DNA of 51,088 bases from IMG/VR virus record IMGVR_UViG_3300039098_000044, positions 1 through 51,088 of that record; one strand, 5' to 3'. The number at the start of each line of letters is the position of its first letter. Position 1 is the first letter of the stretch. The translations under genes were made by a program, and so were the position numbers. Below, piece by piece: positions 1 to 51,088 of this stretch. The notes beneath the pieces were generated by a model that had not been told where the DNA came from, searched no databases, and saw only the letters and a list, made by a program, of their open reading frames with translations. Source of the DNA: a virus.

Positions 1-85
1 GCGTTATGAAGATATCATTCTTCGATGCGTGCAAGCTCATAGCTGATGTATCAGGGTTTAATATAGACGAAATCAAATTCACTAA
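1..85. repeat. 85-bp sequence identical to 51004..51088 (circular-assembly overlap)
   Basis: gcgttatgaagatatc...atcaaattcactaa occurs verbatim at both window ends and lies inside one continuous primase reading frame. Confidence 0.9.
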
Positions 86-761
86 AGAAGAAGTATCATT
101 ATATAAGGAAGCAATGAAATGGTTCGATGCATTTAAGGAAGAATATAAATTCAAAGAATATCATCTTGAAATACAAGAGACATTTCCAGTAACTTCATAT
201 CGTGATTTAACTAAAGATATATTAGAGGAATATGGAGTGTTCTTTTCAAGAGACTTCATATTATCCTCTGGAAGGCCAACTCATAATAAAGTAGGATTCC
301 CAATAACATTTCAGGGAACTATTGTTGGAGTTGACCTAAGAGCTACAAAAAGTAATGATAATGTAAAATGGCTACGTCAACCTAAAGGAATTGATTGTGG
401 ACATACATTATACAATTACGATAAGGTCTATGAATCAGAAGACAATTATGTAATAATAGTTGAAGGAATCATTGACTGCTTAAAATTAGTCCAATATGGA
501 TATAATGTTTTATGTACATTTGGAGCAAGCATAACGAATAGACAAAAGCAACTCATAGAAGACCTCGGATTAACTGTTTATATAGCTTATGATGGGGACG
601 AAGCAGGCTTACATGGAGTAGATCAAGTCTTTGATAAACTTCATTATACATGTGATATATATTACATTGACATACCATTAGAATCTGATCCAGGCATGAT
701 GAAGGCCGATGAGTTCAAAGAGTTATTCGACAATGCAAAATTAATGAGGAGCAAATTATGA
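6..761 (+). CDS. dnaG: DNA primase, TOPRIM/C-terminal part; continuation of 50787..51088 across the circular junction
   Basis: TOPRIM motifs VIIVEGIIDCLK and YIAYDGDEAG; frame is continuous with the zinc-finger N-terminus at the window end (51009 equals position 6). Confidence 0.85.
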   Translation: MKISFFDACKLIADVSGFNIDEIKFTKEEVSLYKEAMKWFDAFKEEYKFKEYHLEIQETFPVTSYRDLTKDILEEYGVFFSRDFILSSGRPTHNKVGFPITFQGTIVGVDLRATKSNDNVKWLRQPKGIDCGHTLYNYDKVYESEDNYVIIVEGIIDCLKLVQYGYNVLCTFGASITNRQKQLIEDLGLTVYIAYDGDEAGLHGVDQVFDKLHYTCDIYYIDIPLESDPGMMKADEFKELFDNAKLMRSKL

Positions 762-1027
762 GTTGGAAAATTGGAGACAGAGTTAAAGTGAAAGCATTAA
801 CCCTAGAAAAATACGGAGATGCAATAAAAGTAGCTGGGTGCTACGGAACAATAACAGTTATAGGAAAAAGGCATTATGGTAAAAGTGCAGTAAATATAAA
901 AATAGATAAATGTGACCATGAATATTCAAGGTGCACTTGGACAACTTGTATAGGTGCATTCAAATCAGAAACACCTCCAACATTAATCACAACCAAACTC
1001 AGAAAAGCTGCTCAAGGGAGTAAGTAA
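758..1027 (+). CDS. small SH3/KOW-like protein, shared-C-terminal-tail family member 1
   Basis: N-terminus MSWKIGDRVKVK; C-terminus PTLITTKLRKAAQGSK; SD gaggag upstream; ATGA overlap with primase stop. Confidence 0.75.
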   Translation: MSWKIGDRVKVKALTLEKYGDAIKVAGCYGTITVIGKRHYGKSAVNIKIDKCDHEYSRCTWTTCIGAFKSETPPTLITTKLRKAAQGSK

Positions 1028-1041
1028 CTCCCGGAGGAAAC

Positions 1042-1599
1042 ATGATTATTATTTTAGTAGGAAAAAGCGGCTCTGGTAAATCAACCATAATGAGACATTG
1101 TGTTGAGCAATTAAAACTCAGCATACCAAAGTGGTTTGTTACTAGAGAACCTAGAAATGATATTTCAGATGATGTTTACACATTTTTAAGTCCACGAGAG
1201 TTTTTAGATAAGCAACTCACAAACGAGATAGAAAATGCAAATGTATTATATGGTAACCTATATGGAAGCAATTTCCCAGATTACAAACATACTAATTACA
1301 TTTCTATTATGGACGTTGAAGGTATGTGGAAGGCTAAAAGAAAATATGGTAAACATGTAATTGGAGTATTTATAGAATGCCCAGAACACGTAAGGGCTTA
1401 CAGAATGTTGATGAGAGGAGACAGTACTGAAGATGTTACGTACAGATTAGGAACAGACCGCACAATGTTTAAAGGTGCATTTGATGTAACAGATTATAAA
1501 ATAACTTCTCAAACTCCACGAGACGACATACGTGAATTAATCGATATCATAAGAGATATAGAAGAAGAGAATGGAGTTGAATTAATTGAGAAAATATAA
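1042..1599 (+). CDS. P-loop nucleotide kinase (guanylate / dNMP kinase-like)
   Basis: N-terminal Walker A LVGKSGSGKST, 185 aa, SD ggagg 5 nt upstream. Confidence 0.6.
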   Translation: MIIILVGKSGSGKSTIMRHCVEQLKLSIPKWFVTREPRNDISDDVYTFLSPREFLDKQLTNEIENANVLYGNLYGSNFPDYKHTNYISIMDVEGMWKAKRKYGKHVIGVFIECPEHVRAYRMLMRGDSTEDVTYRLGTDRTMFKGAFDVTDYKITSQTPRDDIRELIDIIRDIEEENGVELIEKI

Positions 1600-1864
1600 A
1601 AAAGGTGATAGAGTAGAGTATAAAAATTTAGCATTTGATAATAGTAATGTAGCCGATGAAATAGGAACTATTATTGTAGATAATTATAATAGTGATTATG
1701 GGCATGATTGTTTAGTAGAGTTCGACAATGATATAGGTGGACACTCTGGAGATAATGATGAAGGCAAATATGGCCATTGTTGGTATGTTGATTCTACGTA
1801 TTTAATATTAACTAAACCTAAATCAATAATCTATACAAAACTCACGGAGGCTGCCAATGGATAA
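1586..1864 (+). CDS. small SH3/KOW-like protein, tail family member 2 (TTG start)
   Basis: KKGDRVEYK N-terminus; C-terminus KSIIYTKLTEAANG; stop overlaps the dnaE ATG (ATGGATAA). Confidence 0.65.
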   Translation: MRKYKKGDRVEYKNLAFDNSNVADEIGTIIVDNYNSDYGHDCLVEFDNDIGGHSGDNDEGKYGHCWYVDSTYLILTKPKSIIYTKLTEAANG

Positions 1865-4847
1865 AGCCTTTGTACATTTACACACGCATTCCGAGTTCAG
1901 TGAGCTAGATGGGCTGGCTAAGATTCAAGATTATATCGACAAAGCAATTAAATTTGGAATGACAGCTCTAGCAATAACCGATCACGGTTCAACTAGTGGC
2001 TCTTATGAGTTGTTCCAGCTTTGTAACGGAACTCCCATTAAGCCTATCCTAGGGACAGAATTTTATATAAAAACTGAATATGGGAGAGGGCATTTAATAG
2101 CTCTTGCAATGAATAACAATGGTTGGAAGAACATTCTAAAGTTGCAGAAATATGCTTTCTCAGAAAGAGGTTTCGACAGAAAACCATGTATTGATATGAA
2201 ATCTCTTAGGCGACATAACGAGGATATCATCATAACCTCCGCATGTATAGCTAATCCAATCGGGTACTTGATAGGTCAAGACCGAGAGGAAGAAGCAATT
2301 GAAATGGCAATAGAATTTCAAGAAATATTTGGAGACAGATTCTATATTGAATTGCAGTCTTCTAAGATGGAACGACAGGATTATGCGAATAAGGGTTTAA
2401 TCAGAATCGCTAATAAGATTGGCGCCGAGATGATCCTTACAAATGACTGCCACTACGTTGAAGAGGAAGATGCATATGCGCAAGAAGTTCTTCTAGCAGT
2501 TCAAACTAAAGCTAAAATGACTGATGAAAATCGGTTCAAATTCGACTCAGATGATTATTACTTTAAGTCATACGATGAAATGATTGAGTATACCTACTTT
2601 GACGAAGCAATAGCCCATAGAGCACTCCACAATACTATTGAGGTTGCAGATCGTTGCAACGCCACAATCGAAACAGGTTCTTACTTCCCATCTTATCATA
2701 CCCTTCCAAAAGGTCAAGATGGTCAAGCTTTATTACGTAGAATGGTTACTAGACGCTACAAAGAGGATATAACAGGCGCTGGCCTGCACTCCAAACAATT
2801 TGCAGATGACGTAGCCAATGAGTTAGGCGTAATATGTAATGAGGGATTTGCCGACTACTTTCTTATAGTACAAGATTATGTAAACTGGGCAAGGCACAGT
2901 AGAATAATTGTTGGAGATGGGAGAGGCTCAGGTGCAAGTTCTAAGACAGCTTTCACAATAGGAATTACTGCAATCAACCCTGATAACTACAACTTGTTAT
3001 TTGAGAGGTTCCTTTCAAACGGACGTATCCCAGATTTCGATGTAGACTTCTCAGATAGAGAAGCAGTTATAGACTATATAATAGAGACCTATGGATCAAA
3101 CAACGTAGCAATTGTTGGTAGCTTCAATTACATGTCTACTAAGGCAGTCATAAGAAAAGTGTTATCTGCATTTGATTACGAGAGTTACTACATCACAGCC
3201 CTAACGAAAACCATAGATGAAGGTAGTGACTTGGAAAGTGCTTTGAAGAAAAGCGCTAAACTAAAAGGTCATTTTAGTAAAAACCCTGATGAACTAAAAG
3301 TTATAAGAAGACTTTATAATGTAATTAGTCACCCAGGTATTCATGCGGGTGGTGTTATTATATATCCTAATATTGCTGAATTAATCCCAGTTAGAACCTT
3401 GGGAGCAAATAGGAATAAATTAATAGCATACCTAGACAAAAGAGTTTTAGAATGGTTAGGACACGTCAAGTTTGACGTACTTGGCCTTGAGTCACTTACA
3501 GTAATGGAGGACTCAGTTAAATCTATTGCGATGGATTTAGGCACGAACATTGTCTTACATGATATAAACTACGATGACCAAAAAGTTTATGGTATGCTTA
3601 CTCAAGGAGATGTAAGTGGTATTTTCCAACTGGCAAATCAAGCGGATATGTTAATGGAGCAGAAACCAAATTGCTTCGACGACATAATCGCAATCAACGC
3701 TTTCTTAAGACCTGGTGTGGGGGATTGGGAAGAATATATATCTAGGCGTAATGGAAAAGCCTATTATTTACATCCTTTGAGAGAGCCATATCTTAAAGAG
3801 ACATGTGGTATCATAGCATACCAAGAGCAATTTGAAATGGACTGTAAAGTATTTGCTGGATGGTCTATAGCATATGCAGATAAACATGTTAGAAAAAACT
3901 ACAATTTAGCTGCTGACACAGAGCTTCAGGAAAAGTTTATGAAGGATGGCAAGAGTCTAGGATTCTCAGAGGCTCTACTGACACGTATTTGGAGTGAAAT
4001 ACTAATGGCTGCTACAGGTGGCTATTCATTTAATAAATCCCATGCAGCGTCTTATGCAATCCTAAGTTATCAATCAGCTTGGTTAAAATATAACTACCCA
4101 GCTCATTTCTATGCAAGTCTTATGACTAAAGAAGGAGATGATGCTACTAAGTTATCTAATTTAATAGCTGAAGCTAAAAGAAAGAAACTAGAGATATTAC
4201 CACCGGACATAAATAGTTCTACAGAAAAGTTCGTAGCGAAAGGTAATAAGATTTATTACAGAATTACTTCAATTGTACAAGTTGGACCATCTGCAATCAA
4301 ATCAATTATCTTAAGTAGACCCATTAAAAGTATAGAGGAATTAATAGAAGCTACAACCCGAGCAAGTTTAAAAACAAATGTTATAATGAACTTGATTAAG
4401 GCTGGATGCTTTGATTTCCAAAACACTAATAGGTTTGAAGTACTTAATCTGGCTCAGAGAGAATTAGAAATCCCTGAAGAGAACTATCCAAAGTTTAATG
4501 ACATTGAGAAAGGTAGATTAGAAAAACAAGGATTAGGAATTTATTTAACTAATCACCCACTTGACCAATTCTATTATAAACCTTTCTATGATATTGAAGA
4601 CAAAACAGTAGCTATTACGGCTGGTGAGGTTGTTGATGTATCAGAGATTAAAGATAAGAACGGAAATCTAATGGCTTTCGTTACCATCTCAAATCAATAC
4701 GGAAGTATTAAATGTATAATATTCTCTAGTAGTTGGGATAACAAAATGAAAGAAACATTCATGCTTAATGAATTTGTAGCTATTAAGGGCACCAAGTCCG
4801 GAACAAGTCTACTTATAATTAAAGCGACAAAAATGGTATTGGAGTAG
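1857..4847 (+). CDS. dnaE: DNA polymerase III alpha subunit (DnaE-type replicase)
   Basis: PHP motifs FVHLHTHSEFS..DG and ITDHG, 996 aa, C-terminal OB-fold-like segment AITAGEVVDV..AFVTISNQYGSIKCIIFS. Confidence 0.9.
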   Translation: MDKAFVHLHTHSEFSELDGLAKIQDYIDKAIKFGMTALAITDHGSTSGSYELFQLCNGTPIKPILGTEFYIKTEYGRGHLIALAMNNNGWKNILKLQKYAFSERGFDRKPCIDMKSLRRHNEDIIITSACIANPIGYLIGQDREEEAIEMAIEFQEIFGDRFYIELQSSKMERQDYANKGLIRIANKIGAEMILTNDCHYVEEEDAYAQEVLLAVQTKAKMTDENRFKFDSDDYYFKSYDEMIEYTYFDEAIAHRALHNTIEVADRCNATIETGSYFPSYHTLPKGQDGQALLRRMVTRRYKEDITGAGLHSKQFADDVANELGVICNEGFADYFLIVQDYVNWARHSRIIVGDGRGSGASSKTAFTIGITAINPDNYNLLFERFLSNGRIPDFDVDFSDREAVIDYIIETYGSNNVAIVGSFNYMSTKAVIRKVLSAFDYESYYITALTKTIDEGSDLESALKKSAKLKGHFSKNPDELKVIRRLYNVISHPGIHAGGVIIYPNIAELIPVRTLGANRNKLIAYLDKRVLEWLGHVKFDVLGLESLTVMEDSVKSIAMDLGTNIVLHDINYDDQKVYGMLTQGDVSGIFQLANQADMLMEQKPNCFDDIIAINAFLRPGVGDWEEYISRRNGKAYYLHPLREPYLKETCGIIAYQEQFEMDCKVFAGWSIAYADKHVRKNYNLAADTELQEKFMKDGKSLGFSEALLTRIWSEILMAATGGYSFNKSHAASYAILSYQSAWLKYNYPAHFYASLMTKEGDDATKLSNLIAEAKRKKLEILPPDINSSTEKFVAKGNKIYYRITSIVQVGPSAIKSIILSRPIKSIEELIEATTRASLKTNVIMNLIKAGCFDFQNTNRFEVLNLAQRELEIPEENYPKFNDIEKGRLEKQGLGIYLTNHPLDQFYYKPFYDIEDKTVAITAGEVVDVSEIKDKNGNLMAFVTISNQYGSIKCIIFSSSWDNKMKETFMLNEFVAIKGTKSGTSLLIIKATKMVLE

Positions 4848-4850
4848 TTT

Positions 4851-5246
4851 ATGACATTTTATGAATTTACAAAAATAAAAGAAAGATTTTTTAAAAAATA
4901 TAGAGGACTAGTTAAAGCAACATATAATGATTCATACATTAAATGTTTAGGATTAAATGATCATGGAGATGTTATGGTTGATTCATCTCGTATGTATTCT
5001 ATTTATGCAAGTTGTGTATATCCAAAATTTAAATTAAACAAAAATGATAAAATACAATTATATGATGGAGAAATTGTTTATTATGTACAAGAATTAAAAA
5101 ACACATTTCATATATCTTGTAAAAAAGAAATATCAACTAGATTTAGAAAACATATTAGCCCTTCACATATAATGTTTATAAATGATAAACCAGTTTATAA
5201 AATTTCAGTTATACATTCAAAACTAACCCAAGCCGCAACGAGGTAA
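4851..5246 (+). CDS. small protein, tail family member 3 (different N-terminal domain)
   Basis: C-terminus ISVIHSKLTQAATR; stop 1 nt before the start of the nuclease gene. Confidence 0.7.
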   Translation: MTFYEFTKIKERFFKKYRGLVKATYNDSYIKCLGLNDHGDVMVDSSRMYSIYASCVYPKFKLNKNDKIQLYDGEIVYYVQELKNTFHISCKKEISTRFRKHISPSHIMFINDKPVYKISVIHSKLTQAATR

Positions 5247-5247
5247 A

Positions 5248-6228
5248 ATGAAATGTAAAAATTGCAACACAGAATTATCTGCATTTCCAGTGACCTGCAA
5301 AAAATGTGATGAAGCTTTATGCGATACATGCAGTCTTGCAGAAGGTGGAATATGTAATGAATGTTCTGAGAAAGAAAACGAAACACCTGATGTATGGAGA
5401 AGGTCTTGGCTGACTCAATACGATGTGTGCCCTTATATGGTTTATAAAATGGCCGTAGAAGGTATAGTTTCAAAAGGTAATATATGGTCTAAAGTGGGAA
5501 ATATACTTCACGATATATTTGAGGAAGCATCATTAAACAAATTACCAAGAGATCAAGAAGTTTTATATTCTGAATACTTAGTTAGATTCAATGAACACAT
5601 TGAGACTGATGAAGGTAAACAAATGGTTAGTGACGCACAACAATTGGTTAAAGGCGACATAATAGAAAAGATGAAGACTAGAGGAAATTCTAGTATAGAA
5701 ACCTATTTAGACTATGAAGCTAACTCACCAGACCCATTATATACTGAAGTAAAACTATTCTTAGATATAGATGGTTGCAAAAAAATATCAGGTACAATAG
5801 ATAGAATTAATCAACTGGATGACGACGAAGTTGAAATAGTTGATTATAAATCTGGCAAGTGTTATTATGGTAAGAAATTATCGAATGATTTACAGGTGCC
5901 AATTTATATATTAGCCTATAAACAAAAGTATGGAAAATTACCAAAACGATTTGTATTTATATTTGTAGAAGATGGGAAGAAGAGGATTTTCGAGAGGATT
6001 GATGATGACAAATATTCATGTACTGTAGTTAAACGAGAATATATTATTAGCCTACAAGAAACAATTCGACATATTAAGACCATCTTTGCAAGAGTTGCAA
6101 GGGGTAATTGGAATATACCTGAAAAAATTAATTCATTCCATTGTGCTAATTTTTGTGACATAGCAAAAGCAGGTCATTGTGCTGGAGCAGATGATCAGAA
6201 ATGGATTAACCTCCGGAGAACACCATAA
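5248..6228 (+). CDS. PD-(D/E)XK nuclease, RecB/Cas4-like, with N-terminal zinc ribbons and a C-terminal Cys cluster
   Basis: CKNC..CKKC..CDTC..CNEC at the N-terminus; core IDRINQL..VEIVDYKSGK; C-terminal CANFCDIAKAGHC. Confidence 0.65.
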   Translation: MKCKNCNTELSAFPVTCKKCDEALCDTCSLAEGGICNECSEKENETPDVWRRSWLTQYDVCPYMVYKMAVEGIVSKGNIWSKVGNILHDIFEEASLNKLPRDQEVLYSEYLVRFNEHIETDEGKQMVSDAQQLVKGDIIEKMKTRGNSSIETYLDYEANSPDPLYTEVKLFLDIDGCKKISGTIDRINQLDDDEVEIVDYKSGKCYYGKKLSNDLQVPIYILAYKQKYGKLPKRFVFIFVEDGKKRIFERIDDDKYSCTVVKREYIISLQETIRHIKTIFARVARGNWNIPEKINSFHCANFCDIAKAGHCAGADDQKWINLRRTP

Positions 6229-6512
6229 TGAAAATGATAACAGTTTATGACATTGAAGGTATACCAAGCTCAAAAATAGGATATTCTAAAGAACTATATA
6301 CATTTGACGAGATGATTCATTATAAAAATTATGATGAAGCTGAATTGGAAAATGATAGAGATATAGAAGAACGAGATAATCCTAGTGGTTGGGTATTACA
6401 AGAAAGAAAAGATAAGAAATGGATTTTTGTTCCTGTTTATGAGTTTGAAGAATGGGAAGAAATTAAACATAAGTGCTCTGGTAATTGTGCCAATTGTACT
6501 TGCAAACATTAG
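6228..6512 (+). CDS. hypothetical protein with Cys-rich C-terminus
   Basis: ATGA-type overlap with upstream stop; C-terminal CSGNCANCTC. Confidence 0.6.
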   Translation: MKMITVYDIEGIPSSKIGYSKELYTFDEMIHYKNYDEAELENDRDIEERDNPSGWVLQERKDKKWIFVPVYEFEEWEEIKHKCSGNCANCTCKH

Positions 6513-6524
6513 AAAGGAAAATAA

Positions 6525-6713
6525 ATGGTAACTATTTATTTGATAACACTAGTACTAAACGTTTTATACTCAATTTATTTTTCTTCATTAGATAAATATA
6601 AAGATAAAATGTTATCAAAACTTTTAATATTATCCTTATTACCAGTATTGAATATTCTTGTATTAATAATATATTCAATCTCGTTAATAACAATATTATC
6701 AGCAAAGCCTTAA
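6525..6713 (+). CDS. small two-TM membrane protein
   Basis: SD gaaagga upstream; strongly hydrophobic 62 aa. Confidence 0.5.
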   Translation: MVTIYLITLVLNVLYSIYFSSLDKYKDKMLSKLLILSLLPVLNILVLIIYSISLITILSAKP

Positions 6714-6731
6714 TAAAGGCGGAGGTACACA

Positions 6732-7496
6732 ATTAAGTATGTATCGAGTGACTACGATGGCAGTCACAAAACAGAATTAAAACTAGCCTTTATAGGAGAC
6801 CTGCACATAGGTCATTTAAGTTTTAATGAACGTATTCTACGAATGATATTTGATGAGATTGATTCAGATATCGATAACTATCGAATTTTGTTGATGGGCG
6901 ATTTATTAGAAACAGCTACTAAATCTTCAGTCGGAGCTGGGATATTTGAGACTAATTTGACTATCGAAGAGCAGGTTGAACGAGCAAAAGAATTATTCAT
7001 GCCTTATCGTGACATAATTGATGGTATTGTAGAAGGCAATCACGAAGCCAGAATTTATAAAATGACAGGAATAGATATCACTAAAAGACTTGCAGAAGCC
7101 TTAGATATTCCATATCTTAGATACACAGGCGTTGTTAAATATAATGTCAATGGTATTAGATATATGGTTAATGTATGGCATGGTGCAGGTGGAGGAGGAA
7201 CAATAGGTAACTCCTTTAACAAATGTATTAGTATGGCTAAAAAAACATTATCAGATATATATGCAATGGGGCATACACATAAACTTGGAGTTACATCTAG
7301 ACAATTCACAGTTCCTAGAACAGTTCAAGTTGAAGAAATAACTCAACATTTTATCTTAACTGGCTCAGCATTAGACTATGATGAGTCATATCCAGATGGA
7401 ATGGGCTTGGAGAGGGTTACCCCAGGGTTCCCTATAGCTACTATGAGCGGTAAAAAAAGACACATAGATGTAGCCTTAAAAACATACAGTGGCTAA
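6732..7496 (+). CDS. calcineurin-like metallophosphoesterase; start upstream of first ATG (ATT 6732 proposed)
   Basis: Motifs GDLHIGH (upstream of ATG 6843), GDLLE, GNHE and GHTH are all in one frame; GGAGG lies 6 nt before ATT 6732. Confidence 0.65.
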   Translation: MKYVSSDYDGSHKTELKLAFIGDLHIGHLSFNERILRMIFDEIDSDIDNYRILLMGDLLETATKSSVGAGIFETNLTIEEQVERAKELFMPYRDIIDGIVEGNHEARIYKMTGIDITKRLAEALDIPYLRYTGVVKYNVNGIRYMVNVWHGAGGGGTIGNSFNKCISMAKKTLSDIYAMGHTHKLGVTSRQFTVPRTVQVEEITQHFILTGSALDYDESYPDGMGLERVTPGFPIATMSGKKRHIDVALKTYSG

Positions 7497-7989
7497 AAAA
7501 CCAATAGTAGATGAACTTAAGTGGGAAGCCCCACAAAGACCTAGACAAAAGTTAAAGTTTTCAGTACCAATTCCACCCTCAAGTAATAATGCATTTTATA
7601 ACGGAAGGCGTGGAGTTAAAACTTTTGCAAAACTTTGGATGAGCAGATGTAAGGCTCATGTTCTCCAAATAATAGCTGATGAAAACTGGAAGGAGGAAGG
7701 TGAAGAAGTATGGTTTTATATAGACATGATTTTTTACTTTCCTGATAAAAGGTTTAGGGATAATCATAATACATTTAAAATATTTTTCGATGGGCTGCAA
7801 GGAACTTTCATGGTGAATGACTATTATATAATGCCAAGAGTATTTGGTTGTTACCTTGATAGAGATAAACCTAGAGTGGAAGTTGTGATAACAGCTCAAA
7901 CAAAAACTAATCATGAAAAATATAAGAATGGATTTAATAAGAAGAAAACCAATGAGGTGACGAATGTTAAAAAAACCAACAGCGTTTAG
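7489..7989 (+). CDS. rusA: RusA-like Holliday junction resolvase
   Basis: PPSSNNAFY...FYFPDKRFRDNHNTFKIFFDGL matches the RusA pattern (PD.R.RD..N..K...D.L). Confidence 0.65.
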   Translation: MAKKPIVDELKWEAPQRPRQKLKFSVPIPPSSNNAFYNGRRGVKTFAKLWMSRCKAHVLQIIADENWKEEGEEVWFYIDMIFYFPDKRFRDNHNTFKIFFDGLQGTFMVNDYYIMPRVFGCYLDRDKPRVEVVITAQTKTNHEKYKNGFNKKKTNEVTNVKKTNSV

Positions 7990-8218
7990 AGTTCAAGTTA
8001 CATTAAGATATTCAGATGACACAGGAAGTACAATTGAACAAACAATTAATGTTTCAGAAGAACAAACATACGCTGACTTTATGGATGCTATGGCTAAAGC
8101 TTACGAAGTTGTAAGATTCACATTTGGCCCTGAAGTATACGATGAGTTATATAAAGAAAAACCAGAAGTAGAACCAGATGGCGATTCTGCTGATGATACA
8201 GACACAGAAGAGCAATAG
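7964..8218 (+). CDS. hypothetical acidic protein
   Basis: SD gaggtga upstream; acidic C-terminal tail. Confidence 0.6.
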   Translation: MLKKPTAFRVQVTLRYSDDTGSTIEQTINVSEEQTYADFMDAMAKAYEVVRFTFGPEVYDELYKEKPEVEPDGDSADDTDTEEQ

Positions 8219-8227
8219 GAGACTATT

Positions 8228-8446
8228 ATGACTAATAAAGAAGTAAGCAAAATCATGGATGTATTTCTAGAAAACTTTGACGACGTTTTGGCTGTAACAG
8301 TAGTTGAAAGAATAACTGTAGTTACATTGATGAGTGGCAATACAGGGTTTGCAGTTAGAAAAAAAGGCGACGTTAATAAACCCTACAATGCTATGAAACT
8401 AGCTTATTATAGAGCTCACGAAAATAAAATTCTAGAGAAATTATAA
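8228..8446 (+). CDS. hypothetical protein
   Basis: SD taggag upstream. Confidence 0.6.
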   Translation: MTNKEVSKIMDVFLENFDDVLAVTVVERITVVTLMSGNTGFAVRKKGDVNKPYNAMKLAYYRAHENKILEKL

Positions 8447-8447
8447 T

Positions 8448-8534
8448 ATGTCATATTTAATTATATTTGGAACAATGCTCGGGTTATGCTTAATCGCATT
8501 TCTCTGGGCTTGGTACAAAGAGGGAAAAGTATGA
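8448..8534 (+). CDS. 28-aa single-TM micropeptide
   Basis: MSYLIIFGTMLGLCLIAFLWAWYKEGKV; ATGA overlap with the next start; weak SD. Confidence 0.4.
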   Translation: MSYLIIFGTMLGLCLIAFLWAWYKEGKV

Positions 8535-8707
8535 AGATAAATGCTATACAATTTATGGGCGGTCACTTCATCTGTATGATGGATAGTGGTGAAGGCATAG
8601 ATAAAGATTTAATAGAAGGTGACGTTAGAGTAGGTGTATTAGTTGAATACGTAAGCACTGGTAAATATATAGTAACTGGAGCAGCACCTGAAGAGTGTAA
8701 AGTCTGA
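8531..8707 (+). CDS. hypothetical protein
   Basis: ATG 8531 preceded by agaggga; the longer track ORF start (8486) lacks an SD. Confidence 0.55.
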   Translation: MKINAIQFMGGHFICMMDSGEGIDKDLIEGDVRVGVLVEYVSTGKYIVTGAAPEECKV

Positions 8708-8744
8708 GGTGATAAATAACCTACTAGTTAGTAGAGGAAAAATA

Positions 8745-9044
8745 ATGATATTCAAAGAGGAGTTCACACCATTAAACAAAATAAACCTATTACAAAAATG
8801 GATCATACTACAAAGTACAATCTACTACAAGCTCAATCAAAACATTGTAAGTGATCATGATTACGATGCAAACTCAGTTCAACTAGTGAGCCTTATGAAG
8901 GCCTATCCAGAAGAACTAAAAGAATCGAAATATTATTATGTGATGGCAGACTTTGATGGTTCAACTGGAATGGATTTATTCAGTAGGCTTAATATTGAAG
9001 ATGAAGTAGAAATGTGGACATTGGCAAGGTACTTCGTAGGGTAG
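8745..9044 (+). CDS. hypothetical protein resembling domain Ia of NAD-dependent DNA ligase
   Basis: STIYYKLNQNIVSDHDYDANSVQLVSLMKAYPEE resembles the LigA N-terminal pattern YY....P.isD.eYD.L...L...P.; no adenylation domain follows. Confidence 0.35.
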   Translation: MIFKEEFTPLNKINLLQKWIILQSTIYYKLNQNIVSDHDYDANSVQLVSLMKAYPEELKESKYYYVMADFDGSTGMDLFSRLNIEDEVEMWTLARYFVG

Positions 9045-9052
9045 GAGAAATT

Positions 9053-9298
9053 ATGAGAATACAAAATATAGAAAGTAAAAATTATAAAATAAACGAGATA
9101 ATAGTTAAAACAAAAGCAAAATTATTTAAAGATTGGGAAATTGGAGATGTATTTATAGTGCAATTTAATAGTTCATATTATAGAAGTAAAGAATTAAAAA
9201 TAATTAATCTAACAAAAAATACACATGTATTTAAATCTCTTGCTCAATTTGAAAATATCATTCAATGCTTTAATATTATACTAGCGGAGGAATATTAA
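9053..9298 (+). CDS. hypothetical protein
   Basis: ATG 9053 preceded by taggaga. Confidence 0.55.
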   Translation: MRIQNIESKNYKINEIIVKTKAKLFKDWEIGDVFIVQFNSSYYRSKELKIINLTKNTHVFKSLAQFENIIQCFNIILAEEY

Positions 9299-9445
9299 AT
9301 GTTTGAAAAATTAATTAAAGAAAGATCACTATCGATTGTAATATTAGGTGTATTAGCAATAGCAGGTATTGCATTAGGAATGGGAGAAATCGTATTACTA
9401 GTTGCAGGTGGCCTATTAACATTCATCAACCCAGATAGTAAATAA
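9299..9445 (+). CDS. 48-aa membrane micropeptide
   Basis: GGAGG 8 nt upstream; hydrophobic core IVILGVLAIAGIALGMGEIVLLVAGGLL. Confidence 0.55.
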   Translation: MFEKLIKERSLSIVILGVLAIAGIALGMGEIVLLVAGGLLTFINPDSK

Positions 9446-9455
9446 GGGAGAAACA

Positions 9456-9662
9456 ATGTATTATTTTAAAGTTAAGATAAGCTGGCTCAAGGATTGGGAA
9501 TACTTAACATATCTCAGAGCCCAAACAGGTGTCACAATAGAATCAATAGGGCTTGTGTGTTACAAAGTAAGCTTTGATAATGCAACACTATTCGATGAAG
9601 CTAAGAAGTCCTTACAGGGCTGTATAACGAACTACAGTATGTATGCAAATATAGATTTATAA
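9456..9662 (+). CDS. hypothetical protein
   Basis: SD aagggag upstream. Confidence 0.6.
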   Translation: MYYFKVKISWLKDWEYLTYLRAQTGVTIESIGLVCYKVSFDNATLFDEAKKSLQGCITNYSMYANIDL

Positions 9663-9669
9663 TAAAAAT

Positions 9670-9685
9670 AGGGCCTTCGGGCCCT
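9670..9685 (+). terminator. C(UUCG)G stem-loop at the end of the gene block; possible terminator or processing site
   Basis: AGGGCC TTCG GGCCCT directly after stop 9662; A-run upstream but no T-run downstream on the plus strand. Confidence 0.4.
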
Positions 9686-9956
9686 CTATAGTTATAGTAG
9701 TTAAGTACTTCGTACTTCAAGCTAAAGCTTGTAGGATGCTTTCTCAAAGAATCTTTTATTCCCTCAGCCCTCATCACCCACTTCCGAGCCAGCAAATAAT
9801 ATTATTTTTTAATAATACATACTTTTTCCTAGATGCTTGGTTGCTTATGAGAAGCTTTCATCTAAGTATAACACATAAATCGGCATTTGTCAAGTTTTAC
9901 ATAAATACTGGTACTAATACCTACTATTAAGACCTGGTACTAACATGAGGTACTTA

Positions 9957-10610
9957 ATGAAAATATTAGAATTATTCAGTGGAACACAATCAATTGGAAA
10001 GGAGTTTATAAAAGCTGGTCACGAAGTCCTAAGTATAGAACTCAATCCAGCCTTCACAGAACCACCGTACAATCTCAATCAATGGACTGTAAATATAATG
10101 GATGTAAATGTAAATGAAATTTATGAAAGACTTGGTGGAAAACCAGACGTTATATGGGCAAGCCCAACATGCACAACTCATTCAATAGCAGCAATAAGTC
10201 ATCATAGAACTAGGTTAGATTGTGGGATATTAATCGCTAAAAGCGATAAAGCAAAAGCTCATGATATAATCTTATCTAAAACAATTAATTTAATAATGAC
10301 AATCAAGCCTACCTACTGGTTTATAGAGAACCCAAGAGGAGGTATGAGAAAGTCAGCATTAATGCAATTTATAAATAAGAATAGACATACTGTAACATAT
10401 TGTCAATATGGTGATACAAGGATGAAACCAACAGATATTTGGACTAATCATCCTAATCCAGAATTTAAACCAATGTGTAAAAATGGAGCTCCTTGTCATG
10501 AGGCGGCATCAAGAGGTTCAAGAACTGGCACACAAGGTTTAAAGGGAAATTTGGAGAGGTCTATTATTCCAAATAAATTATGTAAACATATAGTTGATAT
10601 ATGTGAATAA
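9957..10610 (+). CDS. DNA (cytosine-5)-methyltransferase, orphan
   Basis: Motif I ILELFSGTQS, PC-type motif WASPTCTTHS, ENV-type motif FIENPRGG; second ATG (9957) has GAGG 6 nt upstream. Confidence 0.6.
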   Translation: MKILELFSGTQSIGKEFIKAGHEVLSIELNPAFTEPPYNLNQWTVNIMDVNVNEIYERLGGKPDVIWASPTCTTHSIAAISHHRTRLDCGILIAKSDKAKAHDIILSKTINLIMTIKPTYWFIENPRGGMRKSALMQFINKNRHTVTYCQYGDTRMKPTDIWTNHPNPEFKPMCKNGAPCHEAASRGSRTGTQGLKGNLERSIIPNKLCKHIVDICE

Positions 10611-10643
10611 TAACTTAGTACCAGGTCCTAATAGGAGGTCATA

Positions 10644-10751
10644 ATGTTTTATATAATATGCTACATAACTCAATTAACTTTATATACAATAATAACATTA
10701 ATTATTTTTGGAATACTATTTAAAATAATGATGTGGATGTTTTTACAATAA
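10644..10751 (+). CDS. 35-aa membrane micropeptide
   Basis: taggaggtcata SD; MFYIICYITQLTLYTIITLIIFGILFKIMMWMFLQ. Confidence 0.5.
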   Translation: MFYIICYITQLTLYTIITLIIFGILFKIMMWMFLQ

Positions 10752-10782
10752 CACACCTACTACCAACCCACAGGAGGCTCAC

Positions 10783-11139
10783 ATGAATATATATTACGCT
10801 CACTGTATGAGCATTTACCACACAAAACAAGAATCAAGAGACTTAGATTTAATATCAAAACTATTTCCAAATGATAACTTATATAATCCATCATTAGATA
10901 AGGTTAGTGAACAAGGTTATAAAGAATTTGGAATGGATTATTTTTTAAACATAGTTAAATCATGTGATCTATTAATATTTAGACCACTACCAAATGGAGA
11001 TATCCCAGCAGGAGTTTATAAAGAAATACAAGCAGCTCGTGACAACAATATATCAATACTTGAGTTGCCAAGTTTTTATAAAAGAAAATTATCTATAGAA
11101 AATACAAGAAATTATTTAAAAGAAATAGGATTCAGATAG
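10783..11139 (+). CDS. hypothetical protein (possibly nucleoside 2-deoxyribosyltransferase-like fold)
   Basis: SD aggagg upstream; the fold guess rests only on the N-terminal IYYAH and CDLLIF.P segments. Confidence 0.3.
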   Translation: MNIYYAHCMSIYHTKQESRDLDLISKLFPNDNLYNPSLDKVSEQGYKEFGMDYFLNIVKSCDLLIFRPLPNGDIPAGVYKEIQAARDNNISILELPSFYKRKLSIENTRNYLKEIGFR

Positions 11140-11147
11140 GAGGTCAC

Positions 11148-11333
11148 ATGTCAAGGTCATATAAGGCCCCAATGGTCAAAGACCATAACCCAGGAATGAA
11201 ACAATTAGCCAACCGCAAAGTTCGCATCACAAAAGATATTCCAAATGGAAAAGCTTATAAGAAAGTTTTTTGTTCTTATGATATATGTGATTTTATGTGG
11301 TGGTCAAACGACCCAATAGATAGGAGGAAATAA
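11148..11333 (+). CDS. hypothetical basic protein
   Basis: SD taggagg upstream. Confidence 0.6.
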   Translation: MSRSYKAPMVKDHNPGMKQLANRKVRITKDIPNGKAYKKVFCSYDICDFMWWSNDPIDRRK

Positions 11334-11780
11334 ATGTTCATACTAGAACTACTCACAACAATACTAGGCCTATTCAAAACCTACTTAACAGGTAACAAAT
11401 GGAGATACGCACCACTCATAGGAGTCGTAGGTCAAGTCTTCTGGCTCATTGTAGTTGTTGAGGCAGCCCAATGGGGCTTGCTTCCGGGTGTGATTATCTA
11501 TACGTTTTTATATATTCGCAACTTTATTAAATGGTCAAAAGATGATGATGAAATGGTTACCGATCTCATAAAAGAAGTACATGAATTAAGAGAACAATAT
11601 CATTATAGCGTTATGTATAAGAGTCATTATTATGATGAGCAAAATAGAATGCAAAAAGCCTACAATGATAAAACAGATAAACAAAAAGAACGATTATTAA
11701 AATGGTACAAAGCAAGATTGATCAGACAAGAAGAACTATTCAAAATCAAATATAATATTCAGGAGGATAACGATGAATGA
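11334..11780 (+). CDS. membrane protein with C-terminal coiled-coil-like region
   Basis: SD taggagg; two N-terminal hydrophobic helices. Confidence 0.55.
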   Translation: MFILELLTTILGLFKTYLTGNKWRYAPLIGVVGQVFWLIVVVEAAQWGLLPGVIIYTFLYIRNFIKWSKDDDEMVTDLIKEVHELREQYHYSVMYKSHYYDEQNRMQKAYNDKTDKQKERLLKWYKARLIRQEELFKIKYNIQEDNDE

Positions 11781-11913
11781 TAAAAGATATTTAATAGGAG
11801 TTTTAATATTATTATTAGGAATATTCCTAATATTCTCAGCAAACCCATTCGCACTCGCAGCAGGAATCTTCTGTGTGTTCGTAGGGCTTGTGATGATAAA
11901 TACTAGTTGGTAG
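11773..11913 (+). CDS. 46-aa two-TM micropeptide
   Basis: AGGAGG 6 nt upstream; MNDKRYLIGVLILLLGIFLIFSANPFALAAGIFCVFVGLVMINTSW. Confidence 0.55.
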   Translation: MNDKRYLIGVLILLLGIFLIFSANPFALAAGIFCVFVGLVMINTSW

Positions 11914-11921
11914 GAGGAATT

Positions 11922-12215
11922 ATGGATTTAAATATTAAAGAATTACAAAAAATAACAGATACAAGTAAACTTATTGCAATGCAAGAAGCAATAGAAAATA
12001 TAAAACAAAATGTTGATTTAGAAAAAATAAAAGAACATATATATAGAGAAGCAAAAAAAGGTAACAACTATTTAAATGTTGGAATATCATTATTAAAATG
12101 GGCTTCATCTAGAGATGCAAAAGCGGCAGAAATATATTTTAGAAATAATCTAAAAGGATTATATGTATCTGCAAAAATAGATAGTATGCGTATAGTTGTT
12201 CTCTTACAATGGTAA
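11922..12215 (+). CDS. hypothetical protein
   Basis: ATG 11922 preceded by taggagg. Confidence 0.55.
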   Translation: MDLNIKELQKITDTSKLIAMQEAIENIKQNVDLEKIKEHIYREAKKGNNYLNVGISLLKWASSRDAKAAEIYFRNNLKGLYVSAKIDSMRIVVLLQW

Positions 12216-12240
12216 AATAAAAAAGGGGCTATTACGCCCC
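12213..12240 (-). terminator. rho-independent terminator between convergent plus and minus gene blocks
   Basis: GGGGC tattac GCCCC; on the minus strand it is followed by TTTTTTATTTT. Confidence 0.7.
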
Positions 12241-12247
12241 AATCACC

Positions 12248-12508
12248 CTACAGAATAAATAGTATGATCCCTAACATCAATGTAATTACAGTAACTATAC
12301 TGGACACTAACGTAGCAATCATGACCTTATCCTTGGTTCTGAGAATATTCATGATAGCTTTAATATCAGTCTTAATCTCACCTACATCATCCTTATTGGC
12401 CCCAATAGAACCTTCATTATGAATAACTCTCTCCATGATTTCTCCTTTCACCTTCTCATTACCAAGCTCTACAATAAGCTCAACTTCACTTCTAGTTATT
12501 TCAGCCAT
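12248..12508 (-). CDS. XhlA/holin-like tail-anchored membrane protein (lysis)
   Basis: 86 aa with a coiled N-terminus plus a single C-terminal TM helix (VMIATLVSSIVTVITLMLGIILFIL); last gene of the late operon. Confidence 0.4.
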   Translation of the reverse strand: MAEITRSEVELIVELGNEKVKGEIMERVIHNEGSIGANKDDVGEIKTDIKAIMNILRTKDKVMIATLVSSIVTVITLMLGIILFIL

Positions 12509-12522
12509 GACCCACCTCCAGG

Positions 12523-15500
12523 CTATCTACGGTCTCTCTCAAGTTCATTTAATACCTTCCTATAATTAAATTTCTCTCTATCATAATTCAAGAATCTTAA
12601 ACCAGTTAACTGAGCAAGCAATTCCAAACGTCTATCATAACCTTCTTTCTTGCCAAGTTTCATAGCGTTACTCAATGGGCCTATTTGTTTAGCTATATGT
12701 CCAAGTTTACTATTAAGTTCTGTACCATAATATGAATCATAATCTAATGCCAGCTCAACAGGAGCTTTTAAGAATGGGCTTAATCTACCGATAAGGTCTT
12801 TAACGCTCAATGATAAATCTTGGAATGGTAAGTTAGGATTAAATATATTAACTCCAGCTTCACCAGTTCCCGGTAAGCTAACCCAATCTTCTGCAAATTC
12901 TCCAGCATCTCTGCCACGTTCAAAACTAATGTTCTCATCACCTGTATTAGACCTGTCGAGGGCTTGAAGGCCTTTAACGAATGGTCTGTACTTCTCAGGG
13001 TGTTTGATAACTTGTTCCATTTGTAGTGGGATATTTTTCTTACCCCAAGTCCAGAATGGAATAGCTCTTCTTAATACTTCCTTCTCAAATACAGTTGCAT
13101 TCTTATAATCAAATAAGAATTTATTTGTCATTTCAGCAGCTAATTTAGGTTCAACACCCTTTTCAAGATGATGTACAAAATTAAGCATCTTATCAAGATT
13201 CTCAATATAACTACCAACCTTAGTACCAGCTTTATATGGTATGAACTCAGTAGTTGATCTAGGGTCAAACTTAGCCCATTTACTATTTGTAACCTTACTA
13301 GATTCCATAAGTTGTCTAATCTCAAAACCGAATTGACCAGTATCAAGGACATCTAATTGAGTTGCAATTTGCATTAACTCGTCTGCATCAAACCCACTTA
13401 TTAACTCATCAGAAGTACCAGACATAATGCTAGCAATTCTTTTACGTTCCTTAAATGAGAATGACTTAGCGCCTATATCAAGATAAGAATTAAAACTATT
13501 ACCAAGTGCATTCCTTGAGTGAAATGAAGGATTAACAACGGTTACATTAAGTTTCCAAAGGTGTAGGAATTTATCATACACATCTAGGACTTTCTGTACG
13601 TTCTCAGCCTTTTGATATTTAGATGTTTTATTAAAATGTTGTCTAACATTATCATCCATAGCTCCAACTTTAAAAACTCTTTTACCATCTTCACCAACCT
13701 TACCAAAGGCCCTATCAGCTCCTTGAGTAATCTCGGCATATAAATCTTCTGAATTGTAATTTACTTTTATACCAAGGCCTTCTAGGCTATCATTTATAAA
13801 CCCTGATGTTAATACTTGACCTTCAGGTACGCTACCTCTAAAGAATTTAATTAAATCTTCTTTAGGAATTACAGGAACATCAGTTCCAATCAAAAGTTTA
13901 GTAGGAGAATATTCTCTAGTAACTAATTCCCAAACTGTATTGGCATTCTTCTTATCAAATAAATAATTATCATGTCGTATTGCACGCTCAGTTAAAGCGC
14001 TAACAAGATCATCTTCAAATAAATCTCTAGGAACAAAGTTACCTGAATCATTACCAAACACATCTTTAAATGTAGGTGGTTTGCTATTTTTAATTACATA
14101 ATCATCCCAAGACTTTTCAAATTGTTTAATACTACCTTCCCATTTACGTTGTAATTGATTAGCAACAAATGGTCTACCATCAGAACCTACAACAGCATCC
14201 TCAACTAAATCTACATAATTATTAAATAAATCTCTATGCTTTTGTTTAACTATATGTGGGAAATATGATTTGATTTTATTAGATTGCTCTGAATTACCAA
14301 TAAACTCAAGTTCTTTTCTAATATTTTTAATAGCATCTACGAGCGGTGCATCAGACTCTAATAATAAATCATCAGCAAGCTCAGTACCTGGAACAGTTTT
14401 CCAATTAACATATTGATTATAAGATTCTCCGAGTTGGCTTCTAGCATAATCATCTAACTTATTGTCTCTGAAAGCTTCACCAAGTTCAATTCTTAATTTC
14501 TTGGCTTCATCAATATTTCTAATAAATACAGGATTTTGTAACGTCTCATCAATAGCCTCTATCTTTTGAGATATCTTTTTATTTTGAACCCAATAGCCCT
14601 CTTTGGTCTTTTGAAGATTAACTTCAATAGCTTCAGAAATATCATCAAGTTCACTAATCTTAACATTAGTTCGTTCTAATAATTCATCATAGAATACATC
14701 ATAATCTATTTGAGGAATGACGCCAGTCTTTACCCCATCTTCCATAATATCTTCAATGATTTCTTTCTCAGCTTTAGATAAATCTTTCAATTTTTTATCT
14801 GGGAAATACTTCTTCATAACAGAACGCTTATAACTTCTAACTTGTTTTTTATCAATACCATTCAATTGTCTAACAACAGAATCAAAATCAATATTTAAAT
14901 AATCTTCTAAATTTCTAACTTGCTCAATAGTGATATCATAAGTCTTAGCTTTAGCTTTTTGAGAATCAATTACACCTTGTGCATAATTCTTTTCCTTAGC
15001 AGCTTTAATAGTTTTATCTGTTATAGCATCAATATTCTCTTGTTGAGTTTGTTTAAATAAATCATTTAAATTACCATCAAAATAACTAGCTTTAGCTTTA
15101 TTGCTATCTCTAAGTTGATCAGCTAACTTCTTAGCTCTATTATACTTTTTACTCTTTAATAAATCTGCTGAGTCAGCGAATTCATCAAGAATCTCAGGTC
15201 TCATAGTATTCTCAGTAACCTTATCAAATGCAGCGGCCTTGCGCAATTCCATTGGAGATGCTTGACCAATACTTTTACCATCACCTAATTCAAATTCATC
15301 TATTAACTTTTCTAATTCATCATCAGACTTATAAAGTATATCTAAATCATCAGCATCATATTGTGCTCTAGTAAATGCTTTAGTAGTGCTATCGTTATAA
15401 GGCTTGATTAAATCAGAACCTTCTAATAAAGCTTCAGAAAATACTTCAGTATCACCAGCCTTTTGAGATATATTATCTATATCTTCCCAAGGATCAAACT

Positions 15501-17841
15501 CAGCATGTCGTTGGGCTCGTGTGAAGCCACCTGGATAATCACTTCTCAATATATTTTCAACCTCAGACTTACTAAGAGTTGAATACATATCAGTAGCATC
15601 GACTTGGGCTTTAGTCATTAAATTGTTTTGAGAAAGCTTGAAGTTTCTCTCAGACATAATTTTATTAATCTCAGCTAATTCAACTATACCCTCGTTAGAA
15701 ATAGTATCATTAGTTAATTGAGATTCTAATTTTTTACGCTTGTCAACTAATTCGTTCCAGTTTTTACCTTTAGCAGCTTTTTGTTTAGATGTTTTTATTA
15801 AGGCATCAGACTTATCTATATTTTTAATAAATAGGTCTAATCTTTCGGGCTCATTAATAATAAGTTCATCTATTCTTTGGAATTTCTCAGTTTGTGCTTT
15901 CTTAGTAGCTTTAGTTAAATCATCACCAGTTAAATCTGCAAGCCCAACTAACTTCTCATCAAGCTCTACTTCGGCTATTGATTTGGCCTCATCATATCCT
16001 TCACGTAATGTTTTAGAATAATCAAAGAACTCATCGGCTGTTCCATTAGCATATACATCTAAAGCCTTCTTGAGTTGGTCATCGGTTAATGAAGTTCTCA
16101 AAGGCATCATATCAAAATCATTCTTCAATACAGAATTTTTATTTATAACATCAGATAATCTATTGTACATAGTTTCATTACCACGTTTAACTTCTAAAAA
16201 TGTATTAACAGATTTACTACTTGTAGCATAACCTTTACTAATATCACTCATAGGTTTATTAAGATAATCATTAAAGCTGTAACTTGTATTATCAGCACCT
16301 CGTAATATATCACCAGCCTTTCTAAAGCCATAAGGTGTGTTAAGGAATTTACCATCGACATTATATTTATTTCTATATTGAACAACTTTCTGTTTTGCAA
16401 TTTGATCTTTAGCTTCGTTATTAATATCAAATAAACTTTGTTTAATCTTCTTTTGATTATCAACAAGTAATGCTCTGAACTCTTTAGCTTTGTTTAATTC
16501 AGCAGTAGCATTACCTCTCTCAAGTTTTGACATAGCAGATATAAGTTTATCTTCATCATCAACAAGAGTTGATTTCTGTCTCACAAGGTCATCATAATAA
16601 TCAACAAGTTTAGTAGACTCGTCTAATTCTTTAGAATATTTTGTGATTAACTTTCTACCAAATTCATTATCAATTAAACCAGTTGTAACTAATTTCTCTC
16701 TCCATAAATCAGTATCATCTAATATATCAACAATTCTAAGTTGTTGGTCCTTAGTAAGGCCAGCACCAAGTTTTGCCATCTTACGCTTACTAGAAACTAT
16801 TCCTTTAGCAAGGCTAACTGAATGTCTATTTCTAATATCTTGAGCGGCTAATGTTCTAGCTGTTTGACCTATGTCATATTTAGCAAGAGTTTTAATAGCG
16901 GCTCTATTGTCTAATTTTTTAAATACTCCATTATTTTGAATAATATTTGGAATAGAATTTATATAAGGAGCAACTGTTTTATCACCAAGCATTCTCAAAA
17001 CATCTTCATTTACAACAACCTTCTTATGTTTACCAATACCATAAGATAAGTTATCACCAAGGCTTTGACCAACACCTGCTAGTTTATTAACTCTTTTAAT
17101 AAAGTCATCAATACTTTTTTCAGTTATACTTTCACCCATATCAAATAAAGTCTTTCTAGCTATATCATGAGTCAAACCTTTACCTGCATTAGCGGCAGCT
17201 TTCTTAGCTAATTTCTCAGCAACTTCTCTACCAAACTTTTCAGTTAATTCAGCGCTAACTTTAGCTCCGACCTTGGCTGTTGTTTGAGTTCCTTTTAAGA
17301 ACGCACTAGTACCACCTGATACATAAGTTAATGGATCAAGTAATACATCACCAGCAAAGCCAACAACGCCTCTAGCAACCTTACCGAGTTTTGAGGTAGG
17401 GTTCCATCCCATCTCAGAGAATACATCTGTAAAACTAGCTTCGCCTTCTTCAAATCCTTTACCTAACGGATTAGCAGCTCTAAGACCACCAATAACTCCA
17501 CCTAAAGCATCTATTGTACGAGAACCAATTGTGAATGGATTAAACACCCAACCATCACGTTTAATGAATCCTCTAACACCACCAGCCACAGCATATTGTC
17601 CAACTTGTAATGCATCAAAGACTCTATCAAGGCCTGAACGACCATAACTAGATTGAGCCTTCCAATTAGAATAATAATCATTAGATACATTAGTAAATGT
17701 TTGAGGTTGAGATGGCTTGAATGTTTTACTTACAGGATCGCTTCTAGTATAAGAACCAAACCCTGGAATGGGTTCGGCCTTAACACTTTCCTTCTTTTTC
17801 TCATATGCAGATTGATTGAATAGTTCATTTCCAAAAGCCAT
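12523..17841 (-). CDS. giant virion protein (ejection/internal-core or tape-measure-like), 1772 aa
   Basis: Gly-rich hydrophobic N-terminal region (GGVIGGL..GDVLLDPLTYVSGG), long K/E-rich coiled-coil middle; sits in the structural module. Confidence 0.4.
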   Translation of the reverse strand: MAFGNELFNQSAYEKKKESVKAEPIPGFGSYTRSDPVSKTFKPSQPQTFTNVSNDYYSNWKAQSSYGRSGLDRVFDALQVGQYAVAGGVRGFIKRDGWVFNPFTIGSRTIDALGGVIGGLRAANPLGKGFEEGEASFTDVFSEMGWNPTSKLGKVARGVVGFAGDVLLDPLTYVSGGTSAFLKGTQTTAKVGAKVSAELTEKFGREVAEKLAKKAAANAGKGLTHDIARKTLFDMGESITEKSIDDFIKRVNKLAGVGQSLGDNLSYGIGKHKKVVVNEDVLRMLGDKTVAPYINSIPNIIQNNGVFKKLDNRAAIKTLAKYDIGQTARTLAAQDIRNRHSVSLAKGIVSSKRKMAKLGAGLTKDQQLRIVDILDDTDLWREKLVTTGLIDNEFGRKLITKYSKELDESTKLVDYYDDLVRQKSTLVDDEDKLISAMSKLERGNATAELNKAKEFRALLVDNQKKIKQSLFDINNEAKDQIAKQKVVQYRNKYNVDGKFLNTPYGFRKAGDILRGADNTSYSFNDYLNKPMSDISKGYATSSKSVNTFLEVKRGNETMYNRLSDVINKNSVLKNDFDMMPLRTSLTDDQLKKALDVYANGTADEFFDYSKTLREGYDEAKSIAEVELDEKLVGLADLTGDDLTKATKKAQTEKFQRIDELIINEPERLDLFIKNIDKSDALIKTSKQKAAKGKNWNELVDKRKKLESQLTNDTISNEGIVELAEINKIMSERNFKLSQNNLMTKAQVDATDMYSTLSKSEVENILRSDYPGGFTRAQRHAEFDPWEDIDNISQKAGDTEVFSEALLEGSDLIKPYNDSTTKAFTRAQYDADDLDILYKSDDELEKLIDEFELGDGKSIGQASPMELRKAAAFDKVTENTMRPEILDEFADSADLLKSKKYNRAKKLADQLRDSNKAKASYFDGNLNDLFKQTQQENIDAITDKTIKAAKEKNYAQGVIDSQKAKAKTYDITIEQVRNLEDYLNIDFDSVVRQLNGIDKKQVRSYKRSVMKKYFPDKKLKDLSKAEKEIIEDIMEDGVKTGVIPQIDYDVFYDELLERTNVKISELDDISEAIEVNLQKTKEGYWVQNKKISQKIEAIDETLQNPVFIRNIDEAKKLRIELGEAFRDNKLDDYARSQLGESYNQYVNWKTVPGTELADDLLLESDAPLVDAIKNIRKELEFIGNSEQSNKIKSYFPHIVKQKHRDLFNNYVDLVEDAVVGSDGRPFVANQLQRKWEGSIKQFEKSWDDYVIKNSKPPTFKDVFGNDSGNFVPRDLFEDDLVSALTERAIRHDNYLFDKKNANTVWELVTREYSPTKLLIGTDVPVIPKEDLIKFFRGSVPEGQVLTSGFINDSLEGLGIKVNYNSEDLYAEITQGADRAFGKVGEDGKRVFKVGAMDDNVRQHFNKTSKYQKAENVQKVLDVYDKFLHLWKLNVTVVNPSFHSRNALGNSFNSYLDIGAKSFSFKERKRIASIMSGTSDELISGFDADELMQIATQLDVLDTGQFGFEIRQLMESSKVTNSKWAKFDPRSTTEFIPYKAGTKVGSYIENLDKMLNFVHHLEKGVEPKLAAEMTNKFLFDYKNATVFEKEVLRRAIPFWTWGKKNIPLQMEQVIKHPEKYRPFVKGLQALDRSNTGDENISFERGRDAGEFAEDWVSLPGTGEAGVNIFNPNLPFQDLSLSVKDLIGRLSPFLKAPVELALDYDSYYGTELNSKLGHIAKQIGPLSNAMKLGKKEGYDRRLELLAQLTGLRFLNYDREKFNYRKVLNELERDRR

Positions 17842-17854
17842 ATCTTACCTCCAA

Positions 17855-19342
17855 TTATTTACCTATATTAATAAATGATTTAACTTTTTCCCAAGCACTT
17901 GCAGACTCAGAATCAGTAGCATTGTTACCACCCATAGCAGTAATCCAATCTTTCAACTCGCCTGACTTAGCATCAATAGCTTTATCTATTTCAGGTTTAG
18001 TTATTTCATTTACATTCTTATCTTCAATACCAAACCATTTAGGAGATAGAACTTCAGTCCAGAATATTGCGTCATCGTATTTTTCATATACGTCATCAGC
18101 TAAATCTTGAGGTGTTGTAATTGTATCAAAACCACCAAGTTCTTCCATCTTGTAATTCATAAACACTTGATATTCTAATTGTTCTTTAGAAATCTCAGCA
18201 CCTTTATTCATAAGGTTGATTTGAGTTGTTTCAGAAAGTTCTGCTAATTCTTTAGTTCTTTCGAAATCTAAAGTAGAAATTTTTTCTTGTTGCTTAACAT
18301 TAAAATTTGCCATTCTAAAATCAAACTTCTGTTGTAATCCCATCATCTTCATAGCATTATCATTACCAACACCAAGTCTATAAAGGGCGGCAGCGTTATT
18401 AACTGCATCTCTATCAACATTCCATTGATTTTGTTGAGCAGCCATCGCAAATGAATTTCTAAAATCTACATCAGTCTTCTCTAAAACATTAGCAAAGTTT
18501 ACATCTATCAAATCAAGTTGATTCTCAAAATCTTGTGCTTGTTGAGAAATTTGGAATTCTTGAATATCTTCTCTATCTTCAACTTGGAACTGTCGTTGTA
18601 TACCAATCTCTTGTCCTCTAGCGGCAGCGGCTGCATCAGCAGCGGCCCTCTCAGAACCAGCGGCTGTAATCTTTTGAGCTGTTGAAGTTTTAATTGCAGA
18701 TATTCTATCAGTTATATTTCCAAGTCTAGTTGTTCTATCTTGGTCATTCTTAAATCTAAGACCTAAGCCTTCTCTAGCAATTCCTTGGGCAATACCCTCG
18801 GCTTGTTGAGAACTTGCAATACCTCTACGTTGAGAACTAACTTTACCTCTTTGAGTTTCATCAAAAACGCCTTTATTAATTCTTTCTAAATTATCTAAAT
18901 AATCTTGTTCAGCTTGTGCTCTAGCCTCCTCTTGAGACTGAATAGCAATTGTTTCTTCAGCTTGAAGGTTTCCAATTGCACCTTCTTCAGCTAATCTATT
19001 GGATTCGCTAAGTTTAGCAATATAGTCGTCAATAGCGGAAGCCAGTGTTGTGTCATCATCAGTTACTACACCATCACCATTTGTATCGCCTGTGACAGCA
19101 TCTATAGTACCTGCAACAGACCCTGGGCCTTTCTCAGCAATTGCATTACCTGCAACTATCTCATCAATTGGACCAGTAGTTCCAACAGTAACTCCACCAA
19201 CTAACCCTGTGCCAGTTGCGGGTGCGGCGGTAGATGTAGTAGTACTTCCATTCTCCGCTTTTATTCTATCAACAATAGCTTTACCTAAACCAGTAGAAGG
19301 TGTAACTATTTTATTTGCATTATCATCTATTACTAGTGCCAT
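17855..19342 (-). CDS. virion internal/structural protein, 495 aa
   Basis: T/G/A-rich N-terminus, Q/E-rich coiled-coil centre; location between the M15 peptidase and the giant ORF. Confidence 0.35.
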   Translation of the reverse strand: MALVIDDNANKIVTPSTGLGKAIVDRIKAENGSTTTSTAAPATGTGLVGGVTVGTTGPIDEIVAGNAIAEKGPGSVAGTIDAVTGDTNGDGVVTDDDTTLASAIDDYIAKLSESNRLAEEGAIGNLQAEETIAIQSQEEARAQAEQDYLDNLERINKGVFDETQRGKVSSQRRGIASSQQAEGIAQGIAREGLGLRFKNDQDRTTRLGNITDRISAIKTSTAQKITAAGSERAAADAAAAARGQEIGIQRQFQVEDREDIQEFQISQQAQDFENQLDLIDVNFANVLEKTDVDFRNSFAMAAQQNQWNVDRDAVNNAAALYRLGVGNDNAMKMMGLQQKFDFRMANFNVKQQEKISTLDFERTKELAELSETTQINLMNKGAEISKEQLEYQVFMNYKMEELGGFDTITTPQDLADDVYEKYDDAIFWTEVLSPKWFGIEDKNVNEITKPEIDKAIDAKSGELKDWITAMGGNNATDSESASAWEKVKSFINIGK

Positions 19343-19354
19343 TAATTATCACCT

Positions 19355-19786
19355 CTACTCATATTTATTTGCTAGCACACAAAAGTCCTTTCCGTTCCAT
19401 GTTGGCCCTACGTCCACATGACACCTGTGTAAATAGTAATTGCCTCTACTATTTTTCCTATAATAAAATTTAACATTTGTAAATCCAGCTTTCTTAAAGA
19501 TACCTATAAGGTTTGTTTTACCAAATCTATAGAGGCTCCCTTTGAAGTCCACGGCAAGTCCTTTCAAGTGATAACTATTAGGGCTACCTCCGACAGCTTT
19601 GTTAAATCTAATTGTTCTAAATCCACTAGTTATCATCATTGATCCTATTCTATCTCTAGTATATTGTAGACCATCTAATAACTTTGGATCGGGCAACATA
19701 ACGCTGTTACCATCTAATTTGTTTATAAACTCAATAAGATTAAAATTCTTTCTGAGTTGTATATTACCAACCATGTTAATTAACAT
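19355..19786 (-). CDS. peptidase M15 family cell-wall hydrolase (endolysin or virion-associated)
   Basis: ITSGFRTIRFNKAVGGSPNSYHLKGLAVDF ... HRCHVDVG matches the SGyR..N..gG...S.H..G.A.D / H.D zinc-peptidase pattern. Confidence 0.7.
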   Translation of the reverse strand: MLINMVGNIQLRKNFNLIEFINKLDGNSVMLPDPKLLDGLQYTRDRIGSMMITSGFRTIRFNKAVGGSPNSYHLKGLAVDFKGSLYRFGKTNLIGIFKKAGFTNVKFYYRKNSRGNYYLHRCHVDVGPTWNGKDFCVLANKYE

Positions 19787-19798
19787 TATATCACCTCT

Positions 19799-20674
19799 CT
19801 ATAATACTTCTACTGATGTAACTATACCTGCAGTTGGTGTGGTTGAATAAGACCAACATATGGTATTTGTTCCAGCAACAATAGTATACTCATATTCGTA
19901 TGGAGCAGATGCATCTTCTGATAACTCTAAATAACCAATACCAGCAATAGCTCCGGATGGTTCCCCATCATCAAGCGGTAAAGAACCTATTGCATCTGCA
20001 ATACCACATATTTTATATCGACCATTATTTGAAGACTGTGTAATTCTTATAACTTCACCAGCAGTTAAGTGAGAAACATTTATAAGAATAGATTCATAAT
20101 TTGGGAATGATGCGTCATTAATGACAACATTACCAGCCGATGCATAAGTACCCATATATACTGTACCATCCCAAAGAGGCACACGTTCCGGTAATATTTC
20201 AATTCCTGTAACAAGTGATAATGGTAATTCAAAAGCAAAGTATAAACAAAATGTGTTTATAGTTGAGAAAGACTTTGCAATTCTATAGACGCTTTTTCCA
20301 CCAACGTCCAAGCCCTTTATACCTGTATTAATAGTTCCGGTTGCGGGTATTTCTGAAACCAATTCAGTTAATTGAGTTGTTCTACCTCTATTACCAGCAA
20401 CATCTACAGTGATATTAACTTCACGACCTGGTTCAAGTTCAGATACATCAATGTAAAGTGTTTTAGATGTTGGGTATATACCTAAATCAATTGTAGCTGG
20501 TGGAGTGACAATTGATTCGTAATATATACCATTCCATAAGCTAATAAAGTTTATATCAATCCAACCACTATCATAATATTTCATAACAGCTACATCAAGC
20601 CAAGCATCATCATAATATTTTATAGAGGTAACATCAAGCCATTCACTTCCATTCCATCTTTTTAAGATTGCCAT
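19799..20674 (-). CDS. tail fibre / receptor-binding protein
   Basis: N-terminal W-containing repeats (KYYDDAWLDV, KYYDSGWIDI); C-terminal domain paralogous to 31738..32196 (..SAPYEYEYTI..IVTSVEVL). Confidence 0.5.
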   Translation of the reverse strand: MAILKRWNGSEWLDVTSIKYYDDAWLDVAVMKYYDSGWIDINFISLWNGIYYESIVTPPATIDLGIYPTSKTLYIDVSELEPGREVNITVDVAGNRGRTTQLTELVSEIPATGTINTGIKGLDVGGKSVYRIAKSFSTINTFCLYFAFELPLSLVTGIEILPERVPLWDGTVYMGTYASAGNVVINDASFPNYESILINVSHLTAGEVIRITQSSNNGRYKICGIADAIGSLPLDDGEPSGAIAGIGYLELSEDASAPYEYEYTIVAGTNTICWSYSTTPTAGIVTSVEVL

Positions 20675-20684
20675 GTGTCACCTC

Positions 20685-21638
20685 CTAGTTAGTATCTATC
20701 CATAAATCACCATCTTGAGGTGATGTTGGTTCTGTAGTATCAATTGAAACATTTCTTAAACTTTTAGTTCCTTCTTCTCCATCTTGAATAATACCATCTT
20801 CGCCTAATGTAATATTAATCACAGTACCATCGGCTTTGATATATTCAACTATAACTCCTTCTGTATCTTTATAAATATAACCTCTACCACGCTCAGGATA
20901 AGTTGGGTTGCCAACTCCTTCACCCATTTCAATCTTAGGAATAAGACTTACATGATCTTGATCAAAGTACCATTTCATACGAGTATTATAATCATACTCA
21001 TAAATTGTAACAGGATAACTAGTTACTTCAGTAGTTATTTGAATTCTTGTTTCATCTGTCCAATAAACTGGATTGCTATCTCTATCAATTACTTGAACAG
21101 TTTGTGGAACTCCACCATCATCTCCAACGTATACTGCATTTATAAAACTAAAGTTTTGATCTTCTAATTCCATAAATCGTATATTAACTTTACTAGCAGT
21201 CTCATCTATCTCACCTAACTGGAATGATCTATATAATTCAACAGCATCAGAAGTATCCAATTGGTCAACTGTCAATGAAGCAATTGTTGCTTTCTCATAT
21301 GACAATGATTGTGTGATGGTAGTTTCAGTTACCATACCAGCCTCGACATTAGATATCTGAAGGTCAGTATATTCTGTAACTGTAAGTTCTGTAGCTTCAG
21401 CCACATCATCTACGTATTTCTTTGTAGATGGCTCATAAGGTTGATCTGGGGTGAATGGTGTTGTGTTATCAGTAGCAAGGTAATTACCTTCCTTAGCTAC
21501 GTTTGTATTTAATTCTTCTATGATTTCGTTTACTTTATCTTTAATAGCTTGATTATTAGCATCAAACTGCTCAGAGTTTATAATGTCTCCATCCTCAAAG
21601 TCTGGATAAGGTATAACAATTACATCAATCGTAGCCAT
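20685..21638 (-). CDS. tail structural protein
   Basis: 317 aa, start overlaps the upstream stop; position only. Confidence 0.35.
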   Translation of the reverse strand: MATIDVIVIPYPDFEDGDIINSEQFDANNQAIKDKVNEIIEELNTNVAKEGNYLATDNTTPFTPDQPYEPSTKKYVDDVAEATELTVTEYTDLQISNVEAGMVTETTITQSLSYEKATIASLTVDQLDTSDAVELYRSFQLGEIDETASKVNIRFMELEDQNFSFINAVYVGDDGGVPQTVQVIDRDSNPVYWTDETRIQITTEVTSYPVTIYEYDYNTRMKWYFDQDHVSLIPKIEMGEGVGNPTYPERGRGYIYKDTEGVIVEYIKADGTVINITLGEDGIIQDGEEGTKSLRNVSIDTTEPTSPQDGDLWIDTN

Positions 21639-23258
21639 TTATTTTCGCCTCCCTCGTAGTATATAATCTCCTGCAACCTCATGTAACCTAAATGGTTCAT
21701 TCATTGCATCATTAGCTATAGTGAAAGACAAGTATCTACCTCTCTCTCCTATTTGTGTTGGAACACTAGCAGCTATGTCTTTACTCAAGAACATATCTCC
21801 AAAAGCTGCAATTCCCCAAATGGAAACATTGGCTTTGAATTCTAATAGGTTCGTAACATCTATTAAGTCTATCTCGAAGCTCAATTTTATTGAACTTACG
21901 AATGCAGTATAAGTTGTAACAACTGCAAATATTTCTCTAAAGTGTTTGTAATAAGTTGAACTATCAAAGCTAAATCTCTTACTTGTCCAGTAAGCACTAA
22001 TAGCAATATCAACACCATCGATTACATCTGTGTATGCATCCGTATCATCTACAGAATGCCAAGTGTAAATCTCTTGGTCTACTCCAGCAACACCCATAAG
22101 CATTGTTCCGGCATTATTATAGATTGCAGTTGGAGCTATGTCATAAGGCGTCCAAGCTAATTCACTATAATTGTAAACCATTGTTAATGAATCTCCAGAT
22201 AAGTAATACTCATCCTCAAAGAATATTGCTCTTGAATTTTTTAATTCAGCTAACGACATATTAATAGGTGGTCGAAGTAAATCAACATCTCTACTAAGTA
22301 CGTCTGTAGTAATATATCTAACATCAGTTAAAGGAGTAATCATTCTATAAATTATTCCATCAGAACCGACATAAACTAAATAATTATGCATTCTCTGAAC
22401 TGAATCTTGATTTATCATTCCTGCATGAGTTTGAATTAGTTTCATTCTAAATATCTCATCGCCACCATCAGATTCATTTGTATTACCAAATATAGCATAA
22501 ACACTTTCTTCTCTACCAACTACCATAGTATCCATGAACTCAATTAAACAAGTTACAATTTCTCCATTAGGATTTGGTTGAAGTGGTAGCACTACAGGCC
22601 AATAGAATCCATTCTCAATATCTGAGATATAAACATTATTTGGATCATCCTCTGCTCCACTAATATATAATCTACCAAGTCTAGTAGCAATCAATGAAGG
22701 TTTCTCAGGAATAATACCCTCTCCTAATTCTGCATCATCTAATTGTGCTTCACAAGGTTCATACCATCTTTGCTTAGGATTAGTACCGTCATCATTAACC
22801 CAAACTCCTATAACTGCTGGAGGTGGAGCTGGTGTGTAAGTACCAGGGTTTACCATACGTCTCATAGTTGTTCCATCATAAACCCATATGCCCAATCCAT
22901 CAACGAAGAAGAACTGGTCCAAAAATGTTACACCATAGGCGGCATTAGGAATGTCAAATTCCACAGCGCCTATTACTACTTTATCTAAAGTAAATGTAAC
23001 TAATTGATTAGCACCAGTATAAGGTTTATATTCACCTATCCAAGTTATATCATTTGTACTAGTACCATGCTCAGTAATTGAAGCATAAATACCTAATCTT
23101 TTTTGTATTTGTCTATCACTAGCAAAACTTATATTAAGGCAAGCTCTAGCTTGATTATCGTTTAGTTCAGTTTTATTATTGAGCCCGCCAGAAAAATCAT
23201 CAAAGTTAAAAGGACTTATGATATCTCTAGGTGCGGGATTCTTTTGATAATGTATCAT
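21639..23258 (-). CDS. tail structural protein (539 aa)
   Basis: Position downstream of the capsid/connector genes; no motif recognised. Confidence 0.35.
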   Translation of the reverse strand: MIHYQKNPAPRDIISPFNFDDFSGGLNNKTELNDNQARACLNISFASDRQIQKRLGIYASITEHGTSTNDITWIGEYKPYTGANQLVTFTLDKVVIGAVEFDIPNAAYGVTFLDQFFFVDGLGIWVYDGTTMRRMVNPGTYTPAPPPAVIGVWVNDDGTNPKQRWYEPCEAQLDDAELGEGIIPEKPSLIATRLGRLYISGAEDDPNNVYISDIENGFYWPVVLPLQPNPNGEIVTCLIEFMDTMVVGREESVYAIFGNTNESDGGDEIFRMKLIQTHAGMINQDSVQRMHNYLVYVGSDGIIYRMITPLTDVRYITTDVLSRDVDLLRPPINMSLAELKNSRAIFFEDEYYLSGDSLTMVYNYSELAWTPYDIAPTAIYNNAGTMLMGVAGVDQEIYTWHSVDDTDAYTDVIDGVDIAISAYWTSKRFSFDSSTYYKHFREIFAVVTTYTAFVSSIKLSFEIDLIDVTNLLEFKANVSIWGIAAFGDMFLSKDIAASVPTQIGERGRYLSFTIANDAMNEPFRLHEVAGDYILRGRRK

Positions 23259-23268
23259 AGGTCACCTC

Positions 23269-23769
23269 CTAACCAACTACTGTTTTACCGTCTCCGGTAG
23301 TTTCGTATTCTTCTCTATCATCAGTGGCATAACGCCCATCTGCTGATGTGTCATAAGGAATGCCTTCATAATAAGTATCATATACTTGTTCTTTAGTATA
23401 ATCAACAGTTATCTCAACGCCCTCAGAATCTACTATAATAATTTCTCCAGATAATATCTCGCCTTTAAGCGAGGCTAATTTAACTTCAAATTCGTTATTA
23501 GCAATTCTGGATTCATAAAGTTTTTCGTCCATTTCCAAAGCTCTCATTTGTGCATAAATACTTAACATCTCATGCATATAATCTGGAAGTAAAATAGGCA
23601 CATCAGAATCAGTTTGTAAAGCAACCATTCCACGAAGAACAGCAACCTCTTGTTTGATTCTATCAATTCCTTGATTAATCGCATCCTCTAACAGATCAGT
23701 TGTATAATGAGTATGAGCTGTATCTCTTAAACGTCTACCAGCTCTAACTACTAATTCCAATCTTGTCAT
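23269..23769 (-). CDS. head-tail connector/adaptor-like protein
   Basis: 166 aa, position after the capsid genes; helical N-terminal half. Confidence 0.3.
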   Translation of the reverse strand: MTRLELVVRAGRRLRDTAHTHYTTDLLEDAINQGIDRIKQEVAVLRGMVALQTDSDVPILLPDYMHEMLSIYAQMRALEMDEKLYESRIANNEFEVKLASLKGEILSGEIIIVDSEGVEITVDYTKEQVYDTYYEGIPYDTSADGRYATDDREEYETTGDGKTVVG

Positions 23770-23785
23770 TCTGTTTCACCTCCAA

Positions 23786-24700
23786 TTAACTAGTTGCTGG
23801 CTCAATATATCCACCAGTTCTAGCAAAGATTTCTCTATCTCTTGTATAGCCTTGCTTTTCTATATTAAAACTCTTAGCATTATCTGTGATTGCATTAAGT
23901 GTATGCGCTTCACAATAATGAACTGTAGTTCCTAATACATTTCCTGGAACAGCCGATGCATTAGTACTTGCTCCAAATGTAACACCTGTTGAATCTGTAT
24001 CAACAAATCCGAAGGCTAACGTAGCATCATTTACAGAAGTAGTTATAGCTGTTAATGAAATTAAACCAGCAACGCTATCAACAACGAACGTATCAACAAT
24101 TGCCTCATTAGCGTTTAAAGCCGCTTTAACTTTTGTAGCAACATCAGTAACTGTATATTCATCATCTAAAGCAATAACAATTGCTAAAGGAGAACCAGTT
24201 AAATTAGCTGATGTAATAGTCATTGTAATATTTCCAGCTAAGTCAGCAGCTCCAGCAGTGGTATTTGTAGAAGCTCCAAACGTAACACCAGTAGTGTCTG
24301 TGTCAACAAAACCAAATGCCAATGTAGCGTCATCTGCCGCCGCAGTAATAGCTGTTAATATAGCTGAGTCAGTTGCTCCACTAACTGTGAAGAAACTAAT
24401 AACATCTTCGTCAGCCTCTAAAGCTGTTCTGAGTGCTAAACCTACAGCATCTACATCATCTGATTCTACAACTGGAACTATAACATCCTTTGGAGAATTA
24501 GTCATGCCAGCAGAAGTAATTGTCATTGTAATGTTACCAGCACCTGTTGATTCACCAGCGGTACAGGTAATTGTTTCAACTTGTAATTGTGCTTCAACTA
24601 AACCAGCAGTTGCTGTAATAGTTTCAACTTGAACGTCAGCAGCAGTAACTTCTTTAACTTTATAAGCCCCTGGCTTTCCGCATATAACACATTTATCCAT
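23786..24700 (-). CDS. capsid-associated (decoration-like) protein with tandem 101-aa repeat
   Basis: AGNITMTITSA..ATLAFGFVDTD.TGVTFGASTN occurs twice (aa 54-147 and 155-247); CVIC at the N-terminus, YCEAH at the C-terminus; immediately downstream of the capsid gene. Confidence 0.4.
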   Translation of the reverse strand: MDKCVICGKPGAYKVKEVTAADVQVETITATAGLVEAQLQVETITCTAGESTGAGNITMTITSAGMTNSPKDVIVPVVESDDVDAVGLALRTALEADEDVISFFTVSGATDSAILTAITAAADDATLAFGFVDTDTTGVTFGASTNTTAGAADLAGNITMTITSANLTGSPLAIVIALDDEYTVTDVATKVKAALNANEAIVDTFVVDSVAGLISLTAITTSVNDATLAFGFVDTDSTGVTFGASTNASAVPGNVLGTTVHYCEAHTLNAITDNAKSFNIEKQGYTRDREIFARTGGYIEPATS

Positions 24701-24720
24701 TTATTTTCACCTCTTATTTT

Positions 24721-24754
24721 AAATAAAAAAGGGAAGGAGTTAATCTCCCTCCCT
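24721..24754 (-). terminator. rho-independent terminator after the major capsid gene
   Basis: Minus strand reads GGGAGGGAGA ttaa CTCCTTCCC followed by TTTTTTATTT. Confidence 0.7.
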
Positions 24755-24797
24755 AATTATAGTATAGCACATTTCGCACTAAATGTCAATCTAAATC

Positions 24798-25763
24798 TTA
24801 TACTCCAGGAGAACCTACGATTCCTCTAAAGTCAGATACTCCATAAGAATATCTCATGTAACCTCTATACTTAGCCACGAAGTTATCGAACTCTTCCATA
24901 GCCTTGAACTCTGGCATTACTCTCCAGAAGAAATTCAATTCATGCTCTGGCGATTGTAAGAACCAATAAGCGTCAGTAGCTGAATCTCCTGTAGAAGCTG
25001 CTCCTAAATAGTCCATAACAACTATCTCTAAAGCGCCTTTCATGATATTTAAATCATTGTTTGGAGAGCCTGGTAATAATTGAGATTGTAAAATTACTCT
25101 AGCAGTGTACTCTAATGCTGGTGGAATGATAAGCTTGCTAGCTCTCATAACGATTAAGTTTCCAGCCTCATTAGTTAATGCTCTAAATTTCAATAATGCT
25201 AATCTCAAGTTAGCTTCTGTGAAAGCACCTGACATTAAATTATCATTAACTCCAGCTGAATCTAATAATGGGTGATCTGCTGCGCATAATGCTTTACCAT
25301 CATAAATTGCAGATACTCCAGTACCGCCAACGTCTTCTGAGAATGCATTTACTAAAACAGTAATTGCGTCTTTCTCAACTTTCGCTCTACCAGCTCTAGC
25401 TAAGTTCTTAGGGAATTTATCCATTTGGTTATACATTTCATCATCATATAATTCACGAGTTACCATGAAACCTGATGTGAATGCAGTGTGAGTGTAAGCT
25501 CTCTCTAAACCAGGAGAAAGTGTTTGGTAAGATACTGTGCTAAATTCATCAGCTCTTGCCACCCAATCACCAAAGTCTCCAAGTCCATACTCTCTTTCAA
25601 CAGCACGGTTAGAAGTTTTTACATTAAATACTTTTGAAAATTGTTCTTCAATTTCATTATATTCGTCAAAGAAAATTCTTGCGAATCTAGGCTCTAGTAA
25701 AAGAGCGAACGGTGTCGAATAATGAGAATTGGAAGTAGTTGGTACTACAGGGATTGTAGCCAT
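24798..25763 (-). CDS. major capsid protein
   Basis: 321 aa; order portal-scaffold-this gene; followed by its own terminator. Confidence 0.6.
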   Translation of the reverse strand: MATIPVVPTTSNSHYSTPFALLLEPRFARIFFDEYNEIEEQFSKVFNVKTSNRAVEREYGLGDFGDWVARADEFSTVSYQTLSPGLERAYTHTAFTSGFMVTRELYDDEMYNQMDKFPKNLARAGRAKVEKDAITVLVNAFSEDVGGTGVSAIYDGKALCAADHPLLDSAGVNDNLMSGAFTEANLRLALLKFRALTNEAGNLIVMRASKLIIPPALEYTARVILQSQLLPGSPNNDLNIMKGALEIVVMDYLGAASTGDSATDAYWFLQSPEHELNFFWRVMPEFKAMEEFDNFVAKYRGYMRYSYGVSDFRGIVGSPGV

Positions 25764-25777
25764 TCCTATTCACCTCT

Positions 25778-26404
25778 TTATCTATTTTTTCTAAATTTCC
25801 ACTTCGAATATATCTCAGGTTTTTCACCAGTCTTGCGGCAGTATTCAAGTTCATCAGGACTAAGTCCAAATGTACCATCCTCTACATCTCCACCAGTATC
25901 TGCGCCAGAAATAATACTTGAAGTGTCAACACCAACATTGTTCATTTCAGCAATTAGTTTTGCTCTAATCTTTGCTTCTAAATCGTCAGTGTCATTACTA
26001 GTCGATAAGCCTCTTGCAATGAAATCAAAATCTATATCAGTCGGCTTAATTCCTTTATTAAGCATATCAGATGCTTTATTAAGTACAGCCACCTCATCAA
26101 ATGATTCACCATGTATTACTTTAAGTTGAGCCATCTTCATGTCTAAAAACATTTTAGTCATTTCAACATTCTCATTGCTCCTTTCCGGGTCGGAGTTGAG
26201 TGATTCGTCAACTTGTTGATTAGCATTAGTCACACTTAAGGCTTGCTTTTCTTGTGCTAAAGCTTGAGTTTTTTTAGTATAATCTGATTGTCTCATATAA
26301 CCATTCATAAGTTCATCAACGCTTACAGTTGTTCCATCAGGAAGTTCTACTAAATCCGATTGTTCACCATCAACCTGTGAGTTCGTTTTGTTTTCTACTG
26401 TCAT
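25778..26404 (-). CDS. scaffolding protein
   Basis: 208 aa, acidic and helical, lies between the portal and capsid genes. Confidence 0.5.
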   Translation of the reverse strand: MTVENKTNSQVDGEQSDLVELPDGTTVSVDELMNGYMRQSDYTKKTQALAQEKQALSVTNANQQVDESLNSDPERSNENVEMTKMFLDMKMAQLKVIHGESFDEVAVLNKASDMLNKGIKPTDIDFDFIARGLSTSNDTDDLEAKIRAKLIAEMNNVGVDTSSIISGADTGGDVEDGTFGLSPDELEYCRKTGEKPEIYSKWKFRKNR

Positions 26405-26430
26405 TTAATTGTCCTCCATAGCGAGTCCCT

Positions 26431-28341
26431 TTATGAGTTGCTCGCAATTATCTTGTCTAACTCAGGGAATACAGACAATAATTGTTGTATCTCTTCGTCA
26501 GATAGTGTCTCGATCTCCATTAGTATTTCGTCAGGGATCGTCTTCTCATCTTCTATTATACCATTAATATCGTCATCTGTCAAGCCCTGGTCAGATTGGC
26601 CTTGTTCATAGCCTCTTCTCATTAGCTTGGCATCAGATTCTTTTTGTTTAAGTTTATCATGTTCAGCAGTTAAATCTTCAACTTGCTTAGTTAATGCAGT
26701 AACCATCTCAACCATTTGATTGAGTTGTTGTTCCATAGCTTCAGCCTCTTGATTAAGTTGACCCTCAGCTCTTTGTTGCATTCTAGCAAGAACATCTTGC
26801 TTATTATTAATAGGAACGAATTCCATAATAGCTTCTCTATCAACCATAGGTAATCCATCTTCAGCAGTTGTTTGACCAAGTCTAATCATAAGGTCTAACA
26901 TAGCATTTCTATTAACTGGCATTGTTGAGCCTGCAGTAATTATAATATCAAAGTCAGCAGTTAAGTCTTGAGGAGTAATTGTATCTTGAGTTAGTTTACC
27001 ATTGATATCGCTCATAGAAACTATTCTATCACTCTTCCAAAACTGTTGCATTCTCGCATACCACATATTAGCTAACTGAGCTAATGATTGTTCCATGATT
27101 CTAACTTTTAATCTAATTCTAGCTTGACCAGCTTCTTGTAATGCTAATATAGCTTGAGCTGCAACAACTGAATCTCCAGCTTGACCTCTAGTAGAATTAT
27201 GAATTCCTGCAATTGATTCAATATCATTCTTCATCTCATCAATCTTTGCCTGAATATAATTAGGCATTGTAGGTATTTCCAATCTTCTAACAATAGTACC
27301 TGGGTTGTGTCTAATAACAAGACCATGTTCATTTGTCAATGAATTTCTAGGAATACCTGCATTCTTCTCAACTAACCAAGGAGAGTTTGCAGTAAGCTTA
27401 GCATTATCTATAACTGCATTGTTCAATTCATTTAATGAGAATTGTGGAGATAGTAATTGTTCTACATCACCGCTACCCCAGAATTTAAATGGAACGTCAT
27501 AATCTTTAAATAATACAAATGGGAATTTACCATCCTTATAAGGATTCTGTCTATCTTTTAAAACAATACCTGGTTGTGGAGCTACTGTGATAACTCTACC
27601 TCTAGGATATTTTTTCTTTTTCTTTTCATTACCATATTCATCTGTTCCATCAGCAACCTCAGTATGATCTCTACACCAACATTCTAATATTAAAATTTGA
27701 TTATTAACTGAAGCAGTGGTTTTCTGTGAAACTAAGTCTGGATCAGATACGCCAGTTCCGCTCAAGAACTCAGCTTTATTTGGGAACAATTTCTTAACAA
27801 TATTAACGTTTTTATAAGTGGAATATATAATCCAATCTGCATCCTCCATGGTAGTGGCCATTGGGTCTGGGAAGAAGTTCATAGGGTCAACAAGTATTGG
27901 TGTAACTTGACCTTTCTTATCTTTATTCTTATTCCAAGGTAAATATATAATAGCAGTACCAGTAGTTAAAGCTGTTGTTAAAGCTTTAGGTAACATGATA
28001 CTCATTTTACTTCTATCCCACTCATAATCAAGAGCTGTTTGAACTTTAGAAGCTTTATCTTTACCTTCGCTATTTCTAGCCAATGCTTGAAACTTAGGGT
28101 TATTATCTGTCATAATTGGTCTTATAGTTTCTAATGTTGCATGTATATAATTAGAAATATGATTACTAGCATAATCAGGCTTAGTAACTTTTGTATCTCC
28201 ATTATAAGCATCTATACAAGCCTTATCTAATTGTGTTCTTGAAAGCTTATTTGAGCGAGCTTCATTAAACTTTTGTAATACCCAACTAGATATAATACCC
28301 TCTTGCATTTGGGCATCTGTCATCTTTTTTTCTTTAGCCAT
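26431..28341 (-). CDS. portal protein
   Basis: 636 aa directly downstream of TerL; acidic coiled C-terminus. Confidence 0.65.
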   Translation of the reverse strand: MAKEKKMTDAQMQEGIISSWVLQKFNEARSNKLSRTQLDKACIDAYNGDTKVTKPDYASNHISNYIHATLETIRPIMTDNNPKFQALARNSEGKDKASKVQTALDYEWDRSKMSIMLPKALTTALTTGTAIIYLPWNKNKDKKGQVTPILVDPMNFFPDPMATTMEDADWIIYSTYKNVNIVKKLFPNKAEFLSGTGVSDPDLVSQKTTASVNNQILILECWCRDHTEVADGTDEYGNEKKKKKYPRGRVITVAPQPGIVLKDRQNPYKDGKFPFVLFKDYDVPFKFWGSGDVEQLLSPQFSLNELNNAVIDNAKLTANSPWLVEKNAGIPRNSLTNEHGLVIRHNPGTIVRRLEIPTMPNYIQAKIDEMKNDIESIAGIHNSTRGQAGDSVVAAQAILALQEAGQARIRLKVRIMEQSLAQLANMWYARMQQFWKSDRIVSMSDINGKLTQDTITPQDLTADFDIIITAGSTMPVNRNAMLDLMIRLGQTTAEDGLPMVDREAIMEFVPINNKQDVLARMQQRAEGQLNQEAEAMEQQLNQMVEMVTALTKQVEDLTAEHDKLKQKESDAKLMRRGYEQGQSDQGLTDDDINGIIEDEKTIPDEILMEIETLSDEEIQQLLSVFPELDKIIASNS

Positions 28342-28359
28342 TTGGTTTTACCTCCGTAT

Positions 28360-30120
28360 CTATCTTGATACTTCTTTGTTTGGTGAATCATGATTTGTAT
28401 TACTAGAATCTTCTTGAGGAATATATGCCTCATCAAGTCCTTGCAATGCCATTTGTAAAGCTATTGCTAAAGCCATTACTCTGTCATCATGACAACCAAG
28501 TTGGGCATTTGTAGAACCACTAGGTTCAATTACATAACTCATAAGTTCTTTTATAAGTTCTTTATCATATATCTTTAAATATATCTCTCTAATAAATTCA
28601 GCTAATCTATTTATCATTAGTGGTTTTGTCTTTTTTCCTGTATTCCAACCTAATGACTTAGACCTCTTATCTGTTATTTGATCATATCTTGTTTCATAGA
28701 ATATATTCCAATATTCCATTTTTTTAATTACATTTAAAACTGTGTATCCATGATTATTTTTTTCAACACCTAAGAATGCATTTCCATAGTATCTAGCAAG
28801 TTTAATTAATTCAATACCAAATAGGTCTGGGTCAATATGTCCATGCCATACAGCAACAATATCAAATTTCTGATTTAATACATAAGCACAACTATAGTCA
28901 CCAGTCATTAATCCTTCGGCAACATCAGCACCAATATAATATTGGTCATGTCTTTGTGGTTGCTCCCATATTTCTACATAACCTCTGTCATCTTGTCTAA
29001 ATTTTATAGCACCAAGTTTTGAGTCGATATAACCTAGTTCACCCCTTTTAGCAACTGTAAGATACTTTCTCAAAACAGGTATACTAAACTTAGGTCTACC
29101 AGAACTTAGGAAGGCTTCTCTATCATTGATAGGAAACTCTTGTTTAAATATATCAGTATCACCAAAACATTTATTTGCTATGGCCCACCTTCTCCAATTC
29201 AACTGTTCCCAAGTCAAGTTATATTCTTCCATTAACATAAACTCTTCTGTTCTAACAATATCTTCTTTATAATCAACAAAACTTCTACTAACTTCTTCTA
29301 TTAAAGTTTGTTTATGAGCTTCAGATTTAAATGGCTTAGTACAAGTTGGATCAAATGACCAAGGTAAAAATATAGGTATAAAATCACACGTAGGATCATT
29401 CTTAGCTAATAACCATTGCTCATGATAATATCCACCAATACCATTGGCTGTTGATTCAATTACTATCATAGTATTCATTGCATCAGGTACTGTTTGTATT
29501 AGAGCTGCAACTGTCTTCTCAGGATTTGGGAAGAAGGCTGCCTCAGATACATGAACATTATGATAAGTACCAGAACGTCCGGCTTCTTTAACGTTAGCTG
29601 TACCTATTGCGAACTTACTTCTAAGTCCTGGGTCAGCGTCATTTCTTTCAACTGAATCTTTATCTGGATTCTCAAATACTAAAGCTTTCTCATTACTTTT
29701 AGATTTCAATGGTCTAATTATTCTAGGTAATTCATCATAATATAATTTACTCATATTAAATAAGTTTGTTGATGCATCACCTTCATGTGCTATTATATAT
29801 GTACTTTTAAATTTATTAACCGCTGTATCATGAAACATCATAGCCTCAGTCCAAGTACTTATACCTTGCTGTCGGCTCTTTAGAAATATAAATCTAGGAA
29901 TATTACCATCTCTCATACATTCTAAATATTTTGTGTAAGCAAGTATCTGAGCTTTATTAAATATAAATGGAATTAATTGAGCCTCCTTATTTTTAATCTT
30001 AAGGAAGTTCTCAATATACCATTTTTTATCATGAACAATTCTCCATCGGATTACTTGCTCTTTAGTAAGCTTCTTAGGAGGTATTAAGTATAAAGTTTTT
30101 TTATTCCACTTATATTTCAT
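28360..30120 (-). CDS. terminase large subunit
   Basis: 586 aa; ATPase-like FLKSRQQGISTW and VIESTANG; C-terminal nuclease-like GADVAEG ... CHDDRVMAL; precedes the portal gene. Confidence 0.8.
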   Translation of the reverse strand: MKYKWNKKTLYLIPPKKLTKEQVIRWRIVHDKKWYIENFLKIKNKEAQLIPFIFNKAQILAYTKYLECMRDGNIPRFIFLKSRQQGISTWTEAMMFHDTAVNKFKSTYIIAHEGDASTNLFNMSKLYYDELPRIIRPLKSKSNEKALVFENPDKDSVERNDADPGLRSKFAIGTANVKEAGRSGTYHNVHVSEAAFFPNPEKTVAALIQTVPDAMNTMIVIESTANGIGGYYHEQWLLAKNDPTCDFIPIFLPWSFDPTCTKPFKSEAHKQTLIEEVSRSFVDYKEDIVRTEEFMLMEEYNLTWEQLNWRRWAIANKCFGDTDIFKQEFPINDREAFLSSGRPKFSIPVLRKYLTVAKRGELGYIDSKLGAIKFRQDDRGYVEIWEQPQRHDQYYIGADVAEGLMTGDYSCAYVLNQKFDIVAVWHGHIDPDLFGIELIKLARYYGNAFLGVEKNNHGYTVLNVIKKMEYWNIFYETRYDQITDKRSKSLGWNTGKKTKPLMINRLAEFIREIYLKIYDKELIKELMSYVIEPSGSTNAQLGCHDDRVMALAIALQMALQGLDEAYIPQEDSSNTNHDSPNKEVSR

Positions 30121-30129
30121 TATTCCCTC

Positions 30130-30603
30130 CTATATTTTTTGAAGAACTACATTTAAAGTCTCTATAGCCATTATCTTACCAGCTACATCACATTTTGCAA
30201 ATACCTGGAAGATATCTCCATTCTCAACGTCAATTAAACCTGTTATAGAAATATTCTCAGTCCTAGATTGATTGCTAAATCCATGAGGTGTTTCTGTTCC
30301 TAATATAGGTGAGCCGTTTTTATATAATATATATGATACGTGTACTACAGTTGCACTATCAATTGAAACATCTGACGTACCATCTACCCTAATAACACCA
30401 TCTTCACCGTTATAAGTTAAAGTTCCATCTACACCTGATGTAAATTTATATGATAATCCAGCATCAGTAAATACGCCAGGTATCGCATAATAAGTATCGT
30501 CTGCTATAAATGTTAAATTGTCTGCTACTATTAATGCAAAAAACCCTCTATATCTCAATCCATCCATTTCTATACCTGTGTTATTTGATTCATGTGCCAT
30601 CAC
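30130..30603 (-). CDS. hypothetical protein, MAHESN paralog A
   Basis: N-terminus MMAHESNNTG is shared with 30612..31082. Confidence 0.55.
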   Translation of the reverse strand: MMAHESNNTGIEMDGLRYRGFFALIVADNLTFIADDTYYAIPGVFTDAGLSYKFTSGVDGTLTYNGEDGVIRVDGTSDVSIDSATVVHVSYILYKNGSPILGTETPHGFSNQSRTENISITGLIDVENGDIFQVFAKCDVAGKIMAIETLNVVLQKI

Positions 30604-30611
30604 TTCACCCC

Positions 30612-31082
30612 CTAGTTAAAGTGTAATACTATTTTAGCAAGCACATCTGTACCAGCTACTTTAGTTTCTATACAATGTCCTATCTCTTGAAAATGTTCTT
30701 GAAGTTGTGGAAGAGTACCACCACTAGGTAATTCTAATGTTGCATCTGCTCTACCGTCTGTGTCAGAAGCTTTTACCCAATTACCAGTAGTTGAGGTTGT
30801 AGTATCTTTTAATAATACCTCTGCTATTCCAGAAACCACCACCCAACAATCTTCACCATCAGCTATTCCATCTTCATATATTATACCGATACAATCATAT
30901 AGGTCAGATAGTATTTCAAATCCATCTTCGGTTGTTTCATTTGCCTCCACAAGTGTACCTTTAACTGATGGGGCTCCAGTTAGGTTTTTAAGTTTAATTG
31001 CCCTACCACCAATAGGTGTATTGAAACTATTCGTTAATTGTTCATCTAAAAAATCACCTGTTAAATTCGATTCATGAGCCAT
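30612..31082 (-). CDS. hypothetical protein, MAHESN paralog B
   Basis: N-terminus MAHESNLTG; ATGA-type overlap with the upstream gene. Confidence 0.55.
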   Translation of the reverse strand: MAHESNLTGDFLDEQLTNSFNTPIGGRAIKLKNLTGAPSVKGTLVEANETTEDGFEILSDLYDCIGIIYEDGIADGEDCWVVVSGIAEVLLKDTTTSTTGNWVKASDTDGRADATLELPSGGTLPQLQEHFQEIGHCIETKVAGTDVLAKIVLHFN

Positions 31083-31738
31083 TAGCTAAAAGTCACCCCC
31101 TCTTTCAATACCATAAATGGAACAAAAGTACCAGTACCATCATCCACAAGATATAGTTCATATTCTCCACTACCTTCTGAAGTTTGTACAAGATAAAATT
31201 CATTTAATTCAAAGTATTCTCTAAATCTAGAATCACAACCTGAATTTCTTACTATTGCTTCAGATGTGAAACCTATTGTTTGTTTATTTATAGTTACCCA
31301 TAATTGTTGATTAGTTATATTATCTAAAGTATCAAATGCTAATATTTTAATATCTTCATTTGCTTCATATAATATATTTGTTGTATCAGCATCATATACA
31401 TCTTGGAAAAACGCTGATATTTTTATATATGTGCCAGCTTCAAAGTCTCCACCAGTAGGTGTACCTGCAACATCACATACTACGAAATCATAGTTATCAG
31501 CAAGTACATCTGTTTCTGGTTCCACTAAAAGCATTAATCCACATTCAACCAATAAAGCAAGTTCAGTATTACCCCATAAATACCACATATTATTATGATA
31601 AACATAAACAGCCTGTGGATCGTCCATTACTAATAATACTGCTCCTTCTTTTTGTTTTGGCACTGGTATTCCTACTTCTGCGGATAATTGTGAATTTAGG
31701 CATCTAGTTGTACTAATATCAATTATATTCTTTGCCAT
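31082..31738 (-). CDS. hypothetical structural protein; N-terminus paralogous to 32209..32382
   Basis: MAKNIIDISTTRCLN..PKQKEGAVLLVMDDPQAVYVYH compared with MALNIIDISFQTCLN..PKQTEGMILLVVDDPQAVYIYH. Confidence 0.5.
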   Translation of the reverse strand: MAKNIIDISTTRCLNSQLSAEVGIPVPKQKEGAVLLVMDDPQAVYVYHNNMWYLWGNTELALLVECGLMLLVEPETDVLADNYDFVVCDVAGTPTGGDFEAGTYIKISAFFQDVYDADTTNILYEANEDIKILAFDTLDNITNQQLWVTINKQTIGFTSEAIVRNSGCDSRFREYFELNEFYLVQTSEGSGEYELYLVDDGTGTFVPFMVLKEGVTFS

Positions 31739-32196
31739 TATAATACCTCCACAGAAGTTACAATTTGTGAACCAACTGTAGACATATAAAACGCTACTGT
31801 ATTAACTCCCGCAGGAATTGTAAATTCATATTCATATGGTGCAGATGGGTCGGCTGATAAATCTGAATATGCACCTGCAACATAAGCAACAGATGAAGTA
31901 CCGCCACCTTGAATTGGCAATTCACTAATTAATTCAACTAGACCAGCAAATCTAAACCTATCACCATTTGAAGATTCTGTAACTCTTATAACGTCGTTAA
32001 CACTTAAAGTACTTACATCAATTAATATAGTTAATAAACCAGCACCTTGATCGTTAAATATAACATTTGGACTAGCTACAAAAGTACTAGTTCTATATGT
32101 TCCATCCCATAACACGGCTGGTTCTTCTTCTGCACCACCTTGTTTTAATTTTCCTAATATTCCGAGGCCGATCGGATTAAATAAATTATATCCCAT
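31738..32196 (-). CDS. fibre-like protein; C-terminal domain paralogous to tail fibre 19799..20674
   Basis: ..VTESSNGDRFRFAG..SAPYEYEFTIPAGVNTV..QIVTSVEVL compared with ..ITQSSNNGRYKICG..SAPYEYEYTIVAGTNTI..GIVTSVEVL. Confidence 0.5.
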   Translation of the reverse strand: MGYNLFNPIGLGILGKLKQGGAEEEPAVLWDGTYRTSTFVASPNVIFNDQGAGLLTILIDVSTLSVNDVIRVTESSNGDRFRFAGLVELISELPIQGGGTSSVAYVAGAYSDLSADPSAPYEYEFTIPAGVNTVAFYMSTVGSQIVTSVEVL

Positions 32197-32208
32197 TTAT
32201 CTCACCTC

Positions 32209-32382
32209 CTATAATGTCCAAGCAATCCATGCACCATCATGATAAATGTAAACAGCTTGTGGGTCATCTACTACTAATAGAATCATTCCTTCAGTTTGCT
32301 TTGGTTTTGGTAATCCCGCTTCAGCATCCAAATCTGCATTTAAACATGTTTGAAAACTTATATCGATAATATTAAGTGCCAT
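32209..32382 (-). CDS. 57-aa ORF (below the track cutoff), paralog of the N-terminus of 31082..31738
   Basis: Hand translation gives MALNIIDISFQTCLNADLDAEAGLPKPKQTEGMILLVVDDPQAVYIYHDGAWIAWTL; TAATG overlap with the TerS stop. Confidence 0.55.
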   Translation of the reverse strand: MALNIIDISFQTCLNADLDAEAGLPKPKQTEGMILLVVDDPQAVYIYHDGAWIAWTL

Positions 32383-32936
32383 TATTCCTCATCCTCCATA
32401 TTGTCGATATCAATCTCTTCGTCGTCATCGACTTCTTCATATTCAACATCCTCAACATCAACTAAATCTAATATTTGTTGTTCGAATGTTTTAATAGTAA
32501 CTTCCTTTCTAACTTCCTGTTTTGGTTTATGTCCAGCTCTATCAAGTAAATCTTTAGCTGCCTGTAAAGCCACCCCATCGATTGGACTATCAAGTAACTT
32601 AACCATCTTATCTAGAGCTGCTGCACTTGTAGCGTGCATTCTTGCTCTAACAATATTAGCTTCTTCTCTTTGAAAGTCTTCTATATACTTTTTAATATCT
32701 GGATCATTAAACCACTTCCTAACTGTAGAAGATGTAACTTGTAATAAACTAGCTATCTGAGCTGTTGTATGAGTTCCCATTATAAACAATTGAACTGCCC
32801 GACCTATCCTAGGGCTTTTGGTTAACAATATATTTATATAATCCGGATTCTCTTTTGCTATTGTCAATGCTAATTCATCTATTTCTTCTTCAGTGGGTTT
32901 CTCTTTAAGTTTCTCTTTGATTTCTTTTTTATTCAT
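32382..32936 (-). CDS. terminase small subunit (HTH)
   Basis: HTH TAQIASLLQVTSSTVRKWF followed by AAKDLLDRAGHKP and an acidic tail; ATG 32936 has GGAGG 5 nt upstream (track start 32972 has none). Confidence 0.55.
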   Translation of the reverse strand: MNKKEIKEKLKEKPTEEEIDELALTIAKENPDYINILLTKSPRIGRAVQLFIMGTHTTAQIASLLQVTSSTVRKWFNDPDIKKYIEDFQREEANIVRARMHATSAAALDKMVKLLDSPIDGVALQAAKDLLDRAGHKPKQEVRKEVTIKTFEQQILDLVDVEDVEYEEVDDDEEIDIDNMEDEE

Positions 32937-32977
32937 AGTAACCTCCATCGAGGTCTTGATATTCGCCATCATTATAA

Positions 32978-33142
32978 TTAATCATATCGTTCCACCTTTT
33001 CTTTGATGACCTCTAATTCATCTTTCATATCATCCATTTCTTCTGCCATTAGTAAAGATAATTTTTCTAAAAATAATTCATAGTCCATTAAATGAACCTT
33101 TGCATCCTCTATTAATTCCATTACTCTTTCATACACGTTCAT
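32978..33142 (-). CDS. 54-aa helical acidic ORF (below the track cutoff)
   Basis: GGAGGTGACT precedes the ATG; MNVYERVMELIEDAKVHLMDYELFLEKLSLLMAEEMDDMKDELEVIKEKVERYD. Confidence 0.5.
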   Translation of the reverse strand: MNVYERVMELIEDAKVHLMDYELFLEKLSLLMAEEMDDMKDELEVIKEKVERYD

Positions 33143-33169
33143 AGTCACCTCCAACGAATGTCGTTGTAT

Positions 33170-33529
33170 TTATTTTGCCACTTCGTTATCATATATATCC
33201 ACCTGATCAAACCCGTCGTCCTCTATTTCTGAGCTGTGAGTATAAATTCCAGTAGGTGGATTATAATTCTCTTCATCAAAAACCTCAGCAGTATATTTAT
33301 TAAGATCATTAAATTCTTCTATCTCTTTTCCAGAGCCCTGCATAGGAACTCTATAAACATCTGCTAGGTCAGCATAGTTCATTTTAACACTCTCTGGTGG
33401 GCCAGAATTATCGCTCTTATGAGTCAGTATATAAATCTTATTATAAAGCTTAGTTCTCAACTCAGTAGAATTATTATACATATATAACATCAACACACAT
33501 ATAACTAAAAACTTAATTATTACAAGCAT
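33170..33529 (-). CDS. membrane-anchored hypothetical protein
   Basis: N-terminal TM helix MLVIIKFLVICVLMLYMY. Confidence 0.55.
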   Translation of the reverse strand: MLVIIKFLVICVLMLYMYNNSTELRTKLYNKIYILTHKSDNSGPPESVKMNYADLADVYRVPMQGSGKEIEEFNDLNKYTAEVFDEENYNPPTGIYTHSSEIEDDGFDQVDIYDNEVAK

Positions 33530-33846
33530 TCACTCACCCCTGTTACTCTAATGTAACTTGATATGAACCGAATTAGTTCTACTAGTTCTTCACTTCCACC
33601 AGGTTGTTCAGGAGTATTACCACTCTCATATAACAATGCATGAATAATCTCATGTTCTAATAATTCCTGGCGGTAGGCCTCTGAATGTAAAACTCCTTCT
33701 TCACTTCTACGCGGGATACATATAACTTTTGTTATAAGATCACAATAAGCATCAGCATTAGAATCATTCATATCAGGATCAGAATCTAATAATCTATCTG
33801 GCTCAATAATAGAATAGACTTTGTGAAGTATCATTATTTTTTTCAT
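33520..33846 (-). CDS. small HExxH metallopeptidase-like protein; first gene of the minus-strand operon
   Basis: LLEHEIIHALLYESG. Confidence 0.45.
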   Translation of the reverse strand: MKKIMILHKVYSIIEPDRLLDSDPDMNDSNADAYCDLITKVICIPRRSEEGVLHSEAYRQELLEHEIIHALLYESGNTPEQPGGSEELVELIRFISSYIRVTGVSECL

Positions 33847-34087
33847 TGTATTGTCCTCGTTGGGCTCAATGGCCTTGATAATAGTTTTAATATTCCAAGA
33901 TTTGCTTTCTCAAGAATATCAATTTTGTGTTGCTTCATTGTTACTTTAATATAGTTATTGCTAATATCTTTAAAACCTCAGTGGGCCTTGATATTCTTAA
34001 GTAGTTCATTCAATCCTTATTTTGTGATTGTTATTTAATAAGTATCGGCTTGTCCTACCATCTCTAGTATATCATATTTTTTAGCAT

Positions 34088-34115
34088 TTGTCAATAGCTC
34101 GTCTTCCGATATACT
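34088..34115 (+). promoter_or_regulatory. sigma70-like promoter facing the G+C-rich island and early genes
   Basis: TTGTCA, 16-nt spacer, TATACT; the 11-mer GCATTTGTCAA recurs at 9883..9893. Confidence 0.4.
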
Positions 34116-34149
34116 TTAGGTTTACAGTAGGCCCAAGTATTCCCAAGTA

Positions 34150-34535
34150 ATATAACCTTCTTTTGAGCCCGCCATAATACCCTCGGAAGGCCTCCCCTGG
34201 GTGTAAAATTTTTCATAATTTTTTCGTTGGGATTTTCTTAGGGTATCGGGTGTGTGAAGGGATAATAGTAATACCCACGCCCAGGTCTAACCGGATATGA
34301 AGTACCCACTTTCCGCCCCCCGGGCCTCCGTAAGCTCGCTACAGGCTCTCCGTAGTCCCTGGTCAAGTCTTTGAAGTGGGTTGTGTAGGGAGGCACATTT
34401 CAACCCCACAAAAGCCTTATTCAACCCACCTAGAGGCCAAATCAACCTTATTCAAGGTCATCTGCTGACTCATTGTTGGTTTTGATCTAGGTTTGTAAAG
34501 GTTTATCTGATGGCTTCGCCATGTGCTTCGCACTG
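34150..34535. ncRNA. G+C-rich structured island, candidate non-coding RNA or long structured leader (class unknown)
   Basis: No ORF of 60 aa or more in any frame over 33847..34656; clearly higher G+C than flanks; helices 34196-34204/34277-34285, 34241-46/34271-76, 34376-83/34401-09; twin mini-hairpins 34511-21 and 34523-33. Confidence 0.4.
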
Positions 34536-34656
34536 TAATATATTGATGCTTGCTCAAAGTAATTAAACACTCATAATGTCCTAGTAGTCATAGCCTAGCA
34601 TACTACGTATGCAATGATGTGGTCAACTTTAACCTATTATCCAAAGGAGGATAAAC

Positions 34657-34920
34657 ATGAAAAACTTAATTATCAAATTAGTTGTATTAACAGGATTATC
34701 AGCACTTACAGTGAAGATCACAATGATCGTATTTGCAATAGCATTACTGGTTGCAATAGTCTTAATCATCATTCATATGAGTAAGCGAAACAAACAATCA
34801 GAAATCACTATTAACAAAGAAGCAATGACATTCACCCATATAGGGTCTGATGTAGAACTAACAATCATCTCAGAAGAGCATCTTGCTTTTCTAGAAGATA
34901 GATTCAACGTAACTAACTAA
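34657..34920 (+). CDS. early membrane protein
   Basis: SD aaaggagg; long hydrophobic N-terminal half. Confidence 0.6.
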   Translation: MKNLIIKLVVLTGLSALTVKITMIVFAIALLVAIVLIIIHMSKRNKQSEITINKEAMTFTHIGSDVELTIISEEHLAFLEDRFNVTN

Positions 34921-34939
34921 TCAAGACTGGGAGGTCATC

Positions 34940-35257
34940 ATGAAACTGTTCACAAATCAAAAACTAAATGCAATGGTTAACGTAGCAAACACAATTGCAA
35001 CCCGCACCCAAGACCCACACAAAATCAAAGAAGTTATCGACTATGTCGATGCAATGCCTCATTGTCAAGCAAAGCATTATCTTGAGTCAGTAATCTTCAC
35101 ATGGGTTCAATTAGGAAAACCAGGCACAGCTTATCAGCTTTGCATGAGTTTATCTTATGAACTCTCTCAATCAGTTAAGTTAACTAAACAAGATACAATT
35201 AACCTTGTTAATCTTGAGAACGCTATACTCAAAATGAAAGGAGTTCACCATGCCTAA
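34940..35257 (+). CDS. hypothetical early protein
   Basis: SD gggagg upstream. Confidence 0.6.
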   Translation: MKLFTNQKLNAMVNVANTIATRTQDPHKIKEVIDYVDAMPHCQAKHYLESVIFTWVQLGKPGTAYQLCMSLSYELSQSVKLTKQDTINLVNLENAILKMKGVHHA

Positions 35258-35435
35258 TAATTCTCCACAACTTGAAGATCACTTTGTTATCGAAAGAACT
35301 ATAGTACAATTAGAACAACTCGAAGGGATGATCGACTCCGGTCATCACCTTCAATGGGCTATATGGAAACATGCAGAATATTATGCATTACTCACATTTG
35401 AGATAGATGCATTATCATCTCAAGACTGGATATAA
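35250..35435 (+). CDS. hypothetical early protein
   Basis: SD aggag upstream, overlaps the previous stop. Confidence 0.55.
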   Translation: MPNNSPQLEDHFVIERTIVQLEQLEGMIDSGHHLQWAIWKHAEYYALLTFEIDALSSQDWI

Positions 35436-35457
35436 ACTCAATAAATTAGGAGGTCTT

Positions 35458-35679
35458 ATGAAAAACTTACAAACACTAATGGCAGTGGAATTCAATAAAA
35501 ACTACCCAGCAACATGGGGAGAGCATTACATGGTATTAAGAGAAATGTCTGCAATAGTAACATCTAAATCAGAATATATGAATTTAGCAAGAACAATCAT
35601 GCCAAAATTAGGATTTCCTAATATGCAAGATTGGCAATACGAACAGGCGTGGATTGATCAAAACTCAGAGGAGGTCTAA
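35458..35679 (+). CDS. hypothetical early protein
   Basis: ATG 35458 preceded by taggagg. Confidence 0.55.
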   Translation: MKNLQTLMAVEFNKNYPATWGEHYMVLREMSAIVTSKSEYMNLARTIMPKLGFPNMQDWQYEQAWIDQNSEEV

Positions 35680-36042
35680 ATGTTATACTACAGGGTAGAA
35701 ATTTATGACAAAGAAGAAGAAAAATGGAATGGCTTATTTTCAATGCACATATTAGATGATCAAAATATACTTGTAGATTCACCAGCATATAAGCACTTTG
35801 AAAAAGATTTACCATGCATCAACCCTCATAGATTCTTTAAGAATCATAACAAACATTGTCATTGTTATTTCACCAATCATGGAGTATCAGAATTCAAAGA
35901 TGATATCAGATATTTCATGAATATATACGCAGAGAATAACATCGAAACACGATTAATCGTAGTGGATAAGAAACAATATCCGGCAACATATATAGACGAC
36001 TATCAGGTTGTCTTAGCAGATGGAGAGGAGATTAAATCATGA
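35680..36042 (+). CDS. hypothetical early protein
   Basis: SD gaggagg upstream. Confidence 0.6.
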   Translation: MLYYRVEIYDKEEEKWNGLFSMHILDDQNILVDSPAYKHFEKDLPCINPHRFFKNHNKHCHCYFTNHGVSEFKDDIRYFMNIYAENNIETRLIVVDKKQYPATYIDDYQVVLADGEEIKS

Positions 36043-36344
36043 AACATCTTGATGTAAAATTCAATATTATCCAAAAAGAACACTCATTCACACCCAACAT
36101 CATACTTTCAGTAGGTCCTATCGAGGAGTTAGAAGTAACTCCCGATGAGCTTGCTCAAATGGTATGTGCTCAATGCAATGCACACTTACAATTTGATATC
36201 ACAAAGAATTGGTTCGCTCATGCGTTACTAAGCCAAACTAATTTATTAGATGGCTATATATTCTTTAAAACACTGGTTAAATTAACTGGTGATCCCAATA
36301 TCGACTATGGCACAGAAGAACTTGTTATTTGTGCTAGGAGATAG
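36039..36344 (+). CDS. hypothetical early protein
   Basis: ATGA overlap; SD ggagagg. Confidence 0.6.
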   Translation: MKHLDVKFNIIQKEHSFTPNIILSVGPIEELEVTPDELAQMVCAQCNAHLQFDITKNWFAHALLSQTNLLDGYIFFKTLVKLTGDPNIDYGTEELVICARR

Positions 36345-36670
36345 TGTTGCCTTCGGCAAGCATTAGAAAGGCATTTCAAACAGTGAACCTTAACTCAAAA
36401 CATAAAGGAGATATCGTGGATAAAACAGTTGGTGATTCAAACAACGTTTTCTATATAGCGTCAACAAATATTAACTCCCTCAAAGAAGGGGGAGTTGAAG
36501 TAGAATTCGAAGCTCGTAAAGATACACGTTCAGCAGAGAGAGTATTCTTTGATAAAATCAAAGAACATCCCAAGGTTAAATTGGGCTCTGACGAATGTGT
36601 CGAAATGGTAACAAAACCCGATGGTTGTTTGGATTGTCCAAACTTCGTAAAATGTATGTTAAACAAATAA
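36344..36670 (+). CDS. hypothetical early protein (GTG or TTG start)
   Basis: AGGAG upstream; stem-loop TTGCC ttc GGCAA at the start. Confidence 0.5.
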   Translation: MLPSASIRKAFQTVNLNSKHKGDIVDKTVGDSNNVFYIASTNINSLKEGGVEVEFEARKDTRSAERVFFDKIKEHPKVKLGSDECVEMVTKPDGCLDCPNFVKCMLNK

Positions 36671-36694
36671 TCTATCTCTTGAAAGGAGAATAAC

Positions 36695-37909
36695 ATGAAA
36701 ACATTAACTAATTATGAGGATATCGTTGCATTATTAAACTCAGAAAAAGCACCTGAAGAAGCTCCTAAAAGAGCCGGAGTAGCAACTGACAAGGCTCAAG
36801 CATTTTATGTTAAGCAATGTAAACTAAAAGGCGTTGAACCTATGGAAGGTTACGACGAGCTTACTGGAGCTAACTTAACTATTCAAATCAAAGAAGTACA
36901 AAAGCTTCCCAACTTTGCACCAGTCACAGATGGTCAAATTGTAGCAATTAAAAAACGATTTGCTAAATGTAGAATGGAAGAGCCAGACGAATCTTTATTC
37001 GTAGGTATGAGTATTACTCAAGCATCATCGATGATTAATAAGCTTGATGATTTATTCCAAGATAAATGGTCACATATTCCTACACCTGGTCAAATAGAGT
37101 TCGTTACAAAAATCATGATGTGCCCTGATACTGATTCATCAGTATTATATAATGCACCTCAAGAGGTCATTGATACTCTAATCGATGCAGAAGCACAGAT
37201 TGAACTCAACACAGCAGTTGTAAATAAAGCTCTTAATATTAAACAAGATATCATCCTTAAAAAGGTTGAAGGTAATCTTGAAGATATTAAGAAAGCTATT
37301 GCAGATGCTGAATCAGTAATCGCAACTTATCAAGGAGTAGTAGTTGAATGTCAAGCTACTATAGAAATATGTAAAGAAGCATTCTCATTTGAGAACGTAT
37401 CATTCCAACAATGTTCTGATTATATTCAAAAGAATAAAGCTACTTATTATAAGTGGGCTAAAGATAGAGCATCTGAAGGTCAACGTGATCTAATTAATAA
37501 ATTAAGAAAACGTGTAGGAGACCCAGAGCTTGATTTAGAAACTCTTATGCAATTTAATAAAAACACTGCTGGTAAATACATCACTCAATTAGAGTCTGAA
37601 TCAGGTCCACTTCCAAGTACTCTTAATTTAGAAAAAGAGCACGAGGATATAGACAGAGATTTAAACTTCCCTAAAACATTGGCTGACGCTGAAGAAGCAT
37701 TCCATAAGAATGTAGTTGGCGTTATTCACAGCTTATGTGCTGTAATGGGTCAACATGCAGATGAAAACGGTATCTTTGAATCAGGTAACTTCGAAGCTGA
37801 ATTTATTGATCTAATTCAAGAAGCTTACATCTTCACAGAAAAAGGTGATATGATCGACTTACTTGCTCCTGTAATGAGCAAAGAAGATGTTGAAACAATT
37901 ATTAAATAA
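36695..37909 (+). CDS. hypothetical acidic 404-aa early protein
   Basis: SD aaaggag; followed by a strong terminator. Confidence 0.65.
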   Translation: MKTLTNYEDIVALLNSEKAPEEAPKRAGVATDKAQAFYVKQCKLKGVEPMEGYDELTGANLTIQIKEVQKLPNFAPVTDGQIVAIKKRFAKCRMEEPDESLFVGMSITQASSMINKLDDLFQDKWSHIPTPGQIEFVTKIMMCPDTDSSVLYNAPQEVIDTLIDAEAQIELNTAVVNKALNIKQDIILKKVEGNLEDIKKAIADAESVIATYQGVVVECQATIEICKEAFSFENVSFQQCSDYIQKNKATYYKWAKDRASEGQRDLINKLRKRVGDPELDLETLMQFNKNTAGKYITQLESESGPLPSTLNLEKEHEDIDRDLNFPKTLADAEEAFHKNVVGVIHSLCAVMGQHADENGIFESGNFEAEFIDLIQEAYIFTEKGDMIDLLAPVMSKEDVETIIK

Positions 37910-37915
37910 TTAATT

Positions 37916-37943
37916 GGGAGGTCTCACTTGATCTCCCTTTTTT
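37916..37943 (+). terminator. rho-independent terminator
   Basis: GGGAGGT ctcacttg ATCTCCC followed by TTTTTT. Confidence 0.8.
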
Positions 37944-37981
37944 AAAAATAGGTCCACCCTCAGTGGACGCTAGGAGGACTA

Positions 37982-38251
37982 ATGGACATTAAGGACTTTA
38001 AGCCTACTCATAAGATTAAAAAGAAAATAGAAACCGATGGTACATTAGGTAAAGCTAAAAATGGTGAATTAATGGTATTTAAAAATAAACATGACAGATA
38101 TGAAATGTGGATTATACGTAACAACGCACCCTATTATGTAACTGAAGTACATTCTATGAACGCAGTTATAAATTTTGTACCAGCAAGATATATTATCACA
38201 GAGATATATACCTCAGTTATCAGAAGAAAACTGATGGGGAGTATCAAATAA
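37982..38251 (+). CDS. hypothetical protein; possible divergent tail-family member
   Basis: SD taggagg; C-terminus TSVIRRKLMGSIK matches only the first half of the family tail. Confidence 0.55.
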   Translation: MDIKDFKPTHKIKKKIETDGTLGKAKNGELMVFKNKHDRYEMWIIRNNAPYYVTEVHSMNAVINFVPARYIITEIYTSVIRRKLMGSIK

Positions 38252-38385
38252 AAATATTCAAAAAGGCCTTTCAAAAGGCATGATATAAGTTGAATATAAA
38301 TAATTATAACTAGATTATGCTTATTATTTAAAGAAGCATCTCAAAAAATGTAACCAACTAACTATATTTTTATGAGGGTGATGAC

Positions 38386-38796
38386 GTGAATATATTTTCA
38401 GATATAGAAAAATTACAGAACAAGCTCACCAAGAAATATATTAAAGGTGAACATAAAGATCAACTTGAATCTAAATTAGAAGAATTATCAACTAATATAA
38501 TATCAAAAACTATTAAAGCAGCAGACTCTTATGGTATGTCAGAAATAGTTAATCTATGCTATTGGCATGAAGTACCATATATTAAGGAGATTTATCATAC
38601 TAATACAGAATCTTACCTAACAGTATCAATGGATAAAAAAGCATATCACAAAGTAGAACTAGATTTTGTGAGTTGCAGATATATGACAAAGTCAGAAGAC
38701 GAGGACATTATAAACCTATGCTCTGAGCTAACAGAGCTTATCAGAAATAAAGTATTTAACATCATTAAGGAGGATGAAATAGATGCTAGAATATGA
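38386..38796 (+). CDS. hypothetical protein (GTG start)
   Basis: SD gagggtg upstream. Confidence 0.55.
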   Translation: MNIFSDIEKLQNKLTKKYIKGEHKDQLESKLEELSTNIISKTIKAADSYGMSEIVNLCYWHEVPYIKEIYHTNTESYLTVSMDKKAYHKVELDFVSCRYMTKSEDEDIINLCSELTELIRNKVFNIIKEDEIDARI

Positions 38797-39001
38797 CAGT
38801 CCTACATTAATGCACAAATTACAGCTCAGATTAAATGAGCAGTTCAATATAGAACGCAACGGCACCCCTGATAAAAACACATATATGTTTACGAGCACTG
38901 GACTAATGGTACAGCATCGTAGAAATGGTATGTGGTGGGAAGCATTCTCAACAATCATCAGAGAACTTAATGAAGGCTCTGCATGGTTGATCAAACACTA
39001 G
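38783..39001 (+). CDS. hypothetical protein
   Basis: SD aaggagg upstream. Confidence 0.6.
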   Translation: MLEYDSPTLMHKLQLRLNEQFNIERNGTPDKNTYMFTSTGLMVQHRRNGMWWEAFSTIIRELNEGSAWLIKH

Positions 39002-39010
39002 GAGGGCTTA

Positions 39011-39613
39011 ATGAAGGTTAGATGTAACACAACAATTTATGATAATATGACATTTGGTGATATTTATCAAGTATTAATTTACGACGTTAGATATACAATT
39101 AAAGCTGATGACGACATTATAGACTCATTTGCTGCATGTTGTTTCACAGAAATAAAGGAGGAACCAATGAAAGTTAAATGTATTAACAAAGGAAATAATG
39201 CTAATATAGCAATAAATTATATTTATGATGTATACCAAACATTTAAAAATCAATATAAAATATTAAATGATGTAGGATATTATTTTAATTATCCACAAGA
39301 ACTATTCGAGGTCGTATCAGACCCAATCCTCACCCCACTTCAGTACTGGGCACAGCTCAATGGACTTGAGGAGGGTGATGTATTTTCATTCGAATCAAAT
39401 ACTAGAATTACAACAAATATTATATATTCAGAAAAATGTATACAAAGTCTTGATGGAGATAATCTTAAAGAAACAATAGTAGAAATGATGTTAGGAATTG
39501 GAGTTGTAAATAAACATCCCAAAACCCGCACCATCACAATTGATGAGAAGAAAATTACTATCTCAGAGGAATCATATCAAAGCTTGAAGAAGGCTTTGGT
39601 GGAGGGGGAATAA
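39011..39613 (+). CDS. hypothetical protein with duplicated N-terminal ~50-aa domain
   Basis: MKVRCNTT..GDIYQV.. and MKVKCINK..NYIYDV.. occur in tandem. Confidence 0.6.
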   Translation: MKVRCNTTIYDNMTFGDIYQVLIYDVRYTIKADDDIIDSFAACCFTEIKEEPMKVKCINKGNNANIAINYIYDVYQTFKNQYKILNDVGYYFNYPQELFEVVSDPILTPLQYWAQLNGLEEGDVFSFESNTRITTNIIYSEKCIQSLDGDNLKETIVEMMLGIGVVNKHPKTRTITIDEKKITISEESYQSLKKALVEGE

Positions 39614-39778
39614 ATGTTCATAAACATACAAACATATATCGATGAGAATGGACGAACATTCTTAAGCGTTAAAAATCTAGAGAGCGGCGAAGTAATCAAC
39701 AAGCTCGCAGATGATCAGATTAATGAAGCAAAGCAAATCAATCAAGCAAGGAACCTCATGAAACAATCATTGAGCTAG
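39614..39778 (+). CDS. 54-aa ORF (below the track cutoff)
   Basis: TAAATG junction after ggaggggg; MFINIQTYIDENGRTFLSVKNLESGEV... Confidence 0.5.
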   Translation: MFINIQTYIDENGRTFLSVKNLESGEVINKLADDQINEAKQINQARNLMKQSLS

Positions 39779-39787
39779 GAGGTAGCT

Positions 39788-39871
39788 ATGGCTATGATGG
39801 CAGTATTTTTAATAGGCATCTCAATAGGTATCATATTAACATTAATATATATCTCAACACTGTACATATAA
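39788..39871 (+). CDS. 27-aa single-TM micropeptide
   Basis: taggaggtagct SD; MAMMAVFLIGISIGIILTLIYISTLYI. Confidence 0.5.
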   Translation: MAMMAVFLIGISIGIILTLIYISTLYI

Positions 39872-39891
39872 TATAGAAGGAGGTGTGAGAA

Positions 39892-39993
39892 ATGGTAGTA
39901 TTAACATTAATGATATTAGTAGCATTACCACACGTTCCATATTATGTTACAGCTATTAAACAAATAGGATTAAAAAACTTATTAGATTTATAA
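39892..39993 (+). CDS. 33-aa hydrophobic micropeptide
   Basis: gaaggaggtgtgagaa SD; MVVLTLMILVALPHVPYYVTAIKQIGLKNLLDL. Confidence 0.5.
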   Translation: MVVLTLMILVALPHVPYYVTAIKQIGLKNLLDL

Positions 39994-40010
39994 TACTAGG
40001 AGGTATTAGA

Positions 40011-40295
40011 ATGAACATCACCGATAGAATGATAGTTACATTAAAATCTCATGGAACAAAATCTTCAATTGTTTTACCAAGAGAAGAGGCACAAGAATTA
40101 ATTTCAGTATTTGATGAAATGATAGAACTTGCTGGCCCAGAAAACGATGTTGAAATAACTAGTAAATATTTAACTAACAAAGAATATTTAGTATTAGTAA
40201 ACTTCAATTTAGTTGAAACTGGTATTATTGGTGCATTAGCTGTAGAAAATGCAAAAAGAGCATTAGCCCTTACTAAGGTACATTACAATGTCTAG
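40011..40295 (+). CDS. hypothetical protein
   Basis: SD taggagg upstream. Confidence 0.6.
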   Translation: MNITDRMIVTLKSHGTKSSIVLPREEAQELISVFDEMIELAGPENDVEITSKYLTNKEYLVLVNFNLVETGIIGALAVENAKRALALTKVHYNV

Positions 40296-41073
40296 TCTGT
40301 CAGTAGTAGTCCCTAATAAGGCCTGCGTAAATGACTGCAAGTTCTGCATAGCTAAAATGAACGCAGCAATCAAGTTAGAAGAGTACCCTGATCTTCTTGA
40401 GCAGGAAACATTAGCTTACTCAAAAAGAATGCAGTATGCCCGCGATATGGGCACTGATACATTAGTATTCACAGGCAACACAGAACCCCAAATAAATATG
40501 CATTTCATATTACGAGTTATGCAAATTAACGAGACAATCAGAACACCATTTGTTAAAGTTGAAATCAAGACAACTGGTGTAATGTTAAATAAAGAAAAAC
40601 TAGCGATATTAAAGGATATCGGAATCGATACAATCTCATTGAGCCTCAGTGGGCTCACGTATGAAACTAACTTCAACTATAATGGGACCCCGGAGTCTAT
40701 TAGATTTAATATAATAGAGTTCGCAAAAAACGTAAAGGATATTAATCTAAATCTTAGATTATGTCTAAACTTAACAGACTTCTATGACGCTTGGGATTAT
40801 TATGACATTATTCATTTCTGTCAATATGTAATGTTAGCAGATCAAATAACATTCCAAGAACTATATGAGTCAGCAGAAAATACTATCCAAGATATGTGGA
40901 TTGCATCTCACAAGGTAAGTGAAACTAAACTAGAAGAAATTAAAAATGCACTTAATACAGAAGAGAACCAAAACATTCATATTAACAATCACTGTCAAGG
41001 TGAGAAACCAATCTTACAGCCTAACTGTAAGCTATACAGTCTTTGGGATAAGAAAAGTAGTCTAATTTATTAG
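40288..41073 (+). CDS. radical SAM domain protein
   Basis: N-terminal CVNDCKFC (CxxxCxxC) cluster motif and TLVFTGNTEP (GGEP-like); 261 aa. Confidence 0.6.
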   Translation: MSSLSVVVPNKACVNDCKFCIAKMNAAIKLEEYPDLLEQETLAYSKRMQYARDMGTDTLVFTGNTEPQINMHFILRVMQINETIRTPFVKVEIKTTGVMLNKEKLAILKDIGIDTISLSLSGLTYETNFNYNGTPESIRFNIIEFAKNVKDINLNLRLCLNLTDFYDAWDYYDIIHFCQYVMLADQITFQELYESAENTIQDMWIASHKVSETKLEEIKNALNTEENQNIHINNHCQGEKPILQPNCKLYSLWDKKSSLIY

Positions 41074-41083
41074 AGGTGAGGGT

Positions 41084-41353
41084 ATGTTTAAAATTGGAGA
41101 TATGGTATATATAAATAAAAAACTTGCAAAAGATGAATCATACAAATATTATTCAAATATACGAAGAAGAATAGTAAAATATGGAGTTGGCCCATTTAAA
41201 ATAAAAAAAATAGAAGATGGTGAATTTAAATATTATTTAGATTTAAAAGAAGATATTCTTAATGAATTTTCAGAAAAAGAAATAATATTAGTAAAACCCC
41301 CAACATTAATATTAACAAAACTTAAAAAAGCATCTCAAAACAATAACAAATAA
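41084..41353 (+). CDS. small SH3/KOW-like protein, tail family member 4
   Basis: MFKIGDMVYINKK N-terminus; C-terminus PTLILTKLKKASQNNNK. Confidence 0.75.
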   Translation: MFKIGDMVYINKKLAKDESYKYYSNIRRRIVKYGVGPFKIKKIEDGEFKYYLDLKEDILNEFSEKEIILVKPPTLILTKLKKASQNNNK

Positions 41354-41813
41354 GCATCTCACAGAGGTGCTTCATTACATAACCCTTGAGCCCTGGGTAG
41401 AGTCAAAAGGGCTCGACCTCCTTTTACATATCCAGTCGGAAGCGGTTATCTCTATAATGTCCGACATTAAAATAAAACCCGCATTACATATCATAGACCT
41501 CATTCCAACGGACGTGTGGAATCTTGGAAAGAAATAATCTTGGTGAGAGTGCACTCAAATAAGCCAAGTGACGAGACGATGTTATAATGACATATATTAA
41601 CCTAGGAAAATAATATATGCAGAAATGCATCTCATGAGGTGGCGCTTATCCAGTAAAGTCTATGAATATTACATAGTAAAATATGTCAAGTCCGTGATGG
41701 TCGGCATACAATAACATCTGGGCTTACAGGGAGTCCAACGTTATGAACAAGAGGCTTTCTAGAAACCTCATCCCTATAATACATACGATCATATATGAGT
41801 ACGCAACAAGTAA
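41354..41813 (+). ncRNA. structured non-coding region upstream of the tRNA array (candidate large ncRNA or pre-tRNA leader)
   Basis: 460 nt with no credible ORF; hairpins 41352-41372 (9 bp), TTGAGCCC/GGGCTCGA, GTCGGA/TCCGAC, ATTCCA/TGGAAT, CTTGG/CCAAG; recurring CATTACATA motif. Confidence 0.35.
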
Positions 41814-41914
41814 AAGTACTGAAGAATACTAGTCAGTAGGTATTAGTAACTAGGGATGTTGCAACCCAGGGTTGATCACTGGGTTCGTGGGTTCGAGTCC
41901 CACCGTACTTTCCA
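41814..41914 (+). ncRNA. 101-nt tRNA-like element with four internal arms, canonical T-arm and encoded CCA; anticodon undetermined
   Basis: Acceptor AAGTACT/CGTACTT (one mismatch); arms AATAC..GTATT, GTAAC tagggat GTTGC, CCCAG..CTGGG; T-arm GTGGG TTCGAGT CCCAC; the putative anticodon loop lacks U33. Confidence 0.4.
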
Positions 41915-41925
41915 ATATTACATAC

Positions 41926-42001
41926 TGGCCCCTAGCTCAGTTGGCAGAGCGTTGGAGTGAAATCCCAAAGGTCCGGAGTTCAACTCTCCGGGGGCCAACC
42001 A
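41926..42001 (+). tRNA. tRNA-Phe (GAA), CCA encoded
   Basis: Hand fold: TGGCCCC/GGGGCCA acceptor, GCTC agttggca GAGC D-arm, anticodon loop GTGAAAT, CGGAG ttcaact CTCCG T-arm; A-C mismatch at 31-39. Confidence 0.8.
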
Positions 42002-42004
42002 CAT

Positions 42005-42078
42005 ATCGGTGTAGCTTAATGGAAAAGCAGTGGTCTCCAAAACCACCCACCTAGGTTCGATCCCTAGTACCGGTGCCA
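42005..42078 (+). tRNA. tRNA-Trp (CCA), CCA end encoded
   Basis: Hand fold: ATCGGTG/TACCGGT acceptor, GCTT aatggaa AAGC, GTGGT ctccaaa ACCAC, CTAGG ttcgatc CCTAG; 74 nt. Confidence 0.85.
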
Positions 42079-42187
42079 TAACGCCTTGGGTGGAGGTGTA
42101 TAAATATCTACCCACCAATGAGTCGGGATTTTTTCCATGTTTTCCGTGCGACTTGCAAAAACACGTAAACAAAAATATGGACGTCGT

Positions 42188-42248
42188 GGTGAGATAACTC
42201 AGCGGTTAGAGTTCATATGAGTCGGTGGTTCAATTCCACCTCTCTCCA
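42188..42248 (+). ncRNA. 61-nt mini tRNA-like element (acceptor, D-arm and T-arm; no anticodon arm)
   Basis: GGTGAGA/TCTCTCC acceptor (one mismatch), ta ACTC agcggtta GAGT, then only TCATATGAGTCG before the T-arm GGTGG ttcaatt CCACC; no CCA. Confidence 0.45.
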
Positions 42249-42257
42249 ACACAACAT

Positions 42258-42319
42258 GGCGGTAATGGCAAGCAAACCCGATTAAGGGTAAGCCGTAGGT
42301 TCGAATCCTACAGCCGCCT
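42258..42319 (+). ncRNA. about 61-nt truncated tRNA-like element
   Basis: GGCGGTA/AGCCGCC acceptor (imperfect), central ACCC gattaa GGGT hairpin, T-arm GTAGG ttcgaat CCTAC; too short for a cloverleaf; no CCA. Confidence 0.35.
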
Positions 42320-42326
42320 TTAATAT

Positions 42327-42388
42327 GGTCAGATAACTCAGTTAGGATGAGTTCACGTGAGACGCTGGTTCGATTCCAGCTCTGACCA
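42327..42388 (+). ncRNA. 61-nt mini tRNA-like element, paralog of 42188..42248
   Basis: Perfect acceptor GGTCAGA/TCTGACC, ta ACTC agttaggat GAGT, then TCACGTGAGAC, T-arm GCTGG ttcgatt CCAGC; no CCA. Confidence 0.45.
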
Positions 42389-42400
42389 ACTTACATACAT

Positions 42401-42485
42401 GCCCTATTATGCTGCTAAAGAGTCAGCCCGGACTGTAAATCCGTACTTAATCGTCGAGTGGGTTCAATACCCTCATGGGGCACCA
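42401..42485 (+). tRNA. tRNA-Tyr (GTA), long variable arm, CCA encoded
   Basis: GCCCTAT/ATGGGGC acceptor; CGGACTGTAAATCCG anticodon arm as in bacterial tRNA-Tyr; 13-nt variable region; T-loop ttcaata; 85 nt. Confidence 0.75.
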
Positions 42486-42487
42486 AA

Positions 42488-42520
42488 GAGGACGATGTTG
42501 GTTCGAATCCAACAAATTTA
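42488..42520 (+). pseudogene. tRNA 3-prime-half fragment (anticodon-stem strand, T-arm, acceptor strand)
   Basis: GAGGA cgat GTTGG ttcgaat CCAAC aaattta, starting 3 nt after tRNA-Tyr. Confidence 0.45.
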
Positions 42521-42566
42521 ATTACGAAGACTATAAATAGTGCGCAATAGATATAGTTAGGGGAAT

Positions 42567-42603
42567 ATAATGATAGCTCAACGGTAGAGCATCCTCATTA
42601 CAT
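42567..42603 (+). pseudogene. tRNA 5-prime-half fragment with Val-like UAC loop
   Basis: ATAATGA ta GCTC aacggta GAGC a TCCTC attacat; no complementary 3-prime stem strand follows. Confidence 0.4.
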
Positions 42604-42818
42604 AAGCGCTATGTGGCCCTCAGCAAGGCCTAGTAATTGCTGGCAAACAATACTTTAATGGATCGTGTGAAATGTCCTTTAAAATACTCCTTATAAAATT
42701 GAGACTCGTAAGTAGTCATGGTGCCCTCGCTTCTTCGATATAACATTCGAAGGCCAGCTCACGTATTCGGTAAATCAAGTTAGGATGGTTTCGACATATT
42801 AAAGTTAACTTTGGATTT

Positions 42819-42850
42819 AAGTGTACTAGCAATACACTTTATATAATTTT
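42819..42850 (+). terminator. terminator-like hairpin closing the RNA island
   Basis: AAGTGTA ctagcaa TACACTT followed by tatataatttt. Confidence 0.45.
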
Positions 42851-42938
42851 AGAGTTTCATATTATACCTCCTTTTAATATGCAAATCGGCTCTATGGTCT
42901 TCGGCTAGAAATTGAAGACCTTACATAAGGAGATGACT

Positions 42939-43166
42939 ATGTTTAAAGTAGGAGATAAAGTCAAAAAAATAACAGGCTCAAATATAGGTAGAATAGCAAT
43001 AATAACAAGAGCATATAAAGCAAATGATGGAGACCTATATGTGCACGCACAATGGGAAAAAACATCACAAATATATTGTTACTATGCAAGAAGATTTGAA
43101 TTAGTTCATTCACCTTCACTAATCACATCAAGACTTAAGAAGGCATCTCAACATATAACACAATAA
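42939..43166 (+). CDS. small SH3/KOW-like protein, tail family member 5
   Basis: ATG 42939 preceded by aaggag; MFKVGDKVKK N-terminus; C-terminus PSLITSRLKKASQHITQ. Confidence 0.75.
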   Translation: MFKVGDKVKKITGSNIGRIAIITRAYKANDGDLYVHAQWEKTSQIYCYYARRFELVHSPSLITSRLKKASQHITQ

Positions 43167-43182
43167 GAAAGGAGTCCACTAC

Positions 43183-44448
43183 ATGAGTATTGGAATACTA
43201 GGAGCCGCCACAGAAGAAAGTGCCAACAAGGCAGTTAAACAGGTTCTCGTAGAACTTGGTTACAGGCGCAACATATTGCAAGAGCAATATAACAGGATTA
43301 ATAACGATGATCCCTACAAAAAGGTACATCCAACCCTCAAAGAGCTAGAGGGAGTTTACGACTTAGCAATAGTAAACTACCCAAGTTGGTATGAGGAATT
43401 CGTGGACATGTTATCAGTGTCTATCGATGAAACTATTCCAGAAGAATTAAAGGAACAAATCAATACTGAATTTGAATCTGGAGAAGGTACTATACTTCAG
43501 TCAAAGAAACTAATTGATTTAGAAACGCAACTCAAAGAACTGACACCAGCTATATTTGACACTGGTAAATTCGCTAATGGACAAAAGTTTTTAAAGTATT
43601 GTAAAAAAGTATTTGAAGCTATGACTCCAGAGAATAAAGCTATTACTCAGGATCAAGATTGGTATAAGTTATTTGAATCAAAGAATACTACCAACTCAGA
43701 AACAAAGGTTGTAATTACGTCATCTAAAATTTCATTCTTAGCTATGGCATCAGTATTTGACAACCCAGACTATACTTCTTGTCAGGACCTTAGCAAGCAC
43801 AAATACACAGATATTTATATCAATGGTATTGCTGGTAATCTATTAGATCAAAATAGTTTAATGTGTTACGTTACAAAAGGTAACATGAAAAAAATAAGAT
43901 CAAAAGGAAACGTTGTAACTGAAGAGCATCAAACAATGATTGTAAGATTATTTTTGAGAATGCTAAAGTCTGATGGTAAATATTATATTGTACCCGACAG
44001 ATCATATCCACATAAAACCTACACAGCCTCTATAGTAGCATTGTTAAAAGAACTATGCGAAGACATAGAGGATTTGGAAGTGGCTATGTTCGAAAGCTAC
44101 AACGAAGAACAAAGTGGTTCATCAGATGAATTAAATATTGACACTGAAGATTCATTTATAGCAGTATATGATGGAGAGGAAGTTATACTTCCACAACCAT
44201 TTATCTGGGACGATGGACTAGATGGATTCTCTGAAAGAAAATGTGGAGACAGTTCATGTCCAAATACAAACGCCAATGGATTATATAATTGCCATACATG
44301 CCCTAGAGGTGGGGCAGTTACAATGTTAGAATATCATGATAATATTACAAATATACAATCCTATCCAGAAGGTGGAACAAAAGTAAAAAGAACTAAATCA
44401 ATTAGACGAGTAAGTCCATCTTGGAATAAGAAAGATAAAGAGGTATAA
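43183..44448 (+). CDS. hypothetical 421-aa protein with C-terminal Cys cluster
   Basis: SD aaaggag; CGDSSCPNTNANGLYNCHTCPRGG near the C-terminus. Confidence 0.6.
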   Translation: MSIGILGAATEESANKAVKQVLVELGYRRNILQEQYNRINNDDPYKKVHPTLKELEGVYDLAIVNYPSWYEEFVDMLSVSIDETIPEELKEQINTEFESGEGTILQSKKLIDLETQLKELTPAIFDTGKFANGQKFLKYCKKVFEAMTPENKAITQDQDWYKLFESKNTTNSETKVVITSSKISFLAMASVFDNPDYTSCQDLSKHKYTDIYINGIAGNLLDQNSLMCYVTKGNMKKIRSKGNVVTEEHQTMIVRLFLRMLKSDGKYYIVPDRSYPHKTYTASIVALLKELCEDIEDLEVAMFESYNEEQSGSSDELNIDTEDSFIAVYDGEEVILPQPFIWDDGLDGFSERKCGDSSCPNTNANGLYNCHTCPRGGAVTMLEYHDNITNIQSYPEGGTKVKRTKSIRRVSPSWNKKDKEV

Positions 44449-44450
44449 TT

Positions 44451-45407
44451 ATGCCAGCAGAGTATCTAAAGCAGTCATTAATACATCTTTTAAATATCCA
44501 AAGCTTTTCAAAAGAAGAAACTAAAGTTCAAGAATTTGTTATAGAACATTTAGTTAAATTTGGTTTCAAAGTACAAATGGATAATATCGGTAATGTATAT
44601 GCAACTCGTGGAGAAACAGAATCTTACCCATTACTCAACGCACACATGGACTCTGTTAAGGGCTCATTTGGGCAAAGTAAAATCTTCAGAAGTTATTATG
44701 ACAATTGTAGAGATTGTGGTTACAGCGATGCTGGGACAAAGCCATTCTGTTATATTAAGAATGAAGTAGTTAAATACCTCACAGCTCAGAATTGTCCAAA
44801 ATATATTCACTTCGATGACTATGAAAAACAATATGGATATAAAGTTGGCGGTGAAGAAGAAGAACAGGAAGAAGAGGTTAAACTATTCGAACTGTATTAC
44901 AACTCAAAAACAAAACAAATCACTAGCAATAAAGTGAGACCAATGGGTGGCGATGATAAATGTGGAATAGCAATTGCACTAGACATTGCCAAGTCAACAG
45001 ACATCCCAATGAAAATACTATTTACAGTACAAGAAGAAATAGGTTGTGTAGGCTCAGAATATGCAATGAAGGCATACCCAACATTCTTCGATGATTGTGC
45101 TTATGGAATAACAATAGATAGACGAGGTGGTAATCACATATGTGTAACTACTGGCTCAGAAAGAAACGCTAATAACTACTTCATAGCTGAATTAGCTAAG
45201 TGGGCTGTTATTAGTGGAATCATGCCAGCATTTGAACGAGGTTTAATGAGTGATAATTACAACCTTAAATATCTAGTGCCAAACTTTATCAATGTATCTG
45301 GTGGTTACTATGATGCGCATAGAGACAGCGAATATATTAAATATGATGAAGTAAAACTCATAAGAACTTGGATAAAAAACTTTATATTAAAAAGTGATTT
45401 TGAATAA
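44451..45407 (+). CDS. M42/M20-like metallopeptidase
   Basis: LLNAHMDSV, MGGDDKCGIAIAL and FTVQEEIGCVGS metal-ligand-type motifs in the canonical order. Confidence 0.55.
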   Translation: MPAEYLKQSLIHLLNIQSFSKEETKVQEFVIEHLVKFGFKVQMDNIGNVYATRGETESYPLLNAHMDSVKGSFGQSKIFRSYYDNCRDCGYSDAGTKPFCYIKNEVVKYLTAQNCPKYIHFDDYEKQYGYKVGGEEEEQEEEVKLFELYYNSKTKQITSNKVRPMGGDDKCGIAIALDIAKSTDIPMKILFTVQEEIGCVGSEYAMKAYPTFFDDCAYGITIDRRGGNHICVTTGSERNANNYFIAELAKWAVISGIMPAFERGLMSDNYNLKYLVPNFINVSGGYYDAHRDSEYIKYDEVKLIRTWIKNFILKSDFE

Positions 45408-45414
45408 AGGTAGC

Positions 45415-45443
45415 TTGACATAGCGCTCAATATATGTTATAAT
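45415..45443 (+). promoter_or_regulatory. consensus sigma70 promoter with extended -10
   Basis: TTGACA, 17-nt spacer, TGtTATAAT; 37 nt upstream of the HNH gene. Confidence 0.65.
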
Positions 45444-45479
45444 ATAAGTATAATACAATCATTATAACGAGGTGAAATT

Positions 45480-45974
45480 ATGAGTGAAATATGGAAGGTT
45501 ATAAATGGATATGAAAAATATGAAATATCTAATATTGGAAACGTTAGAAAAGGAAAATTATTATTATCACCGCAGGTAAATCAATGTGGATATATAGTAA
45601 TAAGATTAACAAAGAATAAAAAAAGATATCATAATAGTATCCACAGACTAGTTGCTATTGCATTTATACCAAACATAGACAACCTAAAAGAAGTAAATCA
45701 TATAGATGGAAACAAATTAAATAATGATTATACAAACTTAGAGTGGTCAAGTAGGTCGAAAAATATACAACATGCATATGATACTGGCCTGAAAATAGCA
45801 TTATCAGGTATAAATCACCCACAAGTAACATTAAGCAAAGAAATTTGTTTAAAAATACAAGATGATTTAAACGAAGGAAAATTATCAAAAACTAATATAG
45901 CAAAAAAGTATAATACAAATAGAAAACTAGTGTATAATATACAACATAAAATACATTGGTCAATGAGGGATTAA
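45480..45974 (+). mobile_element. free-standing HNH homing endonuclease (NUMOD4-like N-terminus plus HNH)
   Basis: EIWKVINGYEKYEISNIGNVRK and VNHIDGNKLNNDYTNLEW. Confidence 0.75.
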
Positions 45975-46190
45975 ATGAGACTATTCAGAGCCCGAGTACC
46001 ACCTCACAAAGTATTTATAGATAGAGAGACCTTGAGGAAACTTTACGTAGATGAAAATCTTAGTACCTTAGAGATAGCAAAGAAACTTTCCATATCACGA
46101 GTCACTCTTCTCAGATTATTAAAACAGGAACGACTCAGCAGGAGGATTGATAACCTTGTTGATATTCATCTCAAACCAAATGATGACTAA
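45975..46190 (+). CDS. small helix-turn-helix protein
   Basis: LSTLEIAKKLSISRVTLLRLLKQ; start abuts the HNH stop (TAAATG). Confidence 0.55.
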   Translation: MRLFRARVPPHKVFIDRETLRKLYVDENLSTLEIAKKLSISRVTLLRLLKQERLSRRIDNLVDIHLKPNDD

Positions 46191-46653
46191 AGCAACTCAA
46201 AAGTTAATAAACCTATTCGACATGACCTACATCTCAGTGGGAATTGCAGAAGGCAAGTTATGGCGAGTAGGTAAAGATACATTCCATACCCAAGGCTTAA
46301 AGCGTTGGGGAGGAAACAACGTATTTGGTATTATATTTTCTATACCAAATGATCAACTTCATATAAGAGAGTTGGATGCTTATTATAATTGCTCACTTAG
46401 TGCACTGCTAAAAAATCATATTCGTGATATGAATCACCGCAAAACAATTAATGTGATTCCCATAGACCCAGTAGATTTACACAATTTAGCAACACACCAG
46501 TACACTCTATCAGACCCTATCGAGGTCTGGGCTTGGTTGGGAAACAAAAATAACCAATCAATAAAAAATAGAATAAAGTACGACTCCAACAGAATAACGC
46601 ACGGAGCAAACGTGGAAGCAATAAAACAAGCATTTCAACCTTTAAATAACTAA
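46180..46653 (+). CDS. hypothetical protein (possibly gamma-glutamyl cyclotransferase-like)
   Basis: First ATG of the ORF; weak resemblance only (G.L..V......V.G....P...L..LD.YY). Confidence 0.3.
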   Translation: MMTKATQKLINLFDMTYISVGIAEGKLWRVGKDTFHTQGLKRWGGNNVFGIIFSIPNDQLHIRELDAYYNCSLSALLKNHIRDMNHRKTINVIPIDPVDLHNLATHQYTLSDPIEVWAWLGNKNNQSIKNRIKYDSNRITHGANVEAIKQAFQPLNN

Positions 46654-46696
46654 TGCCAAAATGGCATAAACCAATTGTATCCTAGGAGGAACAATC

Positions 46697-47158
46697 ATGA
46701 ATTTAAGAGAATTAGCAGTAGCAGTAAAAGCATTAAAAGTAGCAACTGGAAATGCAACTGATGGCTTAATCATTGGTGTTGATACACTTTCTGGTGGCCC
46801 TTACACAGGAGACCTTCCAGCAGTAGGATCAATCCTTAAAATGGCTGGTGGAAAAACAAAAGTTGTTGTGGATGCAATCGCTTATGGCGATCACAACAAT
46901 GATGGTAACTTCTACCCAGGAACAAACAGACTTGTATTAGTTGAGTTTGACCCTGAAACATTAGAAATCACTGGCGACAGAACAAATGCAGCATTCAAAT
47001 CAATTAACAAAGCTCAAAACTTGGGTATGATTTTTGATTATGTTGTAGCACGTGAAGAAGAAATCTTCGCAGCTTCTGAGGCAGCTCAAGCAGCAGCAGA
47101 TAAAGCTAGAAGAAATGCTGAAGCAGCAGCTACAAAAGCAAACATGGCAAGCTTCTAA
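46697..47158 (+). CDS. hypothetical 153-aa protein with Ala-rich C-terminal helix
   Basis: SD taggagg; followed by its own terminator. Confidence 0.65.
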   Translation: MNLRELAVAVKALKVATGNATDGLIIGVDTLSGGPYTGDLPAVGSILKMAGGKTKVVVDAIAYGDHNNDGNFYPGTNRLVLVEFDPETLEITGDRTNAAFKSINKAQNLGMIFDYVVAREEEIFAASEAAQAAADKARRNAEAAATKANMASF

Positions 47159-47173
47159 TCAGAGCTTGATTCA

Positions 47174-47203
47174 GGGCTGACTTCGGTTAGCCCAATTTTA
47201 TTA
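47174..47203 (+). terminator. rho-independent terminator with UUCG loop
   Basis: GGGCTGAC ttcg GTTAGCCC followed by aattttattatt. Confidence 0.7.
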
Positions 47204-47228
47204 TTGGTAAATTGTTAGGAGACTGATT

Positions 47229-47426
47229 ATGTTTAAAGAAGATGATAATGTTATAATTAAAAATGGTTCTTATAAAGGAACTATTGGAAAAATAAATGCA
47301 ATGGGAGAACAACTATGTTCTATTAAAACAGATGATGGATCACTTTGCATATTAATTAAAAACATAGAAAAATATTATACTTCTATAATATGTAAAAGAC
47401 TCATATCAGCCTCGAAAGGAAGATAA
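47229..47426 (+). CDS. small SH3/KOW-like protein, tail family member 6
   Basis: MFKEDDNVIIKNGSYKGTIGKI N-terminus; C-terminus TSIICKRLISASKGR. Confidence 0.7.
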   Translation: MFKEDDNVIIKNGSYKGTIGKINAMGEQLCSIKTDDGSLCILIKNIEKYYTSIICKRLISASKGR

Positions 47427-47428
47427 TC

Positions 47429-47791
47429 ATGGCTTACATTGAAAAAACTAGATTTTATCAAAACTCAACAGAAGCCCCAACTAAAACTAAATTTGGTTTT
47501 AAAGCATCATATATAAAACCAAAACAACTTACGTGGGCCGAAAAGCTTGCTCAGAAGTATGAGGGTGATTGGTTTGAATATAAATACACAGCATTTTGGT
47601 TTAGTGAAAATCCAAAACATTATACAGTTAAATTAGTTGCTGATGAAGGTATATTACAATTAGTATCAGAAGATGAAGAATATATTAGTGCTTTTTATAC
47701 TAAAAGTGATTATGACCTTATTATTATTTTAAAAAATCTAATTAAAATATCAATAATAAAAACAAGATTAAGAAATACAATACATCGCTGA
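47429..47791 (+). CDS. small protein, tail family member 7 (different N-terminal domain)
   Basis: C-terminus ISIIKTRLRNTIHR; stop followed by the hairpin CGCT gatat AGCG. Confidence 0.6.
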   Translation: MAYIEKTRFYQNSTEAPTKTKFGFKASYIKPKQLTWAEKLAQKYEGDWFEYKYTAFWFSENPKHYTVKLVADEGILQLVSEDEEYISAFYTKSDYDLIIILKNLIKISIIKTRLRNTIHR

Positions 47792-47808
47792 TATAGCGGG
47801 AGAACTAA

Positions 47809-48522
47809 ATGAATTTATTAGAAATGTTAAACGAAGATTTAAATACCGATAGCAACTCAAATGAACGACCAGGGTTCACTAAGTTTGAAGTAGGCGATAC
47901 ATTAATCACTGTATTGGCTATTGGAACACCTAGATGGACACACTTCATTAAATCTGCTGGCAAATTAACAGTTAACTGCCCAGGTCAGAATTGTCCTGTA
48001 TGTTCTATCATTAGAGCTGCTAAAAAGAACGACCAAAAAACAGACCATAAATCAACTAAGAAGTATGGTATGTTAGTATATAATCACAACTCAGGTGAAC
48101 TAGAAATCTTAGACCAAAAGATTACCTTCATCAGAAACTTCCAAAGTATGTTGCAAGAATTGAAAGAAGACGCTGCTGAAGCTATTATGGAAGAAAATCA
48201 AGAATTAACTAAAGAAGAAGCTATGGAAAAAGTAGATACTAGCGTTTATGATCCCACTCAATTCGTAACAAGAATTAGAAGAAAAGGTACTGGAATGAAT
48301 GATACTGAGTATTCTTTTAAGAAGGCTCCTAAGTCAAATCAAAAACCAACACCAGAGGACATTGTTGAGAAAGCTAACGAACTTAATATTAATGAATTAT
48401 GGTTAGTGTTAGACAATGATCAATTAAAACAATTATTAGCTGGAAAAACTCTTAAAGAAATTTTTAATCCTGAAGAAGCTGACGAAGAATCTGATGGACT
48501 TGGAGTAGACTTTACAAAATAA
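47809..48522 (+). CDS. ssDNA-binding protein-like (zinc-finger type, acidic tail)
   Basis: NCPGQNCPVCS Cys cluster and acidic C-terminus EEADEESDGLGVDF; lies in the replication module. Confidence 0.4.
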   Translation: MNLLEMLNEDLNTDSNSNERPGFTKFEVGDTLITVLAIGTPRWTHFIKSAGKLTVNCPGQNCPVCSIIRAAKKNDQKTDHKSTKKYGMLVYNHNSGELEILDQKITFIRNFQSMLQELKEDAAEAIMEENQELTKEEAMEKVDTSVYDPTQFVTRIRRKGTGMNDTEYSFKKAPKSNQKPTPEDIVEKANELNINELWLVLDNDQLKQLLAGKTLKEIFNPEEADEESDGLGVDFTK

Positions 48523-48534
48523 GTAGGTGAAATA

Positions 48535-48918
48535 ATGGGAGATAAATTATCAAATTCAATTGAAGCGAAAGAAATAGTTTTGTATTATTATGAGATGCTA
48601 GAGTCACAAGTTGACAAATCAATAGCTCGATATATAAATATGGCAAAACATTTATTAAAGACATACTCAAAAGAAGAAGTGCTTTATACAATAGACCATT
48701 GTGTTAAACATCAACCTTCTGGGGGCATGTATAGTTTTGGATTCATTGGAACAATGATAGAAGAAATATCTGCCCAATATAGATCAGATGTAGCAAAAGA
48801 AATAATCAAGAAGGCTGAAGCTAACTCAAAAGAAATTGGTGAATTGCCCAAGGCTTCTGATAACTCTAAGAAACTTAAAAATTTCGGTATCAAAAAGGAG
48901 TTTGATTGGGATGCGTAA
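48535..48918 (+). CDS. hypothetical replication-module protein
   Basis: SD taggtga; position before the helicase. Confidence 0.55.
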   Translation: MGDKLSNSIEAKEIVLYYYEMLESQVDKSIARYINMAKHLLKTYSKEEVLYTIDHCVKHQPSGGMYSFGFIGTMIEEISAQYRSDVAKEIIKKAEANSKEIGELPKASDNSKKLKNFGIKKEFDWDA

Positions 48919-49177
48919 AGATTTAAATAAAATGGAACACCTCGAAGTATTAGCAGTAGGAAGTAAATTTTATGCTTCTGATGTAAACAAATATATGGTT
49001 TGTAAAAATAAATATCCAACTGTAATAAACATATATACTGACGAATGTTTTCAAAACTTTGAAAAAACAATAAAATGTAACAGCAATTGGTTTAACTCAT
49101 TTAAAAATAAATTTTATAATATGGGAAGTGTATCAATAATCCGCATCAAGCTCAATCAGGCTGCTCAACGCCAATAG
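48911..49177 (+). CDS. small protein, tail family member 8
   Basis: ATG 48911 overlaps the upstream stop; C-terminus VSIIRIKLNQAAQRQ. Confidence 0.65.
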   Translation: MRKDLNKMEHLEVLAVGSKFYASDVNKYMVCKNKYPTVINIYTDECFQNFEKTIKCNSNWFNSFKNKFYNMGSVSIIRIKLNQAAQRQ

Positions 49178-49187
49178 GCGGAGGGAT

Positions 49188-50546
49188 ATTATCAGCAATA
49201 TAACGGCTGCTGCATCTGAGCGGCAAATATTAGGAATCTGCATACAGAACCCAGATAAAATAGTTAACTGCGAATCAGAAGGATTAATTTATGATCACTT
49301 CGGAATTGAAGCAAACAAATATATTTATATGGTTTGTATGTATTTATATGGTAAAAAACTCAAACCAACCCCAGCAATGATTCTAGAAGTCCTACCAAGC
49401 GATAGAGCTAAGAAAGCTGTTGAAGAAGTAGGTGGACTTGAATACTTAATGGGCTTTGATAGAGTTAGAGTTAAGTCTGAAAATATAGTAATGTATATTG
49501 AGAAGATAAGACAAGCACATACTCGTAGAGAAATCATAAGGATATGTGAAGAAACAACTAAAAAAATGGAAGATGATTCTGCAAATGTTCTTAACCCTGC
49601 AGAGCTTATATCAGTCGTTGATAAAAAACTAACTGACATTAATGTAGGTAGTGCATTATCAAGTGACGTCTACAAAATAGGTGATGACACAGATAGAATA
49701 CTCGCGGAAAGGGCTGAAACCCCAAATGCAATACCAGGACTAGAAGTAGGCTTTCCTAAGTTTGATAGAATAACTAATGGAGGACAACCAGGAGATTTAA
49801 TCTTTGTGGCTGCTCGTGCTAAAACTGGTAAATCAGTATCACTAACTAATTGGGCAGTTAAGCTAGGACTAATAGATAAACTACCAATTCTATATATAGA
49901 CACTGAAATGGACTCTCGTGAGAATGAGGATAGGATAATAGCATTATTAACCGGAATACCTCACAGCGAGATAGTATCAGGGCTTTATATGTTAGACACT
50001 GAATATGGAACCTCAGAAGAGAAATTAGATAAAATAGCTGAAGCTAAACAAATCATGAAAGATGGTAATCTATATCATATATATATGCCAGGATTTACTT
50101 TAGAGAAAGTAGTAGCTATTACTAGACAATTTCAAATGCAACATGGAATAGTAGCATTATTCTTTGACTACTTAAAATTCCCTGCATCTGAAATGGCAAC
50201 ATTAAAAACAGTTCAAGAATGGCAAATGTTAGGATTCTTAGCAAGTGGATTAAAAGACCTTGCTGGAATATTAAAGATTCCTGTTTACAGTGCTGTTCAA
50301 GAAAATAGAAGTGGAATAGATACCCAAAGAAAGAATGCTGGGAACATAGCTGGCTCAGATAGAATACTTCAACTTGCAACTAAGTTAATATTCTTGTACA
50401 ATAAAGACCCTGAAGAGATAGCTAAACATGGGCCTGACGCAGGCAATCAATGGTTATATATAGCATTTCAAAGGAATGGTGAGAGTGACGTTGATCCAAT
50501 TCCATTAAGATTTTATAAAAATATATTAAGGCAGGTGGAAGTCTAA
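49188..50546 (+). CDS. dnaB: replicative DNA helicase (DnaB-type); start upstream of first ATG
   Basis: N-terminal AASERQILGICIQNPDKI lies upstream of ATG 49329; Walker A ARAKTGKS, Walker B-like VALFFDYL; the only in-frame starts after SD GGAGGG are ATT, ATC or ATA. Confidence 0.75.
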   Translation: MISNITAAASERQILGICIQNPDKIVNCESEGLIYDHFGIEANKYIYMVCMYLYGKKLKPTPAMILEVLPSDRAKKAVEEVGGLEYLMGFDRVRVKSENIVMYIEKIRQAHTRREIIRICEETTKKMEDDSANVLNPAELISVVDKKLTDINVGSALSSDVYKIGDDTDRILAERAETPNAIPGLEVGFPKFDRITNGGQPGDLIFVAARAKTGKSVSLTNWAVKLGLIDKLPILYIDTEMDSRENEDRIIALLTGIPHSEIVSGLYMLDTEYGTSEEKLDKIAEAKQIMKDGNLYHIYMPGFTLEKVVAITRQFQMQHGIVALFFDYLKFPASEMATLKTVQEWQMLGFLASGLKDLAGILKIPVYSAVQENRSGIDTQRKNAGNIAGSDRILQLATKLIFLYNKDPEEIAKHGPDAGNQWLYIAFQRNGESDVDPIPLRFYKNILRQVEV

Positions 50547-50794
50547 TGAGAATTCGTGGAATTAATTATACAATTGGAGAAAAACTTATATTCAATGAAC
50601 GAGAATGTATAGTAGTTTCATTTGATGAAATGGATAATTGGGAACCAATGTTAGTTCGATATACAGATGGTTCTATTGATGCAGACAACTATCAGGTTTG
50701 GGTTGACACTGACGATTTTGATTGTGAAGCTATACAAAAACCTTATATGTCATCAATCAATAAAAGATTATTAAAAGCAGCACGCCATGAATAA
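50546..50794 (+). CDS. small protein, tail family member 9
   Basis: ATGA overlap with the dnaB stop; C-terminus MSSINKRLLKAARHE; overlaps the primase ATG. Confidence 0.7.
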   Translation: MRIRGINYTIGEKLIFNERECIVVSFDEMDNWEPMLVRYTDGSIDADNYQVWVDTDDFDCEAIQKPYMSSINKRLLKAARHE

Positions 50795-51088
50795 CATCAA
50801 GTTTATAAAATCAAAAGCTGACATCAAGGCTATATTAGACTACTTAGGGGTTGACATTATAGAAAATGGTGATAGCTATCGTTCGTCTTGCCCAATCCAC
50901 CAGGGCAGTAATAAAAGTGCATTTGATATAAATGCTGATACAGGAATGTGGTTCTGTCATACTAAATGTAAGCATGGAGGAGACATAATCGAGCTCGTAC
51001 AAAGCGTTATGAAGATATCATTCTTCGATGCGTGCAAGCTCATAGCTGATGTATCAGGGTTTAATATAGACGAAATCAAATTCACTAA
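50787..51088 (+). CDS. dnaG: DNA primase N-terminal zinc-finger part (continues at position 6)
   Basis: CHC2-type finger SSCPIHQGSNKSAFDINADTGMWFCHTKC; ORF is open to the window end. Confidence 0.85.
   Translation, partial: MNNIKFIKSKADIKAILDYLGVDIIENGDSYRSSCPIHQGSNKSAFDINADTGMWFCHTKCKHGGDIIELVQSVMKISFFDACKLIADVSGFNIDEIKFT
51004..51088. repeat. 85-bp copy of 1..85 (circular-assembly overlap)
   Basis: Verbatim identity with the first 85 nt. Confidence 0.9.

Follow-up and report, generated by a model that had tools for sequence, protein, structure and literature searches.

A short C-terminal helix common to unrelated small early proteins of a circular phage genome, a candidate docking element

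The window, i.e. the whole stretch of 51,088 nt analysed here, carries an 85-nt direct overlap at its termini (the last 85 nt are the first 85 nt), which indicates a circular assembly. A primase gene spans the two ends, with its N-terminal part at 50787..51088 (+), continuing at 1-761, and its C-terminal part at 1..761 (+). Both features bear out the initial annotation, according to which the block found at the beginning of the window runs on at 47229..51088 of a circular genome. The other replication genes of this block encode an SSB-like protein with an acidic C-terminus (47809..48522, +), a DnaB-like helicase (49329..50546, +), a guanylate-kinase-like (d)NMP kinase (1042..1599, +), a DnaE-type DNA polymerase III alpha subunit (1857..4847, +) and a PD-(D/E)XK (Cas4-like) exonuclease (5248..6228, +). 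A terminator-like hairpin (47174..47193, +) lies immediately upstream of the operon, and the next one on this strand (6798..6813, +) is likely its end. We recognised neither a clamp gene nor any other gene for an obvious hub in the window.

The early and replication region contains ten small ORFs, all on the + strand, that end in a shared tail. They are real protein-coding genes; seven are interleaved with the DNA-replication genes and three are located elsewhere. Member D (47229..47426, 65 aa), the first gene past the upstream hairpin, has a weak KOW match and the tail SIICKRLISASKGR. It is followed by member E (47429..47791, 120 aa), upstream of the SSB gene, with the weaker tail SIIKTRLRNTIHR, and by member F (48911..49177, 88 aa when read from the ATG at position 48911; the mechanically called ORF begins at 48836), with the tail SIIRIKLNQAAQRQ. 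Member G (50546..50794, 82 aa; tail SSINKRLLKAARHE) sits in the gap between DnaB and primase. Member A (758..1027, 89 aa) has a KxGDxV SH3/KOW-like start and the tail PPTLITTKLRKAAQGSK (codons at about 977-1024), member B (1586..1864, 92 aa) uses a TTG start, and member C (4851..5246, 131 aa) has the tail SVIHSKLTQAATR; the motif-bearing ends of these three are, respectively, LITTKLRKAAQGSK, IIYTKLTEAANG and VIHSKLTQAATR, each running up to the stop codon. A, B and C fill exactly the primase/kinase, kinase/DnaE and DnaE/nuclease gaps to which three family members had originally been assigned. Three more genes were found beyond those listed at that time. The first, 41084..41353 (89 aa; tail PPTLILTKLKKASQNNNK), lies outside the replication block behind a radical-SAM gene; the second, 42912..43166 (84 aa; tail SPSLITSRLKKASQHITQ), is also outside the block and likely starts with MFKVGDKV at 42939; the third, 37982..38251 (89 aa; tail SVIRRKLMGSIK), is a probable, weak member of the set.

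The tail was searched for as the strict motif [ST]-[ILV]-I-x-x-[KR]-L-x-x-A-[AS]. Six-frame translation of the window gave eight matches, compared with a mean of 0.135 and a maximum of 2 in 200 dinucleotide-preserving shuffles. All of them are on the + strand and at the C-termini of ORFs; the motif is absent from non-coding sequence, from the other frames and from the structural (- strand) genes. It is followed by zero to seven variable residues. Variable codons lie between conserved ones, and paralogues use different synonymous codons for the same residue (AAA or AAG for K; CTC, CTA, TTA, CTT or CTG for L; GCT, GCC or GCA for A). Since codon positions 1 and 2 are kept while position 3 wobbles, the constraint acts on the protein. 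The synonymous differences among paralogues also rule out recent gene conversion as the source of the like tails; ancient conversion followed by synonymous drift could in principle account for their concerted change. In a more general form the tail is a helix of about 11 residues, [S/N/D]-[P/K]-h-h-x-K-h-h-x-h-h (h, hydrophobic), and the helical hydrophobic moment of the tails exceeds that of residue-shuffled controls, although the window-type tail (KLxxAA) is weakly hydrophobic and its moment is barely above the controls (0.49 vs 0.39). The C-termini of primase and DnaB look like some tail types, without covariation, and this may be due to chance.

The regions upstream of the tail are a different matter. 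None of the ten members had a Pfam, PHROG or NCBIfam match above the cut-off (only sub-threshold KOW and L24), and a PDB sequence search of the ten returned nothing above threshold; multi-copy homologues of the B body do match SH3_12. An AlphaFold2 model of B built on a 49-sequence alignment, which replaced one based on three sequences (pLDDT 58), has a mean pLDDT of 83 and is arranged as a barrel at residues 1-75 (pLDDT 87-94), a linker (TKPKS) and the tail helix IIYTKLTEAAN at residues 81-91 (64-70). Its top Foldseek matches were PsaE, KOW ribosomal proteins, CAP-Gly, YorP and the Xrn1 SH3 domain, with E-values of only 7e-3 to 5e-2, and the comparison with YorP (2HEQ) gave TM scores of 0.56/0.61 and an rmsd of 2.3. 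The B body is thus predicted to be a five-stranded SH3-like barrel of the YorP/Xrn1 kind. Several other members have SH3/KOW-like hints in their N-terminal sequence, and the bodies of C, E, G and 37982..38251 have no detectable sequence similarity to B. The small ORFs are best described as a set of modular genes and not as a homologous family in the classical sense.

A way to separate the history of the tails from that of the bodies is to compare related phages. Three of them (L001, L062 and L068, with DnaE 67-74% identical) retain orthologues of the small genes at the same positions (that of member C, for example, in all three), but the tail consensus, common to all paralogues of a genome, differs from one genome to the next: KFxELF in L001, LLxVL in L062 and KLLxAI in L068. 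L014, L070 and L071 have one tail-bearing gene of such a type each. When all tail types were aligned gap-free (30 registered tails), mean similarity was 24.4 within genomes vs 10.3 between them, a difference reached by none of 10,000 label permutations, in a set where only about four genomes have several tail members each. In an earlier registration, body-defined orthologues scored 9.4 in the tail across genomes and paralogues of the same genome 20-28. The bodies behave in the opposite way, with paralogous bodies nearly unrelated (scores of 20-40) and orthologous ones scoring 66-159. The helix is therefore constrained at the amino acid level, is found only at the C-terminus and has changed in concert across the paralogues of each genome.

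Unbiased clustering of C-terminal tails over loci of at least 5 kb (L001-L067) flagged this clade alone. Its more distant members (L063-L067, DnaE 46-54%) have the same replication module with interleaved small ORFs and lack the shared tail, and none was found in the gene context of P0003 (L013), a distant homologue of the body. In other phages this same SH3 body carries different recurrent C-terminal tags, and L072 is a second phage with a shared tag of its own. Positions 1-8000 of the window had no match in a DNA search of the phage collection. A tblastn search with DnaE gave cultured relatives only, at no more than 34% identity, and a metagenome search with DnaE retrieved L001 again plus relatives about 30% identical. 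Three window proteins (43183-44448, 44451-45407 and 36695-37909) did not recover the rest of the L001 genome from viral contigs. A phyletic-pattern search for partners (genes present in tail-bearing and absent from tail-less loci) produced a candidate list that was limited by locus coverage and too long to point to any one gene.

We favour, with moderate confidence, the view that the tail is a portable amphipathic C-terminal docking helix that co-evolves with one common partner. Each protein would consist of a distinct body, a short Ser/Pro-rich linker and the shared amphipathic helix of about 11 residues, and all the members would bind with it the same groove of a single protein, possibly a hub of the host or else a replication or early protein of the phage. 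A tail that is common to all paralogues and changes in concert in each genome points to one common partner and not to private ones. The specificity of this partner would drift between phage lineages with all the tails following, while the bodies may bring different activities or contacts to the hub in early infection and replication. A more specific version is tentative: a hub-and-spoke arrangement in which some ten early proteins with unrelated bodies reach one receptor through an interchangeable address helix, the code being rewritten in each lineage together with the receptor. This receptor might belong to the replisome or be a hub of the host.

It is unlikely, though worth considering, that the tail is instead a shared degron or protease-adaptor tether for ClpX. 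Early proteins would then share one timetable of removal or delivery, and the tail types would follow the protease of the host. Like ssrA (LAA), MuA (RRKKAI) and the XB tether of SspB, the tails are short, strictly C-terminal and common to unrelated proteins. The members belong to early operons, and a phage M42/M28-like peptidase gene is present at 44451-45407. In addition, the tails of the window and of L068 are basic with Ala (LKKASQ, LRKAAQ, KLLKAIRA), and we take them to recall, loosely, the C-termini of MuA and SspB. On the other hand, the zero to seven trailing residues leave the free carboxylate inconsistently placed, the conserved N-cap and helical periodicity suit a docking helix better than an extended degron, and two of the four tail types (the acidic-hydrophobic ones of L001 and L062) are unlike any known degron.

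Similarly improbable is that the helix acts within the family, either capping its own beta-barrel (in a Sso7d/chromo-like way) or mediating hetero-oligomerisation of the members. SH3-like barrels often have a C-terminal capping helix (self-capped barrels are a recognised variant of the fold), and in the AlphaFold2 output for B the barrel is followed by a helix that could be either free or packed on it. Mutual binding would likewise yield concerted evolution. However, an intramolecular cap is expected to co-evolve with its own body and not with paralogues, whereas here orthologous bodies are conserved and their tails differ between genomes; the Pro/Ser linker and the lower pLDDT suggest a detachable element. 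A helix of 11 residues is also short for forming a stable bundle.

The initial annotation had proposed that each small ORF is translationally coupled to the enzyme gene downstream, made in fixed ratio with it and its dedicated partner, a model that we now consider quite improbable. Its sequence observations stand up well. The stop codon of B overlaps the ATG of dnaE (ATGGATAA), whose Shine-Dalgarno (SD) sequence GGAGG sits within the tail codons ACG GAG GCT, and the nuclease gene is preceded by GAGG and TAAAATG, so that SD and start codons do fall within or next to the residues that follow the motif. The stop of G overlaps the primase ATG (ATGAATAA), and overlaps or gaps of 1-17 nt are found at six junctions (B/dnaE, G/primase, C/nuclease, D/E, A/kinase and E/SSB). 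The adjacency of B to DnaE and of C to the nuclease is kept in four genomes. But the geometry is not special to these genes. At B/dnaE, G/primase, C/nuclease and D/E the stop and start codons overlap or lie a few nt apart, with the SD inside the upstream ORF, but the majority of non-family junctions are built in this way too, and the family is not set apart by it. Tight junctions are the rule in the + strand early block, with a median gap of 13.5 nt for tail genes vs 1.5 nt for non-family genes, and 151 nt separate F from dnaB. The claim that each enzyme has its own small partner is also unsupported, since three members are away from replication enzymes, the adjacency of body and enzyme is not conserved and a single concerted tail is common to all, which would be unexpected for private partners. 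Bodies change slots between genomes: the 4570-type body of L001 is before the kinase in L001 and before DnaE in L068, L070 and L062, while in L065 the kinase abuts DnaE without a small ORF between them. Translational coupling to downstream genes is plausible, but the interleaving of the genes and their tight junctions reflect the usual compaction of an operon and are not a sign of enzyme-specific partners, and the post-motif residues are, because of this compaction with replication genes, free to carry the SD or start of the next gene. A programmed frameshift fusion of B and DnaE was considered from the sequence only, and no slippery heptamer was seen by eye.

Finally, a nucleic-acid signal (a phage promoter, a translation-initiation operator of the next gene or a cassette recombination site) is very remote, even if the motif is found repeatedly at the ends of genes, ahead of the following start codon, and one cassette (41084 in the window, 3348-3605 in L001, there between DnaB and primase) occupies different slots in two genomes. 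We reject a cis-acting repeat because of the codon-phase conservation with third-position wobble and the absence of the motif from non-coding sequence and other frames. A fixed operator is rejected because the distance between the motif and the start that follows ranges from about 6 to over 150 nt; 41084 has no close protein-coding gene downstream, its neighbours being a doubtful 56-aa ORF after 13 nt and then tRNA genes. DNA identity over the tail codons, read by eye, looks too low for homologous recombination.

The docking helix has partial parallels among known systems. The acidic tails of T7 gp2.5 and gp4 bind gp5/thioredoxin, and SSB-Ct (DDDIPF) is the bacterial hub tail; these too are short modular C-terminal peptides that, past a flexible linker, dock proteins of the replication module to a common surface. 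In our case, however, some ten small proteins carry an amphipathic, partly basic helix and not an acidic peptide ending in Phe. The acidic run with a hydrophobic-Pro-Phe end typical of SSB-Ct was not found in the tails, which are amphipathic and range from basic to neutral. An acidic end (...GVDFTK) is confined to the phage SSB, which has this separate ...DF tail of its own. Sliding-clamp motifs (QL[SD]LF, the PIP box QxxhxxFF, the T4 gp45-binding C-termini) also connect many unrelated proteins to one hub through one short hydrophobic motif, frequently at the C-terminus, and the KFxELF tails of L001 are superficially like them, but there is no Gln, the helix is longer with an i, i+3, i+4 spacing, and Ala-Ala is at the end of the window tails. 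Neither a correctly placed Gln nor the spacing of QL[SD]LF, QLxLxL or QxxhxxFF was seen in any of the 30 registered tails. Encapsulin cargo-loading peptides and the coat-binding C-terminal helices of phage scaffolding proteins similarly combine a linker and a short C-terminal peptide on unrelated cargo, co-varying with the receptor; here, in contrast, the tail genes are in the early/replication block and the structural (- strand) genes lack the motif. Member B resembles Bacillus subtilis SPbeta YorP and the Xrn1-type SH3-like families (Pfam SH3_12, SH3_15, DUF4314) in body fold and sequence signature, but these are defined by the barrel, and a genome-specific tail on non-homologous bodies is not part of them. 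The tail set as a whole matched no known family among those compared.

The majority of small early genes in phages are without an assigned function. Ten of them can here be placed in one probable interaction network by a single feature, a genome-specific C-terminal helix on proteins that are otherwise unrelated. Should its receptor be a component of the replisome or a hub of the host, the network would provide a compact natural case of co-evolution between a short motif and its receptor, and also a means, needing sequence only, of finding "dark" phage genes that are functionally linked. The recurrent tags on the same SH3 body elsewhere, together with the tag of L072, hint that private address codes may be a general, undescribed organisation of phage early proteomes.

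Three small ORFs set between the replication genes of the window, A (758-1027), B (1586-1864) and C (4851-5246), are present exactly where the initial annotation had placed them, and all of them end in the same C-terminal motif, [ST]-[ILV]-I-x-x-[KR]-L-x-x-A-[AS], with 2-4 more residues before the stop codon. A six-frame regular-expression scan with this strict motif gave eight matches in the window, every one on the + strand and at the C terminus of an ORF, against a mean of 0.135 in 200 dinucleotide-preserving shuffles. Once looser matches are counted there are ten members: the seven genes A to G that lie among the replication genes and three further ones (41084-41353, 42912-43166 and, with a weaker match, 37982-38251), none of which adjoins a replication enzyme.

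The window has the appearance of an AT-rich phage genome (~34% GC). Its last 85 nt (51004-51088) repeat the first 85 (1-85) exactly and in direct orientation, which indicates a circular assembly or terminal redundancy; the primase gene runs across this junction (51088/1). The + strand carries the early and replication genes from ~34.6 kb through the ends of the window to ~12.2 kb, and a large - strand block (~12.2-34 kb), with a 1772-aa ORF at 12523-17841, presumably contains the structural genes. One densely packed unit is delimited by terminator-like hairpins at 47174-47193 and 6798-6813. Its first part reads D, E, SSB, a 127-aa gene, F, DnaB, G and primase, and the second A, a guanylate-kinase-like kinase, B, DnaE, C, a PD-(D/E)XK nuclease and two further small genes. 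Accessory genes of the early block encode a radical-SAM enzyme (40288-41073), an M42/M28-like peptidase (44451-45407), an HNH/NUMOD4 homing-endonuclease-like protein (45480-45974) and a fragment similar to the N-terminal domain of NAD+-dependent DNA ligase (8709-9044). Three tRNA genes (Pro-GGG, Phe-GAA and Trp-CCA; 41824-42078) are found between two tail-bearing genes.

Searches with DnaE and the kinase retrieved a small clade of relatives: contigs of 50.3 kb (L001, Ga0193960_1000047, the same contig as L015), 6.2 kb (L062) and 52.7 kb (L068/L069; L068 is Ga0366826_1000223), with DnaE 72, 68 and 74% identical to that of the window, and three short fragments without a DnaE score (L014, L070 and L071). 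The four DnaE proteins are at roughly equal distances from one another (67-74% identity). Small ORFs occupy the same slots as in the window, and by their bodies (the part preceding the tail) several are orthologous. All four genomes have the C type; the B type is found in the window, L014 and L001, and L001 also has the F and 41084 types. Tails are uniform inside the genome of each relative, yet unlike that of the window: [SN]-[PK]-I-x-x-K-F-x-E-L-[FL] in nine ORFs of L001, S-P-I-Y-x-K-L-[LM]-x-A-[IV]-[KR] in nine of L068, [ND]-P-[ML]-[LI]-x-x-[LM]-[LM]-x-[VA]-[IL] in three of L062, and SKILAKLLEVLDG and SKILLKLLEAIK in single ORFs of L070 and L071. All types can be aligned free of gaps and have one hydrophobic pattern in common (i, i+4, i+7, i+8), which follows an S/N/D-P helix N-cap.

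Tail similarity (mean BLOSUM62 over 11 registered positions) was 24.4 within genomes versus 10.3 between them, a difference that 10,000 label permutations never approached (the largest was 6.0, against 14.1 observed). Under an earlier registration, the tails of orthologues defined by their bodies reached only 9.4 across genomes, whereas the same tails scored 20-28 against paralogues of their own genome. The bodies behave in the opposite way, paralogues being essentially unrelated (20-40) and orthologues clearly similar (66-159). As judged from these sequences, the C-terminal module is evolving in concert, lineage by lineage, over some ten unlinked genes. L063-L067, which are more distant (DnaE 46-54%), have the same replication module with interleaved small ORFs, and the shared tail was not found in them; when C-terminal tails from L001-L067 (loci of at least 5 kb) were clustered without bias, this clade alone was flagged. 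Some distant relatives (L063, L064 and L013) encode a ThiF/E1-like protein, and the first two have, further upstream, a small ORF ending in ...QIKGA and ...QVKGN..., respectively; the regions concerned are L063 313-525 and 3247-3909, L064 323-766 and 3239-3907, and L013 1660-2325. Together the two genes may form a ubiquitin-like conjugation module, of which none is apparent in the window.

In the AlphaFold2 model of B (49-sequence alignment), residues 1-75 form a confident beta-barrel (pLDDT 87-94), from which a short linker (TKPKS) leads to a helix of lower confidence (residues 81-91, IIYTKLTEAAN, pLDDT 64-70). The helical hydrophobic moment of the tails exceeds that of shuffled controls, clearly for L001, L062 and L068 and slightly for the window type. 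Foldseek matches of the B model, with marginal E-values, are SH3-like barrels (PsaE, KOW ribosomal proteins, CAP-Gly, the SPbeta protein YorP and the SH3-like domain of Xrn1). The B body is a widespread SH3-like domain: a profile search gave 479 matches among 1.84 billion representative proteins, and the domain often occurs in tandem copies matching Pfam SH3_12. Stand-alone homologues of ~90 aa from other phages (P0134-P0274) carry several discrete recurrent C-terminal types (...IDEQEMEKFL, ...VYGIVKF..., ...I..xC..[LI]Y and ...SFDE[IL][IM]), so that C-terminal tags may be a general feature of the B-type SH3 domain. An unrelated phage contig with TROVE and T4 Y00F-like genes (L072) encodes three proteins (3409-4050, 9708-9959 and 10001-10300), two with SH3 bodies and one without, that end, or nearly so, in h-x-x-x-C-x-x-[IL]-Y (h, hydrophobic), and could be another instance of a tag common to proteins of one genome.

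The closest analogies to the shared tail are the C-terminal docking tails of replisomes (T7 gp2.5 and gp4, SSB-Ct), clamp-binding motifs, encapsulin cargo-loading peptides and scaffolding-protein helices, and C-terminal degrons. None of the tails matches the consensus of any of these, no curated family covering the member proteins was found, nor any description in the literature of a genome-specific shared tail of this sort. Given these known analogies and missing matches, the mechanism would by analogy be classed as short-motif-mediated hub docking, itself a known mechanism. The tail could also be a shared degron or protease tether, which we consider unlikely. It is similarly doubtful that the helix acts as an intramolecular cap or mediates mutual oligomerisation of the members.

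The initial annotation proposed that each small ORF is translationally coupled to the downstream enzyme and serves as its private partner. The geometry it described is there: at the B/dnaE junction the Shine-Dalgarno sequence of dnaE (GGAGG) lies inside the tail codons of B and the dnaE ATG overlaps the stop of B (ATGGATAA); the same kind of overlap joins G to primase (ATGAATAA), and C is separated from the nuclease gene by 1 nt. The residues after the motif appear free of constraint, and this probably allows them to accommodate the Shine-Dalgarno site or start codon of the next gene. Such junctions are not specific to the family, the median gap being 13.5 nt for its genes versus 1.5 nt for the rest of the block. 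An 8-nt start/stop overlap, ATGnnTAA, recurs at 48911/48918 (127-aa gene/F), 50787/50794 (G/primase) and 1857/1864 (B/dnaE). As to private partners, bodies change slots from genome to genome, L065 has no ORF between kinase and DnaE, and a shared tail points to one partner for all members rather than one for each enzyme; the proposal as a whole is quite improbable.

That the repeated sequence is a nucleic-acid signal is extremely improbable: with the ten tails anchored at the conserved K/R, the first and second codon positions carry much information and the third little, synonymous codons vary between members (L, CTC/CTA/TTA/CTT/CTG; A, GCT/GCC/GCA; K/R, AAA/AAG/AGA) and the distance from motif to next start ranges from ~6 to more than 150 nt, which indicates that the constraint acts on the peptide. 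The codon-phase pattern and the variable spacing rule out a promoter, operator or recombination site, and the differing synonymous codons rule out recent gene conversion among tails.

The C termini of two replication proteins resemble tails of the relatives: that of primase (window 700-761, ...EFKELFDNAKLMRSKL; L001, ...LFRELFENAKKMR) the L001 type (KF[KR]ELF), and that of DnaB (window 50510-50546, FYK[NK]ILRQVE[VA]) the L068 type (IYxKLLxAV). Neither covaries with tail type, and the likeness may be due to chance or point to the receptor. Among the genes of the window neither a clamp nor any other obvious hub was recognised, and a comparison of phyletic patterns did not discriminate among candidate partners. 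The best-supported interpretation is that these small early proteins form a modular set sharing a portable amphipathic C-terminal helix, which would act as their common docking peptide. All the tails would dock to a single partner, the receptor groove of which would have drifted between lineages, with all the tails following.

What the first reader, a model, noticed from the sequence alone, without database searches (positions are those of the whole stretch)
42188..42388. Three tandem ~61-nt mini tRNA-like elements with no room for an anticodon arm
Three units spaced about 70 nt apart each have a 7-bp acceptor stem and a canonical T-arm (GGTTCAATTCC, GGTTCGAATCC, GGTTCGATTCC). Each is only about 61 nt long. 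Units 1 and 3 are clear paralogs. Both have a normal D-arm (taACTCagcggttaGAGT and taACTCagttaggatGAGT). Only 11-12 nt then follow (TCATATGAGTCG and TCACGTGAGAC, each with a palindromic core) before the T-arm. A normal tRNA has a 17-nt anticodon arm at that position. None encodes CCA, whereas the three canonical tRNAs and the 101-nt element all do. Retention of acceptor, D and T elements in two copies argues against simple decay. They could be acceptor/elbow mimics, for example decoys or competitors for host tRNA-targeting nucleases, CCA-adding or modification enzymes, RNase P or synthetases. They could also be processing punctuation.
Basis: partly seen in the sequence, partly recalled or inferred. 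Interest (0 to 1): 0.65.

Follow-up and report, generated by a model that had tools for sequence, protein, structure and literature searches.

The report
Phage tRNA-like genes lacking anticodon arm
Two of the three units are real tRNA-shaped genes that keep the acceptor, D and T parts but have almost no anticodon arm, so they cannot read codons; similar genes occur in many other phages and their function is unknown.

Summary
Units 1 (42188-42248) and 3 (42327-42388) score 45.9 and 44.2 bits on the Rfam tRNA model (cut-off 29). The alignment lacks exactly 11 model positions in the anticodon arm. Unit 2 (42258-42319) is different: it has no D arm, one central arm with a 6-nt loop, and scores 16.3 bits. 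None encodes CCA.

They do not look like simple decay. Units 1 and 3 differ by two compensated stem changes (simulated P about 0.003). Three syntenic relatives, with flanking proteins only 42-48% identical, carry a tRNA-like element at unit 3's position. Its central arm varies from 2 to 7 bp and never has a 7-nt anticodon loop.

A degenerate pattern scan of IMG/VR gave 57 unique, well-formed elements of the same design. Cultured Vibrio, Bacteroides and Alteromonas phages carry them too. In Vibrio phage K476 the element is the positional ortholog of a full tRNA-Arg(CCU), with a 14-nt gap in the alignment at the anticodon arm. One family upstream of small-terminase genes is 84-90% conserved while the terminases are 24-31% identical.

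Best guess, unproven: these are acceptor/elbow modules used as RNase P/RNase Z processing punctuation. A decoy role remains open. I found no prior description of the class.

The parts
42188..42248 (+). Unit 1: 61-nt tRNA-like gene without an anticodon arm. Acceptor 42188-42194 / 42241-47 (U.U at 3:70). D arm 42197-42212. 11-nt linker 42213-42223. T arm 42224-42240. Discriminator A at 42248. No CCA.
   Evidence: Rfam tRNA 45.9 bits with 11 anticodon-arm positions absent. Stems listed. Lies where relative L001 has a canonical tRNA-Gln.
42258..42319 (+). Unit 2: 62-nt tRNA-like element of a different design. Acceptor stem 6 of 7 pairs. No D arm. One central arm with a 6-nt loop. T arm 42295-42311. 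Discriminator T. No CCA.
   Evidence: Rfam tRNA 16.3 bits. MFE -24.5 kcal/mol, z = -3.3, 0 of 200 shuffles fold as well. Its T arm GTAGGTTCGAATCCTAC is identical to that of L001 2119-2190.
42327..42388 (+). Unit 3: 62-nt tRNA-like gene without an anticodon arm, a paralog of unit 1. Perfect 7-bp acceptor, 4-bp D stem and 5-bp T stem. Linker TCACGTGAGAC. Discriminator A. No CCA.
   Evidence: Rfam tRNA 44.2 bits. Positional ortholog of L001 2533-2601, L004 8716-8787 and L006 158-228. Covariation.
41926..42078 (+). Canonical tRNA-Phe(GAA) 41926-42001 and tRNA-Trp(CCA) 42005-42078. Both encode CCA and lie in the same RNA island.
   Evidence: ARAGORN. Rfam 56.3 and 56.5 bits. CCA ends.
41354..42911 (+). 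About 1.55 kb RNA island without ORFs that holds all these elements. It is punctuated by the heptamer TTACATA.
   Evidence: ORF list. 8 of the 11 plus-strand TTACATA copies in the 51-kb window fall in this island. The motif is conserved in relatives, 0-3 nt before the 5' ends of RNA elements.

Best explanation
Units 1 and 3 are genes for tRNA-derived RNAs that cannot decode. This part is well supported. They keep the parts that form the tRNA 'top half' and elbow: acceptor stem, D arm, T arm and variable-region nucleotides. The 17-nt anticodon arm is reduced to about 5-6 nt, at most a 2-bp stem with a 4-nt cap.

Such genes arise from ordinary phage tRNA genes by loss of the anticodon arm and are then kept. 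This is shown directly in another phage and inferred here.

Inferred mechanism, not shown: the units are co-transcribed with the neighbouring tRNAs. The enzymes that read only the acceptor/T stack and elbow recognise them: RNase P at the 5' end, RNase Z or exonucleases at the 3' end, and possibly the CCA-adding enzyme. They would then act as decoding-neutral processing punctuation. They would cut the polycistronic island transcript into defined pieces and be released as stable RNAs of about 61 nt. In other phages they would cut mRNA just ahead of the small-terminase gene.

Unit 2 is a second, D-arm-less kind of non-decoding tRNA-like element in the same operon.
For: tRNA-model scores above cut-off, with only the anticodon arm missing.

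Internal control. True decay products lie nearby in the island: a 5' half at 42560-42597 and a lone T arm at 42496-42514. These are open fragments. Units 1-3 are closed structures.

Unit 1 versus unit 3. Of 16 stem pairs, 13 are identical, 2 carry compensated double changes (4:69 and 50:64) and 1 carries a single change. Simulation gives P = 0.003.

Five related elements from four phage lineages are 91% paired, and 9 of 16 pairs change on both sides. No shuffle of 500 reached the observed paired percentage or covariation score, and slid controls give 41-50% paired.

The central arm of the unit 3 ortholog varies: 2 bp + 4 nt, 3 bp + 6 nt, 6 bp + 5 nt, 6-7 bp + 4 nt. An arm whose length can drift this far points to readers of the top half only.

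All six non-decoding elements have T at -1 and GG at +1/+2, read from the sequences. Favourability for RNase P is from my general knowledge.

Origin by arm deletion. The Vibrio phage K476 element aligns to the tRNA-Arg(CCU) of sister phage 144E46.1 with a 14-nt gap at the anticodon arm plus a few substitutions.

Class and context. They are co-oriented with the downstream ORF in 44 of 53 cases. Several sit 14-41 nt before a start codon. About 10 neighbours are small-terminase genes.

In the terminase-upstream family, L011's element is 84-90% identical to the other four, its terminase only 24-31% and its upstream DNA 56-59% except L115, 95%.

In L006 the element ends 25 nt before an ORF start.
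Against: There are no expression, cleavage or 3'-end data for any of these elements.

In this window the three units sit among tRNAs rather than between protein genes, so the value of extra cleavage sites is unclear. Ordinary tRNAs already provide RNase P sites.

Bases after the discriminator (ACA, ACT) are not the U-rich trailer that, from memory, Bacillus RNase Z prefers.

Any set of intact tRNAs shows covariation. That result proves intact folds, not this function.

Only four lineages of this phage group exist in the databases searched.

The K476 case could equally be a young pseudogene made redundant by a second tRNA-Arg(CCU).
Confidence: 0.4

Rival explanations
1. The units are decoys or sponges for tRNA-targeting host factors. 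They present a tRNA body (elbow plus acceptor end) with no cleavable anticodon arm. This would competitively occupy anticodon-arm or anticodon-loop nucleases of anti-phage systems, or toxins that modify the acceptor end, and so protect the phage's and host's working tRNAs.
For: They lie in a phage tRNA island, the kind of locus known to counter tRNA-cleaving defences. P2 Old severs the anticodon stem, and phage tRNAs resist it partly through a shorter anticodon stem (PMC12445682). A Schlafen-like defence nuclease yields 'anticodon-less tRNA' (review PMC13434031).

Two unrelated phage groups, Vibrio K476 and Bacteroides phages, each pair a tRNA-Arg(CCU)-type element lacking the arm with a separate full tRNA-Arg(CCU). 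Both such elements have U in place of A20. A20 as the ArgRS identity element is from my memory.
Against: The central arm varies from 2 to 7 bp among orthologs. That fits poorly with mimicry of a nuclease's anticodon-arm substrate.

Many such elements stand alone next to structural genes with no tRNA nearby.

Literature searches found no tRNA-decoy precedent in phages.

A competitive decoy would have to reach tRNA-like abundance.
Confidence: 0.2
2. The units are non-functional relics. tRNA genes in a fast-turnover island lost the anticodon hairpin, for example by replication slippage across it, and have not yet decayed.
For: tRNA content differs completely between lineages: Phe/Trp here, Asn/Gln/His in L001, Ile/Trp/Gln in L004.

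Unit 1 sits where L001 has an intact tRNA-Gln.

The island holds clear fragments.

The K476 element looks like a fairly recent deletion, with a replacement tRNA-Arg present.

Unit 1 has an acceptor mismatch. No unit encodes CCA, although the canonical tRNAs here do.
Against: Two compensated stem changes separate units 1 and 3 (P about 0.003).

A non-decoding element has persisted at unit 3's position across lineages whose flanking proteins are 42-48% identical.

L011's terminase-upstream element is far better conserved than its downstream terminase gene and, against three of the four other contigs, its upstream DNA.

The 57 elements have intact 7-, 4- and 5-bp stems. This last point is biased, because my scan required good stems.
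Confidence: 0.2
3. The units are aminoacyl carriers used outside the ribosome. After CCA addition they would be charged by a synthetase that reads only the acceptor/elbow. A tRNA-dependent transferase would then use them.
For: G1-C72, G2-C71 and A5-U68 are invariant in all five related elements while other pairs covary. This could reflect sequence-specific acceptor recognition. An uncharacterised 421-aa protein and an M20/M28/M42-like hydrolase are conserved just downstream.
Against: There is no G3:U70 and no other known anticodon-independent identity set.

Discriminators differ among orthologs (A, T, T, T).

No synthetase- or Fem-like domain appears in the neighbours.

The neighbour's structure model was unusable (pLDDT 48).

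The whole genome is syntenic between relatives, so adjacency says little.
Confidence: 0.07
4. The role is at the DNA level. The tRNA-like sequences and the TTACATA heptamers would serve as conserved junctions for cassette shuffling or module recombination.
For: TTACATA flanks nearly every element in three lineages while the cassettes between them differ. L011 and L115 share 95% identical upstream DNA but have terminases only 29% identical, with the tRNA-like element at the junction.
Against: A recombination site does not need conserved T-loop and D-loop tertiary nucleotides, nor compensated stems. TTACATA also sits directly before a ribosome-binding site at 42921, which suggests an RNA-level signal.
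Confidence: 0.06

Closest known systems
mascRNA / MALAT1 and MEN-beta tRNA-like 3'-end modules (mammals; from my own knowledge)
   Same: A roughly 61-nt cloverleaf-like RNA with acceptor, D and T features and a short, non-conserved 'anticodon' arm. It does not decode. It is defined by RNase P and RNase Z cleavage, which also process the neighbouring RNA.
   Different: It is eukaryotic and nuclear. It keeps a small anticodon stem-loop. Cleavage is proven there and untested here. There is no sequence relationship.
Murine gammaherpesvirus 68 tRNA-like / TMER RNAs (from my own knowledge)
   Same: Virus-encoded tRNA-like units that are not aminoacylated. They are arranged in tandem with downstream hairpins, and RNase Z cleavage releases the neighbouring RNAs. 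The island here also alternates tRNA-like units with conserved hairpins.
   Different: They are pol III transcripts of a eukaryotic virus. They keep an anticodon arm. The hairpins there are pre-miRNAs.
tmRNA tRNA-like domain
   Same: Acceptor stem plus T arm with no anticodon arm. Top-half enzymes recognise it.
   Different: tmRNA has a G3:U70 alanine identity pair, a reduced D loop and a roughly 300-nt mRNA-like insert with a tag ORF. ARAGORN found no tmRNA. Positions 3:70 here are U.U and U-A. Rfam gives only an 18-nt T-arm fragment match elsewhere in the island.
Phage tRNA variants with altered or shortened anticodon stems that escape tRNA nucleases (P2 Old; PMC12445682)
   Same: Phage-encoded tRNA genes in tRNA islands whose anticodon stem is remodelled.
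   Different: Those tRNAs still decode and replace the cleaved host tRNA. Units 1-3 have no anticodon loop and cannot.
Arm-lacking mitochondrial tRNAs (nematodes, mites; PMC6158502, PMC2797822)
   Same: Drastically shortened tRNAs of about 42-60 nt that keep an L-like shape. Unit 2 resembles the D-arm-less type.
   Different: Those lose the D and/or T arm but always keep the anticodon arm and still decode. Units 1 and 3 are the inverse case.

Membership tests
Canonical tRNA (Rfam RF00005) | 7-bp acceptor stem, D arm, and T arm with a GTTCRANYC loop | tested here: met
   Units 1 and 3 have all three: acceptor 6/7 and 7/7 pairs, D stem 4/4, T stem 5/5. They score 45.9 and 44.2 bits against a cut-off of 29. 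Unit 2 lacks the D arm and scores 16.3 bits.
Canonical tRNA (Rfam RF00005) | 5-bp anticodon stem with a 7-nt loop (U33, anticodon at 34-36) | tested here: not met
   Only 11 nt lie between the D stem and the T stem. The model alignment deletes 11 positions. ARAGORN calls no tRNA here. Unit 2's only central loop has 6 nt and no U33.
Canonical tRNA (Rfam RF00005) | 3' CCA end and aminoacylation | not testable with these tools
   CCA is not encoded (AACA, TTTA, AACT follow the acceptor stem), whereas Phe and Trp in the island encode it. Post-transcriptional CCA addition and charging need experiments.
tRNA pseudogene (neutral relic) | Stems accumulate uncompensated changes, and the element does not persist across diverged relatives | tested here: not met
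   Units 1 and 3 differ by 2 compensated and 1 uncompensated stem change (P = 0.003). A non-decoding element is present at unit 3's position in 4 lineages, 91% paired. The sample is small, so this is suggestive rather than final.
tmRNA | G3:U70 pair and an internal tag-peptide reading frame with pseudoknots | tested here: not met
   ARAGORN finds no tmRNA. Positions 3:70 are U.U and U-A. The elements are 61-62 nt with no insert.
Y RNA-like YrlA (RF02553) | tRNA-like domain joined to a Ro-binding stem; Rfam score of at least 69 | tested here: not met
   The only match is a 19.2-bit partial hit at 41885-41950, outside the units.
tRNA-like processing modules (mascRNA / TMER type) | Cleaved by RNase P at the 5' end and RNase Z at the 3' end, so that neighbouring RNAs are matured | not testable with these tools
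   Only indirect hints are available: T at -1 and G at +1 in all six elements (read), tight intercistronic placement in other phages, and tolerance of any central-arm length.
Phage anticodon-arm-less tRNA-like class (defined here) | 55-66 nt; closed 7-bp acceptor; canonical D and T arms; 9-16 nt linker in place of the 23-nt anticodon arm plus variable region; Rfam tRNA score of about 42-49 bits | tested here: met
   Units 1 and 3 fit. Elements from IMG/VR and the K476 element score 41.9-49.4 bits. 57 unique examples were found.

The most novel reading that the evidence does not exclude
Phages widely encode a dedicated class of tRNA 'top-half' mimics without an anticodon arm. These would act in trans on host factors. 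One option is as uncleavable competitive inhibitors of tRNA-targeting immune nucleases or acceptor-end toxins. For units 1 and 3 a second option is as homodimers joined through their self-complementary 8-nt linkers. Computed duplex energies are -7.4 kcal/mol for UCAUAUGA and -10.7 kcal/mol for UCACGUGA. That would make them an RNA-based anti-defence or host-takeover tool rather than processing signals or relics.
Probability: 0.18. Interest if true: 0.85.

Novelty: new variant of a known kind. Interest (0 to 1): 0.68.

Why it matters
Phage tRNA genes are currently read either as codon-usage helpers or as spare parts against tRNA-cleaving immunity. A recurrent, conserved tRNA gene form that cannot decode fits neither reading. 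ARAGORN and Rfam with its default filters skip these elements, or they are labelled as a product-less 'tRNA', so they are largely invisible in phage annotation. If they are processing modules, they extend the tRNA punctuation idea from mitochondria and MALAT1 to phage operons, including the start of the packaging operon. If they are decoys, they would be a new RNA class of anti-defence factor. Both ideas can be tested directly with cultured phages that carry them: the Vibrio phage K476 group, Bacteroides phage BF1-TP2 and Alteromonas phage PT15-A5.

Tried and rejected
1. Close relatives in cultured phages. blastn of the island and tblastn of the 421-aa neighbour found nothing useful. The DnaE-type polymerase has at most 34% identity to known phages.

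2. More relatives of this phage group.
- A specific unit 1/3 pattern in IMG/VR gave 0 hits.
- The protein-based IMG/VR scan gave 0.
- The protein database gave only three relatives.
- A pattern for the conserved 42-nt hairpin returned only the known L004 phage plus chance hits in high-GC DNA.

3. Neighbouring genes as a functional clue. Pfam, PHROGs and NCBIfam give a generic radical-SAM protein, an M20/M28/M42-like hydrolase and unknowns. The AlphaFold model of the 421-aa protein was too poor (pLDDT 48) to justify a fold search.

4. The palindrome as evidence for a conserved anticodon stem or for dimerisation. This was rejected as evidence. Joined stem halves are palindromic by construction, and the TA-to-CG change keeps the symmetry about 1 time in 3 by chance. 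Other such elements have non-palindromic 3-8-nt connectors. Dimerisation is energetically possible only in silico.

5. TTACATA as a sigma-70-type promoter. The consensus scan was not enriched (11 found against 8.3 expected). The motif lies only 0-3 nt before RNA 5' ends, too close for a -10 element.

6. Literature. Five full-text searches found no description of tRNA genes without an anticodon arm in phages. A 2023 survey lists generic 'tRNA-like' candidate RNAs in viruses without this feature (PMC10690425).

Full report
**Setting.** The window is a roughly 34% GC tailed-phage genome segment. It encodes a DnaE-type polymerase, portal, terminase and major head protein. It has no near relative among cultured phages. 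The finding lies in a 1.55-kb stretch without ORFs (41354-42911). This stretch sits between a radical-SAM gene plus a small ORF on one side, and a small ORF, a 421-aa unknown protein and an M20/M28/M42-like hydrolase on the other. All of these are on the + strand.

**Observation.**
- ARAGORN reports only Pro(?), Phe and Trp. Rfam with default filters reports only Phe and Trp.
- In sensitive mode the Rfam tRNA model matches unit 1 (42188-42248) at 45.9 bits and unit 3 (42327-42388) at 44.2 bits. The cut-off is 29.
- That alignment is complete except for 11 missing positions in the anticodon arm.
- Stem by stem, unit 1 has 6 of 7 acceptor pairs (U.U at 3:70) and unit 3 has 7 of 7. Both have a 4-bp D stem and a 5-bp T stem. 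Only 11 nt lie between the D stem and the T stem, where a tRNA has about 23.
- Unit 2 (42258-42319) is a different object. It has no D arm, one central arm with a 6-nt loop and a canonical T arm. It scores 16.3 bits but folds well (z = -3.3).
- None of the three encodes CCA. Phe and Trp, and by eye the two odd elements next to them, do.

**The palindromes.** The palindromes TCATATGA and TCACGTGA are not independent evidence. Stem halves joined without a loop are palindromic automatically. An equally good reading is a 2-bp stub capped by 4 nt, or a 5-nt connector closed by the 26:44 positions.

**Are they decaying?** Three observations argue against simple decay.
1. The island contains true wreckage for comparison: a tRNA 5' half cut off at a TTACATA (42560-42597) and a lone T-arm hairpin (42496-42514). 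Units 1-3 are closed structures.
2. Units 1 and 3 are paralogs. Of their 16 stem pairs, two differ by G-C to C-G swaps on both strands (4:69 and 50:64) and one by a single change. Five random stem substitutions give this pattern with P = 0.003.
3. The 421-aa neighbour has three relatives in 5.8 billion proteins, at 42-48% identity. Their contigs are syntenic and carry the same kind of RNA island.

**Orthologs of unit 3.** Aligning the islands puts unit 3 opposite L001 2533-2601, L004 8716-8787 and L006 158-228.
- All four start with GG directly after (TTAC)ATAT.
- All four lack an encoded CCA.
- Their central arms differ: 2 bp + 4 nt, 3 bp + 6 nt, 6 bp + 5 nt, and 6-7 bp + 4 nt. None is a 7-nt anticodon loop.
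- Across these elements plus unit 1, 91% of stem cells pair and 9 of 16 pairs change on both sides. No shuffle of 500 reached the observed paired percentage or covariation score, and slid controls give 41-50% paired.
- Any set of intact tRNAs would covary in this way. The result shows that intact folds persist at one genomic position across deep divergence. It does not identify a function.

Unit 1 occupies the slot where L001 has a normal tRNA-Gln.

**A wider class.** The degenerate pattern CTCAG N5-9 GAGY N13-19 GGTTCRANTCC describes a D arm placed too close to a T loop.
- A stem-checking script found 57 unique elements of 55-66 nt with a closed acceptor, D and T stems and a 10-16-nt linker.
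- Those tested score 41.9-49.4 bits on the tRNA model, the same band as units 1 and 3. Full tRNAs in the same loci score 52-76.
- Most are intergenic and co-oriented with the downstream ORF (44 of 53). Only 6 of 57 encode CCA.
- Many have no canonical tRNA nearby.
- About ten neighbour a small-terminase gene.
- In that family, L011's element is 84-90% identical to those of four other contigs. Its terminase proteins are only 24-31% identical to theirs. Its upstream 150 nt are 56-59% identical to three of them and 95% identical to L115.

**Cultured phages.** Cultured phages carry such elements too.
- In Vibrio phage K476 the 60-nt element carries an encoded CCA and is annotated as a product-less 'tRNA'.
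- It sits exactly where the sister phage 144E46.1 has tRNA-Arg(CCU).
- The two align with a 14-nt gap that removes the anticodon arm, plus a few substitutions.
- K476 also carries a second, different tRNA-Arg(CCU).
- Bacteroides phages have a very similar element without the arm, plus a separate tRNA-Arg(CCU). Both elements have U where the full tRNA has A20.

The route of origin is therefore deletion of the anticodon arm from a working tRNA gene, and it has happened more than once.

**Mechanism.** Nothing here measures RNA, so function is inferred.
- The central arm can be any length, while the acceptor, T arm and elbow nucleotides are kept. This points to readers of the tRNA top half: RNase P, RNase Z, the CCA-adding enzyme and T-loop modifiers.
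- Placement between co-oriented genes, often 14-41 nt before a start codon, fits processing punctuation that cannot cause mistranslation. Alternation with conserved hairpins in this island fits the same idea.
- The nearest working analogies, from my own knowledge, are mascRNA/MALAT1 and the MHV68 tRNA-like/TMER units.
- I give this 0.4.
- A decoy for tRNA-targeting defences is attractive given recent work on anticodon-arm amputation (PMC12445682). The tRNA-Arg pairing above also fits. The variable arm and the stand-alone copies fit less well. I give it 0.2.
- Neutral relics get 0.2.
- A non-ribosomal aminoacyl carrier and a DNA-level junction role are minor options.

**Comparison and novelty.**
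- They are not tRNAs in the functional sense, because the anticodon arm was tested and is absent.
- They are not tmRNA. There is no G3:U70 and no tag frame.
- They are not YrlA (19 bits against a cut-off of 69).
- They are the inverse of the arm-less mitochondrial tRNAs, which keep the anticodon arm.
- Five full-text searches found no description of this gene form in phages.
- I rate it a new variant of a known kind (non-decoding tRNA-like RNAs), real, apparently overlooked, and testable in cultured phages.

Noticed in passing
window 41375-42927 (+); L001 1703-2763; L004 7752-8932: The heptamer TTACATA (variants ATACATA, TTACATG, ATACGTA) punctuates the RNA island. 8 of the window's 11 plus-strand copies fall within 1.55 kb. 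Copies lie 0-3 nt before the 5' ends of tRNAs and tRNA-like elements, and one lies directly before the ribosome-binding site of the ORF starting near 42930. The motif is conserved in all lineages even though the cassettes between copies differ. It could be an RNA cleavage signal or leader, or a cassette junction.
   Followed up: partly
window 41382-41423; L001 1986-2029; L004 7759-7799: A conserved hairpin RNA of about 42 nt (ACCCTTGAGCCCTGGGTAGAGTCAAAAGGGCTC...) is bracketed on both sides by TTACATA in three lineages. It has no Rfam match. A pattern search found no further relatives.
   Followed up: partly
window ~42896-42920; L001 ~2501-2523; L004 ~8684-8706: Hairpins with a conserved GGCTAGAAA(T/C) loop are followed by TTACATA or ATAT. 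In the island alignment the T arm of unit 2 lines up with this hairpin in the relatives.
   Followed up: no
window 41824-41914: ARAGORN's 91-nt 'tRNA-Pro(GGG)' gets no Rfam tRNA hit. Its central arm is the near-palindrome CAACCCAGGGTTG (5 bp plus a 3-nt loop), and it ends in TCCA. It is probably another non-decoding tRNA-like element. A related sequence lies at L004 about 7690-7750.
   Followed up: partly
window 42401-42486: A Tyr(GUA)-like element with a long variable arm and an encoded ACCA. It has mismatches in the T and anticodon stems. Neither ARAGORN nor Rfam called it.
   Followed up: partly
window 42496-42514 and 42560-42597: True tRNA debris: a lone T-arm hairpin followed by a T-rich run (terminator-like), and a tRNA 5' half (GGGGAAT..TAGCTCAACGGTAGAGCA) cut off at a TTACATA.
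   Followed up: no
L004 8536-8659: A 124-nt composite tRNA-like element occupies the slot of unit 1. It has a perfect 7-bp acceptor (GAGATGT/ACATCTC), discriminator A and an encoded CCA. It encloses two T-arm-like hairpins and a D-arm-like hairpin.
   Followed up: no
L127 3002-3064 (Vibrio phage K476, OZ195911) vs L133 1201-1277 (phage 144E46.1, MW824370); L044 4632-4694: A tRNA-Arg(CCU)-derived element without the anticodon arm has U in place of A20. It is accompanied by a second full tRNA-Arg(CCU) in both Vibrio and Bacteroides phages. This is a striking parallel between unrelated phage groups.
   Followed up: partly
L011 436-497; L056 8503-8563; L065 2300-2360; L092 5827-5887; L115 1731-1791: A conserved tRNA-like element without an anticodon arm lies 23-35 nt upstream of small-terminase start codons. 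L011's copy is much better conserved than its terminase gene. L011 and L115 share 95% identical upstream DNA but have terminases only 29% identical.
   Followed up: partly
window 45480-45974: A free-standing HNH_3 + NUMOD4 homing-endonuclease gene follows the hydrolase gene. The syntenic relatives have only tiny ORFs at that position.
   Followed up: no

Follow-up and report, generated by a model that had tools for sequence, protein, structure and literature searches.

A family of small phage proteins with a common C-terminal peptide that differs between related genomes

Small proteins of the replication module and their common tail

The window, i.e., the whole stretch of 51,088 nucleotides that was analysed, represents the ~51 kb genome of an uncultured phage and is circular, since the primase ORF, with its start at 50788, runs on across position 1. 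Ten small ORFs of this genome end in a common peptide of ~11-13 residues with the consensus [ST][LIV]Ixx[KR]LxxA[AS], which always lies in the ORF frame, 0-4 residues from the stop codon. Nine of them (f1 to f9) had been reported in the original prediction, and all translate, tails included, as described there. The tenth (f10, 89 aa, 37982..38251), absent from that prediction, was obtained with a looser pattern; its tail TSVIRRKLMGSIK (38210..38248) directly precedes the stop codon (0 residues). All members are found on the + strand, in the early/replication block, and the structural genes occupy the opposite, - strand (12248..33846). The next member, f4 (89 aa, 41084..41353; tail PTLILTKLKKASQ at 41300..41338), is of the putative MFKIGD... 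barrel type. A radical-SAM gene (40288..41073) lies directly 5' of it, and a hairpin and a tRNA cluster come next on its 3' side. Further on, f5 (75 aa, 42939..43166; tail PSLITSRLKKASQ at 43113..43151) precedes a conserved gene pair (43183..44448 and 44451..45407). Then come f6 (65 aa, 47229..47426; tail TSIICKRLISASK at 47379..47417), f7 (120 aa, 47429..47791; tail ISIIKTRLRNTIH at 47747..47785), the body of which is not recognisably KOW-like, and an ORF (47809..48522) whose "SSB-like" label derives only from a weak PHROG match (E 1.3e-4) and an acidic C-terminus. The stop codon of f8 (88 aa, 48911..49177; tail VSIIRIKLNQAAQ at 49130..49168) overlaps the Shine-Dalgarno sequence of the DnaB-type helicase gene (49188..50546, + strand, not a member), and that of f9 (82 aa, 50546..50794; tail MSSINKRLLKAAR at 50747..50785) overlaps the primase start at 50788. 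Past position 1, f1 (89 aa, 758..1027; tail PTLITTKLRKAAQ at 977..1015) has a hairpin (1016..1032) across its stop codon, just 5' of the Shine-Dalgarno sequence of the kinase gene. It is followed by f2 (92 aa, 1586..1864; tail KSIIYTKLTEAAN at 1820..1858), of the putative GHSG...GHCW barrel type, which overlaps the start, at 1857, of the DnaE-type polymerase gene (1857..4847, + strand, likewise a non-member, with PHP, Pol III alpha, fingers, HhH and OB domains), and by f3 (131 aa, 4851..5246; tail ISVIHSKLTQAAT at 5202..5240), which has an N-terminal extension. A Shine-Dalgarno-like GGAG/GAGG was observed 6-12 nt 5' of the start in 10/10 members.

The gene order f8-DnaB-f9-primase-f1-kinase-f2-DnaE-f3-nuclease, described previously, is correct in the window. 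The spacing of 0-20 nt that had been claimed between the stop codon of each member and the next start applies to f1, f2, f3, f5, f6, f7 and f9, and fails for f4, where the hairpin and the tRNA cluster follow. For f8, it holds only with a DnaB start at a non-canonical ATT/ATC (49188-49193); this start, rather than the ATG at 49329, is probably the right one, as supported by a conserved open N-terminal extension. Rfam returned tRNAs only.

The motif is non-random, frame-locked and conserved at the peptide level. Indeed, when the strict pattern [ST][LIV S]I..[KR]L..[AT][ASI] was run on the six-frame translation of the whole window, exactly 9 matches were obtained, all on the + strand and ending 2-5 residues before a stop codon, versus a mean of 0.06 (maximum 1) in 50 shuffles of the window, so that the tail clearly exceeds shuffled controls. 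The use of varied codons for the same tail residues, noted earlier, is also real. A tail-like string near the C-terminus of a 221-aa methylase-like ORF (9945..10610) looks like chance. The ten window tails are all basic, with a net charge of +1 to +4, and each is predicted to form a short helix of ~3 turns. Their hydrophobic moment is ordinary (0.35 vs a background of 0.30 +/- 0.15), which counts against the docking role discussed below.

Predicted fold of the bodies and database searches

At least half of the ten members are probably KOW/SH3-like five-strand barrels, this fold being predicted for the bodies of f1, f2, f4, f5 and f6 from AlphaFold2, Foldseek and matches to many phage proteins. 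The Pfam KOW model PF00467 was matched by f5 (17.7 bits, E 0.003) and f6 (17.5 bits), both below the cut-off of 22.3, and by no other member. In the AlphaFold2 model of f5, the pLDDT of which is only 69, strands at residues 7-10, 19-27, 33-39, 45-49 and 53-55 precede a separate C-terminal helix (61-73). The best Foldseek matches were the KOW barrels of eS4, NusG and Spt5 (E 2e-3 to 1e-2). The small phage proteins with KOW/SH3-like barrels (Pfam KOW, PHROG "MotB-like", BFVD) would thus have the same fold as these five bodies, through weak matches of which none reaches a curated threshold, and in none of those matched is a shared tail known. In the tail-less relative L019, the barrel proteins stop directly after the last strand; hence, the tail would be an add-on outside the fold. 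The seemingly unrelated bodies of f3 and f7 had been taken as a sign that the tail is a transferable module. This is unproven, given that hhalign detected no body homology for f3, f7, f8, f9 and f10 but was equally blind to the controls, and that the AlphaFold model of f7 (pLDDT 40) is unusable.

Concerning described families, no significant match was obtained for the members in Pfam, PHROGs, NCBIfam and PADLOC. When 1.84 billion (1.84e9) representative proteins were searched by profile, the ten members and two eukaryotic repeat artefacts were the only matches, and a 5.8e9-protein collection yielded only the window members and those of the two nearest relatives (the L014/L015 phage and L016). 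The initial impression that the tail is not a described one is therefore borne out by the profile searches.

Tails and bodies in related phages

Relatives were collected through their DnaB (50-75% identity). Small ORFs, mostly KOW/SH3-like, are retained in their replication module, and at least six further tail types occur among them, each private to one genome: [PK]I[LI]xKFxxL[FL] in L014/L015 (10 ORFs), [PS]IIxxLLEV[LI] in L016 (8 ORFs), SPIxxIK[IV]K in L067 (8 ORFs), [ED]xxFW[RK][ED]V in L095 (5-6 ORFs), KxDL[FY]x[LI]A[KN] in L117 (7-8 ORFs) and [KR]E[ED]NE[IV]* in L123 (7 ORFs). In the DnaB tree, the tail-bearing loci are spread over three or more branches. Tail chemistry depends on the genome, being basic and predicted helical in the window, acidic in L123 and, judging by the sequence pattern (IKIK) alone, strand-like in L067. 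Because this chemistry differs so widely, one conserved type of binding site is not obvious. The strict one-for-one alternation with replisome genes that had been proposed is not kept, as L016, L067, L117, L095 and L123 have tandem runs of 2-6 members, and neither is the interleaved architecture fixed, since orthologs change position: the best body match of f4 (L014 10797, z 9.9) sits between DnaB and primase there. Members of the relatives do not always adjoin replisome genes, an observation that counts against docking.

Bodies group by ortholog across genomes and tails group by genome. Tail similarity amounts to 1.94 within vs 0.25 between genomes (BLOSUM62 units per site), which was reached in 0/2000 label permutations, and body orthologs with z values of 9-22 have tail scores of ~0. 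This is illustrated by f2, whose body orthologs L014 12797 (z 22) and L067 1961 each carry a different tail, and by f3, the ortholog of which, L014 16067 (z 14), ends in MNPIKQKFIDLF; f8 also has a body ortholog, L014 9144 (z 9.1). Families of at least four arose in 2/200 draws of 15 random tails, whereas real loci contain 5-8. At identical residues, the same-codon fraction versus its codon-usage expectation was 0.44/0.37, 0.42/0.44, 0.39/0.39 and 0.54/0.48 in four genomes. Synonymous codons are thus as random as codon usage predicts, so that selection on the peptide, and not gene conversion or a DNA signal, keeps the tails alike, and purifying selection has long maintained the motif. At the codon level, no sign of recent gene conversion among tails was seen. 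The original prediction had expected the same tail in related phages and would have counted its absence against the motif. Instead, each relative with the family carries a tail of its own, and this non-conservation strengthens the functional reading. Strong selection can act even on a motif that relatives do not share, the right test being the comparison of within- and between-genome similarity.

A candidate docking peptide and its alternatives

From these results, the tail may be a recognition or docking peptide for one partner specific to the phage lineage, a reading to which we assign a probability of about 0.45. We infer that the tail binds a protein, and that this partner is single, phage-encoded and part of the replication module. 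The heads would differ from one small protein to the next, and the common tail would recruit every member to a single site, preferably on a phage-encoded hub of the early or replication machinery. If the hub site drifted, all tails of the genome would have to follow, leading to private tails in related phages. The earlier suggestion of a common docking or tagging peptide stands in kind, given the private tails, the orthologous bodies with different tails and the randomised synonymous sites. The part concerning the hub does not, none of those put forward (helicase, polymerase, SSB, host factor) having been identified as such: nothing convincing came from presence/absence profiling, nor from an indel and changed-column screen of DnaB, primase, the SSB-like protein and a 165-aa protein. 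A more elaborate version, which we regard as possible but doubtful, is a private "address code" in each lineage, in which tail and receptor would co-evolve and accommodate a set of binder domains, mostly KOW/SH3-like barrels, that could be expanded and exchanged. Such a modular adaptor system would bring many targets or activities to one phage machine (replisome or processing enzyme), and its receptor pairs would diversify fast, possibly under arms-race or superinfection-exclusion pressure. Its logic would be comparable to that of cohesin-dockerin pairs, or of viral adaptors recruiting host factors.

The tails could also bind each other, forming mixed oligomers (rings or bundles) through C-terminal peptides that would co-evolve mutually without a separate hub. 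Small Sm/KOW-type barrels often oligomerise, which speaks for such an arrangement; concerted change in a closed paralog set would be expected from it, as seen, and no separate partner was detected in the screens. We nevertheless consider it unlikely, since the ten window tails are all net basic, which disfavours their packing together, and span just ~3 helical turns, and the short acidic ends of L123 are typical of ligand docking on another protein rather than of self-association. It is also rather improbable that the tail is an enzyme tag, either a degradation signal timing the removal of early proteins or a sequence recognised for processing or modification, candidates for the enzyme being the M20/M42-like peptidase (44451..45407) and the radical-SAM protein. 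A tag read by a single enzyme would likewise change in concert; moreover, f4 comes directly after the radical-SAM gene and f5 directly before the pair formed by a 421-aa protein and the peptidase, at which members are also found in L014, L117 and L018. This pair, however, also occurs in tail-less relatives, and most members are not near these enzymes. Besides, the radical-SAM protein (261 aa) has no SPASM domain and falls below the cut-off of every peptide-maturase family, the maturase models matching over the generic core only (e.g., DynA, 24 bits vs a cut-off of 450). Finally, unlike in ssrA-type degrons, 0-4 variable residues come after the motif in the window, and as many as 8-9 in L067 and L117.

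A packaging address, through which the small proteins would enter the procapsid and later be injected, would by analogy follow the same logic as the T4 capsid targeting sequence (CTS) or encapsulin cargo peptides, with a capsid or scaffold partner able to co-evolve. This role is very unlikely for proteins encoded in the + strand early/replication block, opposite the - strand structural genes; no protease-site-like element was found beside the tail, and no tie between tails and structural proteins. We give hardly any credit to the conserved element being a DNA or RNA signal (promoter, terminator, processing site or translational coupling) with an incidental peptide. Leu CTC and Ile ATC are indeed over-used in the tail, the conserved Leu being CTC in 4/9 members vs 6% genome-wide and the conserved Ile never being ATT vs 35% genome-wide, and these two biases, which also count against docking, hint at some further constraint acting on nucleotides or on translation. 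Stable hairpins (z -2.6 to -4.7) are also found across the stop/start junctions f1/kinase and f8/DnaB and after f4, but they lie 3' of the tail and not inside it. Furthermore, the motif is always in the ORF frame beside the stop, the variation at third codon positions matches the codon-usage expectation in four genomes, anywhere from ~14 to ~40 nt separate the conserved Leu codon from the following start, and conservation tracks amino-acid classes (K/R, A/S, I/L/V). As for a likeness devoid of shared function, left by recent tandem duplication or neutral homogenisation, it is already largely refuted: clear recent duplicates do exist as neighbours (L123 7902/8129, L117 12054/12384, L067 1961/2224), but most bodies of the same genome have diverged past recognition while their tails stay alike, orthologous bodies in different genomes have different tails, and synonymous sites are randomised.

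Most small early phage genes lack a known function, and here 8-10 per genome are linked through a single feature, recognisable from sequence alone, which undergoes concerted change from one related phage to another. Should the tail be a docking tag, a tail-peptide bait would give a handle on the hub and on the function of this whole class of small proteins, and the phages would hold a natural, rapidly diversifying peptide-receptor pair inside a virus, with orthogonal tag-receptor pairs reusable as tools.

Comparison with known terminal peptides

In phage T4, the CTS carried by IPI, IPII, IPIII and Alt is a short shared peptide that directs diverse small proteins to one partner. The likeness lies in a short peptide common to small proteins of one phage that are otherwise diverse and evolve fast. 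However, the CTS is N-terminal, cleaved by the prohead protease, borne by late/structural proteins and conserved among T4-like phages, whereas the window tail is C-terminal, is found on proteins of the early module, varies from one close relative to another and shows no signature of cleavage. A T4-type CTS (N-terminal ~10 residues plus a prohead-protease site) was thus rejected, the tail being C-terminal and its genes lying in the early/replication block. In cellulosomes, many proteins share a docking module, and the species-specific cohesin-dockerin pair co-evolves; dockerins are calcium-binding modules of ~70 residues on secreted enzymes, whereas the present tails have 11-13 residues, are on cytoplasmic phage proteins and show no sequence relation to them. 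The members do not correspond to RiPP precursors, as only f4 adjoins the radical-SAM gene and they are folded proteins of 65-131 aa. Our analysis points to a docking tag not described so far, recognised by a single partner with which it would change jointly.

SspB, an adaptor of an AAA+ protease, is tethered by its C-terminal peptide LRVVK, which binds the ClpX N-domain. Such adaptors likewise combine a variable substrate-binding body with a short C-terminal tether, and the L067 ends ...IKVVK* and ...IKIKL* seem to resemble it. In contrast to the single adaptor SspB, there are 8-10 paralogs here, and the tails of other genomes are unlike LRVVK; no evidence links the tailed proteins to a protease. 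Hub-docking tails of replication include the clamp-binding motif QL[SD]LF, the PIP box, the gp45-binding ends of T4 gp43, gp33 and gp55, and the acidic ends of SSB and T7 gp2.5. These are likewise terminal peptides common to several proteins and recognised by one replisome hub, and the setting here is also a replication module; clamp- and SSB-type motifs are conserved across wide taxa, whereas the present tails are private to each genome. As far as can be judged from sequence, the window tail matches none of the known motifs compared (clamp-binding, acidic SSB-type, ssrA-like). It has neither the Gln anchor nor the aromatic pair of clamp-binding motifs and PIP boxes (QL[SD]LF, QLxLxL, Qxx[LIM]xx[FY][FY]), and no clamp gene was found among the scanned subset of window ORFs. 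An ssrA-like degron, with its motif at the extreme C-terminus and a free carboxylate (e.g., LAA-COOH), does not fit, as variable residues follow the motif. The acidic SSB-type tail, a run of Asp/Glu with a terminal hydrophobic or aromatic residue, does not agree with window tails of +1 to +4 and is found only in the L123 type, which resembles the acidic end EDEQFEV* of L123's own SSB-like protein.

The shared tail in the phage genome

The window is one complete phage genome, closed into a circle, of about 51 kb and 34% G+C; its circularity was deduced from the primase ORF, which begins at 50788 and runs on at position 1. Early, replication and nucleotide-metabolism genes lie on the + strand (34.6–51.1 kb and 0–12.2 kb), and the long structural genes on the − strand (12.2–33.8 kb). 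The contig is also in NCBI as LGVF01615797.1 (assembly GCA_001263485.1). No phage with similar DNA was found in INPHARED; in the nearest cultured ones, Geobacillus GBK1 and Bacillus Andromeda-like phages, DnaB is only about 40% identical. Relatives are found in bins with Clostridia genomes, e.g., Romboutsia, Ruminococcus and Oscillospiraceae, which makes a member of the Clostridia the likely host. The neighbour genes named in the original prediction were confirmed with Pfam and PHROGs, namely the DnaG-type primase, a guanylate-kinase-like kinase, a DnaE-type polymerase, a PD-(D/E)XK nuclease, a DnaB-type helicase and, with weak support, an SSB-like protein. PDB sequence searches with the 421-aa, SSB-like and 127-aa neighbour proteins gave no match.

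The C-terminal peptide (tail) shared by small ORFs of this genome is a real, statistically solid feature. Nine such ORFs had been proposed, and their translations agreed with those quoted: f1 (758..1027), f2 (1586..1864), f3 (4851..5246), f4 (41084..41353), f5 (42939..43166), f6 (47229..47426), f7 (47429..47791), f8 (48911..49177) and f9 (50546..50794). Their tails follow [ST][LIV]Ixx[KR]LxxA[AS], and a search pattern built from them matched exactly nine sites in the six-frame translation, against 0.06 in shuffled controls; all nine are on the + strand, with the pattern ending 2–5 residues ahead of the stop. A tenth member, f10 (37982..38251), has the C-terminus TSVIRRKLMGSIK, and a Shine-Dalgarno-like sequence precedes all ten. 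As stated previously, the same conserved tail residues are encoded by different codons in different members. The hydrophobic moment of the tail is within the background range.

Codon choice within the tail (e.g., at 998–1000, 1841–1843, 47400–47402 and 49151–49153) is uneven when compared with genome-wide usage: the conserved Leu is CTC in four of nine members vs. 6% genome-wide, and the conserved Ile is ATT in none vs. 35%. A 221-aa ORF at 9945–10610 shows a faint C5 cytosine methyltransferase signature and has RSIIPNKLCKHIVDICE at its C-terminus; this superficial resemblance to the tail was judged a chance match.

The order f8-DnaB-f9-primase-f1-kinase-f2-DnaE-f3-nuclease is real in this genome. 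As a family architecture, the one-for-one alternation of small proteins with replisome genes did not hold, being confined to the window and its closest relative. Other relatives carry tandem runs of two to six members and orthologs at changed positions, so that the small proteins are unlikely to be tied one by one to their downstream genes.

Private tails and separate histories of bodies and tails

Related phages were reached solely through DnaB, giving a clade of about 50-kb phages with 50–75% DnaB identity; a first IMG/VR scan with a single DnaB sequence returned only relatives of ≤34% identity, none with tails. The closest relative, L014/L015 (DnaB 75%; also Ga0193960_1000047, IMGVR_UViG_3300019768_000006), has nearly the same gene order as the window, and the same replisome genes are again separated by small ORFs. 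The ten small ORFs of L014/L015 lack the window tail; all end in [PK]I[LI]xKFxxL[FL]. Likewise, five further loci have their own tails, i.e., [PS]IIxxLLEV[LI] in eight small ORFs of L016 (DnaB 69%), SPIxxIK[IV]K in eight of L067 (61%), KxDL[FY]x[LI]A[KN] in seven to eight of L117 (56%), [ED]xxFW[RK][ED]V in five to six tandem ORFs of L095 (52%), and [KR]E[ED]NE[IV], directly before the stop, in seven of L123 (50%). L017 and L018 show weaker versions of a shared tail. Many other relatives are tail-less, and their few barrel proteins end directly after the last strand (L019). In blind detection, random sets of 15 C-termini reached a “family” of at least four in two of 200 draws, the tail-bearing loci reaching five to eight. 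The tail-bearing loci are spread over at least three distinct branches of the DnaB tree.

No described family was matched. Among the family members, Pfam returned only sub-threshold KOW matches (f5 and f6), and PHROGs, NCBIfam and PADLOC nothing meaningful. A ten-member profile run against 1.84 billion representative proteins retrieved the ten members and two eukaryotic proteins, which are artefacts that merely repeat a similar string, while word-seeded searches of 5.8 billion proteins returned only members from the window, the L014/L015 phage and L016. Overall, direct homologue searches of these two collections with profiles of 10 and 36 members returned only family members already within the query profiles, apart from the two artefacts. 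Full-text searches of the literature library also yielded no account of such a tail family; the feature is apparently undescribed. Its new properties, as far as we can tell, are the many paralogs per genome, the genome-private tail and the concerted change between relatives.

Two of the small proteins, whose parts ahead of the tail are here called bodies, were modelled by AlphaFold2. For f5, with its paralogs as alignment, the model shows a barrel of five strands and, set apart from it, a C-terminal helix corresponding to the tail, at a moderate pLDDT of 69. In Foldseek, the barrel came close to KOW domains (eS4, NusG and Spt5) and to many unnamed small phage proteins, with E-values of only about 1e-3. 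The single-sequence model of f7 was unusable (pLDDT 40). Some bodies had been thought unrelated to the others, the tail behaving as a transferable module. In hhalign comparisons of the odd bodies (f3, f7, f8, f9 and f10) with the barrel core there was no signal, but neither was there for the controls, so that sequence methods have no power at such divergence; the tail may be portable between unrelated folds. Orthologous bodies do have their tail replaced across genomes, which shows that body and tail can evolve separately.

Indeed, when bodies were compared after removal of the last 15 residues, the strongest similarities were found between genomes. The f2 body resembles ORF 12797 of L014 (z 22), which in turn resembles ORF 1961 of L067 (z 11.4), the direct comparison of f2 with the latter being below z 5; the f3, f4 and f8 bodies resemble L014 ORFs 16067 (z 14), 10797 (z 9.9) and 9144 (z 9.1), respectively. 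In such cross-genome ortholog pairs, tail scores were near zero. Tail similarity was 1.94 BLOSUM62 units per site within genomes vs. 0.25 between them, a difference that was never reached when the genome labels were permuted 2000 times. Gene conversion could make the tails of one genome alike, and was ruled out by the same-codon test: at identical tail residues, the same-codon fraction and its codon-usage expectation were 0.44/0.37, 0.42/0.44, 0.39/0.39 and 0.54/0.48 in four genomes. Because the fraction equals the expectation, the tails are neither recent conversion tracts nor a nucleotide signal. A promoter or other DNA-level motif was likewise ruled out, the tails being frame-locked, with randomised synonymous sites and variable spacing to the next start. 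By these body/tail and codon comparisons, neutral explanations are excluded, and it is selection on the peptide that keeps one genome's tails alike. This exclusion is the chief reason for holding that the tails of a genome have to match something specific to it.

Candidate partners of the tail

In the simplest model, the tail would be a short peptide recognised by a single partner, with tail and receptor drifting together within each lineage. A small protein would then function only with the local tail, no matter whether it is old, a duplicate or a recent acquisition. Such a system would be similar in kind to known hub-docking peptides. We favour docking on a protein that the phage itself encodes as part of its early or replication machinery, because the tail genes sit in that module, because essential host hubs are too conserved for such fast motif turnover, and because the tail of L123 resembles the acidic end of its own SSB-like protein. 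In L123 (6502–8356, 14257–14460 and 8890–9486), which is binned with Romboutsia, tails ending in KEDNEI or EENEV are similar to the SSB-like C-terminus GEDEQFEV, which hints that tails of this lineage use the docking site of the SSB tail.

Other roles were weighed against this docking model. Mutual binding of the tails is disfavoured, as all ten window tails are net basic. A degradation or processing tag is a rival, of which the free-C-terminus degron form is unlikely given the 0–9 variable residues that follow the motif, and a packaging address is another. The tail family does not replace a ubiquitin-like/ThiF module: five tail-bearing loci lack the ThiF and beta-grasp genes that about 20 tail-less relatives have, but L095 and L123 combine tails with both.

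As to the identity of the putative phage-encoded hub, presence/absence profiling gave nothing solid. Indels or alignment columns that set tail-bearing genomes apart were sought in DnaB, primase, the SSB-like protein and a 165-aa protein; scattered columns only were found, which are not convincing. DnaB had been considered because a short form seemed to mark tail-bearing genomes; this argument was rejected, as the shortness results from a probable non-ATG start and the same start region occurs in the tail-less L118. In a DnaB alignment of 70 loci, column 169 is a conserved Phe among the tail-less relatives (at least 80%) and Lys, Asp or Glu in six of seven tail-bearing genomes from three branches, a single column that may be due to chance.

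Expression signals and neighbouring modules

The DnaB frame (containing SERQILGICIQNPDKIVNCESEGL) stays open and conserved over the 46 codons that precede its first ATG, at 49329 (49177–49330). GGAGG at 49180–49184 is followed by ATT ATC at 49188–49193, an arrangement also present in L014 and L016. DnaB probably starts at one of these non-canonical codons, and automatic calls of 402–405 aa would therefore be too short. Stable RNA hairpins occur at the f1/kinase junction (1016–1032; −13.4 kcal/mol, z −2.9) and at the f8/DnaB junction (49160–49196; −13.3, z −2.6), each spanning the small-ORF stop and touching the next Shine-Dalgarno sequence; through them, translation of the replisome gene may be linked to small-ORF termination. 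Another follows f4 (41352–41372; −10.5, z −4.7). A perfect extended sigma-70-type promoter (TTGACA, 17 nt, TG-TATAAT; 45415–45443) is located shortly before the HNH gene, and a strong terminator-like hairpin, GGGCTGACttcgGTTAGCCC, with a T-rich tail (five T in eight bases) lies directly before f6 (47174–47193), so that the f6-to-nuclease block may form its own transcription unit.

Also after f4 is a tRNA cluster (41800–42520), in which ARAGORN identified Pro, Phe and Trp tRNAs (41824–42078) and a permissive Rfam scan (cut-off 29) added two short tRNA-like genes at 42188–42248 (46 bits) and 42327–42388 (44 bits); a T-arm-like hairpin is present at 42496–42514. A 421–544-aa protein without detectable family and an M20/M42-like peptidase form a clade-wide conserved pair, found in the window (43183–45407), L019, L068, L069, L123 and about 20 other loci. 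On its flanks, most relatives but not the window have a tandem beta-grasp (ThiS-like) protein ending in IKGN and a ThiF/E1-like enzyme, and the whole looks like a phage-borne module activating protein C-termini, of a ubiquitin-like or MccB-like type. Finally, an HNH/NUMOD4 endonuclease gene divides DnaE into two ORFs in L017, L018, L019, L067 and L069, suggesting either an intron or a homing endonuclease that is free-standing; in the window, DnaE is intact and the HNH endonuclease gene lies at 45480–45974.
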